64,000 bases of DNA from Clostridiales bacterium (GTDB lineage: Bacteria; Bacillota; Clostridia; Lachnospirales; Lachnospiraceae), in the NCBI GenBank assembly GCA_021202655.1, contig JAJQCO010000231.1, positions 25 through 64,024 of the forward strand, written 5' to 3'. Under the pieces are notes generated by a model, which ran no database searches, was not told the DNA's origin, and was given only the letters and a program-made list of their open reading frames with translations. How positions within the stretch are numbered: position 1 is the first letter of the stretch; every line of letters begins with the position of its first letter. A program made the translations under genes and the position numbers. Below, one piece after another: positions 1 to 64,000 of this stretch.

Positions 1-1508
1 ACTACTACATGCAGTCCAGTGGTAAGGCTTACACCGCAGGCGATTCCGACAGCACCAAGTTCAAGACCATCGACGGCAAGAGATATGCCTTTGACGATGA
101 CGGCATCATGCTGTACGGCTGGGTAGACGACAACGCCGAGATGCAGAACGACGACGACGGATGGGCTTCCTCCACATACGAGGATGCTATGTATTATTGC
201 GGCAGCTGGGAAGACGGCGCGATGAAGACCGGCTGGCAGTACATCACAGTTTATGACGACGAGGAAGACGACGACATGAACTACTGGTTCTACTTCCAGA
301 GCAACGGCAAGAGACTCCAGAAGAAGGACAATGACGAGTCCTACTATCGCACCAAGACCATCAACGGCAAGAAGTATGGCTTTGATGAGCGCGGCGTCAT
401 GGTTTACGAGTGGGTTATCCAGACCTCTACCGGCAGTACTTCCCAGAATGCATCCGCATCCGCATGGCAGTACTTCTCCAGCCCGGAGGACGGCGCCCGT
501 AAGACCAAGGGTTGGTTCAAGGTCATCCCGCCGAACGAGGATAACGTATTCAGTTCTGATTTCACCGACGGCGACGGCTTCGATGAGACCGATGCGGACG
601 ATGAGGATGAGAACTGGTACTATGCAGACGGCGACGGCGAGCTGTACGCAGGCGAGATCAAGAAGATCAAGGGTAAGTACTATGGCTTCCAGCCGGATGA
701 CGGACGTGAGGGCGCTGCTTCCATGCTGAGCGGCCTGGTTCTGATCAAGGTTGAGTCTGATGGTACCATTACAGACGTAATTGATGATGGCGTTGACTCC
801 GATGAGCTTGATGATCTGTTAGACGGCGATGATTGTGATGATTACAGCGGAACCTATGATGATGCCATCAGAGATGGTTATACCCTGTATTACTTTGGCG
901 ATGCCGACAATGAGGACACCGACGGCGCCATGAAGACCGGTACGACCACGATCAACCTGGACGGCGACAGCTATACCTTCTACTTCTCCAAGTCCGGCGG
1001 CAAGGAATCCAAGGGTCACGGCGTCACCGGTATCGATGATGACAAGTACATCTACAAGGCAGGCTGCAGAATCAAGGCAGACAGCGACGACAAGTATCAG
1101 GTTGTTGCGGTTGAAGCCATCGGAGAGGATAACACGGATGGCAGTGTAGACATCAGCACGGATCCGGGCCAGGTTATGGTAACCACGTATGACGGTACGG
1201 ATGTCAGAAACAGCGACTGTGGTTATACCTTTACCGAGGGCAGCTATCGGAACGACGATGATGACACACTTCGTTATGTGGTCGTCTATGATGACACGAA
1301 CATGACCGACAGAGATCTCTATCTTGTCAATACCAGTGGCACCCTGCAGAAGAACAAGACCGCAGCCAAGGATGGCGACGACTGGTACTTCTACGTCAAG
1401 AATTACAAGATCAGACTGTACACCAATGAGAAGGAGCTGACTCCGGATGTATCTGGAACCAAGACCGATACTGGTCTGACTCTGGACGATTGGAAGGATT
1501 GGGATTAA
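1..1508 (+). CDS. cell-wall-binding repeat protein, highly acidic (probably 5'-partial)
   Basis: ORF 9..1508, and the frame stays open back to the window edge (..YY before the first M). It has repeated GK(K/R)Y(A/G)FD..G(I/V)M.Y(G/E)WV modules typical of choline-binding-type cell-wall-binding repeats, separated by long D/E-rich linkers. A hairpin terminator follows. Confidence 0.7.
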   Translation, partial: YYMQSSGKAYTAGDSDSTKFKTIDGKRYAFDDDGIMLYGWVDDNAEMQNDDDGWASSTYEDAMYYCGSWEDGAMKTGWQYITVYDDEEDDDMNYWFYFQSNGKRLQKKDNDESYYRTKTINGKKYGFDERGVMVYEWVIQTSTGSTSQNASASAWQYFSSPEDGARKTKGWFKVIPPNEDNVFSSDFTDGDGFDETDADDEDENWYYADGDGELYAGEIKKIKGKYYGFQPDDGREGAASMLSGLVLIKVESDGTITDVIDDGVDSDELDDLLDGDDCDDYSGTYDDAIRDGYTLYYFGDADNEDTDGAMKTGTTTINLDGDSYTFYFSKSGGKESKGHGVTGIDDDKYIYKAGCRIKADSDDKYQVVAVEAIGEDNTDGSVDISTDPGQVMVTTYDGTDVRNSDCGYTFTEGSYRNDDDDTLRYVVVYDDTNMTDRDLYLVNTSGTLQKNKTAAKDGDDWYFYVKNYKIRLYTNEKELTPDVSGTKTDTGLTLDDWKDWD

Positions 1509-1550
1509 TCAGATTTAAATACTGATTGAACAATCAGATTCTTTTCCTTA

Positions 1551-1585
1551 CCGCATGGCCGGTTTTCCGGCCATGCGGTTTCTCT
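1551..1585 (+). terminator. rho-independent terminator of the cell-wall-binding protein gene
   Basis: Perfect 12-bp stem CCGCATGGCCGG/CCGGCCATGCGG with a TTTT loop, followed by TTTCTCT. Confidence 0.8.
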
Positions 1586-1734
1586 GACCTTTCGTGGGGG
1601 CGATGGTCAGAGTTTGAGTATGTCAAAGCCTTGTTGTATGAAGAGTCTATTTTCTTTTATTCATGCGCAAAGTTCTGACTTTTGTCTAATTTGTCACCGT
1701 TAAATCAGAATATTTAGCCTTTTTAAAGATTTAC

Positions 1735-1765
1735 TTTATAGATTCCCTGTTTTGTTTATAGATTC
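1735..1765. repeat. two 11-bp direct repeats TTTATAGATTC with a 20-bp period, upstream of the recombinase gene
   Basis: Exact copies at 1735-1745 and 1755-1765, in an AT-rich intergenic region about 150 nt upstream of the recombinase ATG. Confidence 0.6.
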
Positions 1766-1911
1766 GCAATATTTTGTTAAAAATTGGGGAATACTATGTC
1801 CTTTATTCGGGTCCGACGGTTCTGTCCTGCTGTGTACAACATCTTCTGTTCATCAAAACCGTCCGAATTCGTCTTAAGAGGAAAAGAATTTATAAAAAGG
1901 GGAATTGCTTT

Positions 1912-2715
1912 ATGGGAGAAGTATTCGAAACCTACATGAATGACCTCGGATTATCGCAGAATACGATCCGGGCCTATCTCTACTCGGAAAAACAGTTTAA
2001 AGACCGTTACCGAACCGTCAACCGCAAGAATCTGCGGGATTACAAGGTTTTTCTGATCGACAACTATCAGCCGCAGACCGTCAATCTGCGAATTCGCGGG
2101 ATCAACTGCTATCTGGAAAGCCAGAACATGGAGAAATGGAAGCTTAGCGCTGTCAAATTTCAGCAGAAGCCCTTTCTGGAAAATATCATCAGTGAAGCGG
2201 ACTATCTCTATTTTAAGAACTGCCTGAAGCGGGACGGAGAAACTCTCTGGTATTTCGTGGTCCGTTTCATGGGCGCAACCGGAGCCCGCGTGAGCGAACT
2301 GATCCGGATCAAGGTGGAGCATGTACAAAAAGGATATTTTGACCTTTATTCCAAGGGCGGCAAGCTGCGCCGCATCTACTTCCCCGCCGCTCTCCGCCGG
2401 GAGGCGCTGGAATGGTTCCAGGAAACCGGCCTTACGAGCGGTTTTATCTTCTTAAACCGGAAGGGAAAGCAGATCACCGAGCGAGGGATCTCAAACCGCC
2501 TGAAATATTTTGGAGAAAAGTACGGCCTGGATCCGTCTGTCGTTTACCCGCACTCGTTCCGGCACCGCTTTGCCAAAAGCTTTCTGGAGCGCTACAATGA
2601 TATCGCGATGCTCGCGGACCTGATGGGTCATGAGAGTATTGAGACGACGCGCATTTATCTGAGGAAAACCAGCACCGAGCAGCAGGCTCTGATCGATAAG
2701 ATTGTGGACTGGTGA
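1912..2715 (+). CDS. tyrosine recombinase / integrase family protein (XerC/D-like, short ~267 aa form)
   Basis: The ORF track starts at a TTG at 1774. The ATG at 1912 follows AAAAGGGGA. It has an N-terminal SAM-like core-binding region (LSQNTIRAYLY) and catalytic-domain motifs GARVSEL, HSFRHRFA and GHESIETTRIY (R..HxxR..Y). Confidence 0.85.
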   Translation: MGEVFETYMNDLGLSQNTIRAYLYSEKQFKDRYRTVNRKNLRDYKVFLIDNYQPQTVNLRIRGINCYLESQNMEKWKLSAVKFQQKPFLENIISEADYLYFKNCLKRDGETLWYFVVRFMGATGARVSELIRIKVEHVQKGYFDLYSKGGKLRRIYFPAALRREALEWFQETGLTSGFIFLNRKGKQITERGISNRLKYFGEKYGLDPSVVYPHSFRHRFAKSFLERYNDIAMLADLMGHESIETTRIYLRKTSTEQQALIDKIVDW

Positions 2716-2757
2716 CGCGATGACAGGAATTGTCTTCCCCCTTGCAAATTTTACAAA

Positions 2758-2800
2758 GGGAGCCAACGCCGCTAGCGTTGACTCCCTGTCTTTTCTTTGT
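2758..2800. terminator. bidirectional terminator between the recombinase gene (+) and leuA (-)
   Basis: Stem GGGAGCCAACGC/GCGTTGACTCCC with a T-rich run downstream on the plus strand and an A-rich run upstream. It sits between convergent genes. Confidence 0.7.
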
Positions 2801-2811
2801 CTTTGTCCTGA

Positions 2812-4485
2812 TTATGAATAGAACAGCCGGTTCACTGCGCTGAATATTCCCCTCACAGACGCCCGGGTAATATTGGAGCTGATTCCCACACCGTAGGTCG
2901 CCCGGCCGGTATCCTGATCCATCAGATGGATATAGGACGCCGCCTGTGCGCCGGAACCGGTGCTGAGCGCGTGTTCGTCGTAATCGAGCACCTTGATCTG
3001 GATGCCAAAAACATCCTCCATCCCGCGCTGTACGGCGTCGATCGGGCCGTTGCCCACGCCCTCGAAGGTCTTCTCGATACCGTGATCCGTGTAGGTAACC
3101 GTCGCGACTGTCGCGAACTCGCCCGGCTCGGTCTCCGTGTCGGTGATCCGCAGCCTGCGGAAATGCATGGGCTCCTTCTTCTCCAGGTAGCATTTGCGGA
3201 ATTCCTGCATAATCTGCTCCGGAGCGACTTCACCCTGCTTCTCGGAAATCTTCTGGATCACATCCGCAAATTCCTTGTGCATGCCCTTCGGCAGACGGAA
3301 GCCATAGAAGGTCTCCATCACGAAAGCTACGCCGCCCTTGCCGGATTGACTGTTGATGCGGACAATCGGCTCGTACACGCGCCCGATATCCGAGGGGTCG
3401 ATCGGAAGATAGGGAACCTCCCAGTGTCCGTCTCCTCTCTCCCGCATGGCCTGCATGCCCTTGTTGATCGCGTCCTGATGCGATCCGGAAAAGGCGGTAA
3501 AGACCAGCTTGCCCGCATACGGGTGACGCTCGTCGATGCCCATCTTTGTACAGCGCTCGTACACCTCCGCGATCTCACGAACATTCTCAATGTTCAGCTC
3601 CGGATCAATTCCCTGAGAGAACATGTTGTACGCCAGGGTAAGGATATCCACGTTGCCTGTGCGCTCCCCGTTGCCAAAAAGGGTTCCCTCGACACGGTCT
3701 GCTCCTGCCAGAAGCGCCAGCTCCGTCGCCGCCACGCCGGTCCCCCGGTCATTGTGCGGATGGACGCTGAGAATGATATTCTCCCTGTTCTTAAAATGCC
3801 GGCTCATCCACTCAATCTGGTCAGCGTAGACGTTCGGCGTCGTCATCTCGACCGTGGACGGCAGATTGAAAATAATCGGCCTGCCCGGCGTCGCATCGCC
3901 CCAGGTATCCTGCACGGCCGTGCAGACCTCGAGCGCGTAATCCAGCTCCGTGCCGGTGAAGCTCTCCGGAGAATACTCCAGCATCAGATCTCCATCGTAA
4001 TCCTTCATATATTTCTTTACCAGATTGGTACCGTCGATGGCGATCTGCTTCACCTCTTCCTTGCTTGCGTGGAATACCACGTCGCGCTGCAGGGTGGAGG
4101 TGGAATTGTAAATGTGGACGACTACCTTCTTGATGCCCTGAATGGATTCAAAGGTGCGCTTGATCAGATGCTCCCGGCACTGGACCAGCACCTGGATTCG
4201 GACGTCGTCCGGAATCATCTTCCGCTCTACCAGCTGTCTGAGGAAATCATACTCGATCTGGGAGGCAGACGGGAAACCGACCTCAATCTCCTTGAAGCCC
4301 AGCTTCACCAGCATGTTGAAAAACTCAACCTTCTCCTCCACGACCATTGGCTCCACCAGAGCCTGGTTGCCATCGCGCAGATCCACGCTGCACCAGACCG
4401 GCGCCTTCGTGATCTCCTTATTTGGCCATTCTCTCTCCGGGTAATCAACCACCGGATTCTTCCTGTATTTCTGATAATTTAACAT
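2812..4485 (-). CDS. leuA: 2-isopropylmalate synthase (long LeuA form)
   Basis: 557 aa with N-terminus MLNYQKYRKNP..WCSVDLRDGNQAL, an HPHNDRGTG metal-binding motif and a C-terminal LeuA dimerisation/regulatory region. AGGAGG lies upstream of the ATG. Confidence 0.93.
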   Translation of the reverse strand: MLNYQKYRKNPVVDYPEREWPNKEITKAPVWCSVDLRDGNQALVEPMVVEEKVEFFNMLVKLGFKEIEVGFPSASQIEYDFLRQLVERKMIPDDVRIQVLVQCREHLIKRTFESIQGIKKVVVHIYNSTSTLQRDVVFHASKEEVKQIAIDGTNLVKKYMKDYDGDLMLEYSPESFTGTELDYALEVCTAVQDTWGDATPGRPIIFNLPSTVEMTTPNVYADQIEWMSRHFKNRENIILSVHPHNDRGTGVAATELALLAGADRVEGTLFGNGERTGNVDILTLAYNMFSQGIDPELNIENVREIAEVYERCTKMGIDERHPYAGKLVFTAFSGSHQDAINKGMQAMRERGDGHWEVPYLPIDPSDIGRVYEPIVRINSQSGKGGVAFVMETFYGFRLPKGMHKEFADVIQKISEKQGEVAPEQIMQEFRKCYLEKKEPMHFRRLRITDTETEPGEFATVATVTYTDHGIEKTFEGVGNGPIDAVQRGMEDVFGIQIKVLDYDEHALSTGSGAQAASYIHLMDQDTGRATYGVGISSNITRASVRGIFSAVNRLFYS

Positions 4486-4761
4486 GGTTTTTCTCCTCCT
4501 GCTCTTGTCATGTCATCATCTGTCAGCCTGAATCTGATCAGCCGGGTGTGCCTGACTCCTCCCCGGTGAACCTGTCTGTTTCGATATCTGTCTATATTAT
4601 GTGCGCCGCTTCAGGCTGCGCAGTCGGTAAACCACGCCGTAGTTCTTGACGACAAAAATCGTCACGCGTTTGGGTTCAGCCCCATCTCTACATCATCCCT
4701 TTGCTTCAGATTCCGAAGCGGCCCGTGGCGGATCACTGCAAAACACGTTCTTTGTGCTGTG

Positions 4762-4793
4762 ATAAGAACAAACCGGGCGCAGACTGCACCCGG
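4762..4793 (-). terminator. candidate rho-independent terminator downstream of glmM
   Basis: The minus strand reads CCGGGTGC-AGTCT-GCGCCCGG followed by TTTGTTCTTAT. Confidence 0.5.
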
Positions 4794-4906
4794 TAGCTCT
4801 CCGGCCTCTCTGCCGCAACGTCCTTTTATTTTACCATATTTCCCATCCACACGCAAGCTTCTTTGCGCATTTTCCGGCCATTTTCCGACGCATGATTCCG
4901 GGCCAT

Positions 4907-6286
4907 TTACACGTCCTCCAGCACATGGCCCTGCGCTTTCAGGACCGCAATCACCTGATTGACGCATGACTCGCAGAGCTCCTCTGTCCCGGCCTCCACC
5001 ATCACGCGCACCAACGGCTCAGTGCCGGACGGGCGAAGCAGGATGCGGCCGTCCGTTCCCAGCCTTTCGGCTACCTTCTGCGCCTCTGCCTGGACGAGAG
5101 GATCCTCCTGCGCGGCCTGCTTATCGTACACGTGGACATTTTTCAGGACCTGCGGATATTCCTTCACCTCGGACGCCAGCCTGCCAAGCGTCTCCTTTTT
5201 CTCCAGCATGACCTCCATCACCTTTAAGGAAGTCAGAATCCCATCTCCGGTCGTGGCATGCTTGCTGAAAATGATGTGGCCGGACTGTTCTCCACCCAGA
5301 CAGTTGCCGTTTCTGGACATGTTCTCATAGACGTATTTATCGCCCACCGCCGTCTTTTCATAGGCAATATGCTCCCGGTCAAACGCCTTATAAAGACCGA
5401 GATTCGACATGACAGTCGTGACTACGGTATTATTGAACAGGGCGCCGGTCTCCTTCATGTACTTCCCGCAGATATAGAGGATCCGGTCGCCGTTCACTTC
5501 GTTTGCATTCTCATCCACGGCAATGCAGCGATCCGCGTCGCCGTCATAGGCGAATCCGACGTCGCAGCCGTTTTCCTTTACAAAGGCCTTCAGCGCCTCG
5601 ATATGGGTCGAGCCGCAGTCCAGATTGATATTCAGCCCGTTCGGCTGATTGTGAATCGCAAAGGTCTGCGCTCCCAGGGCGTCAAAAACATTCTTGGCGA
5701 TCGCCGAGGCGCTGCCGTTTGAACAGTCGAGCGCCACCTTTTTCCCTTTAAATGAGCGGGTCGCGATGGAGATCAGATAACCGATATAACGGTTTCTGCC
5801 CGCCGCGAAATCCACGGTGCGACCAATCCGGTCCCGTCGGGCGAAGGGAAGCTCTCCGCTCTCGCCGTCCAGATACCTCTCAATCTCGCCGATCACCTCT
5901 TCGTCGAGCTTTTCTCCTCTTCCGTTGATAATCTTGATCCCATTGTCATAATAGGGATTGTGGCTGGCGGAAATCATGATCCCGCATTCAAAGCCCTCGG
6001 TGCGCACCACATAGGATACGCTAGGCGTCGTCGTGACGTGAAGCAGATAGGCGTCGGCTCCGGACGCCGTCAGTCCGGCTGCCAGCGAATACTCAAACAT
6101 GTAGCTGCTTCGCCTGGTATCCTTCCCGATCGCCACCCGGCAGCGTCCCTCCGGATTCTCCGGCGTCTCCGTGCAGCGGGTTCCATAATACCAGCCCAGA
6201 AAACGTCCCACCCGGTACGCATGCTCTACCGTCAGATCCACGTTGGCTTCTCCCCGGAAACCGTCTGTCCCAAAATATTTTCCCAT
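4907..6286 (-). CDS. glmM: phosphoglucosamine mutase
   Basis: N-terminus MGKYFGTDGFRG, phosphoserine loop SASHNPYYDNGIK, and ~450 aa length. Confidence 0.93.
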   Translation of the reverse strand: MGKYFGTDGFRGEANVDLTVEHAYRVGRFLGWYYGTRCTETPENPEGRCRVAIGKDTRRSSYMFEYSLAAGLTASGADAYLLHVTTTPSVSYVVRTEGFECGIMISASHNPYYDNGIKIINGRGEKLDEEVIGEIERYLDGESGELPFARRDRIGRTVDFAAGRNRYIGYLISIATRSFKGKKVALDCSNGSASAIAKNVFDALGAQTFAIHNQPNGLNINLDCGSTHIEALKAFVKENGCDVGFAYDGDADRCIAVDENANEVNGDRILYICGKYMKETGALFNNTVVTTVMSNLGLYKAFDREHIAYEKTAVGDKYVYENMSRNGNCLGGEQSGHIIFSKHATTGDGILTSLKVMEVMLEKKETLGRLASEVKEYPQVLKNVHVYDKQAAQEDPLVQAEAQKVAERLGTDGRILLRPSGTEPLVRVMVEAGTEELCESCVNQVIAVLKAQGHVLEDV

Positions 6287-6351
6287 GCTGCATTCTCCAT
6301 TCTGCGTCAGTTTTTAAAGCGCTCACGCCTCCAGCCGACCCGCGGCGCTTT

Positions 6352-7272
6352 CTACTCCGCCTGCTTCATTTCCCTCAAATAACGGGCGAGGGCATCCTGC
6401 CAGGTCGGAAGCGGCGTAAATCCGGATGCCTCCAGCTTACTCTTATCCAGGCGGCTGTTGAAGGGCCGGGCCGCCCGGCTCAGTCCATATTCCTCTGTCG
6501 TGACCGGAACCACATTTGTCGTGTAACCGGCCTGTCGGAAAATTTCTTTCGTAAAGTCATACCAGCTGATATAACCGCCCTCGTTCGTCGCATGATAATA
6601 GCCGTATTTTTCCGTCTCAATCATATCCACCAGCAGACGAGCCAGGTCATATGTATAAGTCGGCGTGCCAATCTGGTCGTTCACCACCCGGACCGTATCA
6701 TGCGTCTTGCCGACGTTCAGCATGGTGCGGATGAAATTTTTCCCGTTCAGGCCAAAGACCCAGGCAATGCGGACAATGAAATATTTTTCCAGCGTCCCGG
6801 ATACCGCCAGCTCGCCCTCCAGCTTTGTCTGCCCGTAAACATTCAGGGGCTTGTAGTCCTTGCAGTCCGGCTGCCAGGGTTTTGTTCCCTGGCCGTCAAA
6901 GACGTAATCCGTGCTGAGATAGAGCATCTTGCAGTCCAGCTTTTTGCAGATCGCGGCGATGTTTTTCGTGCCGCCGACATTGACCGCGCGAACCTTCTCC
7001 ACCTTATCGCTGTCCTCCGCCAGATCGACCGCCGTCCAGGCGGCGCAGTGAATCACCGCATCCGGACGCTCCTTCGTGAGTTCGCGTTCTACTGCGTCCG
7101 GGTCTGTGATATCCAGCTGCACATAGGGAGCCGTCGTCACTGCGGAACCGTCCGCCACCCCGCCGTACATCGGCTGAATATCAGAACCGACTCCCTCATG
7201 GCCGCGCCTGGCCAGTTCATTCATCACATCATGGCCAAGCTGGCCGCCGACGCCTGTCACAAATACTTTCAT
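6352..7272 (-). CDS. rfbD: dTDP-4-dehydrorhamnose reductase
   Basis: MKVFVTGVGGQLG Rossmann N-terminus, STDYVFDG and YGQTK motifs, ~300 aa, directly downstream of rfbB. Confidence 0.88.
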   Translation of the reverse strand: MKVFVTGVGGQLGHDVMNELARRGHEGVGSDIQPMYGGVADGSAVTTAPYVQLDITDPDAVERELTKERPDAVIHCAAWTAVDLAEDSDKVEKVRAVNVGGTKNIAAICKKLDCKMLYLSTDYVFDGQGTKPWQPDCKDYKPLNVYGQTKLEGELAVSGTLEKYFIVRIAWVFGLNGKNFIRTMLNVGKTHDTVRVVNDQIGTPTYTYDLARLLVDMIETEKYGYYHATNEGGYISWYDFTKEIFRQAGYTTNVVPVTTEEYGLSRAARPFNSRLDKSKLEASGFTPLPTWQDALARYLREMKQAE

Positions 7273-7287
7273 CTTATCGCCTCCCGA

Positions 7288-8316
7288 TCACGCCTGCCCG
7301 CGGTTTCCGTACATCTTCTCATAGTAATTCTGATACTCTCCCGAAAGGATCGTCTCCCACCACTCGCGGTTTTCCAGATACCAGCGGATGGTCTTGCGGA
7401 TGCCGTCCGCAAATTTTGTCTCCGGAAGCCAGCCAAGCTCTCTGTGAATCTTCGTCGGATCAATCGCATAGCGCATGTCGTGCCCCTTGCGGTCCGCCAC
7501 ATGGGTGATCAGGCTCTCCGGCTTTCCAAGCTCCTTGCAGATCAGCTTCACGATGTCAATGTTGCGCATCTCATTGTGTCCGCCCACATTATAGACCTCG
7601 CCGACCCGTCCCTTGTGAATGATCAGGTCGATCGCACGGCAGTGATCCTCCACATAAAGCCAGTCGCGCACATTCAGGCCTTCCCCGTACACCGGAAGCG
7701 GCTTGTCATTTAGCGCGTTCGCAATCATCAAGGGAATCAGCTTCTCCGGGAAATGATATGGGCCGTAGTTGTTCGAGCAGCGGCTGATCGTCACCGGCAG
7801 ACCGTATGTCCGGTGGTACGCCTGGACCAGAAGATCCGCGGCTGCCTTGGAGCTCGAATACGGACTGCTCGTGTGAATCGGCGTCTCCTCCGTGAAGAAC
7901 AGGTCCGGACGATCTAACGGCAGATCCCCGTACACCTCATCGGTTGACACCTGATGGTAACGGGTAATCCCATACTTGCGGCAGGCGTCCATTAAGACTG
8001 CCGTGCCGATGATATTGGTCTGCAGGAAAATGCCCGGATCCTCGATGGAGCGATCCACATGACTTTCCGCCGCAAAGTTCACCACCACATCCGGATGCTC
8101 CTCCTCAAAAAGCTGATACACGGCGTCGCGGTCACAGATATCCGCCTTGACAAAGCGGAAGTTTGGCTGATCCATCACCGGCTCCAGTGTTGAGAGATTT
8201 CCCGCATAGGTCAGCTTATCCAGGCAGATCACCCGATCCTCCGGGTGCTCCTTCAGCATATGAAATACAAAATTACCTCCGATGAATCCGGCGCCGCCGG
8301 TCACAATCACATTCAT
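7288..8316 (-). CDS. rfbB: dTDP-glucose 4,6-dehydratase
   Basis: VTGGAGFIGGNF, STDEVYG and YSSSKAA (SDR YxxxK) motifs, ~340 aa. Confidence 0.93.
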   Translation of the reverse strand: MNVIVTGGAGFIGGNFVFHMLKEHPEDRVICLDKLTYAGNLSTLEPVMDQPNFRFVKADICDRDAVYQLFEEEHPDVVVNFAAESHVDRSIEDPGIFLQTNIIGTAVLMDACRKYGITRYHQVSTDEVYGDLPLDRPDLFFTEETPIHTSSPYSSSKAAADLLVQAYHRTYGLPVTISRCSNNYGPYHFPEKLIPLMIANALNDKPLPVYGEGLNVRDWLYVEDHCRAIDLIIHKGRVGEVYNVGGHNEMRNIDIVKLICKELGKPESLITHVADRKGHDMRYAIDPTKIHRELGWLPETKFADGIRKTIRWYLENREWWETILSGEYQNYYEKMYGNRGQA

Positions 8317-8418
8317 CCTATTTCCAATCCTTTCTGATTTTTTCCTCGGCTGTCGCTCTCCCCGCAGCTTTCACTCCGGAAAGCCCCTGTCAGCCTGTGT
8401 ATGATATGGCAGAACATG

Positions 8419-9315
8419 TCAGAACGATTCGTGGATCTTATCCACGTATTTTCCGTCCAGGACATCCTTCAGATACTGGCCGTACTGATTTTTCTTTAAC
8501 TCCTCGTATACCCTCATCACATCTTCCCTGGAAATCCAGCCGTTGTTGTAGCCGATCTCCTCCAGGCAGGCGATCTTACGGTGCTGGTGAGTCTCCACGG
8601 TTTTCACGAAATTGGTCGCCTCCACCAGAGATTCATGCGTGCCGGTGTCCAGCCAGGTAAAGCCCTGCCCCAGCAAAATCACATCCAGCTCGCCGTTTTC
8701 CAGATAGATCCGGTTTAAATCCGTAATCTCCAGCTCGCCGCGGGCAGAAGGCTTTAAGTTCTTCGCGTACTCAACCACGCGATTGTCATAAAAATACAGG
8801 CCGGTCACGCAGTAATTGGATTTCGGGTGCTCCGGCTTCTCCTCGATGGAGATCGCCTTGCCGGCCTCGTTGAATTCGACGATGCCAAACCGCTCCGGAT
8901 CGTCCACATAGTAGCCGAACACGGTCGCGCCGGAGGTTTTGGCCGCCGCTGCGCGCAGACGCTTCTTCAGCCCGTGTCCCTGGAAAATATTATCTCCCAG
9001 CACCATGGCCACAGAATCACTGCCGATAAAATCAGCGCCGATAATAAAGGCCTGCGCCAGCCCGTCCGGGCTTGGCTGTACCGCATACTGAAGATGAATC
9101 CCGAAATGATTGCCATCGCCCAAGAGCGCCTCAAACCTCGGCGTATCCGTGGGCGTCGAGATGATCAGGATGTCACGAATCCCCGCGTTCATCAGCACGG
9201 AAAGAGGATAGTAAATCATCGGCTTGTCATAAATCGGAAGCAGCTGCTTGGATGTTACCTTAGTCAGCGGATAGAGACGCGTCCCGGAACCGCCCGCCAG
9301 TATGATACCCTTCAT
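8419..9315 (-). CDS. rfbA: glucose-1-phosphate thymidylyltransferase
   Basis: [18 protein letters not shown] signature, GDNIF, C-terminal EEIGY..GWI, ~295 aa. Confidence 0.93.
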
Positions 9316-9375
9316 AATGATTCTCCTTATGTTTTTATATGCATTTATCCTTCGCCGGATGCCCTCCGGCGTATT

Positions 9376-10441
<1,066 letters not shown>

Positions 10442-10449
<8 letters not shown>

Positions 10450-11329
10450 CGTTTTCTTTCTCCTTCACAAAGTGGGCGCAAACCACGCGATCCTTCCCTG
10501 CCAGATCCTTCACTACCCGGATCTGCTCAAATCCATGTTCTTCAAGCAGGGCGCTCACAACAGCCGCCTGATCCCAGCCGATTTCCAGATAAATGCTGCC
10601 TCCCGGCGCCAGATACCAGACCGCCTCCCGTGCAATTTTCCGATAGTATATCAGGCCGTCCTCACTGCCGTCAAGCGCCAGACGCGGCTCATGCTCACGC
10701 ACCTCCGGCTCCAGCGTCCGGATCACCTCAGACGGAATGTAGGGCGGATTTGCCGTGATCACATCAAAGGCAGGAACATCCGCAGGCAGAGCGCCAAACA
10801 GGTCGCCCTCAAAAAATGTGACTCTCCCGTCTTCTCCGGTCAGCCGCCGCGCATTGCGCCGCGCCACGGCAAGCGCCTCCGCCGAGAGATCGGTCCCGGC
10901 GACGTACCGGTATCCTCCTCTGACCGCCAGACTGATCGCAATACACCCGGAACCGGTGCAGAGATCCAGCAGGCGGATTTCCTTCTCCTTCTGTTCCTCC
11001 AACACCAGCTCTGCCAGCGTCTCCGTGTCCTGGCGCGGGATCAGGACATGCTCGTTCACCTCAAATTCCAGCCCCATAAAATCCTGGCTTCCCAGAATCT
11101 GCTGTGCCGGAATTCGCTCTGCCCTCTCCCGGATCATCTCCCGATAGCGCTTTATGCGGGACATATCTGCTTCATCGTCCGAAAGCTCCCTGCCCCGAAT
11201 CAGGAGGAAACGCGCCAGATCGGTCTGGAACGCCGCAAGGAGCAAAAGCTGTGCGTCGCGCTCCGCGTCCGGAACGCCCGCCGCTCTGAGGCATGCGCAT
11301 CCCTCGCCAAGCAGGCCATAAAGCGTCAT
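10442..11329 (-). CDS. prmC: release-factor glutamine N5-methyltransferase
   Basis: NPPY catalytic motif ([10 protein letters not shown]) and SAM motif [11 protein letters not shown]. It overlaps the prfA start by 8 nt, the classical prmC-prfA arrangement. Confidence 0.9.
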
Positions 11330-12369
11330 AGCTGTGCCGCCCCGCTCTCTGCGAGCTCCCCCGGCACGCTCTTCTCTTTTCTGTCCTCTGCGAGCTCACA
11401 CGACCCGTTCGCCTGCGATCCGTCTTCCGGAATCACCGTATCCGGGAAGTTCTCACGCAGATACGCCCGCCAGTCAAATACCGCATCCACCGCCGCGATC
11501 GCCACCTCAATCATGGAATCATCCGGCTCAGCCGTCGTCAGTCCCTGCATCCAGAAGCCCGGCCTGCTGAGCAGATCAACGAGCGCGTTGTCGCTGCGCC
11601 CCGCAATCCGCAGGAATTCATACGACACGCCAGCGATCACCGGAATCAGCAGGATCCGGCTCAGCATCCGCAGCCAGATCCGATCCACGCGAATCACCAT
11701 AAAGAAAAGGATGCTGATCACCATGACGATCAGCAGGAAGCTGGTGCCGCAGCGCTTGTGGAAGCGGGAGCTCCCGCGCACATGATCCACCGTCAGCGTC
11801 ATACCGTGTTCGATACAGTTGATGCATTTATGCTCCGCCCCATGATAGCGAAAGGTTCGCTGAATATCCTCCATTCTGGATATCAGCTTGATATATGCGA
11901 CAAAAATCGCGATGCGGATAAATCCCTCCAGGATCGCCATGACCGTCTCCGAATGGATCAGGCGTCGGCACGCACTGGCAATCAGAAGCGGCAGAAGCAT
12001 AAAAATAACCACGGCTGCCACGACAGAAAATACCATCACAAAGGCCATCAGCACCTTCTCTACATTCTCCCCGAAGACCCGGTCCAGCCACAGCTCTACC
12101 TTCCCCGGCTCCGAATCCTCATCGTCCTCAAAAAAGCTCGCGGAAAATGTGAGCGTGCGCATTCCCAGAATCATGGAATCCGCAAAGCTGAACACACCGC
12201 GGACAAAGGGCAGGGCAAACAGCCTTACCTTCTCCGTCATGCTGACGTAGGTGTCCTTTTTCACCTCAATCACTCCGTCCGGCCGCCGGACAGCCGTCGC
12301 GTAATCGTCCTGATTTTTCATCATAATTCCTTCGATGACGGCCTGGCCGCCAATACCGGAATATTTCAT
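11326..12369 (-). CDS. DUF1385 family membrane protein (YqhQ-like)
   Basis: MKYSGIGGQAVIEGIMM start and HGAEHKCI motif, multi-pass membrane. The ATG at 12369 follows GAGGGG, while the ORF track extends to 12429. Its stop overlaps the prmC start (ATGA). Confidence 0.8.
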   Translation of the reverse strand: MKYSGIGGQAVIEGIMMKNQDDYATAVRRPDGVIEVKKDTYVSMTEKVRLFALPFVRGVFSFADSMILGMRTLTFSASFFEDDEDSEPGKVELWLDRVFGENVEKVLMAFVMVFSVVAAVVIFMLLPLLIASACRRLIHSETVMAILEGFIRIAIFVAYIKLISRMEDIQRTFRYHGAEHKCINCIEHGMTLTVDHVRGSSRFHKRCGTSFLLIVMVISILFFMVIRVDRIWLRMLSRILLIPVIAGVSYEFLRIAGRSDNALVDLLSRPGFWMQGLTTAEPDDSMIEVAIAAVDAVFDWRAYLRENFPDTVIPEDGSQANGSCELAEDRKEKSVPGELAESGAAQL

Positions 12370-12440
12370 ATGGTATCCCCTCTCATCATCAGATGCGACT
12401 ACAGAAGCTGTCGCCGGCAGCTTCTGCACGTATGCTATGG

Positions 12441-12492
12441 CGAAAAAAAGCGAAAAGGTTGAGACAAAGCGTCGCCACTTCTATCTCAACCT
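12441..12492 (-). terminator. rho-independent terminator of rpmE
   Basis: The minus strand reads AGGTTGAGAT..loop..TCTCAACCT followed by TTTTCGCTTTTTTT. Confidence 0.8.
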
Positions 12493-12514
12493 CTTTTCGT
12501 CTTCCTCTGCAAAA

Positions 12515-12718
12515 CTAAGCATTCAGGCCATATTTTCTGTTGAACTTATCAATACGTCCGCGAGCCTGGGCCGCCTTCTGCTGGCCGGTATAGAAAGAAT
12601 GACACTTGGAACAAACTTCCACGTGGATCTCCTTCTTGGTCGAGCCGGTTACGAACTCGTTGCCACAGTTGCAGGTCACCTTGGCCTGATAATACGCCGG
12701 ATGAATTCCCTCTCTCAT
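12515..12718 (-). CDS. rpmE: 50S ribosomal protein L31 (type A, Cys-containing)
   Basis: [32 protein letters not shown]. The ATG at 12718 follows GAGGTGA, and the track start at 12727 is a GTG. Confidence 0.95.
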
Positions 12719-12818
12719 ACTTGTCACCTCATCACTTTCTCAGATTATATGTCGCCTGTGATCGTCTAACGGTCTCACCTGTACCGTTAAAATCACGTCA
12801 CGTCTTCACAGCTCTCTC

Positions 12819-12847
12819 AGTATAGCAGAAAAGAAGGGGCTTGACAA
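12819..12847 (-). promoter_or_regulatory. sigma-A type promoter for rpmE
   Basis: The minus strand has TTGTCA, a 17-nt spacer and TATACT. It is partly embedded in the rho terminator hairpin. Confidence 0.55.
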
Positions 12848-12853
12848 GCCCCT
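12824..12853 (-). terminator. rho-independent terminator of rho
   Basis: The minus strand reads AGGGGCTTG-TC-AAGCCCCT followed by TCTTTTCTGC. Confidence 0.7.
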
Positions 12854-12892
12854 AAATCTGTTTTTTACCTTTCTTTGCCGCTGCGGTTTGTC

Positions 12893-14650
12893 TTAGAAAA
12901 AGCGGGTCCTTTTGATATTCTCAATCAGCTCCTTATTGGTCTTGGTCTTCGCAAAAAGGTCAAGGATATGCTCGACCGCCTCCTCCGGCTTCTGGACGCT
13001 CGTCGCGCGGCGGATGATCTCCACCGCCTCTGCTTCCTCCGGCGTCAGGAGCAGGTCGTCCCGGCGGGTACTGGACTTTAAAATGTCCACTGCCGGAAAG
13101 ATCCGCTTCTCGGAAAGCTTCCGGTCGAGCACCAGCTCCATGTTGCCGGTTCCCTTGAATTCCTCATAAATGACGTCGTCCATGCGGCTTCCGGTTTCCA
13201 CCAGTCCTGTCGCAAGGATCGTCAGGCTTCCGCCCTCGCGGATGTTTCGCGCGGCGCCGAAGAAACGCTTCGGCATATGGAGCGCCGCCGGATCCAGGCC
13301 ACCGGACAGCGTGCGGCCGCTCGGCGGTACGACCAGATTGTACGCGCGCGCCAGACGGGTAATGCTGTCGAGCAGGATAATCACGTCGCGGCCATGCTCC
13401 ACCAGTCTCCTGGCACGCTCAATCACCATCTCCGACACCCGCTTGTGCCGCTCCGGCAGCTCGTCAAAGGTCGAATAGATCACCTCGACCTGATCGCCGG
13501 TGACAGATTCCTTAATATCCGTCACCTCCTCCGGACGTTCATCAATCAGCAGAATGATCAGGTGCATGTCCGGGTGATTCGTCGTGATCGCCTGCGCAAT
13601 CTGCTTGAGCAGCGTCGTCTTGCCGGCCTTGGGCGGAGAGACAATCAGACCTCTCTGTCCCTTTCCGATCGGAGTCAGAAGATCCACAATGCGCATGGCG
13701 GTCGAGCTTCTACCGATGTTCTCCATATGCAGACGCCGGTTCGGAAAGATCGGGGTCAGGTCTTCAAAATTGGGACGCTTCTCCACCACGCTGATCGGAT
13801 AGCCGTTGACATTGCGGATGTAAAGCAGCGCCGCAAATTTCTCCGCGGCGGTCTTCACCCTGCGGTTTCCGACAATGACGTCGCCCGTTTTTAAGTTAAA
13901 TCTGCGGATCTGAGACGGGGCGACATAGACGTCGTTGTCCCCGGGGAGGAAATTCTCACAGCGGATAAAGCCAAAGCCATCCGGCATGACCTCCAGAATC
14001 CCGTTTGCCTCCAGCCCGCTGTCAAGCTCTGCCACCTCCTGAGCGGAAAGCGCCTCCTGCTGCGGGCGCTGTGCGCGCGGACGGTAGGGCGTGTTCTGGC
14101 GATAATCCTGGCGGTTGTTTTCCTGACGACTGTTATCCGGGCGATTATAATTCCCGGCGCCTCCGTCATTTCGATTATAAGAAGAAGCGGAATTATTTTC
14201 ATGGCGGTTGTATCCGCCGCTGCCGTTTTCCTGGCGATTTACATAGCCGGTATGAGGACGGCTGTAGGAGGAAGCCTCGGTGCCTCCATCCGGGCGATTG
14301 CCAAAGGAGCTGCCCTGTCCGGTCTCTGTGCGGTCGGACGATGTCATAGATACTGAATTGGGACCTGCAAAATCTGCCCGACTGTTCTCCTGGCGGCTTT
14401 CCTGTCTGGCCGCTGTGGCCGAAAGCTCTGTCTGCGGCGCTCCAGCTGCCGGAATATTTCCCTGATTTTCCTCTGGTATGCGGCGTCTCGGCGGCGCCAC
14501 CGCAGTCTTTAAAATATCCTCCTGCTCGGCGATCTTACAGAGCACATTGACCAGCTCTGCCTTCCGCATGGTAGAAGACCCTTTGATCTTCTGCGCTTTC
14601 GCCATTTCCTTCAGCTGAGCCAGAGACAAAGTCTGTAATTTTTCTCGCAT
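12893..14650 (-). CDS. rho: transcription termination factor Rho with a long disordered N/Q/R/G/Y-rich insertion
   Basis: The C-terminal two thirds are canonical Rho: RNA-binding OB region GILEVMPDGFGFIR, Walker A PPKAGKT, and ..LDSITRLARAYN... The start at 14650 (MREKLQTLSLAQLKEMA, the Rho_N helix) follows GGAG. The track start at 14878 adds an implausible extension. Confidence 0.92.
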   Translation of the reverse strand: MREKLQTLSLAQLKEMAKAQKIKGSSTMRKAELVNVLCKIAEQEDILKTAVAPPRRRIPEENQGNIPAAGAPQTELSATAARQESRQENSRADFAGPNSVSMTSSDRTETGQGSSFGNRPDGGTEASSYSRPHTGYVNRQENGSGGYNRHENNSASSYNRNDGGAGNYNRPDNSRQENNRQDYRQNTPYRPRAQRPQQEALSAQEVAELDSGLEANGILEVMPDGFGFIRCENFLPGDNDVYVAPSQIRRFNLKTGDVIVGNRRVKTAAEKFAALLYIRNVNGYPISVVEKRPNFEDLTPIFPNRRLHMENIGRSSTAMRIVDLLTPIGKGQRGLIVSPPKAGKTTLLKQIAQAITTNHPDMHLIILLIDERPEEVTDIKESVTGDQVEVIYSTFDELPERHKRVSEMVIERARRLVEHGRDVIILLDSITRLARAYNLVVPPSGRTLSGGLDPAALHMPKRFFGAARNIREGGSLTILATGLVETGSRMDDVIYEEFKGTGNMELVLDRKLSEKRIFPAVDILKSSTRRDDLLLTPEEAEAVEIIRRATSVQKPEEAVEHILDLFAKTKTNKELIENIKRTRFF

Positions 14651-14855
14651 ATTAATTTTTCTCCATTTCTTTGTTGCTTCAGCACTGAATAAGTGATATG
14701 AAATACAGAGTAATTCTGATTCTTCTTTCGGAAGGCAAATCCTTCGCCCTCGACCCTTATTGATCTTTATTATAGGACGTTTTACCAAAAAAGGAAAGCA
14801 CTTTTTTATCGCTTTCTGAAAATGCCGCTTCCCAAACATCCATACAGAAACGGTT

Positions 14856-15545
14856 TCAGTCGATTCGAAGCTCGTCAACCGTCACAAAGACATAGCCCTC
14901 CGCCTCAAGCCGGTCAATAATCTCGAAGGCCGCTAAAACGGATGTGCGGAAAATGTCGTGCATCAGAATAATATCGCCCGGCTCCACATCCGCGAGCACA
15001 CGGCTGACAATCCGGGAGGTATCCTTAAGCTTCCAGTCCAGAGAATCCACCGACCACAGCACGGTGCTTAAATCAACCTGTTCCTCTAAAGACTCGTTCC
15101 AGTCACCGTAGGGCGGTCTCAGATACTGCGGCCGGTCGCCGGTGATCTCCTCCACCAGCTCCTGTGTCCGCTCCACCGCCTCAAGAACCGCTTCCTCTCC
15201 CGCCTTCGTCAGCTGGATGTGACGGTAGCTGTGGTTGCCGATCAGATGACCCTCCTGATGCATCCGCGCCACCAGGTCTTCATTGCCCTCAATGTGCTGT
15301 CCCATCAGGAAAAAGGAGACCCGGACGCCCCGCGCAGCCAGCCCGTCCAGAAGGAGCGGCGTCCACTGCGGATCCGGCCCGTCGTCGAATGTCAGCGCAA
15401 CCGGTTTCACCTGCGCAGAAACGTGTACCGTTTTTCTGACTTCCCGGGCGGAAACAGCGCCCGCCGCGGCTCCTAACAGAGCGCCGTCCAGCAAAAGAAT
15501 CGCGAACAGAAGCGCCGCCCTCGTCCTGATTCCCCATCGTTCCAT
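14856..15545 (-). CDS. polysaccharide deacetylase (NodB homology domain), membrane-anchored or secreted
   Basis: TFDDGP motif and HSYRH motif. N-terminal hydrophobic segment AALLFAILLLDGALLGAAAG. The ATG at 15545 follows GGAGA, and upstream in-frame ATGs exist at 15560 and 15569. Confidence 0.8.
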   Translation of the reverse strand: MERWGIRTRAALLFAILLLDGALLGAAAGAVSAREVRKTVHVSAQVKPVALTFDDGPDPQWTPLLLDGLAARGVRVSFFLMGQHIEGNEDLVARMHQEGHLIGNHSYRHIQLTKAGEEAVLEAVERTQELVEEITGDRPQYLRPPYGDWNESLEEQVDLSTVLWSVDSLDWKLKDTSRIVSRVLADVEPGDIILMHDIFRTSVLAAFEIIDRLEAEGYVFVTVDELRID

Positions 15546-15596
15546 GCCCAGTCTCCGCATAATCCTCATGCCAGATATATGCAGGCAAATGTGAAA

Positions 15597-16586
15597 TCAG
15601 AACGATACCTTCTTGCCTCTGGTATCATCCTGTGCGATATTTTTCTCAACGTCGACAATATAGATCGGGCGATCCTTGAGCTCCGAGAAGAGGATCGCGA
15701 TATACTCTCCGATGATGCCCACGATGACAAAGAGGATGGCAAACATAAAGCAATTCAATATCACAATCGTCGCGTATCCACTGGGCGCGCCCTGCCGCGT
15801 GCAGAGCGTATAGACCATCACCGCCACACCCAGAAGCGCCGCAAAGATTCCGGCAAACATTCCGAGCTTTAAGGGCAGATTGGAAAAGCAAAGGATCGTG
15901 TGGACGGAAAACAGAAACAGCTTACGGATGCTGTATTTGCTGTGTCCCGCCACCCGGTCATGCGCTTCATATTCGATCGTCGTCTTCCGAAAGCCGAGAT
16001 TCTGCACATACCCGCGCAGAAAACGCACCTTCTCCCGGTAATTTTTCCGCAGCACCTTGGCCGCCTTCGCCGAGATCGCGAAAAAGTCAGATGCATTCGG
16101 TTCGAATCTCACATCAGAGAGAACATTGATCAGCGCGTAAAAACCCGCTGAGGTGATGTTTTTGACCAGCCCCGCCGAAGGATTCTTCGTCCGCACCATA
16201 CTGATCACGCCATAGCCCTCGCCCAGCCGCTTGACAATCTCCGGCAGACATTCCGGCGGATGCTGCAGATCGGCGTCCATACAGACAATCCCGTCTCCCG
16301 TCGCATAGTCAATCCCGGCAATCATGGCCGCCTCGTGGCCGAAATTGCGCGAAAAGCCAAGCACCCTCACCTTCGGATTTTTTTCCGCAAACCCCGCCAG
16401 GATCTCCATACTGCCGTCCGTGCTGCCGTCATTGACAAACAAAAGCTCATAATCCCAGTCTCCGGACGGGGAGCCGTCCCCCGTTCGCGCAAGTCCCTCC
16501 AGAACCGGCACGGTCTTCTCATAAAAGAGCGGCAGTGCCTGCTCCTCATTGTACACAGACACCACCACGGAAAGCAATCTGCTCAT
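15597..16586 (-). CDS. GT2 polyprenyl-phosphate glycosyltransferase (GtrB/CsbB/DPM1-like)
   Basis: LSVVVSVYNEE, VNDGSTDGS and DADLQHPP motifs, plus two C-terminal transmembrane helices. This is the typical architecture of Und-P-sugar synthases. Confidence 0.8.
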   Translation of the reverse strand: MSRLLSVVVSVYNEEQALPLFYEKTVPVLEGLARTGDGSPSGDWDYELLFVNDGSTDGSMEILAGFAEKNPKVRVLGFSRNFGHEAAMIAGIDYATGDGIVCMDADLQHPPECLPEIVKRLGEGYGVISMVRTKNPSAGLVKNITSAGFYALINVLSDVRFEPNASDFFAISAKAAKVLRKNYREKVRFLRGYVQNLGFRKTTIEYEAHDRVAGHSKYSIRKLFLFSVHTILCFSNLPLKLGMFAGIFAALLGVAVMVYTLCTRQGAPSGYATIVILNCFMFAILFVIVGIIGEYIAILFSELKDRPIYIVDVEKNIAQDDTRGKKVSF

Positions 16587-17398
16587 GTTCCTTCTTTTAC
16601 CTCAATCTCAATCGTCGAATGCGACGGTATCCGCTTCTCCTCCGGCGGCAACGTCATGTAGTCTCCGTAAATCCAGGTCAGCACATCATGCCAGTAGCCG
16701 GATGCCATCAGCCTCGTGTCGCAGAATTTCAGATCAATGATCTCATCGCACCACTTTTTCTGCAGGGTCACATAGAGATAATCCGGCTGATAATTGCTGT
16801 AATATCGCAGCGGGCGTTTCCCCTTTTTATCCTTGACCGCCGTCATACGCTGCAGGCCAAACAGCGTCTTCATCGGAATCCGGCGTACGATGAGTGACAT
16901 TCCGCCGACCGCAAGCTTATGAAACGGACTGTATTTCGAAAAATCCAGACGATAGCGGTGTCCCATCGACAGACCATAAATGATCTTATGCAAAAGCAGC
17001 GTCCACTGCGCCGCGAGCTTCGACGTCGGCAGCTCGTCAATCGTAAACAGATCGACCCAGAGATGATTCAGCTTCCCGCCGTAATAACGCATCTCCTCCG
17101 AGTCCTCATGCGCCGTAAAGTCATAGAACGCCTTTCCTCCATGATAATCCCACGGCATCACCAGCTCCATCGTATCCGGCAGCTCGCGCCTGACTACTTT
17201 TAAAAAGGCGTCATAATCTTCCCTGACAAACGCGACATCCGCGTCGTCATCCCAGGGAATAAAGCCCTGATGACGCACTGCCCCGAGAAGCGTCCCCGCA
17301 TCCAGCATATAGCGGATCCCATGCTTTCTGCAGATGCGGTCGATCTCCTTTAAAATTTTCAGGTTCGCCTCATGAACCCTTGTCAGGTCATACTCCAT
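16583..17398 (-). CDS. licD: LicD family phosphotransferase
   Basis: LKEIDRICRKHGIRYMLDAGTLLGAVRHQGFIPWDDDADVAF, the LicD nucleotidyltransferase-fold signature. 4-nt stop/start overlap with the next gene. Confidence 0.85.
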   Translation of the reverse strand: MEYDLTRVHEANLKILKEIDRICRKHGIRYMLDAGTLLGAVRHQGFIPWDDDADVAFVREDYDAFLKVVRRELPDTMELVMPWDYHGGKAFYDFTAHEDSEEMRYYGGKLNHLWVDLFTIDELPTSKLAAQWTLLLHKIIYGLSMGHRYRLDFSKYSPFHKLAVGGMSLIVRRIPMKTLFGLQRMTAVKDKKGKRPLRYYSNYQPDYLYVTLQKKWCDEIIDLKFCDTRLMASGYWHDVLTWIYGDYMTLPPEEKRIPSHSTIEIEVKEGT

Positions 17399-17442
17399 AC
17401 CGTTTCCTTTCGCTTTCCAAAAAAGACGCCGCCTGCCTCTCC

Positions 17443-18789
17443 TTACCCGGCCTGCCCTTTCGCCGCCTCCCGGATCGTCCTCGCCATATAATCAATCATC
17501 TCGTCCGTCATTCCCGGATAGACGCCGACCCAGAAGGTATCCTTCATGATCCGGTCCGTCACATCCAGGCCGCCGACAATGCGGTAGCCCTCGCCGCCTG
17601 CCCTCAGCTCGTCAAAGCAGGGATGCTTCGTCAGGTTTCCGGCAAAGAGCATCCTCGTCTGGATTCCCTTTCCCTCGATATCGCGCACCATCGCCTGACG
17701 GTCCGTGCCGTCCTTACAGGTAAGCAAAAAACCAAACCAGCTCGGCTTTGCATGCTTGCAGGCCTCCGGCAGAATGAGCAGGTCCTCCATTCCCGAAAGC
17801 CCCTCACGCAGCCGCTCAAAATTATGCCTCCTGCGCTCTGTAAAGGACGGGAGCTTGTCAAGCTGCGCGCAGCCGATCGCCGCCTGTAGATCAGTCGCTT
17901 TCAGATTGTATCCGAAATGAGAATATACATACTTATGATCATACCCCACCGGCAGCTCCCCGTACTGGCGGTCAAAGCGATGTCCGCACAGATTGTCTCT
18001 CCCGGACGGACAGACGCAGTCGCGGCCCCAGTCGCGCATCGAGCGCACAATCTTATGCAAAAGGGGATTGTCCGTGTATACCGCGCCGCCCTCTCCCATT
18101 GTCATGTGATGCGGCGGATAAAAGCTCGACGTACCGATGTCGCCAAATGTGCCGGTGAAGCGCTCCACGCCGTCCATCTGATAACGGCTTCCCAGGGCGT
18201 CACAGTTGTCCTCCACCAGCCAGAGCTCATGACGGTCACAGAATGCCTTCACCGCGGCCAGATCAAAGGGATTCCCGAGCGTATGGGCCAGCATCACTGC
18301 TTTCGTCCGCTCCGTGTATGCTTCCTCCAGCTTCGACACATCAATGTTGTACTGCGGAATCGTCACATCCACAAAGACCGGCACTGCGCCGTAATTGAGG
18401 ATCGGCGTCACCGTCGTCGGAAAGCCCGCCGCCACCGTAATCACCTCGTCGCCGCGGTAGATTCGCCGCTTCCCCAGAAGCGGGGAGGTGAGCGCCATAA
18501 ACGCGCACAGGTTTGCCGAGGAGCCGGAATTCACCAGCGAGCAGAAACGCACGCCCAGATATTCTGCCAGCTTTTGCTCAAATTCATCCGTATAGCGCCC
18601 GGAGGTCAGCCAGAATTCCAGCGCGCTGTCCACCAGATTCACCATCTCCGCCGCGTCATAGACACGGGAGGCGTAGGGAATCCGGTCGCCCTCCTCGTAT
18701 GGCTTTCTGTTTTTGATATGATAAGTCTCGCAGTAATCCGCTACCAGATCCAGGATCTCCTGGCGCGCCTGCTCCTGTGATTTCTCCAT
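17443..18789 (-). CDS. rfbH: CDP-6-deoxy-D-xylo-4-hexulose 3-dehydrase type enzyme (DegT/RfbH family, E1-like)
   Basis: DegT-fold aminotransferase-like protein. His replaces the PLP-binding Lys (SFYPPHHMTMGEGG), and a Cys cluster DCVCPSGRDNLCGH is present, both as in E1 dehydrases. The start MEKSQEQ at 18789 avoids overlap with rfbG. Confidence 0.8.
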   Translation of the reverse strand: MEKSQEQARQEILDLVADYCETYHIKNRKPYEEGDRIPYASRVYDAAEMVNLVDSALEFWLTSGRYTDEFEQKLAEYLGVRFCSLVNSGSSANLCAFMALTSPLLGKRRIYRGDEVITVAAGFPTTVTPILNYGAVPVFVDVTIPQYNIDVSKLEEAYTERTKAVMLAHTLGNPFDLAAVKAFCDRHELWLVEDNCDALGSRYQMDGVERFTGTFGDIGTSSFYPPHHMTMGEGGAVYTDNPLLHKIVRSMRDWGRDCVCPSGRDNLCGHRFDRQYGELPVGYDHKYVYSHFGYNLKATDLQAAIGCAQLDKLPSFTERRRHNFERLREGLSGMEDLLILPEACKHAKPSWFGFLLTCKDGTDRQAMVRDIEGKGIQTRMLFAGNLTKHPCFDELRAGGEGYRIVGGLDVTDRIMKDTFWVGVYPGMTDEMIDYMARTIREAAKGQAG

Positions 18790-18796
18790 TCCGATT

Positions 18797-19882
18797 TCAC
18801 TCCTTTTGTTTCCCGTATTCGAGGATCTGGGCATCCATGACCCGGTTTGCGTCCTCGCCGTCCAGCCAGGCTCGCGACCACTCCACCGTGAGCGCCAGGG
18901 CTTCGCGGATGTGAAGCTTTGGCTGCCAGCCGAATACATGTCGGATCCGCGAGCAGTCCAGCTTCAGGAAATTCGCCTCATGAGGCCCCCCGTCGTGCCG
19001 GTTTATCCACGACGCCCTTGTCCCTGCGCCCTCGTTCCACAGATCGCAGAACATCGTAACCAGATCTCCCGTCGTCACACAATCAACATCATCCGGCCCC
19101 ACATTATAATATCCCTGGCAGGCTCCGTCTTCATATTGTCTCTGGGCGATCATCAGGTACGCAAACAGCGGTTCCAGCACATGCTGGAACGGTCTGGTCG
19201 AATAAGGGTTGCGCACCACGATCTCCCGGCCTGCCGCCACCGCACGGACACAGTCCGGAATAATCCGGTCATTTGCGAAATCGCCGCCGCCGATCACATT
19301 GCCGGCCCGCGCAGTCGACACCGCGCAGCGCCCATCCTCAAAAAAGGACTTCCGATAGCAGTGCGTCACAAGCTCCGAGCACGATTTACTGTTTGAATAC
19401 GGATCGTATCCGTCGAGCGGATCACATTCCCGATAACCGTATTCCCACTCCCGGTTTTCATATACCTTGTCCGTGGTCACGTTCAGGAAGGAGCGGACCG
19501 AATCGGTCTGCCGCACACATTCCAGCACATGCACCGTGCCCATGACATTTGTCTCATAGGTAAGCACCGGATCCTTATAGGAATCCCTCACAATCGGCTG
19601 CGCCGCCAGATGAAACACAAGCTCGGGGCGCGTCTTCTCAAAAATCCGTTTCAATCCTGACAAATCCCGCACATCTCCGGTGACCGATTCCATCTCATCC
19701 GCAATCTGCGCGATCCGAAACAGGGACGGATCCGTCGGCGAGTCGAGCGCATAGCCGGTCACCCTGGCGCCCGCAAGCGTCAGGATCCGGCAAAGCCAGC
19801 TTCCCTTAAACCCCGTATGTCCCGTCACCAGGACGCGTTTTCCTTCATAGAAAGCCCTGCATGTCTCCAGATTATACATCAT
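18797..19882 (-). CDS. rfbG: CDP-glucose 4,6-dehydratase
   Basis: VTGHTGFKGSWL N-terminus and YSNSKSC (YxxxK), ~360 aa, immediately downstream of rfbF. Confidence 0.88.
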   Translation of the reverse strand: MMYNLETCRAFYEGKRVLVTGHTGFKGSWLCRILTLAGARVTGYALDSPTDPSLFRIAQIADEMESVTGDVRDLSGLKRIFEKTRPELVFHLAAQPIVRDSYKDPVLTYETNVMGTVHVLECVRQTDSVRSFLNVTTDKVYENREWEYGYRECDPLDGYDPYSNSKSCSELVTHCYRKSFFEDGRCAVSTARAGNVIGGGDFANDRIIPDCVRAVAAGREIVVRNPYSTRPFQHVLEPLFAYLMIAQRQYEDGACQGYYNVGPDDVDCVTTGDLVTMFCDLWNEGAGTRASWINRHDGGPHEANFLKLDCSRIRHVFGWQPKLHIREALALTVEWSRAWLDGEDANRVMDAQILEYGKQKE

Positions 19883-20656
19883 CTAACTCCAAATCTTCCA
19901 TGGAGCGTGCCCGGACTGCCACAGCTCCTCCAGTTTTTTCATCTCTCTCTGTGTATCCATACACTGCCAGAATCCGTCATGATAAAAGGACATCAGCTGT
20001 CCCTCTTCGGCCAGGCGCTGCATCGGCCCCTGCTCAAACACGGTCGTATCATCCTCCAGATAATCAAAGATCTCCGGATTCATCACCATGAATCCGCCAT
20101 TGATCAGGGCGCCGTCCCGGTCTGCCTTTTCCCGGAAGGAGTGGACTACGTGATCCTCTCCGATGTCCAGAACGCCCTTCTGCTGCCCGATATTGACCGT
20201 CGTGATGGTGGCTGCCCTCCCGTGAGCCGCATGAAACCGCGCCAGCGCGTGAAGATTCACGGTACAGACGCCGTCCCCGTAGGTCAGCATAAACGGCTCG
20301 TCGCCGATATACGGCTGAATCCGTTTCACCCGTCCGCCGGTCATGGTGTTCACGCCGGTATCAACCAGCGTCACCCGCCACGGCTCCGTACTGTTCTTGT
20401 GAACCTCCATCCGATTGTTTGCCAGGTCAAACGTCACGTCTGACATATGGAGAAAATAATCGGCAAAAAATTCCTTCACCACATATTGTTTATAGCCCAG
20501 ACAGATCACAAACTCGTGAAAGCCGAACTCTGAGTAATATTTCATGATATGCCAGAGGATCGGTCTGCCGCCGATCTCAATCATCGGCTTCGGCATCAGA
20601 TGACTCATCTCGCTGATCCTCGTCCCCAGGCCGCCCGCCAGGATCACTACCTTCAT
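19883..20656 (-). CDS. rfbF: glucose-1-phosphate cytidylyltransferase
   Basis: MKVVILAGGLGTRISE..KPMIEIGGRPILWHIMK..YFLHMSDVTFD..NRMEVH, collinear with my recollection of Salmonella RfbF over the whole length. 257 aa. Confidence 0.92.
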   Translation of the reverse strand: MKVVILAGGLGTRISEMSHLMPKPMIEIGGRPILWHIMKYYSEFGFHEFVICLGYKQYVVKEFFADYFLHMSDVTFDLANNRMEVHKNSTEPWRVTLVDTGVNTMTGGRVKRIQPYIGDEPFMLTYGDGVCTVNLHALARFHAAHGRAATITTVNIGQQKGVLDIGEDHVVHSFREKADRDGALINGGFMVMNPEIFDYLEDDTTVFEQGPMQRLAEEGQLMSFYHDGFWQCMDTQREMKKLEELWQSGHAPWKIWS

Positions 20657-20737
20657 GCTTCATCCTTTCCCGGATGTCCGTCCATCCGTCCGCCGTCCGG
20701 ATTTTTCATCCGTCCGCGCGCCACTCCCCGTCTGCGC

Positions 20738-22618
20738 TCAGTCTGCCTGCATGGTCAGAAGAACCGCCAGATTCGTATCTCCGCGCACCTCCAGCGCATT
20801 CGGCACGTAAAAGTTCGTCTCAAACCGGAGCGTTACCGGTTCATAGGGATCCACCTGGATCGAAAGTCCCATGGTATTCTCCGTAAAGTGAATGTACTCA
20901 TATGGCTCGTCATTCAGATAGACCGTCAGCCACTGGTCCTCCTGTAAATCTCTCGGATAGGTAAACGCCAGATTGATGGTTCCCGTGCTTCCCGCCATCA
21001 CCTGGACCGACGATTTCTCATCCAGCCATCCGTCGTCGTAATATCCGTAAAGCGGACGACATTTGAACAGCTTCACCGTGTGCGTCACATCCTGAAAACG
21101 GTTATTCTCCGGATCCTCCTGGATCACCAGCATCTGATCCGTATCAATCAGGCCGATATCCCGGATATCGTCGATGTGAACCACCTTCGTGCTGTCCTCG
21201 CGTTTCAGCCGGTCAAACACCTTGAAAAAATTCTGCTCTGTAAACTCTTCCATCTCAAAATCATGACCGATGACAAAAATCGTTTTCCCGAAAATCCCGA
21301 CGCCGTACTGGCCGAAGGTTTCCTCTGCCAGCGAATTGTAGCGTTCCTGCTCCGCCCAATAATACAGGTTCGGATAAAGCCCCCGGTAATACTGCTCCAC
21401 CGGCAGCATGAAGACGACATAAAGCGTGAACATGGCAAGAAAGGGAATCGCCTTCACATAATTGCCCTTCTCCATCGTCCCTTCCGTCAGCACGCCGTAC
21501 ATCCATGAGAGGAACAGAAGCGCCGCCGCATAAGAGACGTAAATCCACCGCATCTCCACCCGGATCGTCACGCTGGAGCACACAATACAGGCTCCGATGA
21601 ACATGACAAAGAGCGTCGCCGTCTTCAGATGCAGAATCCGGTTCCGGCGAACGCGGATCTGCCGTGCAAGAAAGGTGATGACAAACAGGATCAGCATCAG
21701 ATCGGCAAAGACAATCAGGATCGTTACCCACATGGGCGCCTCGCGCCAGTTCTGCCCGTTCAGGTGCTCCGGACCGGCATTGACGCCAAACAGATAGGCC
21801 ACCTGGCTGAGCACGAACTTGATCACGCCGGACACAGAAACCGTGTCAGCCACATTTGTCCCGCCGGTCCCAGCCGGCGATACGCTTCCGATTACCAGGA
21901 AACGGATCAGCTGCACCGCGCCAAAGCTGGCGACGGACGCGATCCAGAGCCTGATATCCCTGCACCTGCGAAACAGAAGCACCACGAAAAACAGCGGCAA
22001 TAACACCATATAACGCTCGTGGACAAAACAGACCGCCAAGTACAGACCCAGGGCAGGTAAAAACCGCTTTTCCCCCTGCCCGTCCACGTCGTTCAGATAT
22101 TCGTACAGCAGATACAAAATCATGATCGCCAGCCACAGCGCCATGGACTCCATCAGCCCCAGCGCCTGACCGATCTGATAATAGGCCATCCGCGACATCA
22201 GATAGGCCAGCCCGCATCCCACGCCCATATACGGCGAGCGGCTGAAGCGGTGCGACATCCAATAAATGGTATAGGCAATCAGTGTGTTGAGCAGAATATT
22301 AAACGGGACATACCAGTTTACATTGGGTCCGAACACGGCCATCTCCAGATACGCCGCCAGATTATAAAGGAACCGGCATCTTGTCCCGCCGAAGGTAAAG
22401 ATCGCCTGTAGGAAACCGACCGAATGAAAGCTGTACCACTGGTACAGATCGTCCATGTAGAGTCCTTCCATCTTCATGTCCCGGTTGACAAAGCATGCAA
22501 AAGCCGCCAGCAGTCCCAGCACCAGAAGCTCCGTCCGCCACTGCAGCGCATGCCGAAACCAGCTGTAGCCGAGGGATTCTCCCTGTGTTTTTCCTGTCCG
22601 ATCCAACTGTTTTTCCAT
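20738..22618 (-). CDS. polytopic membrane protein with a C-terminal extracytoplasmic domain, GT-C-like glycosyltransferase candidate
   Basis: About 13-14 hydrophobic segments over the first ~430 aa. An acidic YMDDLY motif follows the first transmembrane segment, as in GT-C enzymes. A ~200-aa soluble C-terminus is present. The ATG at 22618 follows GGGAGA. Confidence 0.55.
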   Translation of the reverse strand: MEKQLDRTGKTQGESLGYSWFRHALQWRTELLVLGLLAAFACFVNRDMKMEGLYMDDLYQWYSFHSVGFLQAIFTFGGTRCRFLYNLAAYLEMAVFGPNVNWYVPFNILLNTLIAYTIYWMSHRFSRSPYMGVGCGLAYLMSRMAYYQIGQALGLMESMALWLAIMILYLLYEYLNDVDGQGEKRFLPALGLYLAVCFVHERYMVLLPLFFVVLLFRRCRDIRLWIASVASFGAVQLIRFLVIGSVSPAGTGGTNVADTVSVSGVIKFVLSQVAYLFGVNAGPEHLNGQNWREAPMWVTILIVFADLMLILFVITFLARQIRVRRNRILHLKTATLFVMFIGACIVCSSVTIRVEMRWIYVSYAAALLFLSWMYGVLTEGTMEKGNYVKAIPFLAMFTLYVVFMLPVEQYYRGLYPNLYYWAEQERYNSLAEETFGQYGVGIFGKTIFVIGHDFEMEEFTEQNFFKVFDRLKREDSTKVVHIDDIRDIGLIDTDQMLVIQEDPENNRFQDVTHTVKLFKCRPLYGYYDDGWLDEKSSVQVMAGSTGTINLAFTYPRDLQEDQWLTVYLNDEPYEYIHFTENTMGLSIQVDPYEPVTLRFETNFYVPNALEVRGDTNLAVLLTMQAD

Positions 22619-22767
22619 CTCGTAACAATCTCCCTGCATTCGAACTGACTTTGCGAACCTTCCCGGCATCCTCATCTGCCGGACTTTTTCTGACTCTCCC
22701 CATATGCGCGGTATGCGCCCCTGTAAAAAAACATCAGCAGCTTCACGATCGGCTTCGGACAGATCTT

Positions 22768-23478
22768 TTAATACATCGCCGTCTCATCCGCAGCTGTCGT
22801 GTGATCCTGAATACAGGCCTTTGTCGTCGGCCCCTCATGAATCCGGTGATACAAAAGCGGCCTCTCCGCGCAGACAAAACGCCCCGGCCTCCCCGCCAGC
22901 TTCCATAAGGTGTCCCAGTCCAGCGCAAAGGAAAACGGCGAATCAAACAGCGGTTCCCCCAGCGCATCCTTATCGTAGGTGCAGGACGGGCAGATCACCG
23001 GATTGCCAAAGAGAAGCGCCGCGCGCTTTACGCATGTCCGGTCTGACAGCCGTCTAAGCCTTAACGGCAGGCGAAGCAGCCGTTTCACAAGATGGACAAG
23101 CCCCTGTCTCTGAATCCGGTTCTCCTTTATGATGACACAGTCGGTCGAAAAGACGGTCGTATCCGGATTCCTCCGCCAGCATTCCCGCACCGCCCTCGCA
23201 TAATCCCTGTGATAGCAGTCATCCTGATGCGCGATCGTCACCAGACCGTCCCCTGCCTTCTGATACGCAAAATTCCAGTCGTTCTGGATTCCTCCCGGCC
23301 CTTTTCGGACAAACAGCGGAAGCGCATAAGACTTTGCCAGCGCCTCAATATAAGGACTCGGCGTGGAAGTGCAGAGTATAATCCTCGACGGGACGGACTG
23401 ACGCTTTAAAGAGCGGATACACGCCTCCAGATAAGGCGAATCGCCATAAGCGCAGACTGCAAAGGTATGTTTTCTCAT
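22768..23478 (-). CDS. glycosyltransferase family 2-like protein
   Basis: The start MRKHTFAVCAYGDSPYLEACIRSLKRQ is typical of a GT-A N-terminus, and QDDCY is a DxD-like motif. Its ATG overlaps the gmhA stop (ATGA at 23476-23480). The longer track ORF would overlap gmhA. Confidence 0.7.
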   Translation of the reverse strand: MRKHTFAVCAYGDSPYLEACIRSLKRQSVPSRIILCTSTPSPYIEALAKSYALPLFVRKGPGGIQNDWNFAYQKAGDGLVTIAHQDDCYHRDYARAVRECWRRNPDTTVFSTDCVIIKENRIQRQGLVHLVKRLLRLPLRLRRLSDRTCVKRAALLFGNPVICPSCTYDKDALGEPLFDSPFSFALDWDTLWKLAGRPGRFVCAERPLLYHRIHEGPTTKACIQDHTTAADETAMY

Positions 23479-24125
23479 CAGAAAAAATGCTCCTCCAGCA
23501 TCAGACACAGCGCATGATAGATCGGCAGGTGAAACTCCTGAATCCGGTAGGTTTCTGTCTCCGGCACAATCACCGACACATCGGCGCGCTGTCCCAGCCT
23601 GCCGCCATCCTTTCCGGTCAGCGCGATGACCTTGAGCCCCTTCGCCTTTGCCATCGTCACAGCGTAATCCACATTTTTCGCATTTCCCGAGGTCGAGATG
23701 CCAAGAAAGACATCTCCCCTGGCGCCATAGCCATTCACCTGCTGCGCATAGGTCATATCCGCATTCACGTCGTTGGCAAACGCCGTGGTCAGGCATACAT
23801 GCCCGGTCACCGCGATCGCGGGGAGGCCGCATTCCAGGCCCTCCGCCAGCATCGCTCCATGCTCCGGATCCAGCTCCCTCATCGCGTCCTTCAGCTCACG
23901 CGACAGCGGATGCTTCTTCTTAAAGCTCTTCATCAGCTCGCCCACAATATGCTGTGCGTCCGCGCAGCTCCCGCCGTTTCCGGCGATCAGAAGCTTGCCG
24001 CCGTGGGAATAGCACTCTACGAGAACCTCAAACGCCATCCGGATCTGAGAGCAGATCGGCAAGAGCCGCGGATACCGCTCGATCAGTTCGTCCAGAATCG
24101 CCTGTTCCTTTTCCGATAATACCAT
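23478..24125 (-). CDS. gmhA: D-sedoheptulose-7-phosphate isomerase (SIS domain)
   Basis: LLIAGNGGSCADAQHIVGELM, GISTSGNAKN and VIALTGKDGG motifs, ~215 aa. Confidence 0.85.
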   Translation of the reverse strand: MVLSEKEQAILDELIERYPRLLPICSQIRMAFEVLVECYSHGGKLLIAGNGGSCADAQHIVGELMKSFKKKHPLSRELKDAMRELDPEHGAMLAEGLECGLPAIAVTGHVCLTTAFANDVNADMTYAQQVNGYGARGDVFLGISTSGNAKNVDYAVTMAKAKGLKVIALTGKDGGRLGQRADVSVIVPETETYRIQEFHLPIYHALCLMLEEHFF

Positions 24126-24186
24126 AAATCCTCCAGTTATCCCTGTTTCGCAAGCCCTGTCGACACGAAAAATTCAACCTGGCTTT

Positions 24187-25257
24187 TTATACCGGGAACA
24201 CATAATCCCGGTCTGGCAGATGCACCTTTACATTCCTGTAATCCCAACGGTCTTCATCCACAATCCACGTCTGCGCGCCGCGCAGCTCAAACACCCAGTC
24301 CGTCAGCTGACCGCCCAGCGCCTCGAGTCTGGCCGCCACCTTATGCTTCACATTGTACGGACAGTACACGAGCAGATATCCGCCTCCACCTGCCCCCAGC
24401 AGCTTGCCGCCCAGGGCTCCGGCCTTCATCGCCTCTTCATACAGCTCATCCACCTGCGGATTCGTGATCTTGCTGCTCATCCGCTTCTTGCTCTCCCAGC
24501 CGTAATTTAACAGACGGCCAAAGCTGTTTAAATTTCCCTTCAGCAGCTCGTCCTTCATCGCGTAGGCCAGCGCCTTCACCTCGCACATCGCCTCGAAGCT
24601 GTCTCTGACCTCATAGTTTTTCACCTGGTCCTGGATGATGTTGGCGGACACATGAACCTTGCCCGTATAACACAGCAGCAGATTGTACTGAAGCTCATGG
24701 TAAATGTCTTTTTTTATCCGCAGCGGGTTTACCACGACCTGATTGCGGCCGTGAAATTCGATAAAATTGAACCCGCCAAAGGTCGACGCGTACTGGTCCT
24801 GATAACCGCCGTCAATCTTTAAATCCTCGCGCTCTACCTGATAAGCCAGATCTGCCAGCCGGTAGGCGTCCATCTCCACGCCCTTCCAGCGCGCCATCGC
24901 GACCAGAAGCGACACCATCACCGCCGAGGAGGTCCCGAGGCCCGATCCGGGCGGTGCGTCACACTGCAAAAATACCTCGCAGCCCTGGCGGATCTTCATC
25001 TCCTTCATCGCCGCCTTCACCAGATCCAGCTTGCCGTCATAGACAAAATTTTCGTTCGTATTGTATTTGATCGTCATGTCATAGTCCAGGGAATGGACAA
25101 TGATCTGATCGTCTTCTCTCGGCACGATCGAGCAGTACGCATACTTGTTGATCGTACTTCCGATGATCGCCCCGCCCTGATTCTCACAAAACGGAGAGAC
25201 ATCTGTCCCGCCGCCGCCGAAGCTGACGCGCAGCGGCGCCCTTCCCCGAATCACCAT
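24187..25257 (-). CDS. hddA: GHMP-family sugar kinase, D-glycero-alpha-D-manno-heptose-7-phosphate kinase type
   Basis: RAPLRVSFGGGGTDVSPF N-terminus, GHMP motif PPGSGLGTSSA, and adjacency to gmhA. Confidence 0.75.
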   Translation of the reverse strand: MVIRGRAPLRVSFGGGGTDVSPFCENQGGAIIGSTINKYAYCSIVPREDDQIIVHSLDYDMTIKYNTNENFVYDGKLDLVKAAMKEMKIRQGCEVFLQCDAPPGSGLGTSSAVMVSLLVAMARWKGVEMDAYRLADLAYQVEREDLKIDGGYQDQYASTFGGFNFIEFHGRNQVVVNPLRIKKDIYHELQYNLLLCYTGKVHVSANIIQDQVKNYEVRDSFEAMCEVKALAYAMKDELLKGNLNSFGRLLNYGWESKKRMSSKITNPQVDELYEEAMKAGALGGKLLGAGGGGYLLVYCPYNVKHKVAARLEALGGQLTDWVFELRGAQTWIVDEDRWDYRNVKVHLPDRDYVFPV

Positions 25258-25380
25258 ACCATGACTCCTTTCTTTTCCTTCAAAGCCAATCAGATTTCGC
25301 CTCTTGGACTTTCTCAGTATAGCATCTTTGCACGTAAGATTCTACCATCATCATAAAAATTTAATAACTGTCCGGAATCC

Positions 25381-28300
25381 TTATGATTTCTCCTGCTCGA
25401 AGTCTTCCTCAATCATACGCCAGGCGGCGTCCATACTGAAATGCTTCCGGATATAGGTCTGCGTCTTTTCGCACAGCCTCCGGCAGGCTTCCTCATCCTG
25501 ATACAGCGCGACCACAGCCTCGGCAAACTTCTCCGGCGCATCCTCGACGATCAGGACATCCTCGACCTGCGGGATTCCCTCCGCGCCGACCGACGTGGTG
25601 ATAATCGGCGCGCCGTTGTAAATCGCCTCGACGACCTTTCCCTTCACACCGGCGCCGTAACGCAGCGGGACGACGACAATCCGGCAGCTCGCATAGAGCC
25701 CTGCAAGCTCCTCTTCTGTGACAAAGCCGCGGATGATAATCCCGTTGTCAGGCTGCTGCAGCGCCCGGATTTCGTCCGTCACCCGCGATCCCACGACAAT
25801 AAAATCCGGCGGAGTCTGTCCGGCCTGCTCAAAACGCTGCCGAATCCCGGGGTAAATCTCCTTCGCAAACCACAAAACCGCGTCGGCATTCGGCGGATGC
25901 GCGAAGCCTCCGACAAACAGAAGCCCCTCCCGCTTCGCAAAGTCTTCCTCGATGTCGTCCTTAAACTCATCGTACACATAGGCCGTGATATCCTTCACGC
26001 AGATAGTCGGGTCGATCTCGCGGATCGCGTCCCGCTCGACACAGGACGGATAATAGGAAACCGCCGCCTTGCTCATCAGCGTCAGCTCCACAGACTTCCA
26101 GTATTCCGCATCCTCCCGGATCTTCGGATCGCCGGTAATCTGATACTCGCGGCTCTCCCGCAAAAAATGCAGATCATGCCCGTAATAAATCACCTTCGTA
26201 TCCGTATTATCCAGGATATAGTCAATATATTTCGACGCAATGTGCGGCCGGTTCAGATACGCGATCGCGATATCGTCCCCGTGATTTCGCAGCCACTCCC
26301 AGATCTTCGTCTGGTATTCCGGCCCGTAAAGGACCTCAATCCCCATCTGCTCAAGCGTCGTCGTGTACGGCTCCTCATGCATGAAGTTATCCCCGAGGAA
26401 CTTCACCTGATAGCCCTTCTTTAAAAACATTTTCAGGTACTGGAAGGTCGTTTTCGATCCCGCGTCCCGGTCATACGTCGGCACATAATGATCAACCACC
26501 AGGATGATTTTCTTCCCCATACTGCGCTCACGCGCGCGGAAGGGATCCGGATTCCCGGTATTTTCACACTGAAGCTTCAGCTCCTCCGCCCACTTCTCCT
26601 TTAACTTCCTGGCGTTCACCGCCTGATAGCGTTTCATGCCCGTCCCCTGCACGTCCGTGCCGTTGGAAACGCCTTCAAAATGGACCACCTTCGAGAGCGG
26701 CTGATAGACCACCCGCAGTCCTGCCTTGCGCACCTCAAACGCCAGATCAGAATCCTCACAGTATGCCGGGGCAAAGCGCGTGTCAAAGCCGCCGATCTGC
26801 TTCCACAGATCGGTCGAAAGCAGGATCGCCGCGCCGGAAATATAATCTACGTCCTTCACATAATTATATTCCGGCTTGTCCGGATCATCCAGACGTCCGT
26901 AATTCCAGCCGGATCCGTCGCTCCAGATGATGCCGCCCGCTTCCTGCAGGCGTCCGTCCGGATAGACCAGCTTTGACCCCACCATACCGATCGTCGGATC
27001 TGACTCGATCAGACGAACGAGGGAGCTAAGCCAGCCCTCCGTCACCTGCGTGTCATTGTTCAGAAACATGATATAACGGCCCTTCGCGTGCCGCGCCGCG
27101 CTGTTACAGTTGCGAAGGAAGCCCTGGTTTGTGCTGTTGCGGCAGATCACAAGCCCTTCCGCGAAATCCGCCAGACGCTCCGTCGCATCCGTCGACACAT
27201 CATCCGCAATGATAATCTCATAGGAAACATCCGTCGTATGCTGCAAAATGGAAAGCAGACAGGCATAGGTGTATGAGATCTGATTGTAAACCGGAATGAT
27301 AATGGAAACTGTCGGATCCTCCACATGCTCAAAATGCAGCTTCCCGTGTTCCTTATAAATATCTCCGATATGAAAATCGCCGTCCCGCAGGTTCTTCCCC
27401 TCCGGCGTCCCGTAGAGCCGCCTCGACCGAATCGGATGAAGCAGATATTCCTTGCGGTATTGCAGCTTCTTTCGCTGCATCGAGCCGCGCGGATATTTCT
27501 CGTTAAACTTATCTCCCAGCCTGCGCCGGCACTTTGACAGGATCGCCTCATGGCTGTTTAAATACGTCAGGGTCTTTCCCATCTCGTCAATCTCATGGCG
27601 CAGATCCCGGATGATCGTCTCCAGGTTCGTCACGTGATTGTTTGTCAGGCGCTGAATCTCCGTGATCTTGCGGATCTCCACATCCTTCTCCCGACTGTGG
27701 ATTTTCATCTGCTCGATCCGCTCGCGCGCACGCGAAAGATCGCTCTCCGTCTGACGAATCTCCCGGATTCCGCGCGAATAAACCATGTAATTGCCCAGAT
27801 AGAGCTGCCGGTTTTCCCCATGAACATAATTCTGGAAGCTCTCCTCCATCTTCTGATACACGTCCGCCATCTCCGGCGAAATATCAAACGCATCGAGGAT
27901 CGTCTCCAGGGCCGTCCGCCCCATCACACTGGAATACTGCTCATAAAAATAATACAGGATGCGATATTTGACAAAATGCTCCGGCACCGGGAAAAGGAAT
28001 ACCCATTCATAATCCAGGCAATAGATTCCCTTCTCCGTCAGGATCATATTTTCAAACAGCGCGTCAATATTGGAAACCTCGCAGGCCGTGTCCCGGTCCA
28101 GCACGGCAAGCTCCTCTTCGGAAAGCCCCGCCCCGAACACCTCCAGAAACGCATCCGTCCGCGAAAAAGCGCTCCGGCAACGCTCGTCGATGTCATAAAT
28201 CTGATTCATCGCCGAGGCGAGCGCATCAAGCGGCATCCGACCGCCCTCAATCTGCGCCCCCAGCCGCTCCGCCATCGTCTCTCCGATGAGATACGGGAAA

Positions 28301-29445
28301 AATGCCGAATTCCGGTCGTCCCGGTACATCGGCAACGCCGCCCGAAGCGTCCGGTGCTGCCTTGTCAGCTTCTCATACTTATCCCGGAACGAATCAATAT
28401 GGGCGCAGCCGTCCAGGCTGAGCGCCGCCTTCTCCACATAACGCATCCACGTCATCCGGGCATTCACCGATGACCCGGTCTCCGTATCGCCTGCGCGGAT
28501 GAGCGCCTCCTGCGCCAGCCCGATATCTTCTGCCGCCTCCGCTTCCCGCACATACTGCTCCGGCATCATACGCTCACAGATACAGGTCTTGATCTGGAAC
28601 TCCTCGCGCCGGGTCTTGTTGTACTTGATATAAATCCGCCTGTCGTTTCCGTAAACCTGCCTGCCGTCCCTGCTCCAGAATACCAGATAGGAATTCGCAT
28701 ACTGGTCGAAAAGCTCCGCCTCGCAGACCGCGTCAAACTTCTCGCCCATGTCCATCATGTGATACGGCGGATAGTCATAGGCAGGCGTTACCCTCGTCAG
28801 GTCGCCCTTCTTTGGCAGATAATAATCCGAATAGATACTGGTCGGCGTCCGGTAATCCGGCATCGGATAATAGAACCGCATGCGCATCTGGCCGGACTCT
28901 TTTTCCTCAAGAAGCCTCGACAGCTGCTTTTTCGTGAAGGAATGCTCTTCCTCACGGCTTCCGGCAAAATACTTCATGCCAAGGGTATTCGCCGCCGCCA
29001 GAATCAGCACGCCGCTGTCCTTTAAAAGCGCCTTCGCCGCCTCAATATTTTCCCGGTACGGCGCCTCTAACGTCCCCGCAAGGACCACGTAATCGTAAGT
29101 CTTTCCGTTGACCCGGCTCAGATATTCCGGCAGGCTGCCCTTCTCATAGCGGATGTTGGCCGCCCCCGGATTGCGCATCTGCACCGTGAGAAGGGCGCTC
29201 TCCTCCTCATCCAGCACCGTCACCTGCTTCACGCTGGTCCGGAAGAGACCGGTCATCGCCCCATAATCCGCCCCCACCTGAAGGAGCTCTCCCTCCGGAT
29301 TAAAATCATACCATTCCAGCAAAAGCTCCCTCTGTTCCGAGAGGGCGTAGAGGACATCCAGCCGGGTGTTCCCCGCCAGGATTTCCCTGATGTCGCCATG
29401 ATGCTCCTTTAAGAGCGCCTGTATCTCATCGTCAATTCTTCGCAT
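25381..29445 (-). CDS. 1354-aa multidomain glycopolymer synthase: SAM-methyltransferase + kinase-like region + coiled coil + GT2 + GT4-like
   Basis: aa ~40-165 are class I methyltransferase-like (LLQVGADYG motif I, VLILAA). aa ~455-485 read NIDALFENMIL..CLDYEW (a D-x4-N ... D pattern as in APH/choline-kinase folds). aa ~556-650 are heptad-rich (RERIEQMKIHSREKDVEIRKITEIQRL..LETIIRDLRHEIDEM). aa ~712-925 are GT2 (VSIIIPVYNQ, IADDVSTD, CEDSDL). aa ~976-1354 are GT1/GT4-like (GFVTEEELAGLY..PLRYGAGVKGKVVEA). Confidence 0.8.
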   Translation of the reverse strand: MRRIDDEIQALLKEHHGDIREILAGNTRLDVLYALSEQRELLLEWYDFNPEGELLQVGADYGAMTGLFRTSVKQVTVLDEEESALLTVQMRNPGAANIRYEKGSLPEYLSRVNGKTYDYVVLAGTLEAPYRENIEAAKALLKDSGVLILAAANTLGMKYFAGSREEEHSFTKKQLSRLLEEKESGQMRMRFYYPMPDYRTPTSIYSDYYLPKKGDLTRVTPAYDYPPYHMMDMGEKFDAVCEAELFDQYANSYLVFWSRDGRQVYGNDRRIYIKYNKTRREEFQIKTCICERMMPEQYVREAEAAEDIGLAQEALIRAGDTETGSSVNARMTWMRYVEKAALSLDGCAHIDSFRDKYEKLTRQHRTLRAALPMYRDDRNSAFFPYLIGETMAERLGAQIEGGRMPLDALASAMNQIYDIDERCRSAFSRTDAFLEVFGAGLSEEELAVLDRDTACEVSNIDALFENMILTEKGIYCLDYEWVFLFPVPEHFVKYRILYYFYEQYSSVMGRTALETILDAFDISPEMADVYQKMEESFQNYVHGENRQLYLGNYMVYSRGIREIRQTESDLSRARERIEQMKIHSREKDVEIRKITEIQRLTNNHVTNLETIIRDLRHEIDEMGKTLTYLNSHEAILSKCRRRLGDKFNEKYPRGSMQRKKLQYRKEYLLHPIRSRRLYGTPEGKNLRDGDFHIGDIYKEHGKLHFEHVEDPTVSIIIPVYNQISYTYACLLSILQHTTDVSYEIIIADDVSTDATERLADFAEGLVICRNSTNQGFLRNCNSAARHAKGRYIMFLNNDTQVTEGWLSSLVRLIESDPTIGMVGSKLVYPDGRLQEAGGIIWSDGSGWNYGRLDDPDKPEYNYVKDVDYISGAAILLSTDLWKQIGGFDTRFAPAYCEDSDLAFEVRKAGLRVVYQPLSKVVHFEGVSNGTDVQGTGMKRYQAVNARKLKEKWAEELKLQCENTGNPDPFRARERSMGKKIILVVDHYVPTYDRDAGSKTTFQYLKMFLKKGYQVKFLGDNFMHEEPYTTTLEQMGIEVLYGPEYQTKIWEWLRNHGDDIAIAYLNRPHIASKYIDYILDNTDTKVIYYGHDLHFLRESREYQITGDPKIREDAEYWKSVELTLMSKAAVSYYPSCVERDAIREIDPTICVKDITAYVYDEFKDDIEEDFAKREGLLFVGGFAHPPNADAVLWFAKEIYPGIRQRFEQAGQTPPDFIVVGSRVTDEIRALQQPDNGIIIRGFVTEEELAGLYASCRIVVVPLRYGAGVKGKVVEAIYNGAPIITTSVGAEGIPQVEDVLIVEDAPEKFAEAVVALYQDEEACRRLCEKTQTYIRKHFSMDAAWRMIEEDFEQEKS

Positions 29446-30760
29446 CTTCGCTGTCCTTCCTCGTCACCCGGACTTCGGATTCCATGTCATATACCCCCAC
29501 GGTATTCTTATTCGAAATCACCGTAATATTCGCCACATCATACAGGCGATGATACACCGTGTGCTCTCCCTGCTCAAACCCCGTGCAGCTCATGGAAAGC
29601 AGATATTCTCCGCCCTGCAGCGTCATCTTCTGGCGGAAATCCACCTCATATTCATCGCCCTTTTTCACCGGACGGACGTCTGCTCCCTCGAACATCGTAT
29701 TCGTCCCGCTTAAATCCGTCCCCTTCTTATCCTTGATCGTATAGGTAAAAATCGGCGCTTCAATCGTATCCAGAAAGCGGATTTTCTCCCGTATCACAAA
29801 ATATTCGCCCTTGAGCAGCAGATTTGTCAGATTCCCTCTCTCGTCAAACAATCCCATGTCATAGATTTCCGCCTTGCCATTTCCGTACTCCGTCCGGCTC
29901 GGATTGATCGTAATATGCTCCTTCATCAGGCCGCCATGGGAGGACACGTGCTTCGGCTCCATCATTCCGCCGGAAAAATCGTTCATCTCCTGAAGCTCCT
30001 CCTCCAGATCCTCCATCTGGTTTGCCAGGATCTTCTTATACAGATCAACCATCTTCCCCGGCGCGCCCTCGGCGATAAAGTTCCCCTTGTTTAACAGAAT
30101 CACCCGGTCGCAATACTTGATCACGCTCCCCATATCGTGCGTCACCATCAGAATCGTCGTCCCGTTCCTCCGGATCTCCTCCATCCGCCGATAGCACTTT
30201 GACTGAAAGAACACATCGCCCACCGAAAGCGCCTCATCCACGATCAGAATCTCCGGATCTACGTTGATCGCCAGCGCAAAGGCCAGCCGCACAAACATTC
30301 CGCTCGAATACGTCTTCACCGGCTGATTCACGAAGTCCCCGATATCCGCAAACTCCAGAATATCCGGCAGCTTCTCATCCATCTGCTTCCGGGAAAAGCC
30401 CATCATCGTCCCGTTCATATAGACATTCTCAATGCCCGTGTAATCCATATTAAATCCCGCGCCCAGCTCCAGAAGCGCCGAGATTACCCCCGTCACCCGC
30501 ACGCTCCCGCTCGTCGGCGTCAGGACGCCCGTGATGATCTTTAAGATCGTCGATTTGCCCGAACCGTTCGTCCCGATAATCCCCACCGTCTCGCCCTTCC
30601 TCACCTGGAAGCTGATGTCGTTCAACGCAAAAAAATCTCTGTGATAATTCTTGTGCGTCACGCTCAGCGACTCCTTCAGGCGGTCGATGGGCTTCTCATA
30701 TAATTTGTATATCTTGCTGACATCCTCTACCTGGATGGCATACTCCGTATCCTCTGACAT
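29432..30760 (-). CDS. polysaccharide/teichoic-acid export ABC transporter ATP-binding protein with a C-terminal carbohydrate-binding-type domain (Wzt/TagH-like)
   Basis: Walker A GTNGSGKST, signature YSSGM, Walker B ILIVDEA. A ~180-aa beta-rich C-terminal extension (GKAEIYDMGLFDERG..) resembles Wzt C-domains. The ATG at 30760 follows AAGGAG. 14-nt overlap with the downstream giant gene. Confidence 0.85.
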   Translation of the reverse strand: MSEDTEYAIQVEDVSKIYKLYEKPIDRLKESLSVTHKNYHRDFFALNDISFQVRKGETVGIIGTNGSGKSTILKIITGVLTPTSGSVRVTGVISALLELGAGFNMDYTGIENVYMNGTMMGFSRKQMDEKLPDILEFADIGDFVNQPVKTYSSGMFVRLAFALAINVDPEILIVDEALSVGDVFFQSKCYRRMEEIRRNGTTILMVTHDMGSVIKYCDRVILLNKGNFIAEGAPGKMVDLYKKILANQMEDLEEELQEMNDFSGGMMEPKHVSSHGGLMKEHITINPSRTEYGNGKAEIYDMGLFDERGNLTNLLLKGEYFVIREKIRFLDTIEAPIFTYTIKDKKGTDLSGTNTMFEGADVRPVKKGDEYEVDFRQKMTLQGGEYLLSMSCTGFEQGEHTVYHRLYDVANITVISNKNTVGVYDMESEVRVTRKDSEDAKN

Positions 30761-30807
30761 CAAATAGCCTGCTCCTTTTTCACGCACTGTTCCATGCTGA
30801 CGTGGAG

Positions 30808-30836
30808 ATTATACCATTAAACCCCAATCGTTGCAA
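30808..30836 (-). promoter_or_regulatory. near-consensus sigma-A promoter of the glycopolymer operon
   Basis: The minus strand has TTGCAA, a 17-nt spacer and TATAAT, about 45 nt upstream of the wzt-like ATG. Confidence 0.7.
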
Positions 30837-30923
30837 GGGAAAGAGGGGCGGCCAGGCCGCTCCTTCCTGCATCAAAGGGACAGCAAACCTGGTCTTTACA
30901 GGAAAAGATTACAAAAACCTTTC

Positions 30924-30952
30924 TTGCAAAAAAGTTGAATCAAGAGTATACT
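30924..30952 (+). promoter_or_regulatory. orphan plus-strand sigma-A-like promoter
   Basis: TTGCAA, a 17-nt spacer and TATACT, in an AT-rich gap between two minus-strand operons. Confidence 0.5.
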
Positions 30953-30958
30953 ATTCGT

Positions 30959-31090
30959 AAGTATATAAATTAAAATCTGAAAAAGAAGGCCGCACATGAA
31001 TCTGAAGACAGTGGCAAAGACGGAAGAGGACCTGTTTTCATCATGAACGGCAAAACAGGCTCCCGAAAACATTTCGGAGGCCTGTTTTTT
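30959..31090 (+). ncRNA. candidate ~130-nt small transcript (sRNA or 16-codon sORF 30996-31046)
   Basis: Bounded by the promoter at 30924-30952 and the strong hairpin plus T-run at 31052-31090. The internal ATG at 30996 follows GAAGG and encodes MNLKTVAKTEEDLFSS. Confidence 0.3.
31052..31090. terminator. bidirectional rho-independent terminator
   Basis: 14-bp stem ACAGGCTCCCGAAA/TTTCGGAGGCCTGT with one mismatch, flanked by AAAA on the 5' side and TTTTTT on the 3' side. It ends the minus-strand tct-aldolase operon and the plus-strand small unit. Confidence 0.8.
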
Positions 31091-31143
31091 ACTTACCAAA
31101 GCATACGGAAGAAGCTGCTAGTGGCAGGTCCTGTAATTCAGAT

Positions 31144-31944
31144 TCATTTTAGACCGACGTTGCGAAGAAGCTCGTTCGCAGCCTCGCCCTGCTCGCTCCA
31201 GAAGTTCCCCAGTACGCGAAGCTGCATGCCGATATTGAAGTGGCGGACGCCCAGCTCCAGATAAAATTTCATGTCATCCACGGTATTCATCTCCGCCCGC
31301 GGAGCTACGCCGTGTTTCATAGCAGTCTCAATCAGACGCGCTTCCACGTCACGAAGCATTGTCCTGTTCTCCGCAGGGTCGAGCCCCAGACTCATACAAT
31401 AATCGTTCGGTCCGAACTGGATCATATCCACGCCCGGCACGGAACAGATCTCGTCGATGTTTCGCACCGCCTCTTCCTTCTCAATCATAAAAGCCTTCAC
31501 CGGCTCACTTGCCATCTTCAGGTATTCTTCCTGGTTCATGGACATGCGGTTGCTGATCCAGCGACGGTTTACAAATCCCATATGTCCGCCATATTCGGGC
31601 GACTCCGGCGTCAGCTTGTCCAGCGTATCCGCCACTGCCTCCGCCGTCCGGTGATCACAGAACAGGACAGCCTGAAATCCGGACACGACCGCCTTCTGGG
31701 CCACATAGAAACGATTCTGATAGTCTACCTTAATCATGCTGCCCATCTGATGAACCTCTGCCGCACGGGCCATATTTTCCAGGTCATAATTGTCATACGG
31801 CGCGTATTCGGCAGAAAACTCAATATAATCATACTGACCGGTCGCACCCGCCACCTCTATCACCATCGGCCAGGTAGACTGGATTCTGGTTCCAATCGTC
31901 GGAATGTTGTGTTCCAAATGATATCTCAATACATTTCTATCCAT
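31144..31944 (-). CDS. HpcH/HpaI family 2-keto-3-deoxy-acid aldolase
   Basis: ~265 aa with IGTRIQSTWPMVIEVAGATGQYDYIEFSAEY.. and ..VDMIQFGPNDY.. typical of HpcH/HpaI aldolases. The ATG at 31944 is preferred, and the track start at 31965 is a GTG. Confidence 0.75.
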   Translation of the reverse strand: MDRNVLRYHLEHNIPTIGTRIQSTWPMVIEVAGATGQYDYIEFSAEYAPYDNYDLENMARAAEVHQMGSMIKVDYQNRFYVAQKAVVSGFQAVLFCDHRTAEAVADTLDKLTPESPEYGGHMGFVNRRWISNRMSMNQEEYLKMASEPVKAFMIEKEEAVRNIDEICSVPGVDMIQFGPNDYCMSLGLDPAENRTMLRDVEARLIETAMKHGVAPRAEMNTVDDMKFYLELGVRHFNIGMQLRVLGNFWSEQGEAANELLRNVGLK

Positions 31945-31973
31945 AATTTCAAATCCTGCTTTCACTTAAAATT

Positions 31974-32097
31974 TACTATGAAAGTCCAAGAAGCGGAGCC
32001 GAAGGCGAACGCTGATTGGCAACTTTCATGTATGCATGCGGCGCTTAGCGAAGTCAAGCCATCAGGCGCAGACTGAGCTTAGCATAGTCGTTTACTA
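31974..32097 (+). repeat. structured intergenic repeat, copy 1 (two-hairpin ~125-nt element)
   Basis: Aligns over its whole length with 48898-49022 (reverse complement) and 56578-56698. It contains the ATGAAAGT...ACTTTCAT clamp. It lies between tctA and the aldolase gene. Confidence 0.85.
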
Positions 32098-32113
32098 CAC
32101 CTGTCAGATACGT

Positions 32114-33610
32114 CTACTCTTTTGCCGTTTTTCTGTTCTTTATCTCTCCCCGGATGGTCAGAACCAGCACGACCACTGTAATTACCAGAAAGAACAGCGA
32201 GATCGGAGAAGTTACAAACGGCAGAAAGCTTCCCTGGCTCTTTTGCAACCCACGCCGCAGATTCGTTTCTAGCGTCGATCCCAGAATAAATCCCAAAATG
32301 ATCGGAGCCTGTGGAAACTGGAGCTTTTTAAGCCCGTAACCAATCAGTCCCGCTGCAATCATCACAAACACATCGAACACCCGGTTATTATTTCCGTAAG
32401 CGCCGACCACACAGAATATCATGACAATCGGCAGGAGCAGATTTTTCGGCACATTCAGTATTTTCGTAAAAATACGGATTCCGCCAAATTCTACAATCAG
32501 CATCATGATATTGGCGATAATAAGAGCCGTAAAAATCCCGTATACCAGCGTCGTCTGCGAACGGAACAAAAGCGGTCCCGGCGTAATCCCGTGAATCATG
32601 AAGCCGGCCAGGATCAGCGCGGTGGTATTGTCTCCCGGAAGTCCCAGGGTGAGAAGCGGCACCAGAGCGCCTCCCGTGGAAGCATTGTTGGAGGATTCGG
32701 AGGCGATGATCCCATCCACGATCCCGGTTCCGAATTTTTCCGGATATTTAGAGTGATTTTTACACACGGAGTAAGCGATAATATTACAGATGCCCGCTCC
32801 CAATCCGGGCAGAATCCCGATCCCGGTTCCGATCAGAGTCGACACCCAGAAGTTGAAGCCCTGTCCCTTTACGTCCTCCCTCGTAAAACCAAATCCCTTG
32901 ATTTTATAGTCCTGGACGATAACCTCTTCCTCTTTAAACTTTTCCTCAATGCCCGACAACACCTGTGACACCGCAAACAGACCAATCAGAAACGGAAGCA
33001 GTGCGAATCCCGCGTTCAGCTCCGTGATCCCGAATGTGAAACGTGTAAAGCTTGTGATCGGCGCGATTCCCACAAAGGATAACACCACGCCGAGCATCCC
33101 GGCGATAATCCCCTTTACCAGTGATCCGGAAGAAAGCCCCGCAATCATGGTAAGCGAAAACAGTGCAATGGAAAAATACTCATACGGGCCAAACTGCAGA
33201 GCCACCTTGGCGATCTGCGGAGCCAGCATCATCAGGATGATATAGCTGACCATGCCCCCCAGGAAGGAAGCCACAATGCCGACTCCCAACGCTTTCTGCG
33301 CCTCGCCCTTCGCCGCCATGGGATGCCCGTCAAAGGTTGTGGCGACAGACGCCGTCGTTCCCGGTATGCTGAGCAGAATCGCCGAGATCAGGCCGCCCGA
33401 GGTGCCTCCAATATACAACCCCATGAGCAGCGACAGACCCGCCACCGGTTCCATCCCATAAGTCAGAGGGAGGAAGAGCGCCACGCCCATCGTGACCGAC
33501 AGGCCGGGAATCGCTCCGATGATAATTCCCATGAACACACCAAGGAGAATCAAAAGAAGGATCTGCGGGGCGAATACGGACACGATCCCCGCCAAAATTT
33601 CTGCCGACAT
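32114..33610 (-). CDS. tctA: tripartite tricarboxylate transporter large permease
   Basis: ~500 aa polytopic protein with GAIPGLS, GTTASVAT and GILPGLGAG motifs typical of TctA. Confidence 0.85.
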   Translation of the reverse strand: MSAEILAGIVSVFAPQILLLILLGVFMGIIIGAIPGLSVTMGVALFLPLTYGMEPVAGLSLLMGLYIGGTSGGLISAILLSIPGTTASVATTFDGHPMAAKGEAQKALGVGIVASFLGGMVSYIILMMLAPQIAKVALQFGPYEYFSIALFSLTMIAGLSSGSLVKGIIAGMLGVVLSFVGIAPITSFTRFTFGITELNAGFALLPFLIGLFAVSQVLSGIEEKFKEEEVIVQDYKIKGFGFTREDVKGQGFNFWVSTLIGTGIGILPGLGAGICNIIAYSVCKNHSKYPEKFGTGIVDGIIASESSNNASTGGALVPLLTLGLPGDNTTALILAGFMIHGITPGPLLFRSQTTLVYGIFTALIIANIMMLIVEFGGIRIFTKILNVPKNLLLPIVMIFCVVGAYGNNNRVFDVFVMIAAGLIGYGLKKLQFPQAPIILGFILGSTLETNLRRGLQKSQGSFLPFVTSPISLFFLVITVVVLVLTIRGEIKNRKTAKE

Positions 33611-33625
33611 TTCTTTCTCCCTCCT

Positions 33626-34093
33626 TTACAAAAGCCCCTTTGGAAGACGAATTCCAAAGATTCCGGTGAATATAAAATAGATTGCCAGAACCGTGATCAC
33701 CGTGATGATCAATGATTTTACCGGCTTCCATTCCTCCTTCTTCGTCATCATAAAGATGGCGAAATACAGAAATATCATACTGGTGATGATAAATCCGACC
33801 TTACTCAAAAACATGGCATACAAAATCATCCCGATAAATGTGAGCACAACCCCCACATAGTTTGCCGGATATCCCGGCGCCTTCTCCTCATGCCCGGCGC
33901 TCATCTCCTGATATCCTCGAACTGCCAGGATCAGAAACATGACAAAAAGAACAACCGCCGCAATTTTCGGGAAGAAATCTGCGCCCATCACCTGGTTTTC
34001 CTTCTGGCCAACCGCAACGCTCAGCCCGTAAAGGACGGCCGCAAAGACCATACCGCAGATTCCTACTGTCAAATCCTTCCATTTACTCATCAT
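33626..34093 (-). CDS. tctB: tripartite tricarboxylate transporter small permease
   Basis: ~155 aa with 4 hydrophobic helices, located between tctC and tctA. The ATG pair at 34093/34090 follows AGGAG. Confidence 0.7.
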   Translation of the reverse strand: MMSKWKDLTVGICGMVFAAVLYGLSVAVGQKENQVMGADFFPKIAAVVLFVMFLILAVRGYQEMSAGHEEKAPGYPANYVGVVLTFIGMILYAMFLSKVGFIITSMIFLYFAIFMMTKKEEWKPVKSLIITVITVLAIYFIFTGIFGIRLPKGLL

Positions 34094-34178
34094 ACAGGCC
34101 GCTCCTACCGCTCTTGTTTTACAGAGCGGGAACGGGAACACGTTCCCGCACCCGCCATGATCCAATGCTACAAACCTT

Positions 34179-35240
34179 TTACTGTGCCCGCAGAAGATCT
34201 CTGTAGGTGTTCAGAAGCTCATACTGACTCTGCGCGTAGGCCGTCGCCTCCTCCGGATCCATATAGACGCAGGTCAGAGCATAGGAAGTTTCCGCCTGCT
34301 CGATAAATCCTTCATTGGCCACCGCCTTTTCCATCGCTGCGCTGAACTGATCCACAATCGCATCCGGCGTATCCTTCGGGAATGCCACAAAGAAGAATTT
34401 GCCGAATACCATGTCCAGCCCCTGCTCCTTCGCGGTCGGGATCTCATCAAACAACGGATTTCTCTCCTCATTTAACACAGCCAGCGCAATGAATTCTCCG
34501 GTCTCCAGATAATCCTTTACAAGGGCATATTCCACATTAATGACATCTGTATTATGACCCGCCAGCGCCGCAATCTTATCTGCATTGCCTCCGATATCCA
34601 CCAGGTTCAGATCAATTCCTGCCGTCTCCTCCAAAGCCACACCAATCAGATTCGGATAACCGCCGGTCGCCATGCCGAACTCAATCGTTCCGGGCGCCTC
34701 CTTCGCCGCGCTCAGAAACTCGTCCAATGTGGTAAAACCGGAATCATTATGCGTAACCAGAAGCGTCGTATTTGCCTGCAGGCAGACCCCCGCCATCTTA
34801 AACTCATCCAGCTGATAATCGATCAGGCCTGTAATTTCGGGAATCATCGCCTCTGCATGGAAGAACAGACAGGTGTAACCATCCGGTTCTGAAGTCCGAA
34901 CCTGTTCCATCCCGATCGTCCCGGAAGAACCGGAGACGTTCACAATTGGCATGGATACGCCAAGCTCCGGTTCCATATACTGAGCGAGAAGACGGGCATT
35001 CGCATCCGTATCGCCGCCGGCGCTGACCGGAACAATCACCTGGATGGCGTCCGTCGGATAATCGATCGTTTCCTCTGCCGCTTCCTGTCCTGCCCCGTCG
35101 ACCGTCTCTGCCGCCTTCGCCGCCTCTGTTGTCGCGCTTTCTGAACTTCCGGAGCTGCCGGAACATCCCGCCATCATCGCCGCTGCCATGGACGTGGCCA
35201 ACAGAATCGCCGCTGCCTTCTTACATACACTCTTCTTCAT
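34179..35240 (-). CDS. tctC: tripartite tricarboxylate transporter substrate-binding lipoprotein (Bug/TctC family)
   Basis: Lipobox LLATSMAAAMMAGCSGS, ~350 aa, and gene order tctC-tctB-tctA. Confidence 0.8.
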   Translation of the reverse strand: MKKSVCKKAAAILLATSMAAAMMAGCSGSSGSSESATTEAAKAAETVDGAGQEAAEETIDYPTDAIQVIVPVSAGGDTDANARLLAQYMEPELGVSMPIVNVSGSSGTIGMEQVRTSEPDGYTCLFFHAEAMIPEITGLIDYQLDEFKMAGVCLQANTTLLVTHNDSGFTTLDEFLSAAKEAPGTIEFGMATGGYPNLIGVALEETAGIDLNLVDIGGNADKIAALAGHNTDVINVEYALVKDYLETGEFIALAVLNEERNPLFDEIPTAKEQGLDMVFGKFFFVAFPKDTPDAIVDQFSAAMEKAVANEGFIEQAETSYALTCVYMDPEEATAYAQSQYELLNTYRDLLRAQ

Positions 35241-35346
35241 CTTTTCACCCTCACCTTTATGATTTATTTACAAAACGCTCCGCCAAATCCTTTCCGGTCC
35301 GCTCTGAGCGTAATGTCCCCTTTTGTTATTTCACGCAAAAACAGAA

Positions 35347-35360
35347 ATAACTGTTATAAC
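35347..35360. promoter_or_regulatory. GntR-type palindromic operator, site 1 (tctC promoter region)
   Basis: ATAACTGTTATAAC (core palindrome ATAAC-T-GTTAT) immediately downstream of a minus-strand TTGACA (35366-35371). Identical 14-mers lie at 36105 and 36207. Confidence 0.65.
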
Positions 35361-35373
35361 ATTTATGTCAAAA

Positions 35374-35404
35374 GAAAGAAGTCTGCCATCATCACCAGAC
35401 TTTT
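35374..35404 (-). terminator. candidate terminator downstream of the GntR gene
   Basis: ~9-bp stem (GAAGTCTG/CAGACTTT) followed on the minus strand by a T-rich CTTTTGAC. Confidence 0.4.
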
Positions 35405-35414
35405 CTTCCTGTCT

Positions 35415-36071
35415 TCATGCCTCGCCCGGCCAGCTCTCATCTATCGCAATCAGCGAATCATACACGTGGATCCGCATCGCATCCTCCGCGACCTGACAAT
35501 CCTTCGATTCGATCCGATCCATCAGAAGCCTGTGCCAGTATCTCGGATACTCACACTTCGGCGCCTTCGTCTGAATCGCCTTGCACAGGATATAAAACAT
35601 ATTGATCTTCTTCAGCGCATCAACCATCAGCGGATTGCCCGTAAACTGTGTCAGCTTCGTATGAAACGCGATATGCGTATCGCTCGTATTGATGGCGGAC
35701 TGTGCGTCGTAAGGAACGGTATCCAACTCCGTCGCCATCCTGCGAAGCTCCGCATCCTGCTCCTCTGTCATATGTTCTGCCAGATATCGGGCCGACTGAC
35801 ATTCAATCGCCTCTCTCAGCTGGTAGCTCTGATGAATCTTATCCAGCGTGGGGATCGTTACAAAAGAACCCCACTGCGGCTTCGACTCCACCAGCATATC
35901 CTCTTCCAGCTTCTTCAGCGCCTCGATCACCGGGATCACACTGACGCCGGTCGCCTCCGCCATCTTCCTCCTGGAAAGCTTCATGCCCGGAGGATACTCG
36001 CCTGCCAGAATCTTTCTCGAAATAATCCTGTAAGCAATGTCCGACGCTGTCTGAAAGTTCTGTTCTTCCAT
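35415..36071 (-). CDS. GntR family transcriptional regulator (FadR/FCD subfamily)
   Basis: Winged-HTH region IAYRIISRKILAGEYPPGMKLSRRKMAEATGVSVIPVIEALKKLE, then an all-helical C-terminal domain. The ATG at 36071 follows GGAGGGGAG, and longer track starts would cover operator site 2. Confidence 0.85.
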   Translation of the reverse strand: MEEQNFQTASDIAYRIISRKILAGEYPPGMKLSRRKMAEATGVSVIPVIEALKKLEEDMLVESKPQWGSFVTIPTLDKIHQSYQLREAIECQSARYLAEHMTEEQDAELRRMATELDTVPYDAQSAINTSDTHIAFHTKLTQFTGNPLMVDALKKINMFYILCKAIQTKAPKCEYPRYWHRLLMDRIESKDCQVAEDAMRIHVYDSLIAIDESWPGEA

Positions 36072-36104
36072 CCACTCCCCTCCGTTGTTTTCATTTTGCT
36101 TCAT

Positions 36105-36118
36105 ATAACTGTTATAAC
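36105..36118. promoter_or_regulatory. GntR-type palindromic operator, site 2
   Basis: Exact ATAACTGTTATAAC about 35 nt upstream of the regulator ATG. Confidence 0.6.
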
Positions 36119-36206
36119 GCTTTATCTGCAACATGTCAATCCTGTTTTGCCTTTTTCCTTTTTTTTCGTCAGTATATACAAAAACAGTCCCTCTCTTTTG
36201 TTGAAT

Positions 36207-36220
36207 ATAACTGTTATAAC
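36207..36220. promoter_or_regulatory. GntR-type palindromic operator, site 3
   Basis: Exact ATAACTGTTATAAC, 102 nt from site 2. Confidence 0.6.
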
Positions 36221-36257
36221 ATTCTGTTACTCTCATCCATCTCTTACCACGGATCTC

Positions 36258-37448
36258 CTACTTCAATTCCTCCAGAATCGAATATCCAATCGTCCCTTCC
36301 GGCATGGAAAGCCCGAAGTTATCGACGATGGTCGCGCCGATGACGGCGAAGGTATCCTTTTCCGGCAGCGGCCCGCTCCCCTGCATGGACGGAGAGTAGG
36401 CGAGGAAGGGAACCTTTTCCCGGGTGTGGTCGGTGCCGGTATAAGTCGGATCATTGCCGTGATCCGCGGTGAGAATCAGAAGGTCGTCATGCTTTAAAAG
36501 CGGTAACAGCAGCCCCAGGTTGCGGTCAAACTTCTCGATTTCCCGGGCATAGCCGTCGGGATTGCGCCGATGCCCCCAGAGGGCGTCAAAATCGACCAGA
36601 TTGACAAAACAGAGGCCATGAAAATCCTCCCTTGCCACCTCGATCGTCTGTTCCATGCCATGGACGGAGCTCTGCGACTTTAAGGCGCGGGTGATGCCCT
36701 CGCCGTCAAAGATATCCCGGATCTTTCCGATGGAAATCACATCCAGACCGGCATCCTTCAGCACATCCAGCGCTGTCCTTCCGGTCGGCTTCAGCGCATA
36801 GTCATGCCGATTGGCCGTGCGCACAAACTCTCCCTTTTTCCGGCCCAGATACGGTCTGGCAATGACGCGCCCGACCTTCCACTCATCCCGCATGGTAAGC
36901 TCGCGCGCGATCTCACAGCAGCGGTAGAGCTCCTTTAAGTCAAAGGTTTCTTCATTGCCGCAGATCTGCAGAACCGAATCGGCCGAGGTATAGACGATCA
37001 TATGGCCGGTGGCGATCTCCTCCTCCGCCAGCTCCTCCCGGATCTCCGTGCCGCTGGCGCTCTTGTTGCCGATGACCTTATGGCCGGTGCGCGCCTCAAG
37101 CTCCCGGATCAGCTCCGGCGGAAAACCGGTCTCCGTAAAGGTGATAAACGGTTTCTTTCCCTCCAGCCCCATCATCTCCCAGTGGCCGGTCATGGTGTCC
37201 TTGCCGCGGCTCCTCTCATTGAGCTTCGCGTAATACGCCAACGGCTTCGCGACCGGCTCTGCCTGCCTTAGATGACTCAGATTCGCCATTCCCATTCTCC
37301 GGAGATTTGGAATCTCAAGCTGCTCCACGGATTCTGAGATATGCTCCAGCGTATTGACTCCCACATCTCCGAATTCCTTCGAATCCGCCATCTCCCCGAC
37401 TCCCAGCGAGTCCAGCACAATCACAAAGATCCGCCTGAATCTGTCCAT
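36258..37448 (-). CDS. deoB: phosphopentomutase
   Basis: The start is [28 protein letters not shown] and GHWEMMG motifs. The ATG at 37448 is preferred over the track start at 37523. Confidence 0.92.
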
Positions 37449-37528
37449 TCTGATTCCCCCAGCTGTCTTACATACACAGGGCTGCGTCCAGCTGACACCG
37501 GACACAGTCTGCTCGATAATCATAACCG

Positions 37529-37957
37529 CTACGCCAGATTTCCCGGCCCAAAACCGAGCGGAAGCAACTCCTTTAACGAAAACACCTCATACTGATCCCG
37601 GCTCACCGCAAGGATAATCTGAAATTCCTCCGGCCTGCAGAATTCCATCATCACCTGGCGGCAGACGCCGCAGGGCGGCGTATATTCCGTCGGCACGCCG
37701 TCCTTCCCGCCCACGATGCAGATGGCGCGAAACTCCCGCGTTCCCGCGCTGACCGCCTTAAAAAAGGCGGTGCGCTCGGCGCAGATGGTCGGCGTATAAG
37801 CGGCATTTTCAATGTTACAGCCGGTATAAATTTCACCGTTTTGGGCTAACAGCGCCGCTCCCACATGGAAATGAGAATACGGGGCATAGGAATGCCCCAG
37901 CTGTCGGATGGCCATATCAATCAGCTCCTGTATCTGTTCTCTCCCCAGCGTTTTCAC
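37529..37957 (-). CDS. cdd: cytidine deaminase
   Basis: Zinc motifs CAERTA and PCGVCRQ. ~142 aa if started at the GTG at 37957, which follows GAGGGG. The track start would overlap argH. Confidence 0.88.
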
Positions 37958-38024
37958 ATCGCACACCCCTCGTATTTCAGAATTTCTTTTCTCTCCATCG
38001 GGTTCCCCTCCGACTTTTTGCCGG

Positions 38025-39401
38025 TCATTCCTTATCCAGATAGTCCCGATAGACCGCAAGCACCTGCTCCATCGCCGCGCGTCCCGGCGCTCCGATGGTG
38101 GTGCGCTTCTCCACGCAGGTCTTCATGCTGATCGCCTCATAGACATCCTCATCAAAGACCGGACTGACTGCCCGAAACTCCTCCAGCGTCATATCATCCA
38201 GCGAGATGCCCTTCTCAATGCAGTGCAGCACCAGCTGGCCTACGATCCCATGAGCGTCACGGAAGGGAACACCGTGATTCACCAGATAATCCGCCGCATC
38301 CGTCGCGTTCGTAAAGCCGCGCTTTGCGCTCTCCTCCATCACATCCCTGCGGAAGCTCATCGTGGAGAGCATGCCGGTAAAGAGAGCCAGGCTGCCCTTC
38401 ACCGTATCAATCGCGTCAAAGGTCAGCTCCTTGTCCTCCTGCATATCCTTATCATAGGCCAGCGGGATGCCCTTCATCACCGTCAGGATGGAAACCAGCG
38501 CCCCATAGACACGCCCGGTCTTGCCGCGGACCAGCTCGGCGATATCCGGATTCTTTTTCTGTGGCATGATGCTGCTGCCGGTACTGTAGGCGTCGTCCAG
38601 CTCCACAAACCGATATTCATTGCTGTTCCAGATGATGATCTCCTCACTGAACCGGCTCAGATGCATCGCGATCGTCGACAACGCGCCAAGGAGCTCAATC
38701 ACATAATCGCGGTCAGAAACAGAATCCATGCTGTTTAATGTCGGCCCGTCAAAACCAAGAAGCTCCGCCGTACATGCGCGGTCGAGCGGATACGTCGTCC
38801 CGGCCAGCGCCCCGCTTCCCAGCGGGCAGGTATTCATCCGACGCCGGATATCCGCCAGACGCCCCCGGTCGCGGACAAACATTTCAAAGTACGCGCCCAT
38901 ATGGTGCGCGAGCGTCACCGGCTGTGCCTTCTGCAAATGCGTGAATCCCGGCATAAAGGTGTCCAGGTTTTCCTGCATGACCGCATAAAGCGTCTCCAGA
39001 AGCTTCTTTAAAAGCCCGTCGATCTCGTCGATCTCATCCCGGCAATAGAGCTTCATATCCAGCGCCACCTGATCGTTGCGGCTGCGGCCCGTGTGCAGGC
39101 GCTTGCCCGCCTCTCCGATCCGCTCCGTGAGAATCGCCTCCACGAAGGAATGGATGTCTTCATATTCCTCGGAGAATTCCAGCCTGCCCTCATCCAGATC
39201 CCGGCGGATCCCCTCCAGGCCTTCCGTGATCGCCCGGCAGTCTTCTTCTGAGAGAATTCCCTGCTTTGCCAGCATGGACACATGCGCCAGACTCCCCTGA
39301 ATATCCTGACGGTAAAATTTCCGGTCAAAGGAAAGGGACTCGTTAAAATTGTGTACCAGCTGATTTTCTTCCTTCGTGAAGCGTCCGCCCCATAATTTCA
39401 T
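38025..39401 (-). CDS. argH: argininosuccinate lyase
   Basis: MKLWGGRF start and GSSIMPQKKNPD signature. The ATG at 39401 has better spacing to GAGGAG than the ATG at 39407. Confidence 0.93.
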   Translation of the reverse strand: MKLWGGRFTKEENQLVHNFNESLSFDRKFYRQDIQGSLAHVSMLAKQGILSEEDCRAITEGLEGIRRDLDEGRLEFSEEYEDIHSFVEAILTERIGEAGKRLHTGRSRNDQVALDMKLYCRDEIDEIDGLLKKLLETLYAVMQENLDTFMPGFTHLQKAQPVTLAHHMGAYFEMFVRDRGRLADIRRRMNTCPLGSGALAGTTYPLDRACTAELLGFDGPTLNSMDSVSDRDYVIELLGALSTIAMHLSRFSEEIIIWNSNEYRFVELDDAYSTGSSIMPQKKNPDIAELVRGKTGRVYGALVSILTVMKGIPLAYDKDMQEDKELTFDAIDTVKGSLALFTGMLSTMSFRRDVMEESAKRGFTNATDAADYLVNHGVPFRDAHGIVGQLVLHCIEKGISLDDMTLEEFRAVSPVFDEDVYEAISMKTCVEKRTTIGAPGRAAMEQVLAVYRDYLDKE

Positions 39402-39407
39402 TTTCAT

Positions 39408-42215
39408 TCACTCCTCATCTTCGTTATCGTATCCGCTCCGGCCTGCATATCGCCGGTACATCCACTCGCCCAGCGTGACTGCCGTCAGGATCAGCGCGCT
39501 CCCAATCGTGATCAGCCACCCGGCGGAAAGTCCCTCCGGCTCATAATCCATGGAAACCGTGTGGCTTCCCGGATTCATCCAGACGCTCGTAAAGGCCCCG
39601 ATCATCCGGCAGGACGGCTGCTTTGCTCCATCCACGGTGATCGTCCATCCTCTGTCATACGGAATCGTCGTCATCAGATACCCGGCCTCCTCGCAGGAAA
39701 CCGTTCCCTCCAGATGGGTATCCGTCCAGCTTGTGATCTGCCAGGGATGCCGGGAAAGCGCCGCATAAACCTCCCTGAGACCCTCCTCCGAAAAACGGTA
39801 TACGCTGGCATTCAGCGCCTCCGAGGTATCCTGTCCCTTTAACGTCACCTCTTCGCCCGCATAACAGAAGCCAAGCTCCACCAGAAAACCGCGGTCGACA
39901 TTGGAAACGGTTTTATTTAAGGACATGGTCGACACCGAGACCTTTTCTATCTTTTTATTGCCGATAAAGGCATAATACTCTCCATTCTCCTGCGGATAAA
40001 AGGTCACGCTGTTCGCATTCGGATCGACATCCATCTGCATTTCCAGCACAACCGACGCATCCGCCGCGTCCGCCAGACTGTTCTGGACGTCCGCCGGATT
40101 GTCAAACTCCAGATTCCAGCGGCTTTCAAAATCCGACGCCACCGCAAATCCGACCGGCAGCGTGCAGACATTTTCATACAGCCACGTATCGCCCTCTCTC
40201 GCCAGAAAACGGCGCAGCCCCGAGGCCGTCGGTTCCTCCGAATAAATCCCGTATTTCACAGAAAACAGAGAATCGACAAGCGGCGTGCTGCCTGTGATGC
40301 TGTAAGCGTTCGTCGACGACTCACATCCCAGCTTCCGAAACAGATCCGACAGGTTCGCATCCGCCGTGGAGGAAAACAGGGACACGGACGGGAAATGCAT
40401 CCACGCGCCGTCGTTTTTCGTCTTGCGCGACACCTTCTCCATCCGGAAGAAGGTATCGTTTGGCGTCAGCGACGCCACAAGCGCCTCCACATCCGCATTG
40501 TCCTCGGTATAGGCCGTGCGGCTGGTCGTCGTCACACTGGTCACGGTCGTGTTGATCCCGGCTTCCACCGCCACGACCATCAGCGTGTACAAAAACGCCG
40601 CCTGGCGGAATCCTCCTCCCCTGCGGTACATGGCAATCGCGCCCAGATACAGCCCGAGAAACAGAATTGCCACATAAAATACAAGAAAATGAAAATCCTT
40701 CCCTGTCACCAGCTTCTGCGCCATCAGCACGAAAATCACCGCGGCCGCAAACGAAAGCGTGATTTTTTGCCAGGGCGTCTCATCCAGATACATGTACGCC
40801 CGATAACACATCGTCAGCAGAAGAAGAATATAGATATAAGACTGACGGCAGGGCAGGCTGTTCGGATAATGAAACCCGTGCCAGATAAAATTCAGAACAT
40901 TGATGGAAAAGCTGGCCATAAACAGCAGCAGGATCGTACAGGATACGGCCTTCTCTCTCGCGGAAATTCTCCGGTTCAGCAGATACAGCACAAACAGCAT
41001 CAGCACCGCCACGCCGCAGTAAAGATTCGGCCAGTGCTCCAGCCCGATCTCCACTTCCACATTGCCGATATGCCTCGCGATCATGTCAAAAATCGGAAAA
41101 TACTGCGTGTAGGTCTTCGGGAATGAAAATTCCCCGGAGGCCGTCACCTGCAGCGCGTAGATCTCCGGCAACAGCACAGCCGCGGCAAGCCCTCCCGCAA
41201 GCAGAGAGCTAAACGCGAAACGGAAGCTCCGCCCCACGAATTTCTCCCAGCTCATCTCTCCATCCAGCACCAGAAGCGCAATAAAATAAATCACCATGAA
41301 AATGCAGGTCATGATGGAAATGTAATAATTGGACAGGATCGAGCAGCCGAGCGCCAGGCAGTATAAAAGCGTCTTTCCGTCCTTTACCAGCCGTTCCAGC
41401 CCCAGCATCACCAGCGGGAACAAAATGATGCAGTCCAGCCACATAATATTCCAGCTGTAGGCCGCCATATAACCGGACAGCGCATAAAAAATGCCGAAAT
41501 ATCCGACGCCAAAATCCCTCGTGCCGCAGTGCTTTCGCAGATAATATGCCATCGAAAGGCCGCTCAGACCGATCTTTCCTACGATGGAGTATGTCATAAA
41601 TTCAATGACATACTTCGCCGGGCAGAGCAGAAGGAGCCAGTTGAACGGGCTCGCCAGGTAATACGCATAGAGGGCGGAAAAATTCACCCCCATGCCCACA
41701 TCCCAGCTGTAGAGCAGGCTTCCGCCAGTGGCAAGCTTATACTTAAACTCCGAGAAAAACGGGGCATACTGATGATACATGTCTGTCCGCAGGAAGGTCT
41801 CCTCCCCGAAAGGGAAGATTCCGCGCTGGATGAAAATGACAATCATCAGGAAGACCGGAACCAGAAACGCAATCGCCAGGCCGCCCCAGGAACAGGCCCA
41901 GGTATCGTCCGGCTCATAGAAAGACTCCTCATACGACTCCGGCAGCTCCCCAACCTCTGCTTCGCTGTCATGCCGATGCGCTTCCTCATGCTCCGTCTCC
42001 ACGTCGGATAAGGGCAGCTCCTCCGGTTCTTCCTCTGTCATGTCCACATCCGCCCGGCTCGTCTCTCCCGGCTCGTCTGCCGCCTCTCTTCGTCTCACCG
42101 GCCGTTCAAAGACGGCGATGGCGGCATCCATCTCATCCAGAAGCTCGGCGGTGGAACTCCTTCGCGGCGTCTCTGCGCCGTCCTCCGTCCCGTTTTCTTT
42201 CTCCACTTCCTTCAT
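39408..42215 (-). CDS. yfhO: YfhO family membrane glycosyltransferase with a ~105-aa acidic N-terminal extension
   Basis: 935 aa. DMYHQYAPFFSEF..LYSWDVGMGVNF..YYLASPFNWL is typical of YfhO, with many transmembrane segments and a C-terminal extracytoplasmic domain. Its start overlaps the gtrA stop (ATGA). Confidence 0.85.
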   Translation of the reverse strand: MKEVEKENGTEDGAETPRRSSTAELLDEMDAAIAVFERPVRRREAADEPGETSRADVDMTEEEPEELPLSDVETEHEEAHRHDSEAEVGELPESYEESFYEPDDTWACSWGGLAIAFLVPVFLMIVIFIQRGIFPFGEETFLRTDMYHQYAPFFSEFKYKLATGGSLLYSWDVGMGVNFSALYAYYLASPFNWLLLLCPAKYVIEFMTYSIVGKIGLSGLSMAYYLRKHCGTRDFGVGYFGIFYALSGYMAAYSWNIMWLDCIILFPLVMLGLERLVKDGKTLLYCLALGCSILSNYYISIMTCIFMVIYFIALLVLDGEMSWEKFVGRSFRFAFSSLLAGGLAAAVLLPEIYALQVTASGEFSFPKTYTQYFPIFDMIARHIGNVEVEIGLEHWPNLYCGVAVLMLFVLYLLNRRISAREKAVSCTILLLFMASFSINVLNFIWHGFHYPNSLPCRQSYIYILLLLTMCYRAYMYLDETPWQKITLSFAAAVIFVLMAQKLVTGKDFHFLVFYVAILFLGLYLGAIAMYRRGGGFRQAAFLYTLMVVAVEAGINTTVTSVTTTSRTAYTEDNADVEALVASLTPNDTFFRMEKVSRKTKNDGAWMHFPSVSLFSSTADANLSDLFRKLGCESSTNAYSITGSTPLVDSLFSVKYGIYSEEPTASGLRRFLAREGDTWLYENVCTLPVGFAVASDFESRWNLEFDNPADVQNSLADAADASVVLEMQMDVDPNANSVTFYPQENGEYYAFIGNKKIEKVSVSTMSLNKTVSNVDRGFLVELGFCYAGEEVTLKGQDTSEALNASVYRFSEEGLREVYAALSRHPWQITSWTDTHLEGTVSCEEAGYLMTTIPYDRGWTITVDGAKQPSCRMIGAFTSVWMNPGSHTVSMDYEPEGLSAGWLITIGSALILTAVTLGEWMYRRYAGRSGYDNEDEE

Positions 42216-42652
42216 ATGGCACGTTTTTCCTTCTTAAAGATAAACAATTTACTGAACAGGTAATTAAGCACCAGGGAAATCGCCGACACCACAATCTTGC
42301 AGAGCATGTCCTGCGTGATTCCCAGTCCGTCCACCATAACAATCATCGCTGCCATCGTAAACGCGCCGGTCGCCGCCCGGCACACCACAAACGGAGCGAA
42401 CTCCGACCAGACCTTCCCCGGGTGCAGATCCCAGCTCTGAAAGACAAACAGCTTATTCGTCACAAAGGCAAAGAGAACCGCCGCCACCCAGGACAGAGCC
42501 GTCGCGATCCGGTAATCGACGCTCCCCTGACGCAACGCCCAGTAGCTGATCCAGTCAACCAGTGTCGTCAGCACGCCAAAAATCAGATAGGAAATCGTCT
42601 CCCTGTTCACAAATTTATCCCATATTCGTTTCCACAAACTTCCAATCATCAT
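42212..42652 (-). CDS. gtrA: GtrA family protein (polyprenyl-phosphate-sugar flippase candidate)
   Basis: 146 aa with 4 transmembrane segments, ISYLIFGVLTTLVDW..FVTNKLFVF..LNYLFSKLFIF. Confidence 0.85.
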   Translation of the reverse strand: MMIGSLWKRIWDKFVNRETISYLIFGVLTTLVDWISYWALRQGSVDYRIATALSWVAAVLFAFVTNKLFVFQSWDLHPGKVWSEFAPFVVCRAATGAFTMAAMIVMVDGLGITQDMLCKIVVSAISLVLNYLFSKLFIFKKEKRAI

Positions 42653-42680
42653 GCCCTCATTTTCCGGATACGACGGGCGC

Positions 42681-43982
42681 TCAGACCTCCGCAGCCTTTT
42701 TGTCTACAATCAGCTTTTCGACGCTCACAAGCTTCACGCAGAGCGCAAACAGCTTCATGGCAATCTTTAAATCATCTAACGGCGGATACGACGGCGCGAT
42801 GCGGATGTTGCTGTCATGCGGATCCTTTCCGTAGGGGAAGGTCGCGCCGGCGCCGGTCATCACCAGTCCGGCCTTTTTGCATCTGGCCACGATGTGCTTC
42901 GCGCAGCCTTCCATGGAATCAAACGAGATGAAATATCCGCCGTTCGGCTTCGTCCAGGTTCCGATCCCCAGTCCGCCAAGCTCCTCCTCCAGCGTCTCTT
43001 CCACCGCCTCAAACTTCGGGCGCAGGATATCCGCGTGCCGGCGCATGTGCTCCACCATACCGTGAATATCCTTAAAGAAGCGGACATGGCGCAGCTGATT
43101 GACCTTGTCGTGGCCGATCGTCTGATACTTTAACTGCTTCTCGATATCCTCCAGGTTGTTGCTGGAAGCCGCGATCGCCGCGATGCCGGAGCCCGGGAAG
43201 GTGATCTTCGAGGTGGAAGAAAACTTATAAACCATATCCGGATTTCCCGCCCGCTTACATTCTGCCAGAATCTCAATCAGATGATCCTGATCATGGTCAT
43301 AAAGGTGATGAATGCCGTAGGCATTATCCCAGTAAATCCGGAAATCCGGAGCGGCCGGCTTCAAACGGGCCAGGCGGCGCACCGTCTGATCGGAATAGCT
43401 GTTTCCGGTCGGGTTGGAATACTTCGGCACGCACCAGATACCCTTGATGGAATCATCCTCCGCCACCAGCTTCTCCACCATATCCATATCCGGGCCGTCG
43501 CCGAGAAGCGGCACGTTGATCATCTCGATGCCGAAATACTCCGTGATCCCGAAATGACGGTCATACCCAGGCACGGGACAGAGGAATTTTACCTTGTCCA
43601 GCTTACACCACGGGGTGCAGCCCATCACGCCGTGCGTCATGGAACGGGAAACCGTATCAAACATGACGTTCAGGCTGGAATTCCCATAGATAATCACATT
43701 TTCCGGGGCAACCTCCATCATATCGCCGATCAGGATCTTTGCCTCCCGGATGCCGGTCAGGACGCCGTAATTGCGGCAGTCCGTGCCGTCCTCACAGATC
43801 AGATCCTCATCACTGTTCAGCACATCCATCATGCCCATCGACAGATCCAGCTGCTCGGCGCTGGGCTTGCCGCGGGACATGTTCAGCTTCAGATCCTTCA
43901 GCTGAAACTCCCTGTATTTTGCCGAAAGCTGTGTTCTCAATTCCTGCAATTCTTCCAGACTCAATTCCGCATATGGCTGCAT
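42681..43982 (-). CDS. PLP-dependent aminotransferase (class I/II fold; probable aspartate aminotransferase family)
   Basis: 433 aa. N-terminal LNMSRGKPSAEQLDLS and a PLP-lysine region FSSTSKITFPGSG. Co-directional with and immediately downstream of gatB. Confidence 0.7.
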   Translation of the reverse strand: MQPYAELSLEELQELRTQLSAKYREFQLKDLKLNMSRGKPSAEQLDLSMGMMDVLNSDEDLICEDGTDCRNYGVLTGIREAKILIGDMMEVAPENVIIYGNSSLNVMFDTVSRSMTHGVMGCTPWCKLDKVKFLCPVPGYDRHFGITEYFGIEMINVPLLGDGPDMDMVEKLVAEDDSIKGIWCVPKYSNPTGNSYSDQTVRRLARLKPAAPDFRIYWDNAYGIHHLYDHDQDHLIEILAECKRAGNPDMVYKFSSTSKITFPGSGIAAIAASSNNLEDIEKQLKYQTIGHDKVNQLRHVRFFKDIHGMVEHMRRHADILRPKFEAVEETLEEELGGLGIGTWTKPNGGYFISFDSMEGCAKHIVARCKKAGLVMTGAGATFPYGKDPHDSNIRIAPSYPPLDDLKIAMKLFALCVKLVSVEKLIVDKKAAEV

Positions 43983-43997
43983 TGCATTATCCTCCTT

Positions 43998-45434
43998 CTA
44001 TCTGCTCATCAGTTCCTCTACCAGCTGGTTGACCACCGCCGGATCGGCCTTGCCCTTCATGGCGCGCATGGTCTGTCCGACGATAAATCCCATCGCCTTT
44101 TTCTTGCCGGCCTTGAAATCCGCCACCGACTGCGGGTTCTTCAAAAGCAGCTCCTCTATCGTCTTTTTCAGCGCTCCCTCGTCGTTTACCACCTTCAGGC
44201 CATGCTCTTCCACATAAAGCTCCGGATCCACGTCGTCCCGGAAAATCGCCTCAAAAACGGTCCTTGCCACCGTCCGGTTAATGACGTTCCGGTCTACCAG
44301 ACCGATCAGCTTTGCCAGGTTCGCCGGTGTGAAATTCAGATCCTCCGGATCCTTCTCCGTCTCCTTCAGCAGACGCATGGCATCCGTCATCAGCCAGTTT
44401 GAAACCTCCTTCGGCTTGCCGCTTAAGGCCACCGTCGCCTCAAAGACATCCGCCAGGTGCTTGGAACCGGTCAGGATATCCGCATCATACAGAGGCAGGC
44501 CATATTCCTCCTGATAGCGGGCCAGCTTCTCCGGGCGCAGCTCCGGCTGCGCCGCCCGCACCCGATCCAGCCATTCGTCGCTGATCATCACCGGCACCAG
44601 ATCCGGGTCCGGGAAATAGCGGTAATCCTGCGCGTCCTCTTTCGAGCGCATCGCGTGGGAGGATTCCTTATTGTCATCCCAACGGCGCGTCTCCTGGATG
44701 ACCTTTTTTCCATCCTCAAGAAGCTCGATCTGACGCGTCCGCTCTCCTTCAATCGCGCGGGCGATCGCCTTGAAGGAATTCAGGTTCTTCATCTCTGTTC
44801 TCGTGCCAAACTGCGCCGCTCCCGCCTCACGAACCGACAAGTTCACGTCGGCGCGCATGGAGCCCTCCTGAAGCTTGCAGTCGGAAGCGCCCAGATACTG
44901 GATCGTCATGCGCAGCTTCTCCAGATAGGCGATAACCTCCTCAGCGCTGCGCATATCCGGTTCTGACACGATCTCAATCAACGGCACGCCGCTTCGGTTG
45001 TAATCCACCAGAGAGCAGTCCTCCCACTCGTCATGGATCAGCTTGCCCGCATCCTCCTCCATATGAATCTCATGGATGCGGACCTTCTTCTTTCCCGCCG
45101 CCGTCTCAATCTCGACCCAGCCGTCATGGCAGATCGGCAGATACAGCTGAGAAATCTGGTAATTCTGCGGATTATCCGGATAGAAATAATTCTTGCGGTC
45201 AAATTTGCAGAACTGGTTGATGCTGCAGTTTGTCGCCAGCCCGACGGCCAGGGCATATTCCACTACCTGCTTATTCAGCACGGGAAGGGAGCCAGGCATG
45301 CCGGTGCAGACCGGACAGGTATGCGTATTTGGCGCGCCGCCAAACGCGGTCGAACAGCCGCAGAATATCTTGGTCTTCGTCGCCAGCTCTACATGGACCT
45401 CCAGTCCGATGACAATCTCATACTGTCTGCTCAT
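43998..45434 (-). CDS. gatB: Asp/Glu-tRNA amidotransferase subunit B
   Basis: YEIVIGLEVHVEL, NRSGVPLIEIVSEPD, and a C-terminal YqeY-like tail. Confidence 0.95.
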   Translation of the reverse strand: MSRQYEIVIGLEVHVELATKTKIFCGCSTAFGGAPNTHTCPVCTGMPGSLPVLNKQVVEYALAVGLATNCSINQFCKFDRKNYFYPDNPQNYQISQLYLPICHDGWVEIETAAGKKKVRIHEIHMEEDAGKLIHDEWEDCSLVDYNRSGVPLIEIVSEPDMRSAEEVIAYLEKLRMTIQYLGASDCKLQEGSMRADVNLSVREAGAAQFGTRTEMKNLNSFKAIARAIEGERTRQIELLEDGKKVIQETRRWDDNKESSHAMRSKEDAQDYRYFPDPDLVPVMISDEWLDRVRAAQPELRPEKLARYQEEYGLPLYDADILTGSKHLADVFEATVALSGKPKEVSNWLMTDAMRLLKETEKDPEDLNFTPANLAKLIGLVDRNVINRTVARTVFEAIFRDDVDPELYVEEHGLKVVNDEGALKKTIEELLLKNPQSVADFKAGKKKAMGFIVGQTMRAMKGKADPAVVNQLVEELMSR

Positions 45435-46949
45435 TTACTTCGCCTCCTTTCCATGAGACGCCCCGTCCGCGGGGTCATGCACGCCGATGCTGCGTGCGAT
45501 TTCCGGCGCCTGATAGCTCCTGCTCTGCTCAAAGGCGTATCCGGCGCGGATGATATTCTTCTCCCGGAAACAGTCGCCGATCAGCTGTAAACCGATCGGA
45601 AGTCCCTGTGAATCCAGACCGCAGGGCACGCTCATTCCCGGAAGCCCGGCCAGATTCACGGATATCGTATAGATATCGCCCAGATACATCTGCAGCGGAT
45701 CGCCAAGCGACTCTCCCAGCTTCGGCGCTGTCGTCGGCGACGCCGGACCCAGAATCACGTCATATTTTTCAAAGGCACGGTCAAAGGCCTGTTTGATCAG
45801 CGCCTTCGTGCGCAGCGCCTTCAGGTAATACGCGTCATAATAACCGCTGCTTAAAACGAAGGAGCCCAGCATAATCCGCCGTTTGACCTCCGGGCCGAAG
45901 CCCTCGGAACGACTCTTCTTGTACATGTTGTGCAGGCCGTCATATTCCTTCGTCCGATAACCATATTTCACGCCGTCGAAGCGGGACAGGTTCGAGCTGG
46001 CCTCGGCGGAGGCAATGACATAATATGCCGGAATCGCGTATTCCACCAGGCTTAAATCAAACTCCTCCACGACGGCTCCCTTCGACTCGAGCACCTTCGC
46101 CGCGGCGAGAACCGCCTCCTTCACCTCAGCGTTGAGGCCGTCGCCAAAATAATCTCTCGGAATTCCAATCCGCATTCCCTTCACATCGTCCACCAGGGCG
46201 GAGGTAAAATCCGTATCGTCGCGGTTCACCGATGTGCTGTCCTTCCTGTCATACGACGCGATCGCCTCCAGGACGGTCGCGCAGTCCGTCACGTCCTTCG
46301 CGATCGGCCCGATCTGGTCAAGCGAAGAGCCATAAGCAATCAGGCCATAGCGGGAGACGGTCCCATAGGTCGGCTTGATGCCGGTCACGCCGCAGAAGGA
46401 GCTTGGTTGACGAATCGAGCCGCCCGTATCCGAGCCCAGAGCGTAAAAGCATTCATTTGCCGCAACCGCCGCGCAGGAGCCGCCGGAGGAGCCGCCGGGA
46501 ACATGTCCGATATTCCACGGATTTTTCGTCTCTCCGAAGGCAGAGGTCTCCGTCGTGCTTCCCATGGCAAACTCATCCATGTTGGTCTTGCCAAGGATGA
46601 CCGCTCCCGCCTTCTCAAGGCATGCCACCGCCTCCGCCGTAAAGGTCGGACGGAAATTGTACAGGATCTTCGAGCTGCAGGTCGTCAGCATCCCCTCCGT
46701 ACACATATTATCCTTGATCGCCACCGGCACACCGGCGAGCGGGCCGGAAAGCTTTCCCGCTTCGATCTTTTTCTGCACCTCTTCCGCTCTTTTCAGGGCG
46801 CCGTCCTCGTCGATCGTCACATAGCAGTTCAGCGTCGACTCTAACGCCTTGATCTGGGCAAGCGACTCTCTCGTCGCTTCCACGGCGCTCACTTCGCCCG
46901 CTTTTATCTTCCTGCCGAGTTCCACGGCCGTCAAATCCAATAAGCTCAC
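45435..46949 (-). CDS. gatA: Asp/Glu-tRNA amidotransferase subunit A
   Basis: Amidase signature GGSSGGSCAAVA..GSDTGGSIRQP. Confidence 0.95.
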   Translation of the reverse strand: MSLLDLTAVELGRKIKAGEVSAVEATRESLAQIKALESTLNCYVTIDEDGALKRAEEVQKKIEAGKLSGPLAGVPVAIKDNMCTEGMLTTCSSKILYNFRPTFTAEAVACLEKAGAVILGKTNMDEFAMGSTTETSAFGETKNPWNIGHVPGGSSGGSCAAVAANECFYALGSDTGGSIRQPSSFCGVTGIKPTYGTVSRYGLIAYGSSLDQIGPIAKDVTDCATVLEAIASYDRKDSTSVNRDDTDFTSALVDDVKGMRIGIPRDYFGDGLNAEVKEAVLAAAKVLESKGAVVEEFDLSLVEYAIPAYYVIASAEASSNLSRFDGVKYGYRTKEYDGLHNMYKKSRSEGFGPEVKRRIMLGSFVLSSGYYDAYYLKALRTKALIKQAFDRAFEKYDVILGPASPTTAPKLGESLGDPLQMYLGDIYTISVNLAGLPGMSVPCGLDSQGLPIGLQLIGDCFREKNIIRAGYAFEQSRSYQAPEIARSIGVHDPADGASHGKEAK

Positions 46950-46959
46950 GTCGTCCCTC

Positions 46960-47253
46960 CTACTCTACCGTCTTCGGCACCATAAACTGCCCGTCCTTCT
47001 TCTGCGGCGCGTTGAGGATGATGTTTTCCCGGTCATCCCCGTTGGTCACCACATCCTCCCGGAACACATTGTTCACCGGAAACACATGAGACATCGGCTC
47101 CACGCCGTCCGTGTCCAGCTCGTTCAGCTTATCAATATAATCCAGCATCCGTCCCATGTCCCTCTTCGCGTCTTCCTTTTCCGCATCCGAAAGCTCCAGC
47201 TTTGCCAGAATGCCGACATACTCTATCGTCTCATCGCTGATGATATTTGCCAT
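46960..47253 (-). CDS. gatC: Asp/Glu-tRNA amidotransferase subunit C
   Basis: 97 aa, ..[27 protein letters not shown].., upstream of gatA. Confidence 0.9.
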
Positions 47254-47281
47254 CTGCTGCTCCTTTCCTTTTCTCGTGATT

Positions 47282-48613
47282 CTACGGGTTCAGGCGGGTG
47301 ACGTCTCTCGGGAAAAGGGTCGTCTCACGCACATTCTGCTCATCCAGAAGCCGCATGGTCAGACGCTCCAGGCCGATGCCCAGGCCACCGTGCGGCGGCA
47401 TCCCATAGCGGAAGATCATCAGATAATCGCTGATGTCCGCAGGATCCATATTCCGCTTCTCCATCTTATCCAGGATCATCGCATAATCATGAATCCTCTG
47501 TCCGCCGGTCGTGATCTCCAGACCCTTATAGAGCAGATCGAAGCTCAGAGTAAACCGCGGATCCGCCGGGTCGTCCATCGCATAGAAGGGACGTTTTTTG
47601 CTGGGATAATGCGTGACAAACACGAAATCACTGCCGTATTCCTCTTTGAAATACCGTCCGATCAGTCCCTCCTCTTCCGGCTCCAGGTCGAACGGATTGC
47701 GGATCTTCCGCCCGTATTTCTCCGATACCAGCTCCTTCGCTACATCAAACCGAACCTGGGGAATCTTCTCGATATGGGGAACCTCGACGCCCAGGATCTT
47801 AAGCTCCGTCTGATATTCCCTTCCAAGGAGCTCCATGGTATAAATCAAGAAACCGGTCTCCATCGCCATAACATCCTCAAAGCTCTCAATATAACCCATC
47901 TCAAAATCCAGGCTGGTGTATTCGTTCAGATGTCGGGTCGTGTTGTGCTTCTCCGCGCGGAACACCGGCGCGGTCTCAAACACCCGGTCAAATACCCCCA
48001 CCATCATCTGCTTATAAAACTGCGGGCTCTGCCCCAGCTCCGCTTTTTTATTAAAATAATTCAGCTTAAAGACGTTCGCTCCTCCCTCCGCGCCGCGGGA
48101 TACGATCTTCGGCGTGTGAATCTCCGTAAAGCCCTGAGAGGACAAAAATTCGCGGAAGCCTCTGACCAGACCCTCCTGGATGCGGAACTTCGCCCGCTCA
48201 CGCACATTGCGGAGCGTGATCGGACGAAGCGCCAGCTTCGTCTCAAGAGAAGTGTTCAGCTTCCACTTGTTGATCGCAATCGGAAGCCCCTCCGCCGGCT
48301 CAGACAGCACCCGGATCTCACTCAAACGCAACTCAAATCCATGCGGCGCCCGCTCCTCCGTCGCAACGGTCCCGGTCACCACGACCGCCGCCTCCTCCTT
48401 CAGATTCTTCACATCAAACGCCGTCTTGCCCTCCTCGCAGACACACTGCACCAGGCCGTCCGCCCTGCGCAGGATCACAAAGGCGAATTCTCCCATATCG
48501 CGGATATTGTGTACCGCGCCTTCCATCTTCACGGTTTTGCCCACAAGATCCCCGTCCAGAATCGCGCGGATACCGATCGTCTCCTTCTCCTTTACGCCTG
48601 TCAAAAACTCCAT
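47282..48613 (-). CDS. aspS: aspartate--tRNA ligase, archaeal/type-2 form (likely non-discriminating)
   Basis: Class II motifs [22 protein letters not shown] and [10 protein letters not shown], ~443 aa. The ATG at 48613 follows AGGAGG, and the track start at 48700 lies inside the repeat element. It is co-operonic with gatCAB. Confidence 0.85.
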
Positions 48614-48637
48614 CTCTTCCTCCTGTCTTCTCTGTCT

Positions 48638-48902
48638 AGTATGAAAGTCGATGACTCCGCTCTGCGAGCTACTTTGTATAAGTTCGACTACGGAAATCAC
48701 AGATTTCCTGTCTCACTTATCTCGTCATCGCCGCCAGTATTCGCAATCCGGGCTTCTCCGCTCCGCTTCGGTCGGTGCTAAACGAGCGCCACCGGCGCTC
48801 AGCACCGCCCTACTTGCTCATACCGGCTTGGTTGCCAAATGTCTGTACGTCCTTGCGTGCAAGCACGCAGTCCGTACAGCCGCTTGGCAACACTTTCATA
48901 GT
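48638..48902 (-). repeat. 265-nt hairpin-rich relative of the intergenic repeat, bounded by the same ATGAAAGT/ACTTTCAT clamp
   Basis: Clamp at 48641-48648 / 48892-48899. Internal stems: CGATGAC/GTCATCG (48649-55 / 48724-30), GGAAATC/GATTTCC (48692-98 / 48702-08), GTGCT-GAGCGCC/GGCGCTC-AGCAC (48775-48805), and a long hairpin GTTGCCAA..CTGTACG..TGCGTGC/GCACGCA..CGTACAG..TTGGCAAC (48831-48891). Confidence 0.75.
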
Positions 48903-49022
48903 AAGCGACTATGCTAAGCTCAGTCTGCGCCTGGCGGCTTGACTTCGCTAAGCGCCGCTGCATACATGAAAGCAGCCAATCATTCTGCGCCTAACGGCTT
49001 GAATTCTTGGGCTTTCATAGTA
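48898..49022 (-). repeat. structured intergenic repeat, copy 2
   Basis: Its reverse complement aligns end to end with 31974-32097 and 56578-56698. It starts directly after the T-box terminator U-run. Confidence 0.85.
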
Positions 49023-49381
49023 AAAAATCCCGCCCCGGAATACTGTCACATATTCCGGGACGGGACATATCTCCTCTATGCTTCCCGCGGTACCACCCGC
49101 ATTGAACGCCGCCGCCCGCAACCGGAACTGCAGCCTTCCACTCTTAAGCCGTAACGTGACCTGACGGGTATCCCTACGCAGCCGCCCTGCCGCGCGCCTC
49201 ATGCGGCAGCCTCTCCGGCTCTTTCGAAATACCGGCTCCGGAGTGTTCCCTTCTGCCACGTCCAACCTGACGGCGCTCTCAGTCGGTGACGCCCTCTCCC
49301 TGTCGAAGTCCTGCTGGCAAGAGTCTCCTTCTCAGCCTTTCCCGTGTTCCCAGACATCTGCATGTCGCCGAACACCAGATT
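49022..49381 (-). promoter_or_regulatory. T-box riboswitch leader of the aspS-gatCAB operon
   Basis: The minus strand reads AATGCGGGTGGTACCGCGGGAAG (T-box sequence, 49083-49103). A terminator follows: TCCCGTCCCGGAATA..TATTCCGGGGCGGGA plus TTTTTT (49022-49065). Upstream are AGGGAGAG / TGAGAG Stem-I-like elements and two GGGAACAC motifs. Confidence 0.85.
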
Positions 49382-49387
49382 TCTAAC

Positions 49388-49416
49388 ATCTTAGCACAAG
49401 TTATTTTTGAATGCAA
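49388..49416 (-). promoter_or_regulatory. sigma-A promoter of the T-box leader
   Basis: The minus strand has TTGCAT, a 17-nt spacer and TAAGAT, with a TG at the extended -10 position. Confidence 0.55.
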
Positions 49417-49445
49417 GGTCAAATTTGAACAAAGATTCCGTCCTG

Positions 49446-50762
49446 TCAATTAAGGAATGCGCTAAACTGCCCGAAGAGAATGCCCGCGAGGATCAGTACG
49501 ATCCCTCCGCCTAGGCGCGTCGACAGCTGCGCGTAGGAAATCAGACCCATACGCCCGGACGCTCCCAGCACCGCCAGATCACCGGCTCCGCCCCGGTTCG
49601 CCATACACAGCCCGGCCGTGATCGCCGAATCGATTGGGTACAGCCCGACCAGCCATCCCACAATCGCCGAGCCGATCACCGCGCCGAGGACGATCGCCAG
49701 CGCGATCACCACATTGGCCGGCGTCAGCACGCGAAACATAATATCAACATTCGTATCCGCACCGACGCCAACCATGAGAATCAGCGCCATATTGGTGCTG
49801 AAAAATGCCTGCAACCTTCTGGCTGCCGCGCAGATATGATCCGGAATGATTCCCAGCATGGACGCAGCCAGTACCAACGCGATCATACAGGTCAGGGCAT
49901 GAATCGGGACCCCAAGGATCTTCGGCAGAACCGCCACCGAAAGCAGTCGACCAAGCGCATAAAATCCAAGCGCCAGGAAAAACGCGCCCCCAAGATCACG
50001 CACGCTGCAGCCGACCCGCTTACGATCCGTCGGCGCCACACCGCCCTTTCTGAGCAGCACCTTTCCGTCCCCCGTCCACTCCGGGTTTTTCCTCCCGACC
50101 CGGTCAAGCAGCGCGGCGATCAGCACCGCGAAGACATTGGCAACCGTCAGAATCATAATCGCAAAGGTATAATAGCCCGCGGACGGAGCGCCGGTCACTG
50201 TCTGATAAATCTGACTGAGAGGAATGGCTCCCGCTCCGTTGCCTCCGCTCATAATGGGAAGCATATACTTAAGGATCACCGCTAACGGCTGCACGCCAAA
50301 CAGCACGCCCGCCATCGCGCCGAACAGCGACGCCCCCGCCAGACCGCCCAGGATCGCCGGAATATACCGCCGGAAGGAACGGATCAGCAGATTTCGATCC
50401 AGCGAAAGGAGGGAGCCGGTGATGACGATGATGATATACAGCGTCAGAAAATCCGCCAGATTCATCACACTCCGGATGGATTCCGCATAGACATGCGGAA
50501 TGATCTGCCAGGAAAACAGACAGGCCGACGCCAGAAAGGTAAGCATCAGCCCGCCCCCTATGTAAGTATTCCAGATCGGAATCCGCTCTCCGATCTCATT
50601 ACAGATAATTCCGATCGCCAGCATCAGCGCAAAACACCCCGCCGCATCCGTAGATAGCGCCCCCGTCATCGCCGCGACAATGGCGACAAGCGCCGCCCCC
50701 ACGGCAAGATACCACGGCAGACCAAACGTGATCGGATGAAGTCCCTTCCCCTCTGACATCAT
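49446..50762 (-). CDS. 2-hydroxycarboxylate transporter family protein (citrate/malate:cation symporter-like)
   Basis: ~438 aa polytopic protein. FGLPWYLAVGA.., NEIGERIPIWNTYIGGG, and two reentrant-loop-like GGNGAG / NRGGAGD motifs characteristic of the 2HCT family. Confidence 0.75.
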   Translation of the reverse strand: MMSEGKGLHPITFGLPWYLAVGAALVAIVAAMTGALSTDAAGCFALMLAIGIICNEIGERIPIWNTYIGGGLMLTFLASACLFSWQIIPHVYAESIRSVMNLADFLTLYIIIVITGSLLSLDRNLLIRSFRRYIPAILGGLAGASLFGAMAGVLFGVQPLAVILKYMLPIMSGGNGAGAIPLSQIYQTVTGAPSAGYYTFAIMILTVANVFAVLIAALLDRVGRKNPEWTGDGKVLLRKGGVAPTDRKRVGCSVRDLGGAFFLALGFYALGRLLSVAVLPKILGVPIHALTCMIALVLAASMLGIIPDHICAAARRLQAFFSTNMALILMVGVGADTNVDIMFRVLTPANVVIALAIVLGAVIGSAIVGWLVGLYPIDSAITAGLCMANRGGAGDLAVLGASGRMGLISYAQLSTRLGGGIVLILAGILFGQFSAFLN

Positions 50763-50848
50763 CACACCCCCTGTTATGATGCGATACCGGAGCCAGATGT
50801 ATCTGACCTCATGGCATCGCAATTTCTTTGCAAGATCTTAACACCATA

Positions 50849-50877
50849 AGCATAGCATCTGTCGATTTGTATGTCAA
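50849..50877 (-). promoter_or_regulatory. sigma-A promoter of the 2HCT transporter gene
   Basis: The minus strand has TTGACA, a 17-nt spacer and TATGCT. Confidence 0.6.
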
Positions 50878-50903
50878 TTTTGTTATTATTCTGTCAAAAC
50901 AAT

Positions 50904-50954
50904 ATTACGATTCACAGGATTGCGAATGTCTGAGCGACCCCCGTGAATCGTAAT
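50904..50954. repeat. perfect 12-bp inverted repeat ATTACGATTCAC / GTGAATCGTAAT with a 27-nt spacer (possible terminator or protein site)
   Basis: Seen directly. It lies between the capA-like stop and the transporter promoter, and the minus-strand downstream flank is ATTGTTTTGAC. Confidence 0.6.
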
Positions 50955-50970
50955 AAAACAAAAGAACCAA

Positions 50971-52293
50971 TCACCGACAACGGATCGATCCGTCTGTCTC
51001 ATCACAGACAAACTGTGTCCCGTATTTTGCACTGATCGCCTGAAGCCGCTTTGCCATCCCCGCCACGACCTCCGGCGTCGCCAGAGTCGGAAGTCCCCGC
51101 TTTAACGGTTGCTCCGCATCCAGCTTCAGATCCAGCGGGATCATTTTCCAGGTCATCCCCTCCTCCGTCTTATCAAACAGCACCATCGCATTCTCGGAAA
51201 AACGGCGCTCGGATGCAAAACCGATGAAATGTCCCTCCCTGTCCTTTACGCGGTTTCCGTGAAGATCCGATGGCCGACAGCCGGGATCATAGCCGTAGCT
51301 CTCATACATCTCCGGGGCAATGATAGACTCACCGGCCTCAAACTCCATGAGAAGACTTCCCAGATTGTAGAAAATCGGTTTTCCCTTATAAATCTCCACC
51401 CCACGCATGAAATGAGCGCCATGACCGATCACCGTATCGGCGCCCGCGTCGATGGCCTGATGGCAGATCGACTCAATAAAGGCAGGCGGTTCCGTCGAAT
51501 ACCAGTTTTCATTCACGCCCTCATGGGTATGAAGGCTGAACACCGTCAGATCCGCGCGGCGGGATGCATCACGGACACTCTTCCTGATCTCCTCCGCGTC
51601 CTTTTCATTGGCAAAGGTTCTCACATAGGCCCGATCGCCCTTCTCAATCTTCAGATTCCCTTCATAAAGAGAGCCAAACTGAAAATGATTCTCATCGGAC
51701 GGCGGGAAGGTCTCGATACGATTCCCCTCATCCACACTGGCCTTTGTCCCCAAAAGCGTATCAATCCGCCTGAGCTCTTCAAACTCCCGTTCCGGTAAGA
51801 CGTAGGACTGCTTCCAGCGAAGTGGATTGACTCCGGGTCGGGCCGCCACACCGGCACCCTCGTCGCTCGCCGCAAACACCTCCGAGCGGGTGGAGCCAGC
51901 CGCTACAACCCCGATGCGTCCGGCTGCCGTATCCAGAAATCTCGGCAAACGCGCTTCCAGCAGATTCCGCCCCAGGCCGCAGGGAACCAGCTTCCTCTCC
52001 TCCGCCGCATGGATGGTGTCCATCACCCCCTGCCACCCATAATCCCCGGAATGATTGTTCACAAAAGAAACCAGCCGGATATTCATTTCCACAAACTCAT
52101 CCAGGCGGTCCGCCCGGACCGAAGTCATGTAGCCTCTTCCGGGCGCCGGCGGCGTCTCGGGCCGCGGAGTGCAGAATTCCGCGTTTGTAAAAACTCCATC
52201 TGCCTCCTTCAGATACGCAATCAGCTTCGGATCCAGCCGGTTCACCAGATTTTTACTGGAAAACAGGGAATCCCCACAGGCAACAAATCTCAT
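50971..52293 (-). CDS. CapA/PGA_cap family metallophosphoesterase-like protein
   Basis: MRFVACGDSLF.., VSFVNNHSGDYG and VFSLHTHEG motifs typical of CapA-type proteins. Its start overlaps the upstream stop (ATGA). Confidence 0.7.
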   Translation of the reverse strand: MRFVACGDSLFSSKNLVNRLDPKLIAYLKEADGVFTNAEFCTPRPETPPAPGRGYMTSVRADRLDEFVEMNIRLVSFVNNHSGDYGWQGVMDTIHAAEERKLVPCGLGRNLLEARLPRFLDTAAGRIGVVAAGSTRSEVFAASDEGAGVAARPGVNPLRWKQSYVLPEREFEELRRIDTLLGTKASVDEGNRIETFPPSDENHFQFGSLYEGNLKIEKGDRAYVRTFANEKDAEEIRKSVRDASRRADLTVFSLHTHEGVNENWYSTEPPAFIESICHQAIDAGADTVIGHGAHFMRGVEIYKGKPIFYNLGSLLMEFEAGESIIAPEMYESYGYDPGCRPSDLHGNRVKDREGHFIGFASERRFSENAMVLFDKTEEGMTWKMIPLDLKLDAEQPLKRGLPTLATPEVVAGMAKRLQAISAKYGTQFVCDETDGSIRCR

Positions 52294-53858
52294 TTTCTCT
52301 TTTCCCTCCTGAATTCACCCGCCACCTCCTGCCTGAAGACGTACAAAACCGGGTCGATATATTCTCCGTAATGCCATACATTCCGCTCCGCACAAATCTC
52401 CAGCGCCGGACCGCAGAAGGCGACGCGGAAGGTATCATAAAAGGGAGTATGGTCAAAGACCATTCTCAGCACAAAAACGTCTTCTTCCCATGCCCCGGCG
52501 CAGGAAACCTCCGGATACAGCACATTCCAGTCGGTGTCCGTATCCTCCAGGCGAATTCCTGTCGTTCCCTCAATCCATCGTCCAAAGCCGACCGATACGC
52601 GAAAATCTCCATCCTCGGTTTCCAGAAAAATCTCCGGAACGTCTCCGCCGAAACAAAACGTCATCGCCCGGAAGCCGCGGCGGTTACGGCCAAACACATA
52701 GCGCACGTCGCCGTACCGCTCTTCCACGGCACGATTTTCTGCCTTTCCCTGCGGAAGCGGAATCTGGCAGGATGCGAGCCTGGAAAAAAGGATCTTCTCG
52801 TCAGCATCTGCCCTTTTCCTGGCATCCTCATCCGTCTGGCTCCTATCGTCCTTCTCCTCCAGGAAAGCCGGATACAGCAGATTCCACACGCTTTCAAACA
52901 GATGATCGGCATGTGTGCCGCAGGTCATGGCCACCACGGCATCCTTCTTCGGAAATACCATCATATACTGGCCGAAGCCGCCGCTTGCCATGTAGGCGTC
53001 CTCTTTTCGCAGACGCCAGATCTGATAACCATAGCCGCCGTGAAAGTCGGGCGCATCGGCAGGATTTGACGTCGGATGCGCCGCGTTGGATACCTGGGCG
53101 GACACCGCCTCCTGTACCCATCCGGGATCCAGAAGCTGCCTTCCTTCCCAGCTTCCCTTCTGTAACAGAAACTGCCCCAGCCTGGCGAAGTCCTCCGTCG
53201 TCAGCATCAGCCCCCAGCCGCCGACTGAAATATGCTGAGGACTCTCCTCCCACCATTCGCCCCGGATGCTGAGCGGGCAAAAAAGCCTTTCTTTCAGATA
53301 ATCCCACAAAGTACAGCCGGTCACCTTCTGCACAATGGCCGAAAGCATATAGGAGGCATGCGTGCTGTAAACGAACCGGCTGCCCGGCTCGTTCGGCACA
53401 TATGCGGTCAGAAAATTCCGGATCCAGTCCGTCCTCCCCTCAAAAGGGAAATCATGAGGATCCTCGTCAAAGCCCACCGACATCGTCAGAAGATGCCGGA
53501 TCGTGACCTGCTTCATATGCTCGCAGACATCCCCGTCCAGATGCTCCCCGAAGAAAGAGACGACCCGGTCATCCATGCGGATCCGTCCCTCCTGCACCGC
53601 AAATCCTATTCCCAGCGCCGTAAATGTCTTGGACGCTGAAAACAGCGTATACGGTTTCTCCGGGGCATAGGGCGTCCAATATCCCTCCGCCGCTACCTTC
53701 CCATGACGCAAAATAACCAGGGAATGGATATCAATCGCGTGATGTTCCAACGCGTCCAGAAAATCCATGACTCCCTGGCTGTCAATGGCAAGCTGAGACG
53801 GCGTGCTTCTCGGAAGGAACCGGCTGTCCGGATTCCCTTCCCTGTCTTTCACCACCAT
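52290..53858 (-). CDS. serine hydrolase (beta-lactamase / class C-like family) with an extra C-terminal domain
   Basis: SxxK motif FSASKTFTALGIG, then a ~170-aa C-terminal extension. The ATG at 53858 follows GAGGGTGA and avoids overlap with the ABC ATPase. Confidence 0.75.
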   Translation of the reverse strand: MVVKDREGNPDSRFLPRSTPSQLAIDSQGVMDFLDALEHHAIDIHSLVILRHGKVAAEGYWTPYAPEKPYTLFSASKTFTALGIGFAVQEGRIRMDDRVVSFFGEHLDGDVCEHMKQVTIRHLLTMSVGFDEDPHDFPFEGRTDWIRNFLTAYVPNEPGSRFVYSTHASYMLSAIVQKVTGCTLWDYLKERLFCPLSIRGEWWEESPQHISVGGWGLMLTTEDFARLGQFLLQKGSWEGRQLLDPGWVQEAVSAQVSNAAHPTSNPADAPDFHGGYGYQIWRLRKEDAYMASGGFGQYMMVFPKKDAVVAMTCGTHADHLFESVWNLLYPAFLEEKDDRSQTDEDARKRADADEKILFSRLASCQIPLPQGKAENRAVEERYGDVRYVFGRNRRGFRAMTFCFGGDVPEIFLETEDGDFRVSVGFGRWIEGTTGIRLEDTDTDWNVLYPEVSCAGAWEEDVFVLRMVFDHTPFYDTFRVAFCGPALEICAERNVWHYGEYIDPVLYVFRQEVAGEFRREKRK

Positions 53859-53871
53859 ATTCACCCTCGCC

Positions 53872-54639
53872 TTATCCTTTCTCCGCAGCGCCAATCGTCT
53901 CCTGCGGAATATATACACGTGACAGAAACTGCTTCGTCCGCTCCTCCTTCGTGTGGATAAATACCTCCTCCGGCGTCCCGGACTCCAGAACCACGCCCTC
54001 ATCCATGAAGAGCACCTTATTGCAGATCTGGTAAATAAAATTCATCTCATGGGAGACAATCACCATCGTCCGCTTTTCATTCGCCAGCTGCCGGATGACG
54101 TCCAGCACCTCTCCGATCATCTCCGGATCCAGCGCAGAGGTCGGCTCGTCAAGAAGGATCACCTTCGGATCCAGCGCAATCGCCCGGGCCAGTGCAACCC
54201 GCTGCTGCTGACCGCCGGAGAGCTGAGACGGGAAGAAATCCTTCCGATCGGAAAGCCCCACCTTATCCAGCAGCTCATCCGCGATGCGTCTGGCCTCCGC
54301 CTCCGGCTTCTTCTGAACACGGATCAGCCCCAGCATGACATTCTCTCTGGCGTCCTTTTCCCGAAACAGATTAAACTGCTGAAATACCATGGCAGTATTG
54401 CGGCGCATATAAAGAATATTCTTCTTGCCCGGATTTCTCACATCAAACGATACCTGATCCAGCTCAATGTGTCCTCTGTCCGCCCGCTCCAGGAAATTAA
54501 TGCAGCGGAGAAGCGTCGATTTTCCGGAACCGGAGGAGCCGATCACGCCGACGATATCGCCCTTTTCCACCGACATATCGACACCCTTCAGCACTTCCGT
54601 CCTGCCAAAGCTCTTATAAAATCCCGTCAGGTTAAGCAC
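53872..54639 (-). CDS. amino-acid ABC transporter ATP-binding protein
   Basis: Walker A GSSGSGKST, signature LSGGQQQRVALARA, Walker B ILLDEPTSALD. GTG start. Confidence 0.92.
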   Translation of the reverse strand: MLNLTGFYKSFGRTEVLKGVDMSVEKGDIVGVIGSSGSGKSTLLRCINFLERADRGHIELDQVSFDVRNPGKKNILYMRRNTAMVFQQFNLFREKDARENVMLGLIRVQKKPEAEARRIADELLDKVGLSDRKDFFPSQLSGGQQQRVALARAIALDPKVILLDEPTSALDPEMIGEVLDVIRQLANEKRTMVIVSHEMNFIYQICNKVLFMDEGVVLESGTPEEVFIHTKEERTKQFLSRVYIPQETIGAAEKG

Positions 54640-55354
54640 GGCTTCTCTCCCTCCCTTCGCTGCGTTTCAGCTTCCTCTCGATCAGGCTGAATATTTTCGC
54701 CAGGACAAATGTGATCGCCCAGTAAATCAGGGAAAGCGCAATATACATCTCAAAATAACGCACATTCCTGGAAGCGAGCAGCTTGCCCTGAGCCGTCATC
54801 TCCACCACCGCGCAGACAAAGGCGAGAGAAGTGCTCTTAACCATATTGATCAGCTCATTTCCCAGAGACGGGATGGCCACAATCAACGCCTCCGGGATGA
54901 TAATCTCCATATAAGTCTGGAAGGTCGTCATGCCGATCGAAAGCCCTGCCTCTCTCTGCCCCTTATCGACAGAAAGGATCGCCGCACGGATATTTTCGGA
55001 CGCGTAGGCGGCCTCGTTGAGCGAAAAGGCGACCAAAACAAAGACCACATTGGGCACCTTATTGATATTCAGATTCATACCGAAGTAAAAATTGATGTAC
55101 TGCAGCAGGATCGGGATCCCGTAATAGGACAGATAAAGCTGCACCAGAATCGGCGTTCCACGCATAAACGACACGTAAAACGCCGCAATCTTCTCGAGGA
55201 CCGGCACCCGGTTGATCTTGATCACCGCCACGATAAAGCCCAGAAGCAGCGCAAAAAAAATCGAGACAAGGGCGATCCCCAATGTGATCGGAAGATACCG
55301 GAGCAATGGTCCGATATCTTCCAGAATAATGGATGGTTTAAATAAATTTGGCAT
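54632..55354 (-). CDS. amino-acid ABC transporter permease (His/Glu/Gln/Arg/opine family)
   Basis: 240 aa with 5-6 transmembrane segments and an EAA-like loop (EAAYASENIRAAILSVDKGQREAGLSIGM). Confidence 0.9.
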   Translation of the reverse strand: MPNLFKPSIILEDIGPLLRYLPITLGIALVSIFFALLLGFIVAVIKINRVPVLEKIAAFYVSFMRGTPILVQLYLSYYGIPILLQYINFYFGMNLNINKVPNVVFVLVAFSLNEAAYASENIRAAILSVDKGQREAGLSIGMTTFQTYMEIIIPEALIVAIPSLGNELINMVKSTSLAFVCAVVEMTAQGKLLASRNVRYFEMYIALSLIYWAITFVLAKIFSLIERKLKRSEGRERSRA

Positions 55355-55374
55355 GCTTCAACCCCTCTGCGCTT

Positions 55375-56325
55375 TTACCAGTCTGCCCTGTCAATACCGG
55401 AATAATCCTTCCCCCAATATTTCACAGACAGCTCGGTCAGGGTGCCATTATCCTTCAATGTCTCCATCGCGCCGTCGATGGCGTCCGCCAGCTTCTGGCC
55501 TTCCTCTGTCTTCGCGATGACAAACCAGGTGCTTGGATTCTGAAGCTTGCTCGCTTCCTCGTCCGGAAGCGCTACGAAATCAAAATCATAGCCATACTCA
55601 TCCGCGTATACCTGAAGATTCGACTCACCGCCCATCATAAAATCAAAATTTCCCTGGTAAAGCTGCATATAAAAGCTTGACCAGTCCGCATCCGCGTACT
55701 GAATCTCGATCGGGTTGTCCGCATGCTCCGCATTGTAATTCTCCAGGAACAGCTGCCATGCGTCTCCCTTCGCGTTGCTCACAGTTTTCAGTCCGCCCAG
55801 GTCATCCAGCCCATTGATCGGATGCTCGTCCAGAAGACCCTCTCTCACATACAAACCGGACGCCTCATAGCGGTCATAATGCTTCGGGAAAATATATTTC
55901 TCGTTTCTCGTCTCATTCCAGCTCAGGCTGTTGAAGCCCAGCATATAGCGCCCCGTGTCGATGCCATTGAAAATGCTCTCAAACTCCGTGATCTCAAATT
56001 CGAACTCGTATTGAGGCAGAATCTCATCAATCGCCCGCAGCAGATCGGCTTCGTATCCGGCCAGCTCTCCATTCTCATCCACATAAGAAAACTTCACCGT
56101 ATGACCGTCCGTTGCGCACATCACCGTCGTGATCTCATCCGTCGTCGCCTCCGCGCCCTCGGTTTCGGCTGGCTCTGCTTCCGCGGCAGCCGCCTCCGTC
56201 TCAGCTACTGCCTCTGTCTCAGCCGCTGCTTCCGTCGCCGCGGTGCTGCCTCCGCAGGCGGTAAGCGCCAGAGCTCCCAGCACGACCGGCGTCAGAACAC
56301 GTGTCATCATCCATCTCTTTTTCAT
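55375..56325 (-). CDS. amino-acid ABC transporter substrate-binding lipoprotein with an Ala/Glu/Thr-rich linker
   Basis: Lipobox LGALALTACGGS, linker TEAAAETEAVAETEAAAAEAEPAETEGAEATT, then a family-3 SBP-like domain. The ATG at 56325 follows GGAGAGGAAAG. Confidence 0.85.
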   Translation of the reverse strand: MKKRWMMTRVLTPVVLGALALTACGGSTAATEAAAETEAVAETEAAAAEAEPAETEGAEATTDEITTVMCATDGHTVKFSYVDENGELAGYEADLLRAIDEILPQYEFEFEITEFESIFNGIDTGRYMLGFNSLSWNETRNEKYIFPKHYDRYEASGLYVREGLLDEHPINGLDDLGGLKTVSNAKGDAWQLFLENYNAEHADNPIEIQYADADWSSFYMQLYQGNFDFMMGGESNLQVYADEYGYDFDFVALPDEEASKLQNPSTWFVIAKTEEGQKLADAIDGAMETLKDNGTLTELSVKYWGKDYSGIDRADW

Positions 56326-56384
56326 CTTTCCTCTCCTCTTTTCTCTCCTTGTTGTCAAAAAAGTTTTGTATCACACTTTCCTAT

Positions 56385-56413
56385 AAAATAGCACACGACA
56401 AAATCCCTGTCAA
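56385..56413 (-). promoter_or_regulatory. candidate promoter of the ABC importer operon
   Basis: The minus strand has TTGACA, a 17-nt spacer and TATTTT (a weak -10). Confidence 0.35.
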
Positions 56414-56508
56414 ATAGAACAAAACAATATCCGGCCATAAATCATCCTTATAATCGGCGACCGCCGACTTCGCCAGACCGGAATCTTTGCCGTTAAAAGC
56501 TCCGGATA

Positions 56509-56550
56509 CCAAAACCGCCGCATGAGCCCATCTTCGGACTCATACGGCGG
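56509..56550 (-). terminator. rho-independent terminator of the phosphoglucomutase gene
   Basis: The minus strand reads CCGCCGTATGAG..loop..CTCATGCGGCGG followed by TTTTGG. It lies downstream of repeat copy 3. Confidence 0.8.
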
Positions 56551-56577
56551 AACATTCCATCGTAAACTCCAGGAAAT

Positions 56578-56698
56578 TACAATGGAAGTCCAAGAATCCA
56601 AGCCGTTAGGCGCAGGATGATTGGCAACTTCCATGTATGCAGCGGCGCTTAGCGAGAGCGAGTCGTAAGACGATGCTCGAACTTAGCATAGTCGCTTA
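56578..56698 (+). repeat. structured intergenic repeat, copy 3
   Basis: Aligns with copies 1 and 2. The clamp here is ATGGAAGT...ACTTCCAT. Its last 3 nt (TTA) are the complement of the phosphoglucomutase TAA stop. Confidence 0.85.
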
Positions 56699-58435
56699 TT
56701 TCGTCAGCTCGGTCACAATCGCATCCACTGCCTTGCCAAACGCCGCGGACTTCGCGTCGGCGTCTTCCAGAGAAGCGCCCTTCACTCCATAATAGAACTT
56801 GATCTTCGGCTCTGTTCCGGAAGGTCTTACGCACATCCATGCGTTATCGTTCATATCATAGTAAAGAACATTGGAGGACGGAAGGCCGGTCGGAGTGACC
56901 TCGCCGGTCGCCATATTCTGAATCGTATCCTTCTGATAATCGCGGGCAGACAGAACCTGATAGCCGCCCACCTCTGTCGGCGGATCGTTCCGCAGGGACT
57001 CCATAATCGCCTTGATCTTTGCCAGACCCTCGATGCCTGCCAGACCGATGGACTTGACGGCGTCCTTATAGTAGCCGTACTTATTGTACATATCGATCAT
57101 CGCATCCCACAGAGTCTTGCCCTGGGTCTTGTAGTACGCAGCCGCCTCGCACAGAGCAACCGTCGCGGAAACTGCGTCCTTATCGCGCGCGTAGGTGCCG
57201 ATCAGGCAGCCGTAGCTCTCTTCCATACCGAACATATAATGGCCGACGCCTGTCCTCTCCTCCTTGAGCACCTGCTGTCCGATCCACTTGAATCCGGTCA
57301 GGCACTCCACCAGCTTACAGTCATAGCCCGCCGCAACCGCGTCGATCAGGTTCGTGCTGACGATGGACTTGACCACCTCGCCGTCAGCCGGAATCGCGTT
57401 CTGCGCCTTCTTCTGGCTCAGCACATACTCGCACAGAAGGGAACCGGACATATTGCCGGTCAGAGAAATATACTCGCCGGACTTCGTATCCTTCACATAA
57501 ACGCCCAGGCGGTCTGCATCCGGATCGGTCGCCAGAACCAGATCCGCGTCGATCTCCTTCGCAAGCTTTAAGCCAAGCGCGAATGCCTCCGCCGCCTCCG
57601 GGTTCGGATAGCTGACGGTCGGGAACTCACCGTCCGGCAGCTCCTGCTCACGGACAACATATACATTCTCGAAACCAATGTCATGCAGCGCACGGCGAAC
57701 CAGAATATTACCGGTGCCGTGAAGCGGGGTATAAACAATCTTAATATCCTTCTGCATCGCGTTGATGGCATCCTGGTTCACCACCTGCGCCTCAACCTGC
57801 GCCAGATACTTATCATCCATGTCAGCGCCGATGACCTTGTAAAGGCCAAGAGACTTCGCGTCGGACGCGGTCATGGTCTTCACGGTGGACAGATCCTCAA
57901 TGGCCAGCACTTCCTCTGTCACGCCCTTGTCATGAGGCGGGGTGAACTGTGCGCCGTCCTCCCAGTAAACCTTGTAGCCGTTGTACTCCGGCGGATTGTG
58001 GCTCGCAGTGATGTTGATACCGGCAATGCATCCCAGCTCGCGGACCGCAAAGGACAGCTCCGGCGTCGGGCGCAAAGACTCAAACTTATAAGCCCGGATC
58101 CCATTCGCCGCCAGGGTGCGGGCAGCCTCATCCGCAAACTCCGGAGACATCCGGCGGGAATCAAATGCGATCGCCACGCCCTTATCCGCGCCTCCCTGCT
58201 TGATAATATAATTGGCAAGGCCCTGCGTAGCCCGGCGCACCACATAGATATTCATCCGGTTGATGCCTGCGCCAAGCACTCCGCGAAGACCGGCGGTGCC
58301 AAACTCAAGATCCATATAGAAGCGCTCCTTGATCGCGTTCTCATCCCCTGCGATCGCTCTCAGCTCATCCTTCGTCGCTTCATCGAAATACGGATTGTCA
58401 AGCCACTCCTGATAGATCTTCATATAATCTTTCAT
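56696..58435 (-). CDS. phosphoglucomutase / phosphomannomutase family protein (alpha-PGM type)
   Basis: Phosphoserine loop TASHNPPEYNGYKV, Mg loop DPDADR, ~579 aa. The ATG at 58435 follows AGGAGGGAG. Confidence 0.9.
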   Translation of the reverse strand: MKDYMKIYQEWLDNPYFDEATKDELRAIAGDENAIKERFYMDLEFGTAGLRGVLGAGINRMNIYVVRRATQGLANYIIKQGGADKGVAIAFDSRRMSPEFADEAARTLAANGIRAYKFESLRPTPELSFAVRELGCIAGINITASHNPPEYNGYKVYWEDGAQFTPPHDKGVTEEVLAIEDLSTVKTMTASDAKSLGLYKVIGADMDDKYLAQVEAQVVNQDAINAMQKDIKIVYTPLHGTGNILVRRALHDIGFENVYVVREQELPDGEFPTVSYPNPEAAEAFALGLKLAKEIDADLVLATDPDADRLGVYVKDTKSGEYISLTGNMSGSLLCEYVLSQKKAQNAIPADGEVVKSIVSTNLIDAVAAGYDCKLVECLTGFKWIGQQVLKEERTGVGHYMFGMEESYGCLIGTYARDKDAVSATVALCEAAAYYKTQGKTLWDAMIDMYNKYGYYKDAVKSIGLAGIEGLAKIKAIMESLRNDPPTEVGGYQVLSARDYQKDTIQNMATGEVTPTGLPSSNVLYYDMNDNAWMCVRPSGTEPKIKFYYGVKGASLEDADAKSAAFGKAVDAIVTELTK

Positions 58436-58574
58436 AACCAAATACTCCCTCCTGTCGGTAGTTCCCGGGCACAGCAATCTGCAAATATGCACAAAATTAT
58501 CCCGGATTCATTTTAATACATGAACCTATTATATAACAGGCTGCCGGAAAAAGGAAGGAAAAAGTATGCAAAAA

Positions 58575-59777
58575 TCACAGATTTATTTTTGACAGGAACA
58601 ATTTCCTGGATTTCTGACGGGCTTCAATGGCTTTCAGCTTCTCCACGTTCTTCTCCGGTATCCACGCCTTGTTGGCGCTGTTATAATAATTCAGCTGCTT
58701 CCAGTATTTTTCCGGATATAAGAACAGATAATACAGACATTTTCGCTCCTCCCGGGAAATCGGCCGGACGCGGTCGTAGCGCTCGATCATCGCCAGTCCA
58801 AGCCCTCCGTCCCAATCCTGCCGTTCCAGGCATTTGCGCAGGAAACGGTACAGATCCGTCATCTGAATGCCGCGGTGCATCTGATTGAATTCAATAAAAA
58901 CCGCCTCCGGGCCACGGATCAGAATGTGATGCTGATCCAGATCGCCGTGGCAGAGCGCCTGCGGCAGACAGGCATTTTCTCCCTTTTCTTCGCGCGCCCC
59001 GTCCCTTCCCGTCTCCGCGCCGGTCGACATCCTGATATCCAGCAGATTTCCAACTACAGGACCTGCCACTGGCAGCTCCTTCCGTATGCTATGGCAAACT
59101 ACAGGACCTGCCACCGGCGGCTCCTTGCGTATGCCAGGGCAAAGAAGATGTTCCAGCCCCTCCTGTGCCTGCAGCGCCTCCTCATAATAGGAATCAAAAT
59201 GGGCAATCACACACCGCTCAAAATCGCCCTTCTTTTTCTGATTCCGGATAAAGGTGCGTACCCGCTTCATCTCCCGGGTATGGCGCCGCATCTCGCTCAA
59301 AGGCCCCGGCGGAAGCATGGATCGCAGATCCCACTCGTCCCGCCAGGCAATCTCTCCCATCGCCTGATGCAGCCGGGCAATGTGGGAGACCGCTCCCAGC
59401 ATTTCCCGGCTGTCCCGCAAACTGCATTCCCGGTCGCTGAACCATTCCTTCAATACATATTTCGTCCCATCCTCCGCGACTGTGAGAAGCTCTCCGTCCT
59501 GATTTCTCACATAGCGGTCGGTCAGGGCAATGCCCCGCTCTCCCAGCTCCTCCAGAACAGCCGTCTCAAATTCCAGACGCCGGACTGTTCCCCGATACTC
59601 CTTTAACTGCTTCACGCTGCCGTCAGACCATTGACAGATCCAGGCTCCCCTTCCCTTGCGGATACTGAGGGTCTCTCCCTCATAGTGCTGCAACGCTTCC
59701 AGATAACTGTCGTACACGCCCACCCCTCCACTCTGATGCCTGGTATCACAAAAGCCAGATTCCTCTGACCCCTGCAT
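58575..59777 (-). CDS. CotS-family / aminoglycoside-phosphotransferase-fold kinase-like protein
   Basis: Catalytic-loop-like LCHGDLDQHHILI followed by IEFNQM. This is the CotS-type spore coat protein kinase architecture. It contains an in-frame 45-bp tandem duplication. Confidence 0.7.
   Translation of the reverse strand: MQGSEESGFCDTRHQSGGVGVYDSYLEALQHYEGETLSIRKGRGAWICQWSDGSVKQLKEYRGTVRRLEFETAVLEELGERGIALTDRYVRNQDGELLTVAEDGTKYVLKEWFSDRECSLRDSREMLGAVSHIARLHQAMGEIAWRDEWDLRSMLPPGPLSEMRRHTREMKRVRTFIRNQKKKGDFERCVIAHFDSYYEEALQAQEGLEHLLCPGIRKEPPVAGPVVCHSIRKELPVAGPVVGNLLDIRMSTGAETGRDGAREEKGENACLPQALCHGDLDQHHILIRGPEAVFIEFNQMHRGIQMTDLYRFLRKCLERQDWDGGLGLAMIERYDRVRPISREERKCLYYLFLYPEKYWKQLNYYNSANKAWIPEKNVEKLKAIEARQKSRKLFLSKINL
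59052..59141. repeat. 2 x 45-bp in-frame tandem duplication inside the CotS-like gene
   Basis: 59052-59096 and 59097-59141 differ at only a few positions and encode (minus strand) IRKEPPVAGPVV.. / IRKELPVAGPVV... Confidence 0.85.
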
Positions 59778-59824
59778 CCCTTCATAACTGTTTCATGGTA
59801 TGAGCGGCGAAAACAGATTATTCG

Positions 59825-61024
59825 TTATTTTATGCGAAGCAGGATCTCCCTCTGATTGTCCTCCGGATGCGATAACACATGGTCCAGCATCCTCGATAAG
59901 ATCTCTCCGATCTCCTTTCCCGGCTTTATGCCTGCTTCGATCAGATCCCTGCCCTTCACAGCCAGATCCTTAAGCCACAGGCAATCTCCATCCGCGCGGA
60001 TCCTTGCCGTAAGGGCGCGAATTTCCTCGCCGTATCCGTTCAGATCTGACAGCGCGTCCCAGAGCTCCGGCTCCATCTGCGCCATCGCCCGCCGCACCGC
60101 CTCCGACTCCGCGGCCGGTTCCACGCCGGACCAGGCCACCAGGAGCTTCACTCTGGCGATCGTGTCATTGTCCATCTTCAGATCGCGCAAAACCCGGACA
60201 GCCGTCTCTGACCGCGCCTGCCTGCCGCAGTCCTCTGCGTCTCCTTTTCCCTCATTTCCGCGCAGAAAGGCCGCCCAACGCACATACTTTTCCCGCGGCA
60301 AAGTCGCGGGGACGGATACGCGCTCCCATGGGAGCGCCGCAAAGGCCGGGGAAATATAGCGGCTGATTCCAGTCGCATAGACCGCCTTTATCTGCTCCGG
60401 ATGATCCGACAACAAGATCTTCGTGAGCTCAGCCTGAATCCGCTCCCGACTGACCTTCGCGAGATTCGGCGCAATCACCGGAATCGCCTCCCGCGTCCCC
60501 GCCTCCACCGCAAATCCCAGCTGCGCACAAAAGCGGATCGCGCGGAGAATCCGCAGCGCGTCCTCCGTAAACCGCTCCAGCGGATCGCCCACACAGCGGA
60601 TCACCTTCTTCTCCAGATCCTGCACGCCGCCAAAAGCGTCCACCATCCCGGTTTCGTAACTATAGGCCATGGCATTGATCGTAAAATCCCGCCGCCTCAG
60701 ATCCTCCAGAAGATTCGAGGTAAACACCACCTGCTTCGGATGGCGTCCGTCCTCATACTCCCCGTCAATCCGGTAGGTCGTCACCTCGTAGCCGATCCGG
60801 CCTATCATCACCGTCACGGTTCCGTGCTGAATCCCCGTGTCGACCGTGCGGCGAAACAACGCCTTCACCTGCTCCGGCCGCGCCGACGTCGTGATATCCC
60901 AGTCCTCCGGCTCCCGCCCCAGCAGACTGTCCCTGACACATCCGCCCACCGCAAACGCCTCATAACCGTTCTCGTTCAGTTTTCCGATAATCTGCTCCAC
61001 CTGGGCAGGCATCTGTATCCGCAT
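59825..61024 (-). CDS. cca: CCA-adding tRNA nucleotidyltransferase
   Basis: GGCVRDSLLGREPEDWDITT head-domain motif and RRDFTINAMA. Confidence 0.9.
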   Translation of the reverse strand: MRIQMPAQVEQIIGKLNENGYEAFAVGGCVRDSLLGREPEDWDITTSARPEQVKALFRRTVDTGIQHGTVTVMIGRIGYEVTTYRIDGEYEDGRHPKQVVFTSNLLEDLRRRDFTINAMAYSYETGMVDAFGGVQDLEKKVIRCVGDPLERFTEDALRILRAIRFCAQLGFAVEAGTREAIPVIAPNLAKVSRERIQAELTKILLSDHPEQIKAVYATGISRYISPAFAALPWERVSVPATLPREKYVRWAAFLRGNEGKGDAEDCGRQARSETAVRVLRDLKMDNDTIARVKLLVAWSGVEPAAESEAVRRAMAQMEPELWDALSDLNGYGEEIRALTARIRADGDCLWLKDLAVKGRDLIEAGIKPGKEIGEILSRMLDHVLSHPEDNQREILLRIK

Positions 61025-61314
61025 CCCGGTTTCCTTCCTTCATTATCTCAATTCCTGTCATCCACTTGTTTCCGGTTTTTCTCTTCATATGGTTTTCCTT
61101 CTGCTTTATACTGGCTTTCTGCCAATTTTTTCACTTATTCAGATACCGCCATATCTGCCGGAAAAACCACTTTTCCATCTTATTATACGAAAAACAGGGA
61201 CACTCATCAATCATTTTTTCACTCTCTGTGCATATCGGTTGCCGGTTGCTATTTCATTCCGCGAATGGTATCATAAAAAGGATGCAAAAGTAGAGAAAAG
61301 GAAGAGAATCTCCT

Positions 61315-62688
61315 ATGTCTGATAAAAAAGAAATGTCCATGGAAGCACAGAAAGCAGAGTTGTTTGAAAAAACACCGATCCCACAGGCCGTCCTGAAGAT
61401 GGCCGTTCCCACCGTGCTCAGTTCTCTTGTCATGGTTATTTATAATCTGGCCGACACTTACTTTGTGGGAATGCTGAACAATTCCATAGAAAATGCGGCG
61501 GTCACGCTGGCCGCGCCTGTGCTTCTGGCTTTTAACGCCGTCATTAACCTGTTTGGCATAGGCGGCTCCAGCCTGATGAGCCGCTATCTGGGGCGAAAAG
61601 AATACGCAGCCGTGCGCAAAAGCTCCGCCATCAGCTTTTACTGCGCCCTGGGATTCTCCGCTTTATTTTCCCTGTCATTTGCCGTGTTCCACACACCGCT
61701 GCTTGGGATTCTGGGTACTGCCAAAGATACGGCGGCGGCCACCTGGCAGTATCTGCAATGGACGACGGTATGCGGCGCCATCCCGGCCATTCTGAACGTA
61801 GTCCTGGCAAATCTGGTACGCGCGGAAGGTTCTTCTCTCCATGCCAGCATCGGAACCATGAGCGGCTGTCTTCTCAACATCATCCTGGATCCCTTTTTCA
61901 TCCTCCCATACGGCTTTGGCATGAGAGCCGCCGGCGCCGGCCTGGCTACCTTTCTTTCCAACTGCGCGGCCTGTATTTACTTTTTTGTGCTGTTATGGAT
62001 CCGGCGCAGACAGACTCTGGTGTGTGTGAATCCGCGGGTCTTTTCCTTTGACATGACAATCCTCAGCCAGATCTGTGCCGTCGGCGTCCCCGCGGCCATT
62101 CAGAATCTGCTGAACGTGACCGGCATGACAGTATTAAATAACTTTACCGCTGTCTACGGCTCTACCGCCGTTGCCGCCATGGGAATTACCCAGAAAATCA
62201 ATCTGATTCCGCTGTATATCACCATGGGGATTTCCCAGGGCATCATGCCGTTGGTCGGTTATAATTACGCCAGCAAAAACCGCGGCCGCATGAAGGAAGC
62301 GATCACATTTACCGCAAAAATAAGCATTTCTTTTATTCTTCTGATGACAACCGCTTATTACCTGGGTGCGGAGAAGCTGATTGGACTGTTTATGAAAAAT
62401 GAAGAGGTGGTCGCCTATGGTAGCCGTTTCCTCCACGGCATGTGCATCGGCCTGGTGTTCCTGACGGTTGATTTCCTGGCGGTCGGCGTATTCCAGGCAT
62501 GCGGTATGGGAAAATCCTCCCTGATCTTTGCCATTCTCCGAAAGATTGTGCTGGAAATTCCCGCGCTGTTCCTTTTAAACCGGATCTGGCCCCTGTACGG
62601 GCTCGCTTACGCCCAAACCTGCGCGGAGGTTGTTCTCGCCATCGCAGCAGTGATCCTGCTGCGGAACATGTTCCGGGAGACCGTTTAA
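61315..62688 (+). CDS. MATE family efflux transporter
   Basis: 457 aa with 12 predicted transmembrane segments. N-terminal AVPTVLSSLVMVIYNLADTYFVG is typical of MatE repeats. Confidence 0.88.
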   Translation: MSDKKEMSMEAQKAELFEKTPIPQAVLKMAVPTVLSSLVMVIYNLADTYFVGMLNNSIENAAVTLAAPVLLAFNAVINLFGIGGSSLMSRYLGRKEYAAVRKSSAISFYCALGFSALFSLSFAVFHTPLLGILGTAKDTAAATWQYLQWTTVCGAIPAILNVVLANLVRAEGSSLHASIGTMSGCLLNIILDPFFILPYGFGMRAAGAGLATFLSNCAACIYFFVLLWIRRRQTLVCVNPRVFSFDMTILSQICAVGVPAAIQNLLNVTGMTVLNNFTAVYGSTAVAAMGITQKINLIPLYITMGISQGIMPLVGYNYASKNRGRMKEAITFTAKISISFILLMTTAYYLGAEKLIGLFMKNEEVVAYGSRFLHGMCIGLVFLTVDFLAVGVFQACGMGKSSLIFAILRKIVLEIPALFLLNRIWPLYGLAYAQTCAEVVLAIAAVILLRNMFRETV

Positions 62689-62706
62689 GCTCATTCAAGC
62701 CATCAT

Positions 62707-63237
62707 TCACCGCTTTTCTGTCATACTGTTTCCTGTCCAGGCTTTGTATCGTTCACACAGCTTTCTGAGGGAATAATCCTCATAATCATATGGCGAAATA
62801 AGAGCATCATCCAATGAATGGTTGCCTCTAAGGACAAGGCGCTTTAGCTCCATTGAATCAGCAAGGACACTTTCGTTTCCAATTCGAATATACGCCTCAA
62901 TGACGCCATCCGCCGTATAATAGTAAGGCGTATCCGTTCCAGCCAGAACACGAACCATCAAAATATCTTTTCCATCTTCCACCGTGTAAAGCTGCATTAC
63001 AATCTGAGGAAACGGAGAAATACACTCCTTTACCATCTGACTGACATATTCCGGCGCACTTTTTATATCCTCAAGACCAATCACCTGTTCATCATCCGTA
63101 ACGCCGAAAATGAGCATCCCTCCTGCCGTATTGGCGAAGGCACTGACGCTTTTCAGCCAGCTCTTCGGTTTTTCCATTTCCACGGCCTGTTTTTTATCGT
63201 ATTCTGTAGATTCTCCGATAAATTCTCTCAAATTCAT
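62707..63237 (-). CDS. AlbA_2 / Schlafen-like domain protein (short, ~176 aa)
   Basis: ESTEYDKK..WLKSVSAFANTAGGMLIFGVTDD..PYYY..IRIGNES matches the divergent AAA/AlbA_2 N-terminal domain of putative regulators. The ATG at 63237 follows GGAGG. It lacks the usual C-terminal ATPase-like and HTH parts. Confidence 0.65.
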   Translation of the reverse strand: MNLREFIGESTEYDKKQAVEMEKPKSWLKSVSAFANTAGGMLIFGVTDDEQVIGLEDIKSAPEYVSQMVKECISPFPQIVMQLYTVEDGKDILMVRVLAGTDTPYYYTADGVIEAYIRIGNESVLADSMELKRLVLRGNHSLDDALISPYDYEDYSLRKLCERYKAWTGNSMTEKR

Positions 63238-63501
63238 GCTACCTGCCTCCATTACTCTGCATTTAGTACATGGGTATTGTAACACAAGCAAACGACTTTT
63301 TAAAGTCACCTGAAAAGCTGGTTGCTGTTTTTGCATGGCTCATTGCTAACGCGCGACATCAATACTGCCGTTTCAAGCATAATACTTCTTTACATTCTGG
63401 CCAGTTTCACACAGCATTCCACATGGCACGAGAAAACGATATTGATGTCACATGTAGAGCGGTTGTCTGTGCAAACATATCCATCAGACCAATATGAATC
63501 T

Positions 63502-64000
63502 CTATTTCAGAATTTTCCAATAACCGGACTTATTAGAACCCACTCGCTCAATATAGCCCAATTTTTTCAATGCTGAAATCCCGGTATCGACTGTTGTTTT
63601 GCCAACTTTAAGCTTCTCCATAATTCGTGCTTTCGTAATATTGGGATTATTCCTTATCTCTGCAAGAATTCGCACTTGCGTTTTAGTCAATGCCGCTTCC
63701 TTTGATCCTGCAACGGCGTTTTTATTACCCACTTTATTGCCCGTTTTATTACCCGCTTTGTCGCCCATAACATTGATCCAACTAAACGGAATTGTTACAA
63801 CGATGGAGTTCTCTCTGAACTCATATGCCTCTCTCCCATACCTCTGCGTAATTCTTGGCACACCTCTGCCTGTCTTCTCACTTATATGAAGCTGGAGAAG
63901 AATCTCCGACAGTTTCTTATTCACAGGCACCGATTCGCCTGCAAAAAAGCCTTCCATCGTCTGTTCTGGAGCAAGAGAACCTCGCGAAAGGATTTCTATT
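63502..64000 (-). CDS. C-terminal part of an AlbA_2-family putative regulator (HATPase_c_4-like + winged HTH), 5' end outside the window
   Basis: The frame is open to the window edge (..EILSRGSLAPEQTMEG..). TGRGVPRI motif, a GNK-repeat linker, then the HTH region TKTQVRILAEIRNNPNITKARIMEKLKVGKTTVDTGISALKKLGYIERVG. Confidence 0.65.
   Translation of the reverse strand, partial: IEILSRGSLAPEQTMEGFFAGESVPVNKKLSEILLQLHISEKTGRGVPRITQRYGREAYEFRENSIVVTIPFSWINVMGDKAGNKTGNKVGNKNAVAGSKEAALTKTQVRILAEIRNNPNITKARIMEKLKVGKTTVDTGISALKKLGYIERVGSNKSGYWKILK

Follow-up and report, generated by a model that had tools for sequence, protein, structure and literature searches.

What might a single polypeptide with methyltransferase, kinase-like, coiled-coil and glycosyltransferase regions do beside an ABC ATPase gene in a Gram-positive gut bacterium of the Lachnospiraceae? 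A preliminary description, made from the sequence alone, proposed a fusion of terminator, molecular ruler and polymerase, in which a modified chain end is recognized by the neighboring ATPase. The window considered here is the whole 64-kb stretch of DNA that was analyzed, and positions are counted from its first letter.

The fusion gene and its neighborhood

The ORF starts at an ATG, and its call agrees with the preliminary description as to a chain of 1354 amino acids and an overlap of exactly 14 nt with the upstream wzt-bearing ORF (29432..30787). More than 120 full-length homologs were found at 57–88% identity, and on this sequence evidence the protein is real and conserved. Features in and around the gene are as follows.

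25381..29445 (-): large fusion gene, 1354 aa; methyltransferase, kinase-like, coiled-coil, GT2 and GT4 regions (ORF list and translation)
29432..30760 (-): wzt, ABC ATPase with C-terminal carbohydrate-binding domain (CBD) (Pfam, PDB matches); 14-nt overlap with the large gene
30808..30836 (-): promoter-like site, TTGCAA, 17-nt spacer, TG-extended TATAAT (consensus scan, 10/12 matches; a consensus match only)
31062..31078: terminator-like hairpin, following an unrelated upstream aldolase gene
24187-25257 (-): HddA-like kinase
23478-24125 (-): GmhA
22768-23484 (-): GT2 with early stop
20738-22675 (-): membrane protein, several TM-like segments
19883-20656 (-): RfbF
18797-19882 (-): RfbG
17443-18939 (-): RfbH
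16583-17398 (-): LicD
15597-16586 (-): PgfS/GtrB-like GT2

The downstream set (15597..25257, minus strand) was assigned by Pfam, NCBIfam, hydropathy and synteny with Brotaphodocola and Hungatella loci. Its heptose genes are apparently decaying.

Translation of wzt probably starts at ATG 30760; mechanical ORF calling puts the start at a GTG at 30787, and the alignment to Hungatella Wzt begins at 30745. The promoter-like site lies 48 nt upstream of this ATG, and by sequence the operon appears to begin with wzt. Its product matches Pfam ABC_tran (9e-24) and Wzt_C (5.5e-41), the latter bearing out the Wzt-like C-terminal extension of the earlier description, and matches Aquifex Wzt (8dku) at 1.4e-86 over two stretches. 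The CBD (about 29483..29893, minus strand) is by itself homologous to solved carbohydrate-binding domains (8dku, 8dky, 6o14, 2r5o), at 4.7e-6 for the Aquifex CBD and 3.5e-4 for E. coli O9a Wzt-C (2r5o). A CBD-bearing Wzt is encoded directly upstream of the large gene in all 78 related loci.

No gene for the membrane partner Wzm was found in the window: the Pfam scan of window ORFs gave no ABC2_membrane gene, and Hungatella Wzm, used as a tblastn query against all of the window, had no match. Only 32 of 80 related loci have an adjacent wzm; in about 30, rmlC-wzm lies immediately upstream of wzt. The window does contain rmlA, rmlB, and rmlD; neither an initiating transferase nor an LCP ligase was found in its 64 kb.

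Domains of the fusion protein

All domains are encoded on the minus strand, and are given here from the N-terminus.

28801..29445 (-): residues 1-215, fold of a class I SAM methyltransferase (AF2, Foldseek, motif tallies, family profile vs PDB)
27778..28752 (-): residues 232-556, protein-kinase-like (APH-type) domain (AF2, Foldseek, invariant K/D/N/D columns)
27496..27768 (-): residues 560-650, long helix or coiled coil (AF2, heptad scan, spacer length)
27529..27747 (-): residues 567-639 (73 aa), strongest continuous heptad register (shuffle-calibrated heptad scan)
27331..27495 (-): residues 651-705, basic helical linker from coil to GT2 (low AF2 confidence, composition)
26566..27330 (-): residues 706-960, GT2 (GT-A) module (Pfam, PDB matches)
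25381..26565 (-): residues 961-1354 including the stop codon, GT4-type (GT-B) module (Pfam, TIGR03087)

At the N-terminus, Pfam run on the single protein gives a weak Methyltransf_23 match under the cut-off (E = 0.005). A profile of the family, however, matches solved class I SAM methyltransferases in the PDB at 1.6e-10, the AF2 model of the domain has a pLDDT of about 90, and its Foldseek matches include methyltransferases, so that profile and structure prediction agree with the fold first suggested.

For the second domain, sequence searches with the large protein (phmmer, and the family profile against the PDB) gave no significant link to any kinase. The kinase-like pattern picked out by eye in the preliminary description is nonetheless present (D461-x4-N466 ... 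D478-Y-E-W), and the candidate catalytic residues K339, D461, N466, and D478, together with E480 and W481, are invariant in 34 diverse relatives of 19–43% identity. A variable insert lies at about residues 293-335. Modeled alone, the domain gives a pLDDT of 87.5 and a pTM of 0.84, and its top 50 Foldseek matches are all phosphotransferases of aminoglycosides, macrolides or peptide antibiotics, with E from 4.8e-5 and modest TM scores of 0.3–0.5. By this model the predicted fold is APH/AmiN-like, with a candidate catalytic Asp present. The same methyltransferase-kinase module also occurs as stand-alone proteins of ~550–800 aa, in the format of WbdD, and elsewhere joined to one or two GT2 modules; distant relatives have GT2 + GT2.

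A heptad-rich segment of ~95 aa had been proposed to follow. An extended heptad helix is indeed predicted there, but that length was slightly generous: the scan gives residues 567-639, in one register throughout, and no other stretch of the chain exceeds the 99.9th percentile of the shuffle null. AF2 places helices at residues 560-630 and 633-650, with a pLDDT of just 50–70 for the coil in the monomer model. The segment is found in 127 of 130 fused homologs, and 113 of 137 homologs share the modal length of the spacer between kinase and GT2. Most of the other spacers deviate by -7, -3, +4, +7 or +11 residues, which fits a coiled coil of constrained length. The linker beyond it falls below a pLDDT of 50 at residues 662-700, and residues 641-710 include 17 K/R vs 11 D/E; a role such as membrane contact may be imagined for it.

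Both glycosyltransferase assignments held up. In the GT2 module, PF00535 matches residues 714-836 (6e-27) and PF13641 also matches (4.6e-11), the region covered being 714-925; PDB matches are chondroitin synthase and GalNAc-T, and identity is 77–92% across 79 loci. In the GT4 module, PF13692 matches residues 1174-1317 (1e-22), PF00534 is also over the cut-off, the region covered being 1174-1345, and TIGR03087 matches residues 1169-1349; Pfam coverage is limited to the C-terminal Rossmann half of the module.

A proposed mechanism and its rivals

The analysis shows domain folds, catalytic-residue conservation, the heptad helix, conserved spacer length and wzt synteny; activities, cap chemistry, sugar identity, ruler function and the final attachment site are inferred. 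The large gene probably encodes a single-polypeptide polymerase-terminator for an ABC-transporter-dependent glycan, with a ruler and cap-dependent export. The C-terminal GT2 and GT4 modules, near the membrane, would extend an undecaprenyl-linked chain, probably of a two-linkage repeat and possibly containing rhamnose, for which the rml genes of the window and of related loci speak. The coiled coil of ~73–90 residues (roughly 11–13 nm) would space the N-terminal module from the polymerase, where chains could reach it only on attaining some minimum length. The APH-type kinase domain, through K339, D461, N466, and D478, would then phosphorylate the chain at its non-reducing end, which the neighboring methyltransferase may methylate next, giving a phosphate or methyl-phosphate cap at which growth would stop. 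This cap would be recognized by the CBD of the co-translated Wzt, and the chain exported by Wzm/Wzt, with wzm encoded elsewhere in this clade.

The computational checks by which the original proposal might have failed, on the methyltransferase and kinase-like folds, the extended heptad helix and the Wzt CBD, all came out in its favor. The part of it that stands less firmly is the methyltransferase, which may be non-canonical. Its motif I, LLQVGADYG (residues 54-62), has QVGADYG in place of E/DxGxGxG, and the second Gly is replaced by D, with QVGADYG conserved, in 104 of 138 fused homologs. Motif III has S or T in the fused clade, vs N or D in stand-alone relatives, and there are two clade-specific deletions in the domain, of 10 and 18 aa. 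Because of these motif changes and deletions, methylation by the N-terminal domain may, as far as sequence can tell, have been lost or altered. The architecture could then be as proposed with the methyltransferase a pseudo-enzyme or changed in function, and the cap a plain phosphate or other phospho-group added by the kinase-like domain and read by Wzt; the sub-threshold Pfam match and the invariance of the kinase catalytic residues also fit this view. Against it, the domain folds confidently in the model and keeps G58, G62, D79 (the post-I acidic residue), D118, and N153. The altered motif I is moreover itself conserved, and function is therefore favored over decay. Catechol O-methyltransferase, likewise without the second Gly (GAYCG), is an active enzyme. 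On balance we think a pseudo-enzyme or changed function rather unlikely.

A more radical alternative would dispense with the ruler altogether: the methyltransferase-kinase module would decorate internal residues or some other substrate, the helix would serve for oligomerization or as a scaffold only, and export would be cap-independent. The functions of the fused clade are predictions from sequence and models, and across loci its two N-terminal domains, methyltransferase (37–86% identity) and kinase (38–76%), have diverged far more rapidly than GT2, GT4, and Wzt (64–97%). There is also a precedent in Geobacillus WsaE, whose methylation in vitro was independent of chain length, an extra length factor having been suggested (PMC2943079). 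This alternative is nevertheless quite improbable, given the constant position of a CBD-bearing Wzt just upstream, since in studied systems the CBDs of Wzt bind terminal caps (PMC11231755); the conserved spacer with its heptad-compatible indels; and an order of modules, terminator-distal and polymerase-proximal, that is that of WbbB and ORF6(O7) (PMC11231755). The polymerase-terminator reading with a ruler and a cap remains the most probable.

It can be suggested, though with considerable doubt, that the invariant gene pair of Wzt-CBD and terminator-polymerase marks an undescribed length-controlled, end-capped core wall polysaccharide in >200 species-level gut Lachnospiraceae genomes, with wzm unlinked from wzt in one large clade. 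Its cap might differ from methyl-phosphate, because of the conserved non-canonical SAM motif (Q-x-G-x-D-x-G) and the two deletions.

Comparison with known systems

The preliminary description regarded such a fusion in Gram-positives as a poorly characterized variant. This was too strong: a Gram-positive precedent, WsaE, has been studied by experiment (PMC2943079), and ORF6 of K. pneumoniae O7 has the same module order and a demonstrated methyl-phosphate cap (PMC11231755).

ORF6(O7) phosphorylates, then methylates the chain end, and in its kinase-dead D441A variant export is blocked and over-long unexported polymer accumulates in the cell (Kelly et al., 2024, J Biol Chem; PMC11231755). Compared by module order, this ~1400-aa protein and the present one share methyltransferase, kinase, coiled coil and two C-terminal glycosyltransferases (PMC11231755). 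They also share an ABC-transporter neighborhood, the ORF6(O7) gene lying beside wzm/wzt (PMC11231755) and the large gene beside wzt. The ORF6(O7) kinase, unannotated by sequence, has APH-type proteins (AmiN) as its nearest structures, the same structural neighborhood as the kinase-like domain here (PMC11231755). The orthologs of ORF6(O7) listed in that study are from proteobacteria and cyanobacteria, and those noted as ending after the coil match the stand-alone format among relatives of the large protein (PMC11231755); the profile search with the large-protein family reached only Lachnospiraceae-type proteins. There are also differences. An Ig-like CBM separates kinase and coil in ORF6(O7); no counterpart is predicted in the large protein, where AF2 secondary structure has nothing beta-rich from residue 556 to the helix starting at 560, and the helices pass directly from kinase to coil. 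The glycosyltransferases of ORF6(O7) are GT2 + GT2, rather than GT2 + GT4. Its gene belongs to a Gram-negative O-antigen locus, whereas the present host is Gram-positive.

WbdD (E. coli O9a / K. pneumoniae O3; PDB 4azs, 4ax8, 4uw0) has methyltransferase, kinase and extended coiled-coil ruler in the order found here, and its system uses a methyl-phosphate cap read by the Wzt CBD (PMC3482155). In Foldseek, the best PDB matches of the two-domain N-terminal model were WbdD (4azs, 4azt, 4ax8; E 4e-8, ~570 aligned columns), but with TM scores of 0.16–0.28 and an rmsd of about 18 Å. With the kinase-like domain alone WbdD was not in the top 50, and there was no WbdD among the matches listed for phmmer and the family profile against the PDB. 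WbdD is a stand-alone terminator recruiting a separate polymerase, WbdA, and the far end of its coil binds the membrane and recruits the polymerase; the coil of the large protein has no such ending, running instead into GT2 and GT4 modules that belong to the same covalent chain. That arrangement is found in WbbB of Klebsiella O12 and Raoultella terrigena, with N-terminal terminator, coiled-coil ruler and two polymerizing glycosyltransferases in one chain (PMC11231755), although its terminator is a Kdo glycosyltransferase and its cap beta-Kdo, rather than a methyltransferase-kinase and its product.

Among Gram-positives, WsaE of Geobacillus stearothermophilus NRS 2004/3a (S-layer glycan), compared by its published description, resembles the large protein in its N-terminal 2-O-methyltransferase followed by two rhamnosyltransferase domains, and in a gene overlapping wzt, in the order wzm-wzt-wsaE (PMC2943079). 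It differs in that no kinase domain or coiled-coil ruler has been described for it, and in its cap, O-methyl rather than phospho-methyl, which is proposed to end the chain and be read by Wzt (PMC2943079). The architecture of the large protein is not a new kind, but one already known from Klebsiella and Geobacillus.

Large gene, wzt neighbour and N-terminal methyltransferase-like domain

The preliminary description had noted a fusion ORF adjoining a Wzt-type ATPase with a 14-nt overlap, and ORF coordinates and Pfam searches confirm this:

25381..29445, minus strand: large gene, an ORF of 1354 codons with an ATG start
29432..30787, same strand, upstream of the large gene: wzt ORF as delimited mechanically, overlapping the large gene by 14 nt
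30836-30808, 5′ of wzt: promoter-like site, a strong consensus match (TTGCAA, 17 nt, TG-extended TATAAT)

In the wzt product, Pfam identifies an ABC ATPase (9e-24) and Wzt_C (5.5e-41). Among solved structures, the best match is to full-length Aquifex aeolicus Wzt (8dku; 1.4e-86, in two matched stretches). Searched by itself, the C-terminal 181-residue part, with a carbohydrate-binding domain (CBD) at about residues 299-435, matches the CBD of the Aquifex protein (4.7e-6) and also Wzt-C of E. coli O9a (2r5o; 3.5e-4). Identification as a TagH teichoic-acid exporter was rejected: the NCBIfam TagH models fall under cut-off, and the Wzt_C domain is present. Translation probably starts at the ATG at 30760, the point from which Hungatella Wzt aligns. 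The intergenic region 5′ of it (30761..31143) contains a terminator-like hairpin and then the promoter-like site, so wzt seems to be first in its own operon.

In the large protein, Pfam places a GT2 domain at residues 714-836 (6e-27), extended to 925 by PF13641, and at 1174-1317 the C-terminal Rossmann domain of a GT4-type enzyme (1e-22); both score above curated cut-offs. [quoted passage not shown] At the N-terminus, the protein by itself has a weak Methyltransf_23 match (Pfam E=0.005, under cut-off); many homologues have significant methyltransferase matches, and a profile built from 27 relatives finds class I SAM methyltransferases of solved structure (1.6e-10). The reading as a chance methyltransferase-like motif was rejected, as this family profile and the fold both speak against it. 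AlphaFold models residues 1-700 with a mean pLDDT of 78 and a pTM of 0.72, and both the methyltransferase domain and a second domain (about 250-550) are confident. The top three PDB neighbors of this model in a Foldseek search are WbdD structures (4azs, 4azt, 4ax8; E about 4e-8), with about 570 aligned columns over both domains; TM-scores are low (0.16-0.28), and the match is therefore one of common domain order with locally similar parts; the structures do not superpose as rigid bodies.

This predicted methyltransferase may have kept or lost methylation. Its motif I, LLQVGADYG, is non-canonical: of 138 fused homologues, 104 have Asp at the position of the second Gly (most stand-alone relatives have EIGAGCG). 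The clade also has S or T in motif III, where stand-alone relatives have N or D, and two deletions in the domain. G58, G62, D79, D118, and N153 are kept in the large protein.

Kinase-like domain and predicted coiled coil

Modeled alone, residues 232-560 give a pLDDT of 87.5 and a pTM of 0.84, and the top 50 structural matches are all APH-type small-molecule kinases (E from 4.8e-5, TM 0.3-0.5), among them APH(2″)-Ib, APH(3′), and macrolide, capreomycin, and corramycin phosphotransferases. In an alignment of 34 relatives (19-43% identity), K339, D461, N466, D478, E480, and W481 are invariant, as are T287, P488, and R495. The kinase-like motif noted in the preliminary description coincides with the invariant D-x4-N…D columns, and K339, D461/N466, and D478 would correspond to the beta3 Lys, catalytic D-x4-N, and metal-binding Asp of protein-kinase-like enzymes. 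Searching the PDB with a profile of this domain gave no significant kinase: the best matches, Vipp1 (E 0.4) and the JAK1 N-lobe (E 0.7), are not usable evidence, the non-significant JAK1 alignment falling around the candidate beta3 Lys. The N-lobe also carries a clade-variable insert of about 43 aa (residues about 293-335; window 28450..28580), predicted at low confidence to form two helices; it is missing in most relatives and longer in one homologue, P0126.

Beyond the kinase-like domain, a shuffle-calibrated heptad scan placed a sole region, residues 567-639, above the 99.9th percentile, in one register. AlphaFold predicts a single long helix at 560-630, followed by another at 633-650. The reading of the long helix as a modeling artefact was rejected, since it is countered by the heptad scan, which is independent of the model, and by the spacer, whose length is conserved. 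The heptad segment is found in 127 of 130 fused homologues, and in 113 of 137 homologues the distance from kinase end to GT2 start takes its modal value, 146 as measured here; off-mode spacers mostly differ by -7, -3, +4, +7, or +11 residues, a pattern expected of a length-constrained coiled coil.

Family distribution and genomic surroundings

More than 120 full-length homologues were found, at 57-88% identity, with named ones from Lachnospiraceae (e.g., Brotaphodocola, Hungatella). An exhaustive search with residues 1-700 gave 3562 representatives at E <=1e-3 and 1750 at <=1e-10, some stand-alone and others fused. The stand-alone proteins (about 550-800 aa) align over the methyltransferase and kinase-like domains, with 30-33% identity; the fusions have 1100-1450 aa, and distant ones carry one or two GT2 modules in place of GT2 plus GT4. 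For 10 distant fused representatives, looking up their clusters gave hardly any names or taxa. A look-up in sequencing runs gave partial matches only (<=14% of words).

Species-representative genomes were also scanned with the motif C[LIM]DYEWV[FAM], seeded from a nine-sequence alignment, yielding 207 relatives. The best 80 of these (loci L006-L085) are mostly labeled Lachnospiraceae or unclassified Clostridiales/Eubacteriales, including Brotaphodocola, Ventrimonas, Lacrimispora, Hungatella, and Enterocloster, with a few MAG contigs under other taxon labels. Wzt, with nucleotide-binding domain (NBD) and CBD, is directly 5′ in all 78 of these 80 loci that have enough flank. Identity to the window protein is 77-92% for GT2 and 64-93% for GT4, and for the neighboring Wzt 81-97% (NBD) and 73-92% (CBD); it is much lower in the N-terminal half (methyltransferase 37-86%, kinase-like 38-76%). 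The terminator domains diverge far faster than their neighbors in these loci, both the polymerase modules (64-93%) and Wzt with its CBD (73-97%), and such divergence beside a conserved CBD would be unexpected under cap/reader co-evolution.

In the Hungatella/Lacrimispora clade, rmlC-wzm is directly 5′ of wzt (32 and 30 of 80 loci), an arrangement that the window's clade lacks. Neither wzm nor rmlC was found in the whole 64-kb window by tblastn with Hungatella Wzm and RmlC, nor an ABC-2 permease among window ORFs scanned with Pfam, and wzm appears to be unlinked from wzt throughout the window's clade. The surrounding genes include:

Downstream of the large gene, same strand: HddA-like heptose-7-phosphate kinase and GmhA
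22702..23484, minus strand: GT2 after GmhA, with an in-frame stop
20738..22675, minus strand: 645-aa membrane protein, with several TM-like segments (residues 171 to 427) and a soluble C-terminal part
Downstream of the large gene, same strand: RfbF, RfbG, and RfbH, for CDP-glucose to 3,6-dideoxyhexose steps, all above NCBIfam cut-offs
15597..17398, minus strand: LicD and a PgfS/GtrB-like polyprenyl-phosphate glycosyltransferase
6352-9315: rmlA, rmlB, and rmlD
39408..42215, minus strand: 935-aa YfhO protein
9..1508, plus strand: protein with choline-binding repeats
1774..2715, plus strand: phage-type integrase gene near the left window end, apparently unrelated
58575..59777, minus strand: separate 400-aa ORF with a weak APH-family match (E 1e-4), apparently unrelated

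In relatives the heptose genes run HddC-HddA-GmhB-GmhA-GT2; in the window (22768..25380), HddA and GmhA alone remain of the GDP-glycero-manno-heptose set, and the gaps are too small for HddC (123 nt) or GmhB (61 nt). By tblastn of the whole window, Brotaphodocola GmhB found no gmhB, and Brotaphodocola HddC found no orthologue, only weak matches to two nucleotidyltransferases, rfbF and rmlA (23-25% identity). The set looks degraded. The stop in the following GT2 replaces a Gln in the Brotaphodocola orthologue, and the 21 codons past it still align in frame (KICPKPIVKLLMFFYRGAYRAY); it reflects either an error in sequencing or a nonsense mutation of recent origin. The 645-aa protein, whose position after GT2 is conserved in Brotaphodocola and Hungatella loci (611-625 aa), has no family match in Pfam or NCBIfam; it may be a membrane glycosyltransferase or polymerase of a kind not yet characterised.

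LicD, the PgfS/GtrB-like glycosyltransferase, and YfhO suggest extracytoplasmic polymer decoration, and the choline-binding repeats hint at phosphocholine on the wall polymer. Across genera in the best 80 loci, GT2/GT4, the putative backbone polymerase, is conserved and the downstream genes are variable, which resembles the layout of Gram-positive rhamnose wall polysaccharides, a backbone with variable decoration (PMC9574508); judged by gene neighborhood, the backbone here may also contain rhamnose.

Likely mechanism and known systems

The most likely mechanism is that established for WbdD, WbbB, and ORF6(O7), the K. pneumoniae O7 terminator-polymerase (PMC3482155, PMC11231755). The membrane-proximal glycosyltransferase modules would polymerise the chain and the coiled coil would hold the terminator at a fixed distance; chains reaching it would be capped, and export would be open to capped chains only, via the Wzt CBD. 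The analysis shows the folds, the conserved catalytic residues, the heptad helix, the constrained spacer length, and the linkage to Wzt; from these we infer what the enzymes do, the chemistry of the cap, the oligomeric state, which sugars are used, and where the chain is attached.

Length control and chain termination are well understood for the O antigens of Gram-negative bacteria but largely hypothetical for Gram-positive wall polysaccharides; for rhamnose-rich ones, a 2022 review notes that experiments have yet to support the proposed terminator (PMC9574508). The large-protein family reveals no new mechanism, but could help fill this gap: the predicted terminator-ruler-polymerase and its putative cap-reading Wzt are an abundant, clearly recognisable pair in Lachnospiraceae that are common in the human gut, Brotaphodocola, Hungatella, and Lacrimispora being cultured genera among them, and the fused and stand-alone formats offer a natural series for studying module recombination.

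The fusion interpretation of the preliminary description is supported computationally by folds, conservation, heptads, spacer length, and Wzt linkage, but its novelty was overstated. ORF6(O7) shares its module order with the large protein (PMC11231755), and a kinase-domain profile search reached Lachnospiraceae-type proteins only, with no sequence link to ORF6(O7) or to WsaE of Geobacillus stearothermophilus. The ORF6(O7) kinase, proven by a D441A mutant, is likewise invisible to sequence annotation, with APH-type AmiN nearest (PMC11231755); the large protein's kinase-like domain also escapes annotation, and its nearest structures are APH-type. Unlike the large protein, ORF6(O7) has an Ig-like CBM before the coil and has two GT2 modules rather than GT2 plus GT4, and its host is not Gram-positive. 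The Gram-positive precedent is WsaE, a characterised protein that joins one methyltransferase domain to two glycosyltransferase domains and whose gene overlaps wzt (PMC2943079). With these precedents the architecture is already known in both Gram-negative and Gram-positive bacteria, and the large protein, placed by architecture rather than sequence, is a further example of it in an abundant Lachnospiraceae family.

Follow-up and report, generated by a model that had tools for sequence, protein, structure and literature searches.

A 122-nt two-hairpin repeat of Lachnospiraceae-like Clostridia that is specific for TTAC and shares its outer frame with Clostridiales-1 RNA

Searches of Rfam 15 and of the literature gave no earlier description of the structured, interspersed repeat family to which the two-hairpin element described here belongs. 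The element moves at the level of DNA with specificity for TTAC, and its frame links it to Clostridiales-1 RNA. Three copies are present in the window, the whole 64,000-nt stretch of DNA that was analysed, and all three are insertions. We regard a small, selfish mobile element as its most likely nature. According to the reading that we prefer, with a probability of about 0.55, it is a gene-less, non-autonomous mobile DNA element of approximately 122 nt that is selected on its folded strand, with an IS200/IS605-like PATE route as the likeliest means of its spread. The repeat family is new for the poorly studied uncultured Lachnospiraceae of gut and rumen, and its 122-nt unit provides a defined feature for annotators of intergenic DNA of this kind.

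Window copies, their boundaries and their fold

The positions of the three copies, listed here together with the adjoining features, were determined with a covariance model. They agree to within 1-4 nt with the three full-length copies claimed in the initial annotation of this DNA.

31973-32095, plus strand: copy 1 of the two-hairpin element (covariance model, 140 bits)
48640-48900, minus strand: Clostridiales-1-type element, head-to-tail with copy 2; the RF01699 match covers 48691-48898
48901-49023, minus strand: copy 2 of the two-hairpin element (covariance model, 138.9 bits)
49066-49027, minus strand: T-box terminator of the aspS-gatCAB operon (terminator search); the T-box and terminator stretch together spans 49027-49342
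49053-49342, minus strand: T-box leader of the aspS-gatCAB operon (T-box model 47 bits, below the threshold of 93; GGGTGGTACCGCG present)
56577-56699, plus strand: copy 3 of the two-hairpin element (covariance model, 131.8 bits)

Extension of the repeat (arms 48902-49023 and 56577-56698) gives a unit length of 122 nt, and the covariance model gives 122-123 nt. The unit boundaries are exact, and the sequences that flank them are unrelated. The window contains each of two internal 13-14-mers, GCGGCGCTTAGCGA and CTTAGCATAGTCG, exactly three times and without mismatch. The exact repetition of these motifs between unrelated flanks shows that the copies did not arise by chance.

Copy 1 is opened by the TTAC at positions 31973-31976 and closed by GTCGTTTAC. 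It is located between the stop codon of tctA (32114) and the start of the gene for an HpcH/HpaI aldolase, which is the gene context that had been claimed for it, and it is antisense to that operon. Copy 2 is sense to the aspS operon. Its 5′ TTAC (49023-49020) overlaps the T-run of the T-box terminator, and its 3′ TTAC (48904-48901) is common to copy 2 and the adjoining Clostridiales-1-type element. The T-box leader and its terminator are the context into which copy 2 was inserted and not a part of the element. Copy 3, opened by the TTAC at 56577-56580, is positioned antisense in the 3′ UTR of the phosphoglucomutase gene, the terminator of which is at 56550-56515. The TAA stop codon of the phosphoglucomutase gene is supplied by the complement of the 3′ end of copy 3, TTAT. 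The window copies contain no terminator-like sites on either strand, and the terminators near copies 2 and 3 are the host's own. No promoter-like site of their own was found for the antisense copies 1 and 3.

A coding function of the element was rejected. An ATG-started frame of 34 codons is present in copy 1, but it is not kept in copy 2, where a stop follows after 12 codons. Insertions and deletions shift the frame, and no reading frame is conserved across the copies.

The two hairpins are built according to one plan: a stem is followed by a tandem G-A/G-A, a 4-bp helix, an RA/GNA internal loop, a GCC/GGC clamp, and a variable loop. Among the helices, the clamp and both 4-bp helices vary between copies, whereas no change is seen in the unpaired G-A/G-A, the RA/GNA loops, the GCC/GGC tips, or a single G-U pair. 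The clamp is formed by ATGAAAGT/ACTTTCAT in copy 1, ATGAAAGC/GCTTTCAT in copy 2, and ATGGAAGT/ACTTCCAT in copy 3, and the corresponding inner helices are AGCG/CGCT, ATTC/GAAT, and ATCC/GGAT. The tip of hairpin 2 is swapped in copy 3. The clamps, inner helices, and tip swap had all been given in the initial annotation and proved correct on re-reading.

Covariation was analysed in an alignment of 12 full copies, three from the window and nine from other genomes. RNAalifold recovered both hairpins from this alignment, with 35 pairs. The paired cells amount to 96.1%, and 15 of the 35 pairs exhibit compensatory changes on both sides, as had been claimed for the differences between the window copies. 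The covariation score was reached by none of 500 shuffles, and controls in which the partners were slid by 1-3 columns are only 26-37% paired. The pairing cells of the alignment include 22 G-U as against 7 A-C.

When folded as RNA, the strand on which the element is listed above has energies of -47.8, -50.8, and -50.3 kcal/mol in copies 1-3 (z = -3.9, -4.5, and -5.9), and its stability was equalled by none of 200 shuffles. The opposite strand, also folded as RNA, has energies of -37 to -41 kcal/mol (z = -1.0 to -3.1). With DNA folding parameters, there is little difference in stability between the two strands of the element.

Several known structures were ruled out by the absence of their signatures: a K-turn reading of the G-A loops (no 3-nt bulge), an integron attC site (no GTTRRRY core), a dif/Xer site (no 11-6-11 site), a group II intron (no GUGYG...AY), and an intrinsic terminator (no T-run after the stem and no terminator-like site inside any copy).

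Insertion sites and spread

TTAC forms the left flank of every copy (15 of 15), and the sequences further upstream are unrelated. The right end is also TTAC (..TAGTCG[C/T]TTAC) in nine of the 15 copies, and in the other six it is off by one base. TTAC is constant while the clamp next to it varies (GAAAG, GAAAC, GGAAG). The ends of the element are not inverted repeats of each other, and the only inverted similarity between them is offset by 8 nt. Three copies (window copy 2 and those at loci L005 and L006) are placed directly after a terminator-type hairpin with a T-run. The junctions are equally well explained by insertion 3′ of TTAC of an element that ends in TTAC and by a target duplication of 3-4 bp, which is compatible with them because the element itself ends in TTA(C). 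A further unit can insert at the 3′ TTAC, and the head-to-tail arrays described below would be accounted for in this way.

Comparison with the orthologous intergenic regions of relatives shows that all three window insertions are absent there. Empty sites of copies 2 and 3 are seen at locus L013 of the metagenome-assembled genome (MAG) C.6_2, which also carries the copies L007 and L008. The AspRS encoded at L013 is 93% identical to that of the window, and the DNA of the aspS region is approximately 85% identical. At the site of copy 2, the BLASTN similarity of L013 to the window breaks at 49024 and resumes at 48629, and in nine Ventrimonas-like loci (L015-L023) it breaks at 49022-49023 and 48624. 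The 394-nt block consisting of copy 2 and the Clostridiales-1 element is missing from L013 and L015-L023, which contain 44-89 nt instead. At the site of copy 3, the BLASTN similarity of L013 ends at 56696, the right end of the element. The empty site reads ..gacgaagTAAag.., with the TTAC of the element strand exactly at the junction. The covariance model R1 identified zero copies in L013-L023.

For copy 1, an exact look-up of the window TctA protein found no record of it, and orthologs were reached by homology search. The spacer between tctA and the aldolase gene is 49 nt long in locus L030 (85% identity) and 98 nt long in L031 (83%), both without the element, and the spacer in the window is approximately 50 nt long after subtraction of the element. 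Four independent assemblies of a tctA ortholog with 88% identity break approximately 30 nt past the tctA stop codon. These shared assembly breaks suggest that a repeat is also present in the spacer of that ortholog. The repeat can help explain breaks of metagenome contigs, for example those in the four tctA assemblies.

Further copies were searched for in one genome per species with the pattern GCGCTTAGCGN{10,40}CTTAGCATAGTC. The scan identified 12 loci (L001-L012) in eight MAGs of Clostridia/Lachnospiraceae, several of which are from animal gut or rumen samples, and the covariance model added two divergent or tandem copies within those 12 loci. At least 13 copies are present outside the window, and 16 copies were analysed in nine genomes from independent assemblies. 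The family has spread by insertion in a narrow group of Lachnospiraceae-like Clostridia. The initial annotation had counted it as a refutation if only its three copies existed and came from a recent segmental duplication, and this is ruled out by the additional copies in eight other genomes, which have unrelated flanks. BLASTN searches of PLSDB plasmids and INPHARED phages returned no match to the element, nor to the Clostridiales-1 element of the L037 type. In IMG/VR, the hairpin-2 pattern has two chance matches, which were rejected by the covariance model, and the hairpin-1 pattern has none. The hairpin-2 pattern has 0 matches in metagenome contigs, and the family is accordingly a rare one beyond a small number of assembled genomes.

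The copies differ in the combination of their parts. Hairpin 1 is of at least three types, A (CCAAGA..GATTGG), B, and C. Window copy 2 and the copy at L001 have identical first hairpins, but the tips of their second hairpins differ. The inner hairpin modules thus reassort between copies. Units joined head-to-tail through a single TTAC are found at L005 (type B then type A), at L007:35-164, and in the window, where copy 2 is followed by the Clostridiales-1 element. Approximately eight of 15 copies are trailed by the first 8-38 nt of another unit. Locus L003 contains a 5′-truncated copy and then a 27-nt 5′ fragment; it looks circularly permuted because its GGAAGT matches ACTTCC upstream. At L002, a 47-nt piece corresponding to the 3′ 47 nt of a Clostridiales-1-like domain is located inside the tip of hairpin 1.

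The frame shared with Clostridiales-1 RNA

Clostridiales-1 RNA (Rfam RF01699), which dates from 2010 (Weinberg et al. 2010, PMC2864571), is still an orphan motif. A scan of the window at Rfam gathering thresholds gives RF01699 as the sole match, at 48691-48898 on the minus strand, with 68 bits (threshold 48), adjoining copy 2. Copy 1 matches no Rfam family even at E ≤ 10, RF01699 included, in agreement with the initial annotation, in which no named family was recognised. There are no RF01699 matches in L001-L012.

The element at 48640-48900 to which the RF01699 match belongs begins with the 5′ clamp TATGAAAGT (48900-48892), which pairs with GACTTTCATA (48649-48640) and encloses three branches. 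Its fold has an energy of -124.8 kcal/mol (z = -7.6) and is closed by UAUGAAAGU/GACUUUCAUA, the same clamp as that of hairpin 1. The outer stem of this element is the TATGAAAG/CTTTCATA clamp.

A scan of metagenomes with the conserved hairpin of Clostridiales-1 identified at least 120 loci, the majority in human-gut samples. Among the 133 matches listed, nine read TTAC followed directly by T-ATGAAAG[T/C]C...core...G[A/G]CTTTCATG, in at least four flanking contexts, and continue with a spacer, a short hairpin, and ..CCGTTTA. Seven human-gut loci score 110-124 bits against RF01699; five of them have the exact frame and two (L065 and L032) are close variants. The first 15 nt, TTACTATGAAAGTCC, are identical in copy 1 and in L037. 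In the 1.08 Mb examined, the clamp pattern occurs only in two-hairpin elements, referred to below as mini-elements, with an interior of 25-39 nt, and in Clostridiales-1 elements, with an interior of 148-245 nt. The mini-element is absent from the human-gut Clostridiales-1 loci.

The frame of the mini-element is that of the human-gut Clostridiales-1 elements: TTAC, the TATGAAAG...CTTTCATG clamp, a short spacer, and a 3′ hairpin. Both types consist of short helices split by purine-rich internal loops, and the framed members of Clostridiales-1 also occur in several unrelated flanking contexts. The two types differ in that the TATGAAAG/CTTTCAT stem of the mini-element holds one hairpin of 25-39 nt instead of a three-hairpin core of 148-245 nt, and in that hairpin 2 of the mini-element is longer and of other sequence. 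Furthermore, 124 of the 133 Clostridiales-1 matches listed have other outer-stem sequences, and those of them that were inspected by eye are also without a 5′ TTAC. Clostridiales-1 is antisense to both neighbours in two of 56 loci, some of its relatives have promoters directly upstream, and its hairpins are also found in tandem duplication. Its gene neighbourhoods contain unrelated housekeeping genes, with zero transposases among the neighbours.

The mini-element is a relative of Clostridiales-1 by frame and not a member of RF01699. From the common outer frame, it looks like a stripped-down relative, in which the core was replaced by one short G-A-rich hairpin. At least one Clostridiales-1 subfamily now looks dispersed and TTAC-flanked, with a miniature derivative. 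This miniature derivative makes the question of what recognises the Clostridiales-1 fold testable through the partner enzyme in complete genomes.

Selection on the folded strand, routes of spread, and known systems

The initial annotation had interpreted the repeat as evidence for selection on a folded strand, as in a REP-, BOX-, or MITE-like mobile element or an RNA family, and both the covariation and the insertions support this. Eleven of the 16 copies are sense to their neighbours; the other five, among them copies 1 and 3, are antisense to the genes on both sides. In 11 of the 16 copies, the G-rich strand is the one that carries the fold (local GC skew size 0.12-0.24), and the five antisense copies are those on the C-rich strand. 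Copies 1 and 3 are located inside transcription units. Since they are antisense there and have no promoter-like site of their own, host transcription reads their weaker-folding strand. A purely RNA-level role is weakened by the five of 16 copies that are antisense to operons. We conclude that the fold is selected in the self-copying lineage and not at each resting place.

The element displays features of two kinds. Tandem G-A pairs, G-U pairs, a strand asymmetry that appears mainly with RNA parameters, and the kinship with Clostridiales-1 are RNA-like. Precise insertion, empty sites in relatives, invariant TTAC, head-to-tail insertion, and antisense copies are DNA-like.

It is possible, albeit on balance unlikely, that the element functions as a structured RNA module, as a small-sized member of the Clostridiales-1 superfamily, and that its copies record the recruitment of a useful RNA. 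It might then bind a protein through its pair of hairpins, or stabilise or process mRNA. Such a role would be in line with the tandem G-A pairs, the invariant G-U pair, and the ratio of 22 G-U to 7 A-C cells, as well as with a stability difference between strands that is pronounced under RNA parameters but slight under DNA parameters. The clamp and hairpin design shared with RF01699, the tandem-duplicated hairpins found in Clostridiales-1 too, and the sense orientation of 11 of 16 copies point in the same direction. However, five of the 16 copies, including two of the three in the window, are antisense in transcription units without a promoter-like site of their own, and therefore the well-folding strand is probably untranscribed there. 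The gene neighbourhood is inconsistent, and the insertions are lineage-specific, missing from a relative with approximately 85% DNA identity in the aspS region. Moreover, an invariant TTAC at the junctions and head-to-tail insertion are hallmarks of events on DNA.

An improbable explanation is a classical MITE that a DDE transposase moves in double-stranded form, duplicating 3-4 bp (TTA or TTAC) of the target; the hairpins would then be inverted repeats as seen once transcribed. The element is of a size typical of MITEs, has TTA or TTAC on both sides, and exhibits a short inverted similarity near its ends (CTATGAAAG versus CTTAGCATAG). Nevertheless, it has no terminal inverted repeats, as the right-hand CTATG is 8 nt inside the end, and its hairpins are local palindromes without end-to-end pairing. 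Co-varying pairs together with fixed mismatches fit recognition of a fold and not a double-stranded binding site, and the presence of TTAC at the left of 15 of 15 copies but at the right of nine of 15 is unexpected under plain duplication.

Equally doubtful is the idea that Clostridiales-1 and the mini-elements are mobile non-coding RNA genes that ride on a TTAC-targeting single-strand transposon, for example as guide or scaffold RNAs of a TnpB-like nuclease. The frame of TTAC, TATGAAAG...CTTTCATG, and 3′ hairpin would then be a chassis, with the partner protein encoded elsewhere, and the guide might be provided by the 3′ flank of the element, with TTAC in the role of adjacent motif. There is a parallel in HEARO, which turned out to be the guide RNA of IscB.

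Spread through an RNA or circular intermediate, by reverse transcription of a structured or circular RNA or by rolling-circle copying, is very improbable. It could yield permuted copies and copies of more than unit length, such as the seemingly circularly permuted L003, the approximately eight of 15 copies that are trailed by unit starts of 8-38 nt, and L002, where only the 3′ 47 nt of the Clostridiales-1-like domain are present in hairpin 1. However, the same patterns can result from tandem insertion followed by deletion, and the IS200/IS605 model itself includes a circular single-stranded DNA intermediate. Near the copies, neither a reverse transcriptase nor a Rep gene was seen. Chance similarity, recent segmental duplication, or an assembly artefact, in favour of which there is nothing except that the window is a single metagenome-assembly contig, can be dismissed because the units have exact boundaries and unrelated flanks, the 16 copies come from nine genomes that were assembled independently, and the copies differ by compensated changes.

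The preferred reading, a non-autonomous mobile DNA element, envisages selection on the folded single strand, where a factor supplied in trans would recognise the shape of the fold and its conserved mismatches. Its movement would most likely be as single-stranded DNA by the 'peel-and-paste' mechanism of an HUH/Y1 transposase, which would make it a PATE-like derivative of IS200/IS605. The IS200/IS605-like single-strand DNA route is possible but unproven. Effects on host genes are visible: 394 nt were added between the T-box terminator and aspS, a copy supplies the stop codon of the phosphoglucomutase gene, and strong hairpins were placed in operons. As effects on host transcripts, the longer aspS leader, the donated stop codon, and the hairpins inside operons would be by-products.

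A transposase was searched for in the window and in pieces of approximately 8 kb per locus of the host genomes. A tblastn search with an IS200 TnpA query returned nothing at E ≤ 1e-3 in 152 sequences (1.08 Mb), and only chance-level matches at E ≤ 10 in the window and L001-L012. Among the loci examined, no copies bearing a cargo gene were seen and no TnpA or TnpB gene was found.

IS608 has the target TTAC and subterminal imperfect hairpins and is moved as strand-specific single-stranded DNA (PMC3201880), and PATEs are gene-less elements that are mobilised in trans (PMC10055086). The element resembles IS608 and PATEs in having no gene, an imperfect hairpin near each end, the two being similar to each other, and a strand-specific fold, and its mobilisation would likewise need a supply in trans. 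As with IS608, its copies lie 3′ of TTAC. However, the spacing between TTAC and the hairpin is 0-1 nt on the left and 3 nt on the right of the element, whereas it is 19 nt and 10 nt in IS608 (PMC3201880). The right end of the element equals the target TTAC, whereas that of IS608 is TCAA. Unlike in IS608, no guide tetranucleotide shared by the sequences 5′ of both hairpins was identified. IS200/IS605 elements are marked by a strong bias of the active strand towards the lagging-strand template, whereas the replication-strand bias of the element is weak (11 of 16 copies).

Among the Firmicutes, Streptococcus pneumoniae has intergenic BOX repeats of approximately 100-200 nt, which are modular and have stable RNA folds. 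Their modules (boxA, boxB, and boxC) are combined variably and organised unlike the two-hairpin element. BOX is not known to resemble the element in sequence, and neither a transposase nor TTAC specificity is known for it.

REP sequences are single hairpins of 21-65 nt with a 5′ GT[AG]G at the foot (PMC6006769). REPs and BIMEs share with the element the organisation as high-copy intergenic hairpins in mosaic arrays of variant units, and their spread is attributed to a single domesticated HUH enzyme, RAYT (TnpA-REP). The element differs from REPs in its length of 122 nt, its two hairpins, and the lack of GTAG or GTGG at either foot. Furthermore, REPs are mostly proteobacterial and clustered as inverted pairs, whereas the units of the element are arranged head-to-tail. 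From these comparisons, we file the element as one that may work like a PATE or a REP-type element, a resemblance in behaviour and not a demonstrated membership of either group.

Genomic setting of the window and the aspS leader

The window (1-64000) comprises essentially one entire contig of a metagenome assembly. It is strongly GC-skewed (magnitude 0.16), and nearly every gene lies on the minus strand. The closest relatives are the Clostridiales bacterium C.6_2 MAG, with an AspRS identity of 93%, Candidatus Ventrimonas, and Lachnoclostridium-like Lachnospiraceae. A non-discriminating AspRS-gatCAB operon is preceded by a leader:

49053-49342, minus strand: T-box leader (GGGTGGTACCGCG and a terminator at 49066-49027)

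With a score of just 47 bits, where Rfam sets its threshold at 93, the leader is passed over by a gathering-threshold scan.

A second small repeat family and a possible repeat beside a tctA ortholog

Besides the two-hairpin element, the sequences contain a separate small repeat family, the unit of which is a hairpin of 45 nt, TGCCATAGCATACGGAAGGAGCTGCCAGTGGCAGGTCCTGTAGTT.

59052-59141, minus strand: two units in tandem, in frame inside a YutH/APH-like gene
31097-31138, plus strand: single unit downstream of the aldolase gene, following TTTTTTACTTAC
L013 (C.6_2 MAG locus) 9899-9950: unit just past the T-box terminator

The tandem units give the YutH/APH-like protein of the window two 15-residue repeats, CPGIRKEPPVAGPVV and CHSIRKELPVAGPVV, neither of which is present in the L013 ortholog. 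The unit following the terminator in L013 occupies the exact position of copy 2 of the two-hairpin element in the window.

Four independent Logan assemblies (L026-L029) of an 88%-identical tctA ortholog all stop at ..ATATGTAAC TGTTCAGAGCCAAGCAAAAT. The contigs end about 30 nt past the tctA stop codon, directly after GTAA, which is TTAC on the opposite strand. The shared break suggests that this relative carries another repeat at the site occupied by copy 1 in the window.

Promoters and modules of the Clostridiales-1 RNA

Some Clostridiales-1 elements (RF01699) framed by TTAC/TATGAAAG have a strong promoter immediately upstream.

L066, about 3900-3915, minus strand: extended -10 (TGGTGTATAAT), 4 nt ahead of the TATGAAAG start
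L070, 380-460 region: TTGACA-17-TAAAGT promoter, about 45 nt upstream

In L070 and L140, the element is followed by a possible TPP riboswitch, recognized only by eye from a CTGAGA motif, and a thiD-like gene.

One copy of the two-hairpin element contains a piece of Clostridiales-1-like sequence:

L002 7826-7996, minus strand: element whose hairpin 1 carries 47 inserted nt at its tip

The inserted piece, TAAGTGAGACAGGAAATCTCTGATTTCCGTAGTCGAACTTATGCAAA, matches the 3' domain of the Clostridiales-1 block of the window (48735-48675), and TTAC is absent from the junction of the insertion.

In human-gut contigs, sub-hairpins of the Clostridiales-1 RNA form tandem repeats with periods of 88-216 nt and up to three units.

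L075 296-415: tandem sub-hairpins
L076 11352-11559: tandem sub-hairpins
L052, L058, L079, L039 and L046: tandem sub-hairpins

These tandem arrangements argue that the Clostridiales-1 RNA evolves by the duplication of modules.

Follow-up and report, generated by a model that had tools for sequence, protein, structure and literature searches.

In the 64-kb stretch of DNA analysed here, which we call the window, the long spacer that separates the T-box terminator from the start codon of aspS is a mosaic of two abutting, self-closing repeat elements. Unit 1 is a 125-nt two-hairpin repeat and unit 2, judged by its match to an Rfam covariance model, is a new member of the known orphan family Clostridiales-1. 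The spacer is most likely not native to the T-box leader, its contents being REP/MITE-like insertions rather than a purpose-built second regulator. We consider it probable that the leader has undergone a lineage-specific colonisation by these two structured repeats, which would be co-transcribed on read-through and leave the T-box as the sole sensing step.

The leader and the operon that it precedes comprise the following features:

49388 to 49416, minus strand: putative promoter of the leader, read by eye, with TTGCAT at 49416-49411, 17 nt, and TGc-TAAGAT at 49393-49388
49053 to 49342, minus strand: T-box leader, matched by the Rfam T-box model RF00230 at 47 bits, below the gathering score of 93 bits though with E = 7.6e-9 over the full model
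49022 to 49066, minus strand: T-box intrinsic terminator, with a 17-bp stem at 49066-49027 and a U-run at 49027-49022 (terminator scan)
48611 to 48624, minus strand: Shine-Dalgarno sequence AGGAGG (48624-48619) and aspS start codon ATG (48613-48611), from the sequence
42681 to 48613, minus strand: operon aspS-gatC-gatA-gatB-aminotransferase, every NCBIfam match above its curated cut-off
48613 to 47282, minus strand: aspS, non-discriminating AspRS (NCBIfam)
47253 to 46960, minus strand: gatC (NCBIfam)
46949 to 45435, minus strand: gatA (NCBIfam)
45434 to 43998, minus strand: gatB (NCBIfam)
43982 to 42681, minus strand: aspartate aminotransferase type Ic (NCBIfam)

The leader aligns with model positions 1-219 of RF00230, the antiterminator with high posterior probability, and the orthologous aspS leaders in eight scanned loci do not reach the gathering threshold of that model either. 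At one locus, L038, a T-box scoring 107.5 bits is above the threshold but lies about 8 kb upstream of aspS. The T-box core GGUGGUACCGCG is found at 49097-49086, and the Rfam alignment places a specifier codon AAC (Asn), followed by a purine, at 49247-49245; the motif GGGAAC(A/G)C is kept in orthologues. A T-box core, a Stem I specifier loop and a mutually exclusive antiterminator and terminator, the features by which a T-box is recognized, are thus all present in this leader, which is conserved in 77 orthologues. The sequence-only reading had assigned the operon to the tRNA-dependent Asn pathway and had placed the end of the terminator U-run at 49022 on the minus strand. NCBIfam, which names a non-discriminating AspRS, GatC, GatA, GatB and an aspartate aminotransferase, and the terminator scan agree with it on both points. 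The AAC specifier and the operon products therefore mark this leader as an Asn-specifier T-box that serves tRNA-dependent Asn formation. A consensus promoter scan did not flag the putative promoter at 49416-49388, because its -35 hexamer matches at three of six bases only; an alignment of leaders shows that the block is kept in the closest relative found (L082, described below).

An Asn-responsive T-box upstream of the aspS-gatCAB operon of Clostridium acetobutylicum was reportedly described by Saad and co-workers in 2012 and 2013. It resembles the present leader in its AAC specifier and in the combination of a non-discriminating AspRS with GatCAB for tRNA-dependent Asn formation. We know of no report of a long, repeat-filled spacer in the C. 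acetobutylicum leader.

In the window, the spacer between the terminator and aspS measures 408 nt (49021-48614, minus strand). The premise that T-box terminators normally sit near the ribosome-binding site is supported: in 77 orthologous leaders, with the distance counted between the last base of the terminator T-run and the ATG, the spacers have a median length of 84 nt (interquartile range 61-136, maximum 375), the window spacer being longer than any of them. Its description as highly structured is also borne out by folding in silico. A 471-nt stretch that includes the terminator reaches -210 kcal/mol, against -149 +/- 6 kcal/mol for dinucleotide shuffles, which corresponds to z = -9.8 with 0 of 100 shuffles as good. 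The spacer consists of autonomous domains, because its helices are unchanged between folds of 426, 471 and 766 nt. When the full leader is folded, the terminator hairpin is intact and the Shine-Dalgarno sequence has a mean unpaired probability of 0.63. Each unit has a clamp of its own and, therefore, folds locally, without pairing to the terminator, the antiterminator or the ribosome-binding site.

Unit 1, which directly follows the terminator, is present three times in the window:

48898 to 49022, minus strand: unit 1, the two-hairpin repeat 'e122' in the aspS leader (repeat finder, alignment, consensus fold, models R1 and R2)
31974 to 32098, plus strand: second copy, between tctA (32114-33610, minus strand) and a HpcH/HpaI-family gene (31144-31965, minus strand)
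56578 to 56702, plus strand: third copy, adjoining the stop codon of the phosphoglucomutase gene (56696-58492, minus strand)

A covariance model built from these copies (R1) finds exactly three full copies in the window, with E = 5e-34 to 2e-31, and the repeat copy that had been proposed at 49022-48898 is, accordingly, real. Compensatory changes occur among the three in 9 of 40 predicted pairs. Hairpin 1 of the leader copy (49018-48966) is closed by AUGAAAGC/GCUUUCAU and is followed by hairpin 2 (48959-48904); inside each hairpin lies a 37-nt GA/GA module, at 49010-48976 and 48951-48914, respectively. The leader copy is in sense orientation and both other copies are antisense to their flanking genes. 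The copy at 31974-32098 is antisense to tctA and to the HpcH/HpaI-family gene because both of these are on the minus strand, while that at 56578-56702, antisense to the phosphoglucomutase gene, is located upstream of the terminator of that gene (about 56500-56545).

No family in Rfam 15 matches unit 1 at E values up to 1. In metagenome contigs, R1 matches approximately 42 two-hairpin units end to end among the matches listed. Within the alignment of these relatives, which is fitted to its own model and owes part of its conservation to the search pattern, paired cells make up 88.8%, with slid controls at 26-37%, and compensatory changes are seen at 37 of 40 pairs. In 1.39 Mb of orthologous aspS loci, R1 detects no full copy, and a phage database yields only one trivial match of 54 nt. 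Exact look-up of the AspS protein returned one short contig, which is broken inside the repeat; exact look-up of the TctA protein returned no match.

Unit 2 fills the remainder of the spacer:

48640 to 48900, minus strand: unit 2, the Clostridiales-1 RNA element (RF01699 match at 48898-48691; clamp and inner helices from folds)
48831 to 48891, minus strand: P1 of unit 2, a 61-nt near-perfect hairpin with the GCUUGC apical loop of the family (Rfam alignment, helix list)
48733 to 48827, minus strand: P2 of unit 2, with UGAGCA...GCGAAU tandem-GA loops and a 53-nt apical insertion (Rfam alignment, helix list)
48649 to 48730, minus strand: 3' domain of unit 2, with a stem at 48730-48724/48655-48649 (folds)

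The match to RF01699 scores 68 bits, above the gathering score of 48, with E = 8.2e-13 over model positions 1-166; it is the single Clostridiales-1 copy in the window. This family was described as a four-stem motif with good covariation that is very common in gut DNA (Weinberg 2010, PMC2864571), and the published alignment contains several copies from one genome, NZ_AAVL02 (Weinberg 2010, PMC2864571). A model of our own from 13 published seeds was set aside in favour of the Rfam model, since the MAFFT alignment had lost the closing stem and P1 (24 pairs). A profile hidden Markov model of the seeds had low sensitivity and pointed to variants at L068, L041 and L038.

Unit 2 shares with the family a GCUUGC-tipped P1, the UGAGCA/GCGAAU core of P2 and a gut-type Lachnospiraceae host, the window's relatives being Lachnospiraceae, consistent with the Clostridiales and gut range of Clostridiales-1. 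The family is multi-copy and is not tied to particular genes. P1 and P2 fit RF01699, but P3 and the Rfam closing stem are poorly aligned, with several non-canonical marks. The energetically favoured closure of unit 2 is instead a 9-bp clamp, UAUGAAAGU/ACUUUCAUA (48900-48892/48648-48640), roughly 50 nt beyond the Rfam match, and the divergent P3 region gives way to a 3' domain with extra hairpins, in which the stem encloses two hairpins, one of GA/GA type (48720-48678) and a small one (48669-48659). At the apex of P2, where the consensus has 10 nt, unit 2 has 53, mostly taken up by a nested hairpin at 48806-48774; this hairpin occurs alone at L067 and in the aspS spacer of L008. A metagenome copy of Clostridiales-1 has a large nested insertion at the same P2 apex. 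Unit 2 also departs from the family in its location, sense in an mRNA leader and downstream of a T-box terminator.

The sequence-only reading had described a 265-nt unit closed by a clamp and packed with at least four hairpins, and this is what the folds contain: the 61-nt hairpin, a branched stem with its nested hairpin, the GA/GA hairpin and the small hairpin. Its proposal that this unit is a relative of the 125-nt repeat is only partly right. The clamp and the architecture of hairpins with G.A loops are shared, but kinship in sequence is not, because the hairpin model R2 (see below) finds no match inside unit 2. Common to both units are the clamp AUGAAAGY/RCUUUCAU and the TTAC that precedes it, the latter present at four of four clamp starts. 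The 8-9-bp clamp bounds the whole of unit 2 but only hairpin 1 of unit 1. In the window there are four clamp-bounded units, namely the three copies of unit 1 and the Clostridiales-1 element, and a search within a distance of 420 nt throughout the 64 kb found no further clamp-like inverted pairs that could mark a related autonomous element. For neither unit did we find a transposase (among the few window proteins scanned), a target-site duplication or an exact empty site; two sites, the aspS spacer and the phosphoglucomutase 3' end, are empty in the closest relative, with flanks too diverged to define the ends of the elements.

Clostridiales-1 is classed by Rfam as an sRNA gene and was scored as not cis-regulatory (Weinberg 2010, PMC2864571), and on two metagenome contigs a terminator-like hairpin comes after the motif, whose orientation does not agree with that of its neighbours. 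These points favour the view that unit 2, with a promoter of its own, is a separate small-RNA gene, so that aspS would be driven or influenced from within the spacer and the T-box would be partly unlinked. We regard this as very unlikely for the copy in the aspS leader. Unit 2 abuts unit 1 without a gap and ends 16 nt before the Shine-Dalgarno sequence, without a U-run. Across 48400-49600, a consensus scan found no promoter-like site inside the spacer and a terminator scan returned the T-box terminator alone, with no second one in the spacer. Weak -10-like hexamers are all that can be made out there by eye. The separate aspS promoter at 48614-49022 that, according to the sequence-only reading, would detach the operon from its T-box is thus missing from the scan.

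Orthologous leaders were collected in a protein-guided scan, which gave 80 Lachnospiraceae loci (AspS 69-86% identical), with sampling of one genome per species and of 64 kb of the window's own genome. A T-box core lies upstream of aspS in nearly all 80 loci. Comparison of these leaders had been proposed as a check on strain-specificity, and it indicates that both units are lineage-specific, being found neither in 77 orthologous leaders nor in L082, the closest relative found, a metagenome-assembled genome (MAG) whose AspS is 93% identical. L082 shares the promoter block, the T-box and the terminator with the window leader at high identity. Its spacer of approximately 113 nt is related to neither unit and contains another small repeat; unit 1 is also missing from its phosphoglucomutase 3' site. 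The small repeat of the L082 spacer is present in the window at 59052-59141 and 31093-31138.

Roughly one in five of the orthologous spacers is longer than 150 nt and dense in structure, with different repeats. Tandem repeat units occupy the spacers of L020/L024 and L069/L072, and an insertion of approximately 94 nt at L073 is missing in L071 and found elsewhere in L061. Because different repeats have entered the orthologous spacers, the segment that follows the T-box terminator can be described as a recurrent landing site. None of the eight loci tested has a Clostridiales-1 match at gathering level. A Clostridiales-1-like variant lies in the spacer of L068, the neighbour L074 keeping its 3' part alone, and a P3 remnant is found in that of L048; judged by these sequences, their presence in the L068 and L048 spacers could reflect preference or function rather than chance. 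The orthologous leaders share no conserved non-repeat sequence in the spacer, the other finding by which, according to the sequence-only reading, its idea would have failed.

The distribution of the hairpin module extends well beyond this locus. Its 37-nt core consists of a CUUAG/CUUAG stem with a U.U mismatch, a symmetric GA/GA loop and a 4-bp variable helix, topped by a second purine-rich loop (RA opposite GNA) and a tip of 3 bp. Modelled as R2, this core is found six times in the 64-kb window and a few times in related genomes, and in three Mediterraneibacter aspS leaders the module is Stem III of the T-box itself. A degenerate pattern of the core was applied to metagenome contigs because a strict pattern for hairpin 2 of unit 1 matched nothing there. 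It returned at least 120 metagenome stretches, with 80 loci analysed. Among the matches listed, R2 recognizes 159 modules, grouped into 93 arrays, of which 45 have one unit, 41 two, 6 three and one five; the spacing from one module start to the next is nearly always 56-59 nt, 57 nt being dominant. One 13-kb metagenome contig carries nine modules. In the module alignment, 95.8% of cells are paired, compared with 20-43% in slid controls, and 10 of 11 pairs show compensatory changes, the alignment again being fitted to its own model and part of the conservation imposed by the search pattern. Rfam 15 has no family that matches any of 12 metagenome loci with the module at E up to 0.01, and the module is rare in viral contigs (3 matches).

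Arrays of this hairpin family sit 5-13 nt past stop codons, at recurrent operon positions. They lie 12-13 nt past the rpsH stop and before rplF (at least 10 contigs), between pgk and tpiA (at least 10 contigs) and, on one contig, between a 5S-tRNA-Ala pair and 23S rRNA. With crude gene calling, the upstream gene is on the strand of the array in 57 cases versus 15 among the matches listed, and in 31 versus 15 (p = 0.026) when one array is counted per context. The GA/GA loops are invariant in the family, and G.U pairs, at 36, are more numerous than A.C mismatches, at 14. On these matches, the family is widespread in gut bacteria, resembles REP elements and lies outside the Rfam families scanned. 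In the literature searched, we found neither a description of it nor relevant reports of MITEs or REPs in Lachnospiraceae or Clostridia.

Several other identities were considered for the hairpin family and rejected. The units differ by compensatory changes, have gaps of approximately 20 nt and neighbour housekeeping genes, which speaks against a CRISPR array and a type III antitoxin array. A K-turn does not apply, the GA loops being symmetric 2x2 loops without a 3-nt bulge, nor does a coding repeat, the copies being intergenic and varying by base-pair covariation. An element of IS200/IS605 type, inserted 3' of TTAC, is at odds with the mixed strands within 25 kb, with the lack of any transposase seen and with the fact that TAC is part of the hairpin stem.

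By analogy, the two-hairpin family appears to behave in Clostridia much as REP or BOX elements do elsewhere. REP sequences and their composites (BIMEs, REPINs) in Enterobacteria and Pseudomonas are likewise short imperfect palindromes of roughly 37-57 nt, extragenic, often situated just past stop codons, arranged singly or in small arrays and variable between close relatives. They are transcribed, as the hairpin family would be, and occur in many copies per genome, for which the indications here are the six modules in the 64-kb window and the nine on one 13-kb contig. REPs affect mRNA decay and translation of the upstream gene. The hairpin family, in contrast, belongs to Clostridia, its arrays are direct repeats with a fixed phase of approximately 57 nt rather than inverted pairs, and it combines conserved tandem G.A loops with a sense bias, which points to a fold at the RNA level. 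A comparison from general knowledge, with no sequence match involved, can also be drawn with the BOX (pneumococcal), Correia (Neisseria), ERIC (enterobacterial) and bcr1 (Bacillus cereus) elements. These, too, are mosaics in which self-folding modules occur in variable numbers; they lie in untranslated parts of operons, are co-transcribed with their neighbours, as the units of the aspS leader would be, and have terminal inverted sequences, to which the 8-9-bp clamp would correspond here. They differ in that no target-site duplication or parent insertion sequence was found here and in that the clamp of unit 1 closes its first hairpin only.

These distributions bear on the three roles that had been suggested for the spacer, which were a second regulatory layer, an RNA stability or processing module and a tolerated insertion. 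The last of them gains support, in that the units recur in unrelated contexts and are missing from the closest relative and from 77 orthologous leaders, and in that other species hold different repeats in the same spacer. The second regulatory layer does not, the association not being conserved and no riboswitch or leader family matching. More specifically, the spacer would have to respond to a ligand or a protein, as a second switch that is devoted to the Asn pathway and stands in tandem with the T-box. Tandem leader arrangements do occur in Firmicutes, as is generally known, and the very stable structure has support from covariation. We nevertheless judge such a switch to be extremely unlikely: units are also found beside unrelated genes (tctA, phosphoglucomutase, rpsH, pgk, rRNA) and are absent from the orthologous leaders and from L082, a Rfam search of the spacer matched no known riboswitch or leader family, and there is no sign of an expression platform, the fold leaving the Shine-Dalgarno sequence unsequestered and the spacer holding no second terminator.

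The reading of the units as repeats by origin that act at the RNA level in the aspS transcript deserves more attention, though we still hold it to be unlikely. After antitermination, the block could determine how long the aspS-gatCAB mRNA lasts, offer a processing site at which the T-box is removed, or slow the access of ribosomes or exonucleases, and it would then be comparable to REP or BOX elements and to stabiliser hairpins between cistrons. Recurrent operon positions, sense bias and the excess of G.U pairs point to selection at the RNA level, in which case the sense copy in the leader may not be neutral. The sense bias (57 to 15 among the matches listed), the placement of arrays 5-13 nt past stops in highly expressed operons (rpsH-rplF, pgk-tpiA and the rRNA spacer), strand-specific features such as the invariant GA/GA loops and the 36 to 14 ratio of G.U to A.C, and the sense orientation of the aspS leader copy all favour it, and very stable helices, including the 61-nt near-perfect hairpin, could be predicted to serve as RNase III substrates. 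Against it stand the two other window copies of unit 1, which are antisense to their flanking genes, the closest relative L082, which does without the units, and the absence of any link between the units and asparagine. A broader proposition, which we put forward tentatively and think rather doubtful, is that the GA/GA rods, with their one- to five-unit arrays and 57-nt phase, represent, perhaps along with Clostridiales-1, a system of gut Clostridia that acts at the RNA level and has so far gone undescribed. If so, the arrays that follow stop codons in highly expressed operons would have a dedicated binding partner or decide the fate of the transcript, and the copy in the aspS leader, far from being passive filler, would exert genuine control over the tRNA-dependent Asn pathway after antitermination.

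For the preferred reading, lineage-specific colonisation of the leader, the course of events can be sketched as follows. Both units would have entered the aspS leader of this lineage just past the terminator U-run. With the T-box antiterminator stabilised by uncharged tRNA-Asn, RNA polymerase would pass the terminator, and read-through would transcribe both units as part of the aspS-gatCAB mRNA. The T-box would remain the only amino-acid-sensing step, the units being near-neutral for regulation. Any effect on the transcript would, most likely and by analogy with REP and BOX elements, be a generic one, such as an extra protection or processing site, and not asparagine-specific.

For T-box biology, the finding is mostly an ordinary one: a leader has been colonised by repeats with its riboswitch logic intact. 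For annotation, it serves as a warning that a long structured stretch in a Firmicute leader can be an inserted repeat. The placement of the hairpin family behind rpsH and pgk, and within an rRNA spacer, makes REP-like biology in Clostridia testable. Clostridiales-1, an orphan motif on record since 2010, has here been caught in a defined, inducible transcript, beside a repeat with the same closing clamp, and the aspS leader thus provides a concrete setting in which to ask whether Clostridiales-1 is a mobile structured repeat or a small-RNA gene.

Between the T-box terminator and the aspS ribosome-binding site, the spacer of the closest relative (L082, AspS 93% identical) is filled by one copy of the TGCCRTAGCATACGGAAGGARCTGCCNGTGGCAGGTCCTGYAG repeat, whereas that of the window holds the two-hairpin repeat and the Clostridiales-1 RNA instead. 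The TGCCRTAGCATACGGAAGGARCTGCCNGTGGCAGGTCCTGYAG repeat is another small hairpin repeat, distinct from these two units, and it also occurs in the window; a Pfam scan returned no match for the ORFs overlapping its tandem copies there.

Copies of the TGCCRTAGCATACGGAAGGARCTGCCNGTGGCAGGTCCTGYAG repeat:
Window 59052-59141, plus strand: two 45-nt copies in tandem
Window 31093-31138: inverted copy
L082 about 9890-9935: copy in the aspS spacer of the closest relative

In other species, unrelated repeats or tandem duplications occur in the aspS spacer (L073 versus L071/L061; L068 versus L074; L020/L024; L069/L072), and one filled and empty pair is provided by an insertion of about 94 nt that is present in L073 and missing from L071; L061 has a copy of it at a different location. 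Contigs labelled Bacteroidaceae, Senegalimassilia and Tidjanibacter (L029, L052, L061), which are probably mis-binned in those genome bins, also encode an aspS of Lachnospiraceae type preceded by the same T-box leader.

Nesting was observed as well: in the window copy of the Clostridiales-1 RNA, the apex of the P2 stem houses a roughly 55-nt hairpin (GYUGCUGAGCGCCRGUGGCGCUCG...), which stands alone in other genomes. At the same place in a metagenome Clostridiales-1 copy (L096), the P2 apex holds an insertion of about 170 nt.

The hairpin of about 55 nt:
Window 48806-48758, minus strand: nested in the Clostridiales-1 P2 apex
L067 8140-8196, minus strand: standing alone
L008 about 9890-9940: standing alone, in another aspS spacer

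The only other contig found to encode an identical AspS (L001) begins inside the Clostridiales-1 unit, at its 3' end, its positions 1-56 being equivalent to window 48669-48614, as would be expected if a short-read assembly had broken at a repeat. Within the aminotransferase gene (window 43790-43842, minus strand), the archaeal C/D-box RNA sR1 gives a weak match that is most likely due to chance (24.8 bits, below the gathering score of 45; E = 0.032).

Directly 5' of the clamp, the inverted pair common to both units, TTAC is found in all three two-hairpin copies and in the Clostridiales-1 copy of the window, and the 3' end of the two-hairpin unit is likewise TTAC or TTAT. The motif may mark a target of insertion or the end of an element, or simply belong to the stem.

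TTAC preceding the clamp:
Window 49023-49020 and 48904-48901, minus strand
Window 31973-31976 and 56577-56580, plus strand

The 37-nt GA/GA hairpin module, one of which lies in each hairpin of the two-hairpin repeat, has a wider distribution. In three Mediterraneibacter aspS leaders it has a conserved AGAG(U/G)GG element on one side and the T-box core on the other, a position that makes it Stem III of the riboswitch; in L065, further related hairpins adjoin it. At gut metagenome loci, modules form arrays with a fixed spacing of about 57 nt, located 12-13 nt past the rpsH stop and ahead of rplF, between pgk and tpiA, in the L5/S14-to-S8 gap, in the 5S-tRNA-Ala-to-23S rRNA gap and, in another setting, immediately 5' of a ribosome-binding site.

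Hairpin modules outside the window, with examples of the metagenome arrays:
L063 9832-9868, plus strand: Mediterraneibacter aspS leader
L080 9841-9878, plus strand: Mediterraneibacter aspS leader
L065 6765-6801, plus strand: Mediterraneibacter aspS leader
L093 3365-3460, minus strand: metagenome array
L094 6193-6286, minus strand: metagenome array
L103 319-586, plus strand: metagenome array
L159 255-461, plus strand: metagenome array
L029 2356-2393, minus strand: 3' of aspS
L029 2618-2655, minus strand: 3' of aspS
L029 3002-3037, plus strand: 3' of aspS

The three L029 modules, in mixed orientation, fall within roughly 800 nt past the end of aspS (2235), a position at which other loci carry gatC directly 3' of aspS; in this genome, then, the interior of the operon also appears to have been invaded by the repeats.
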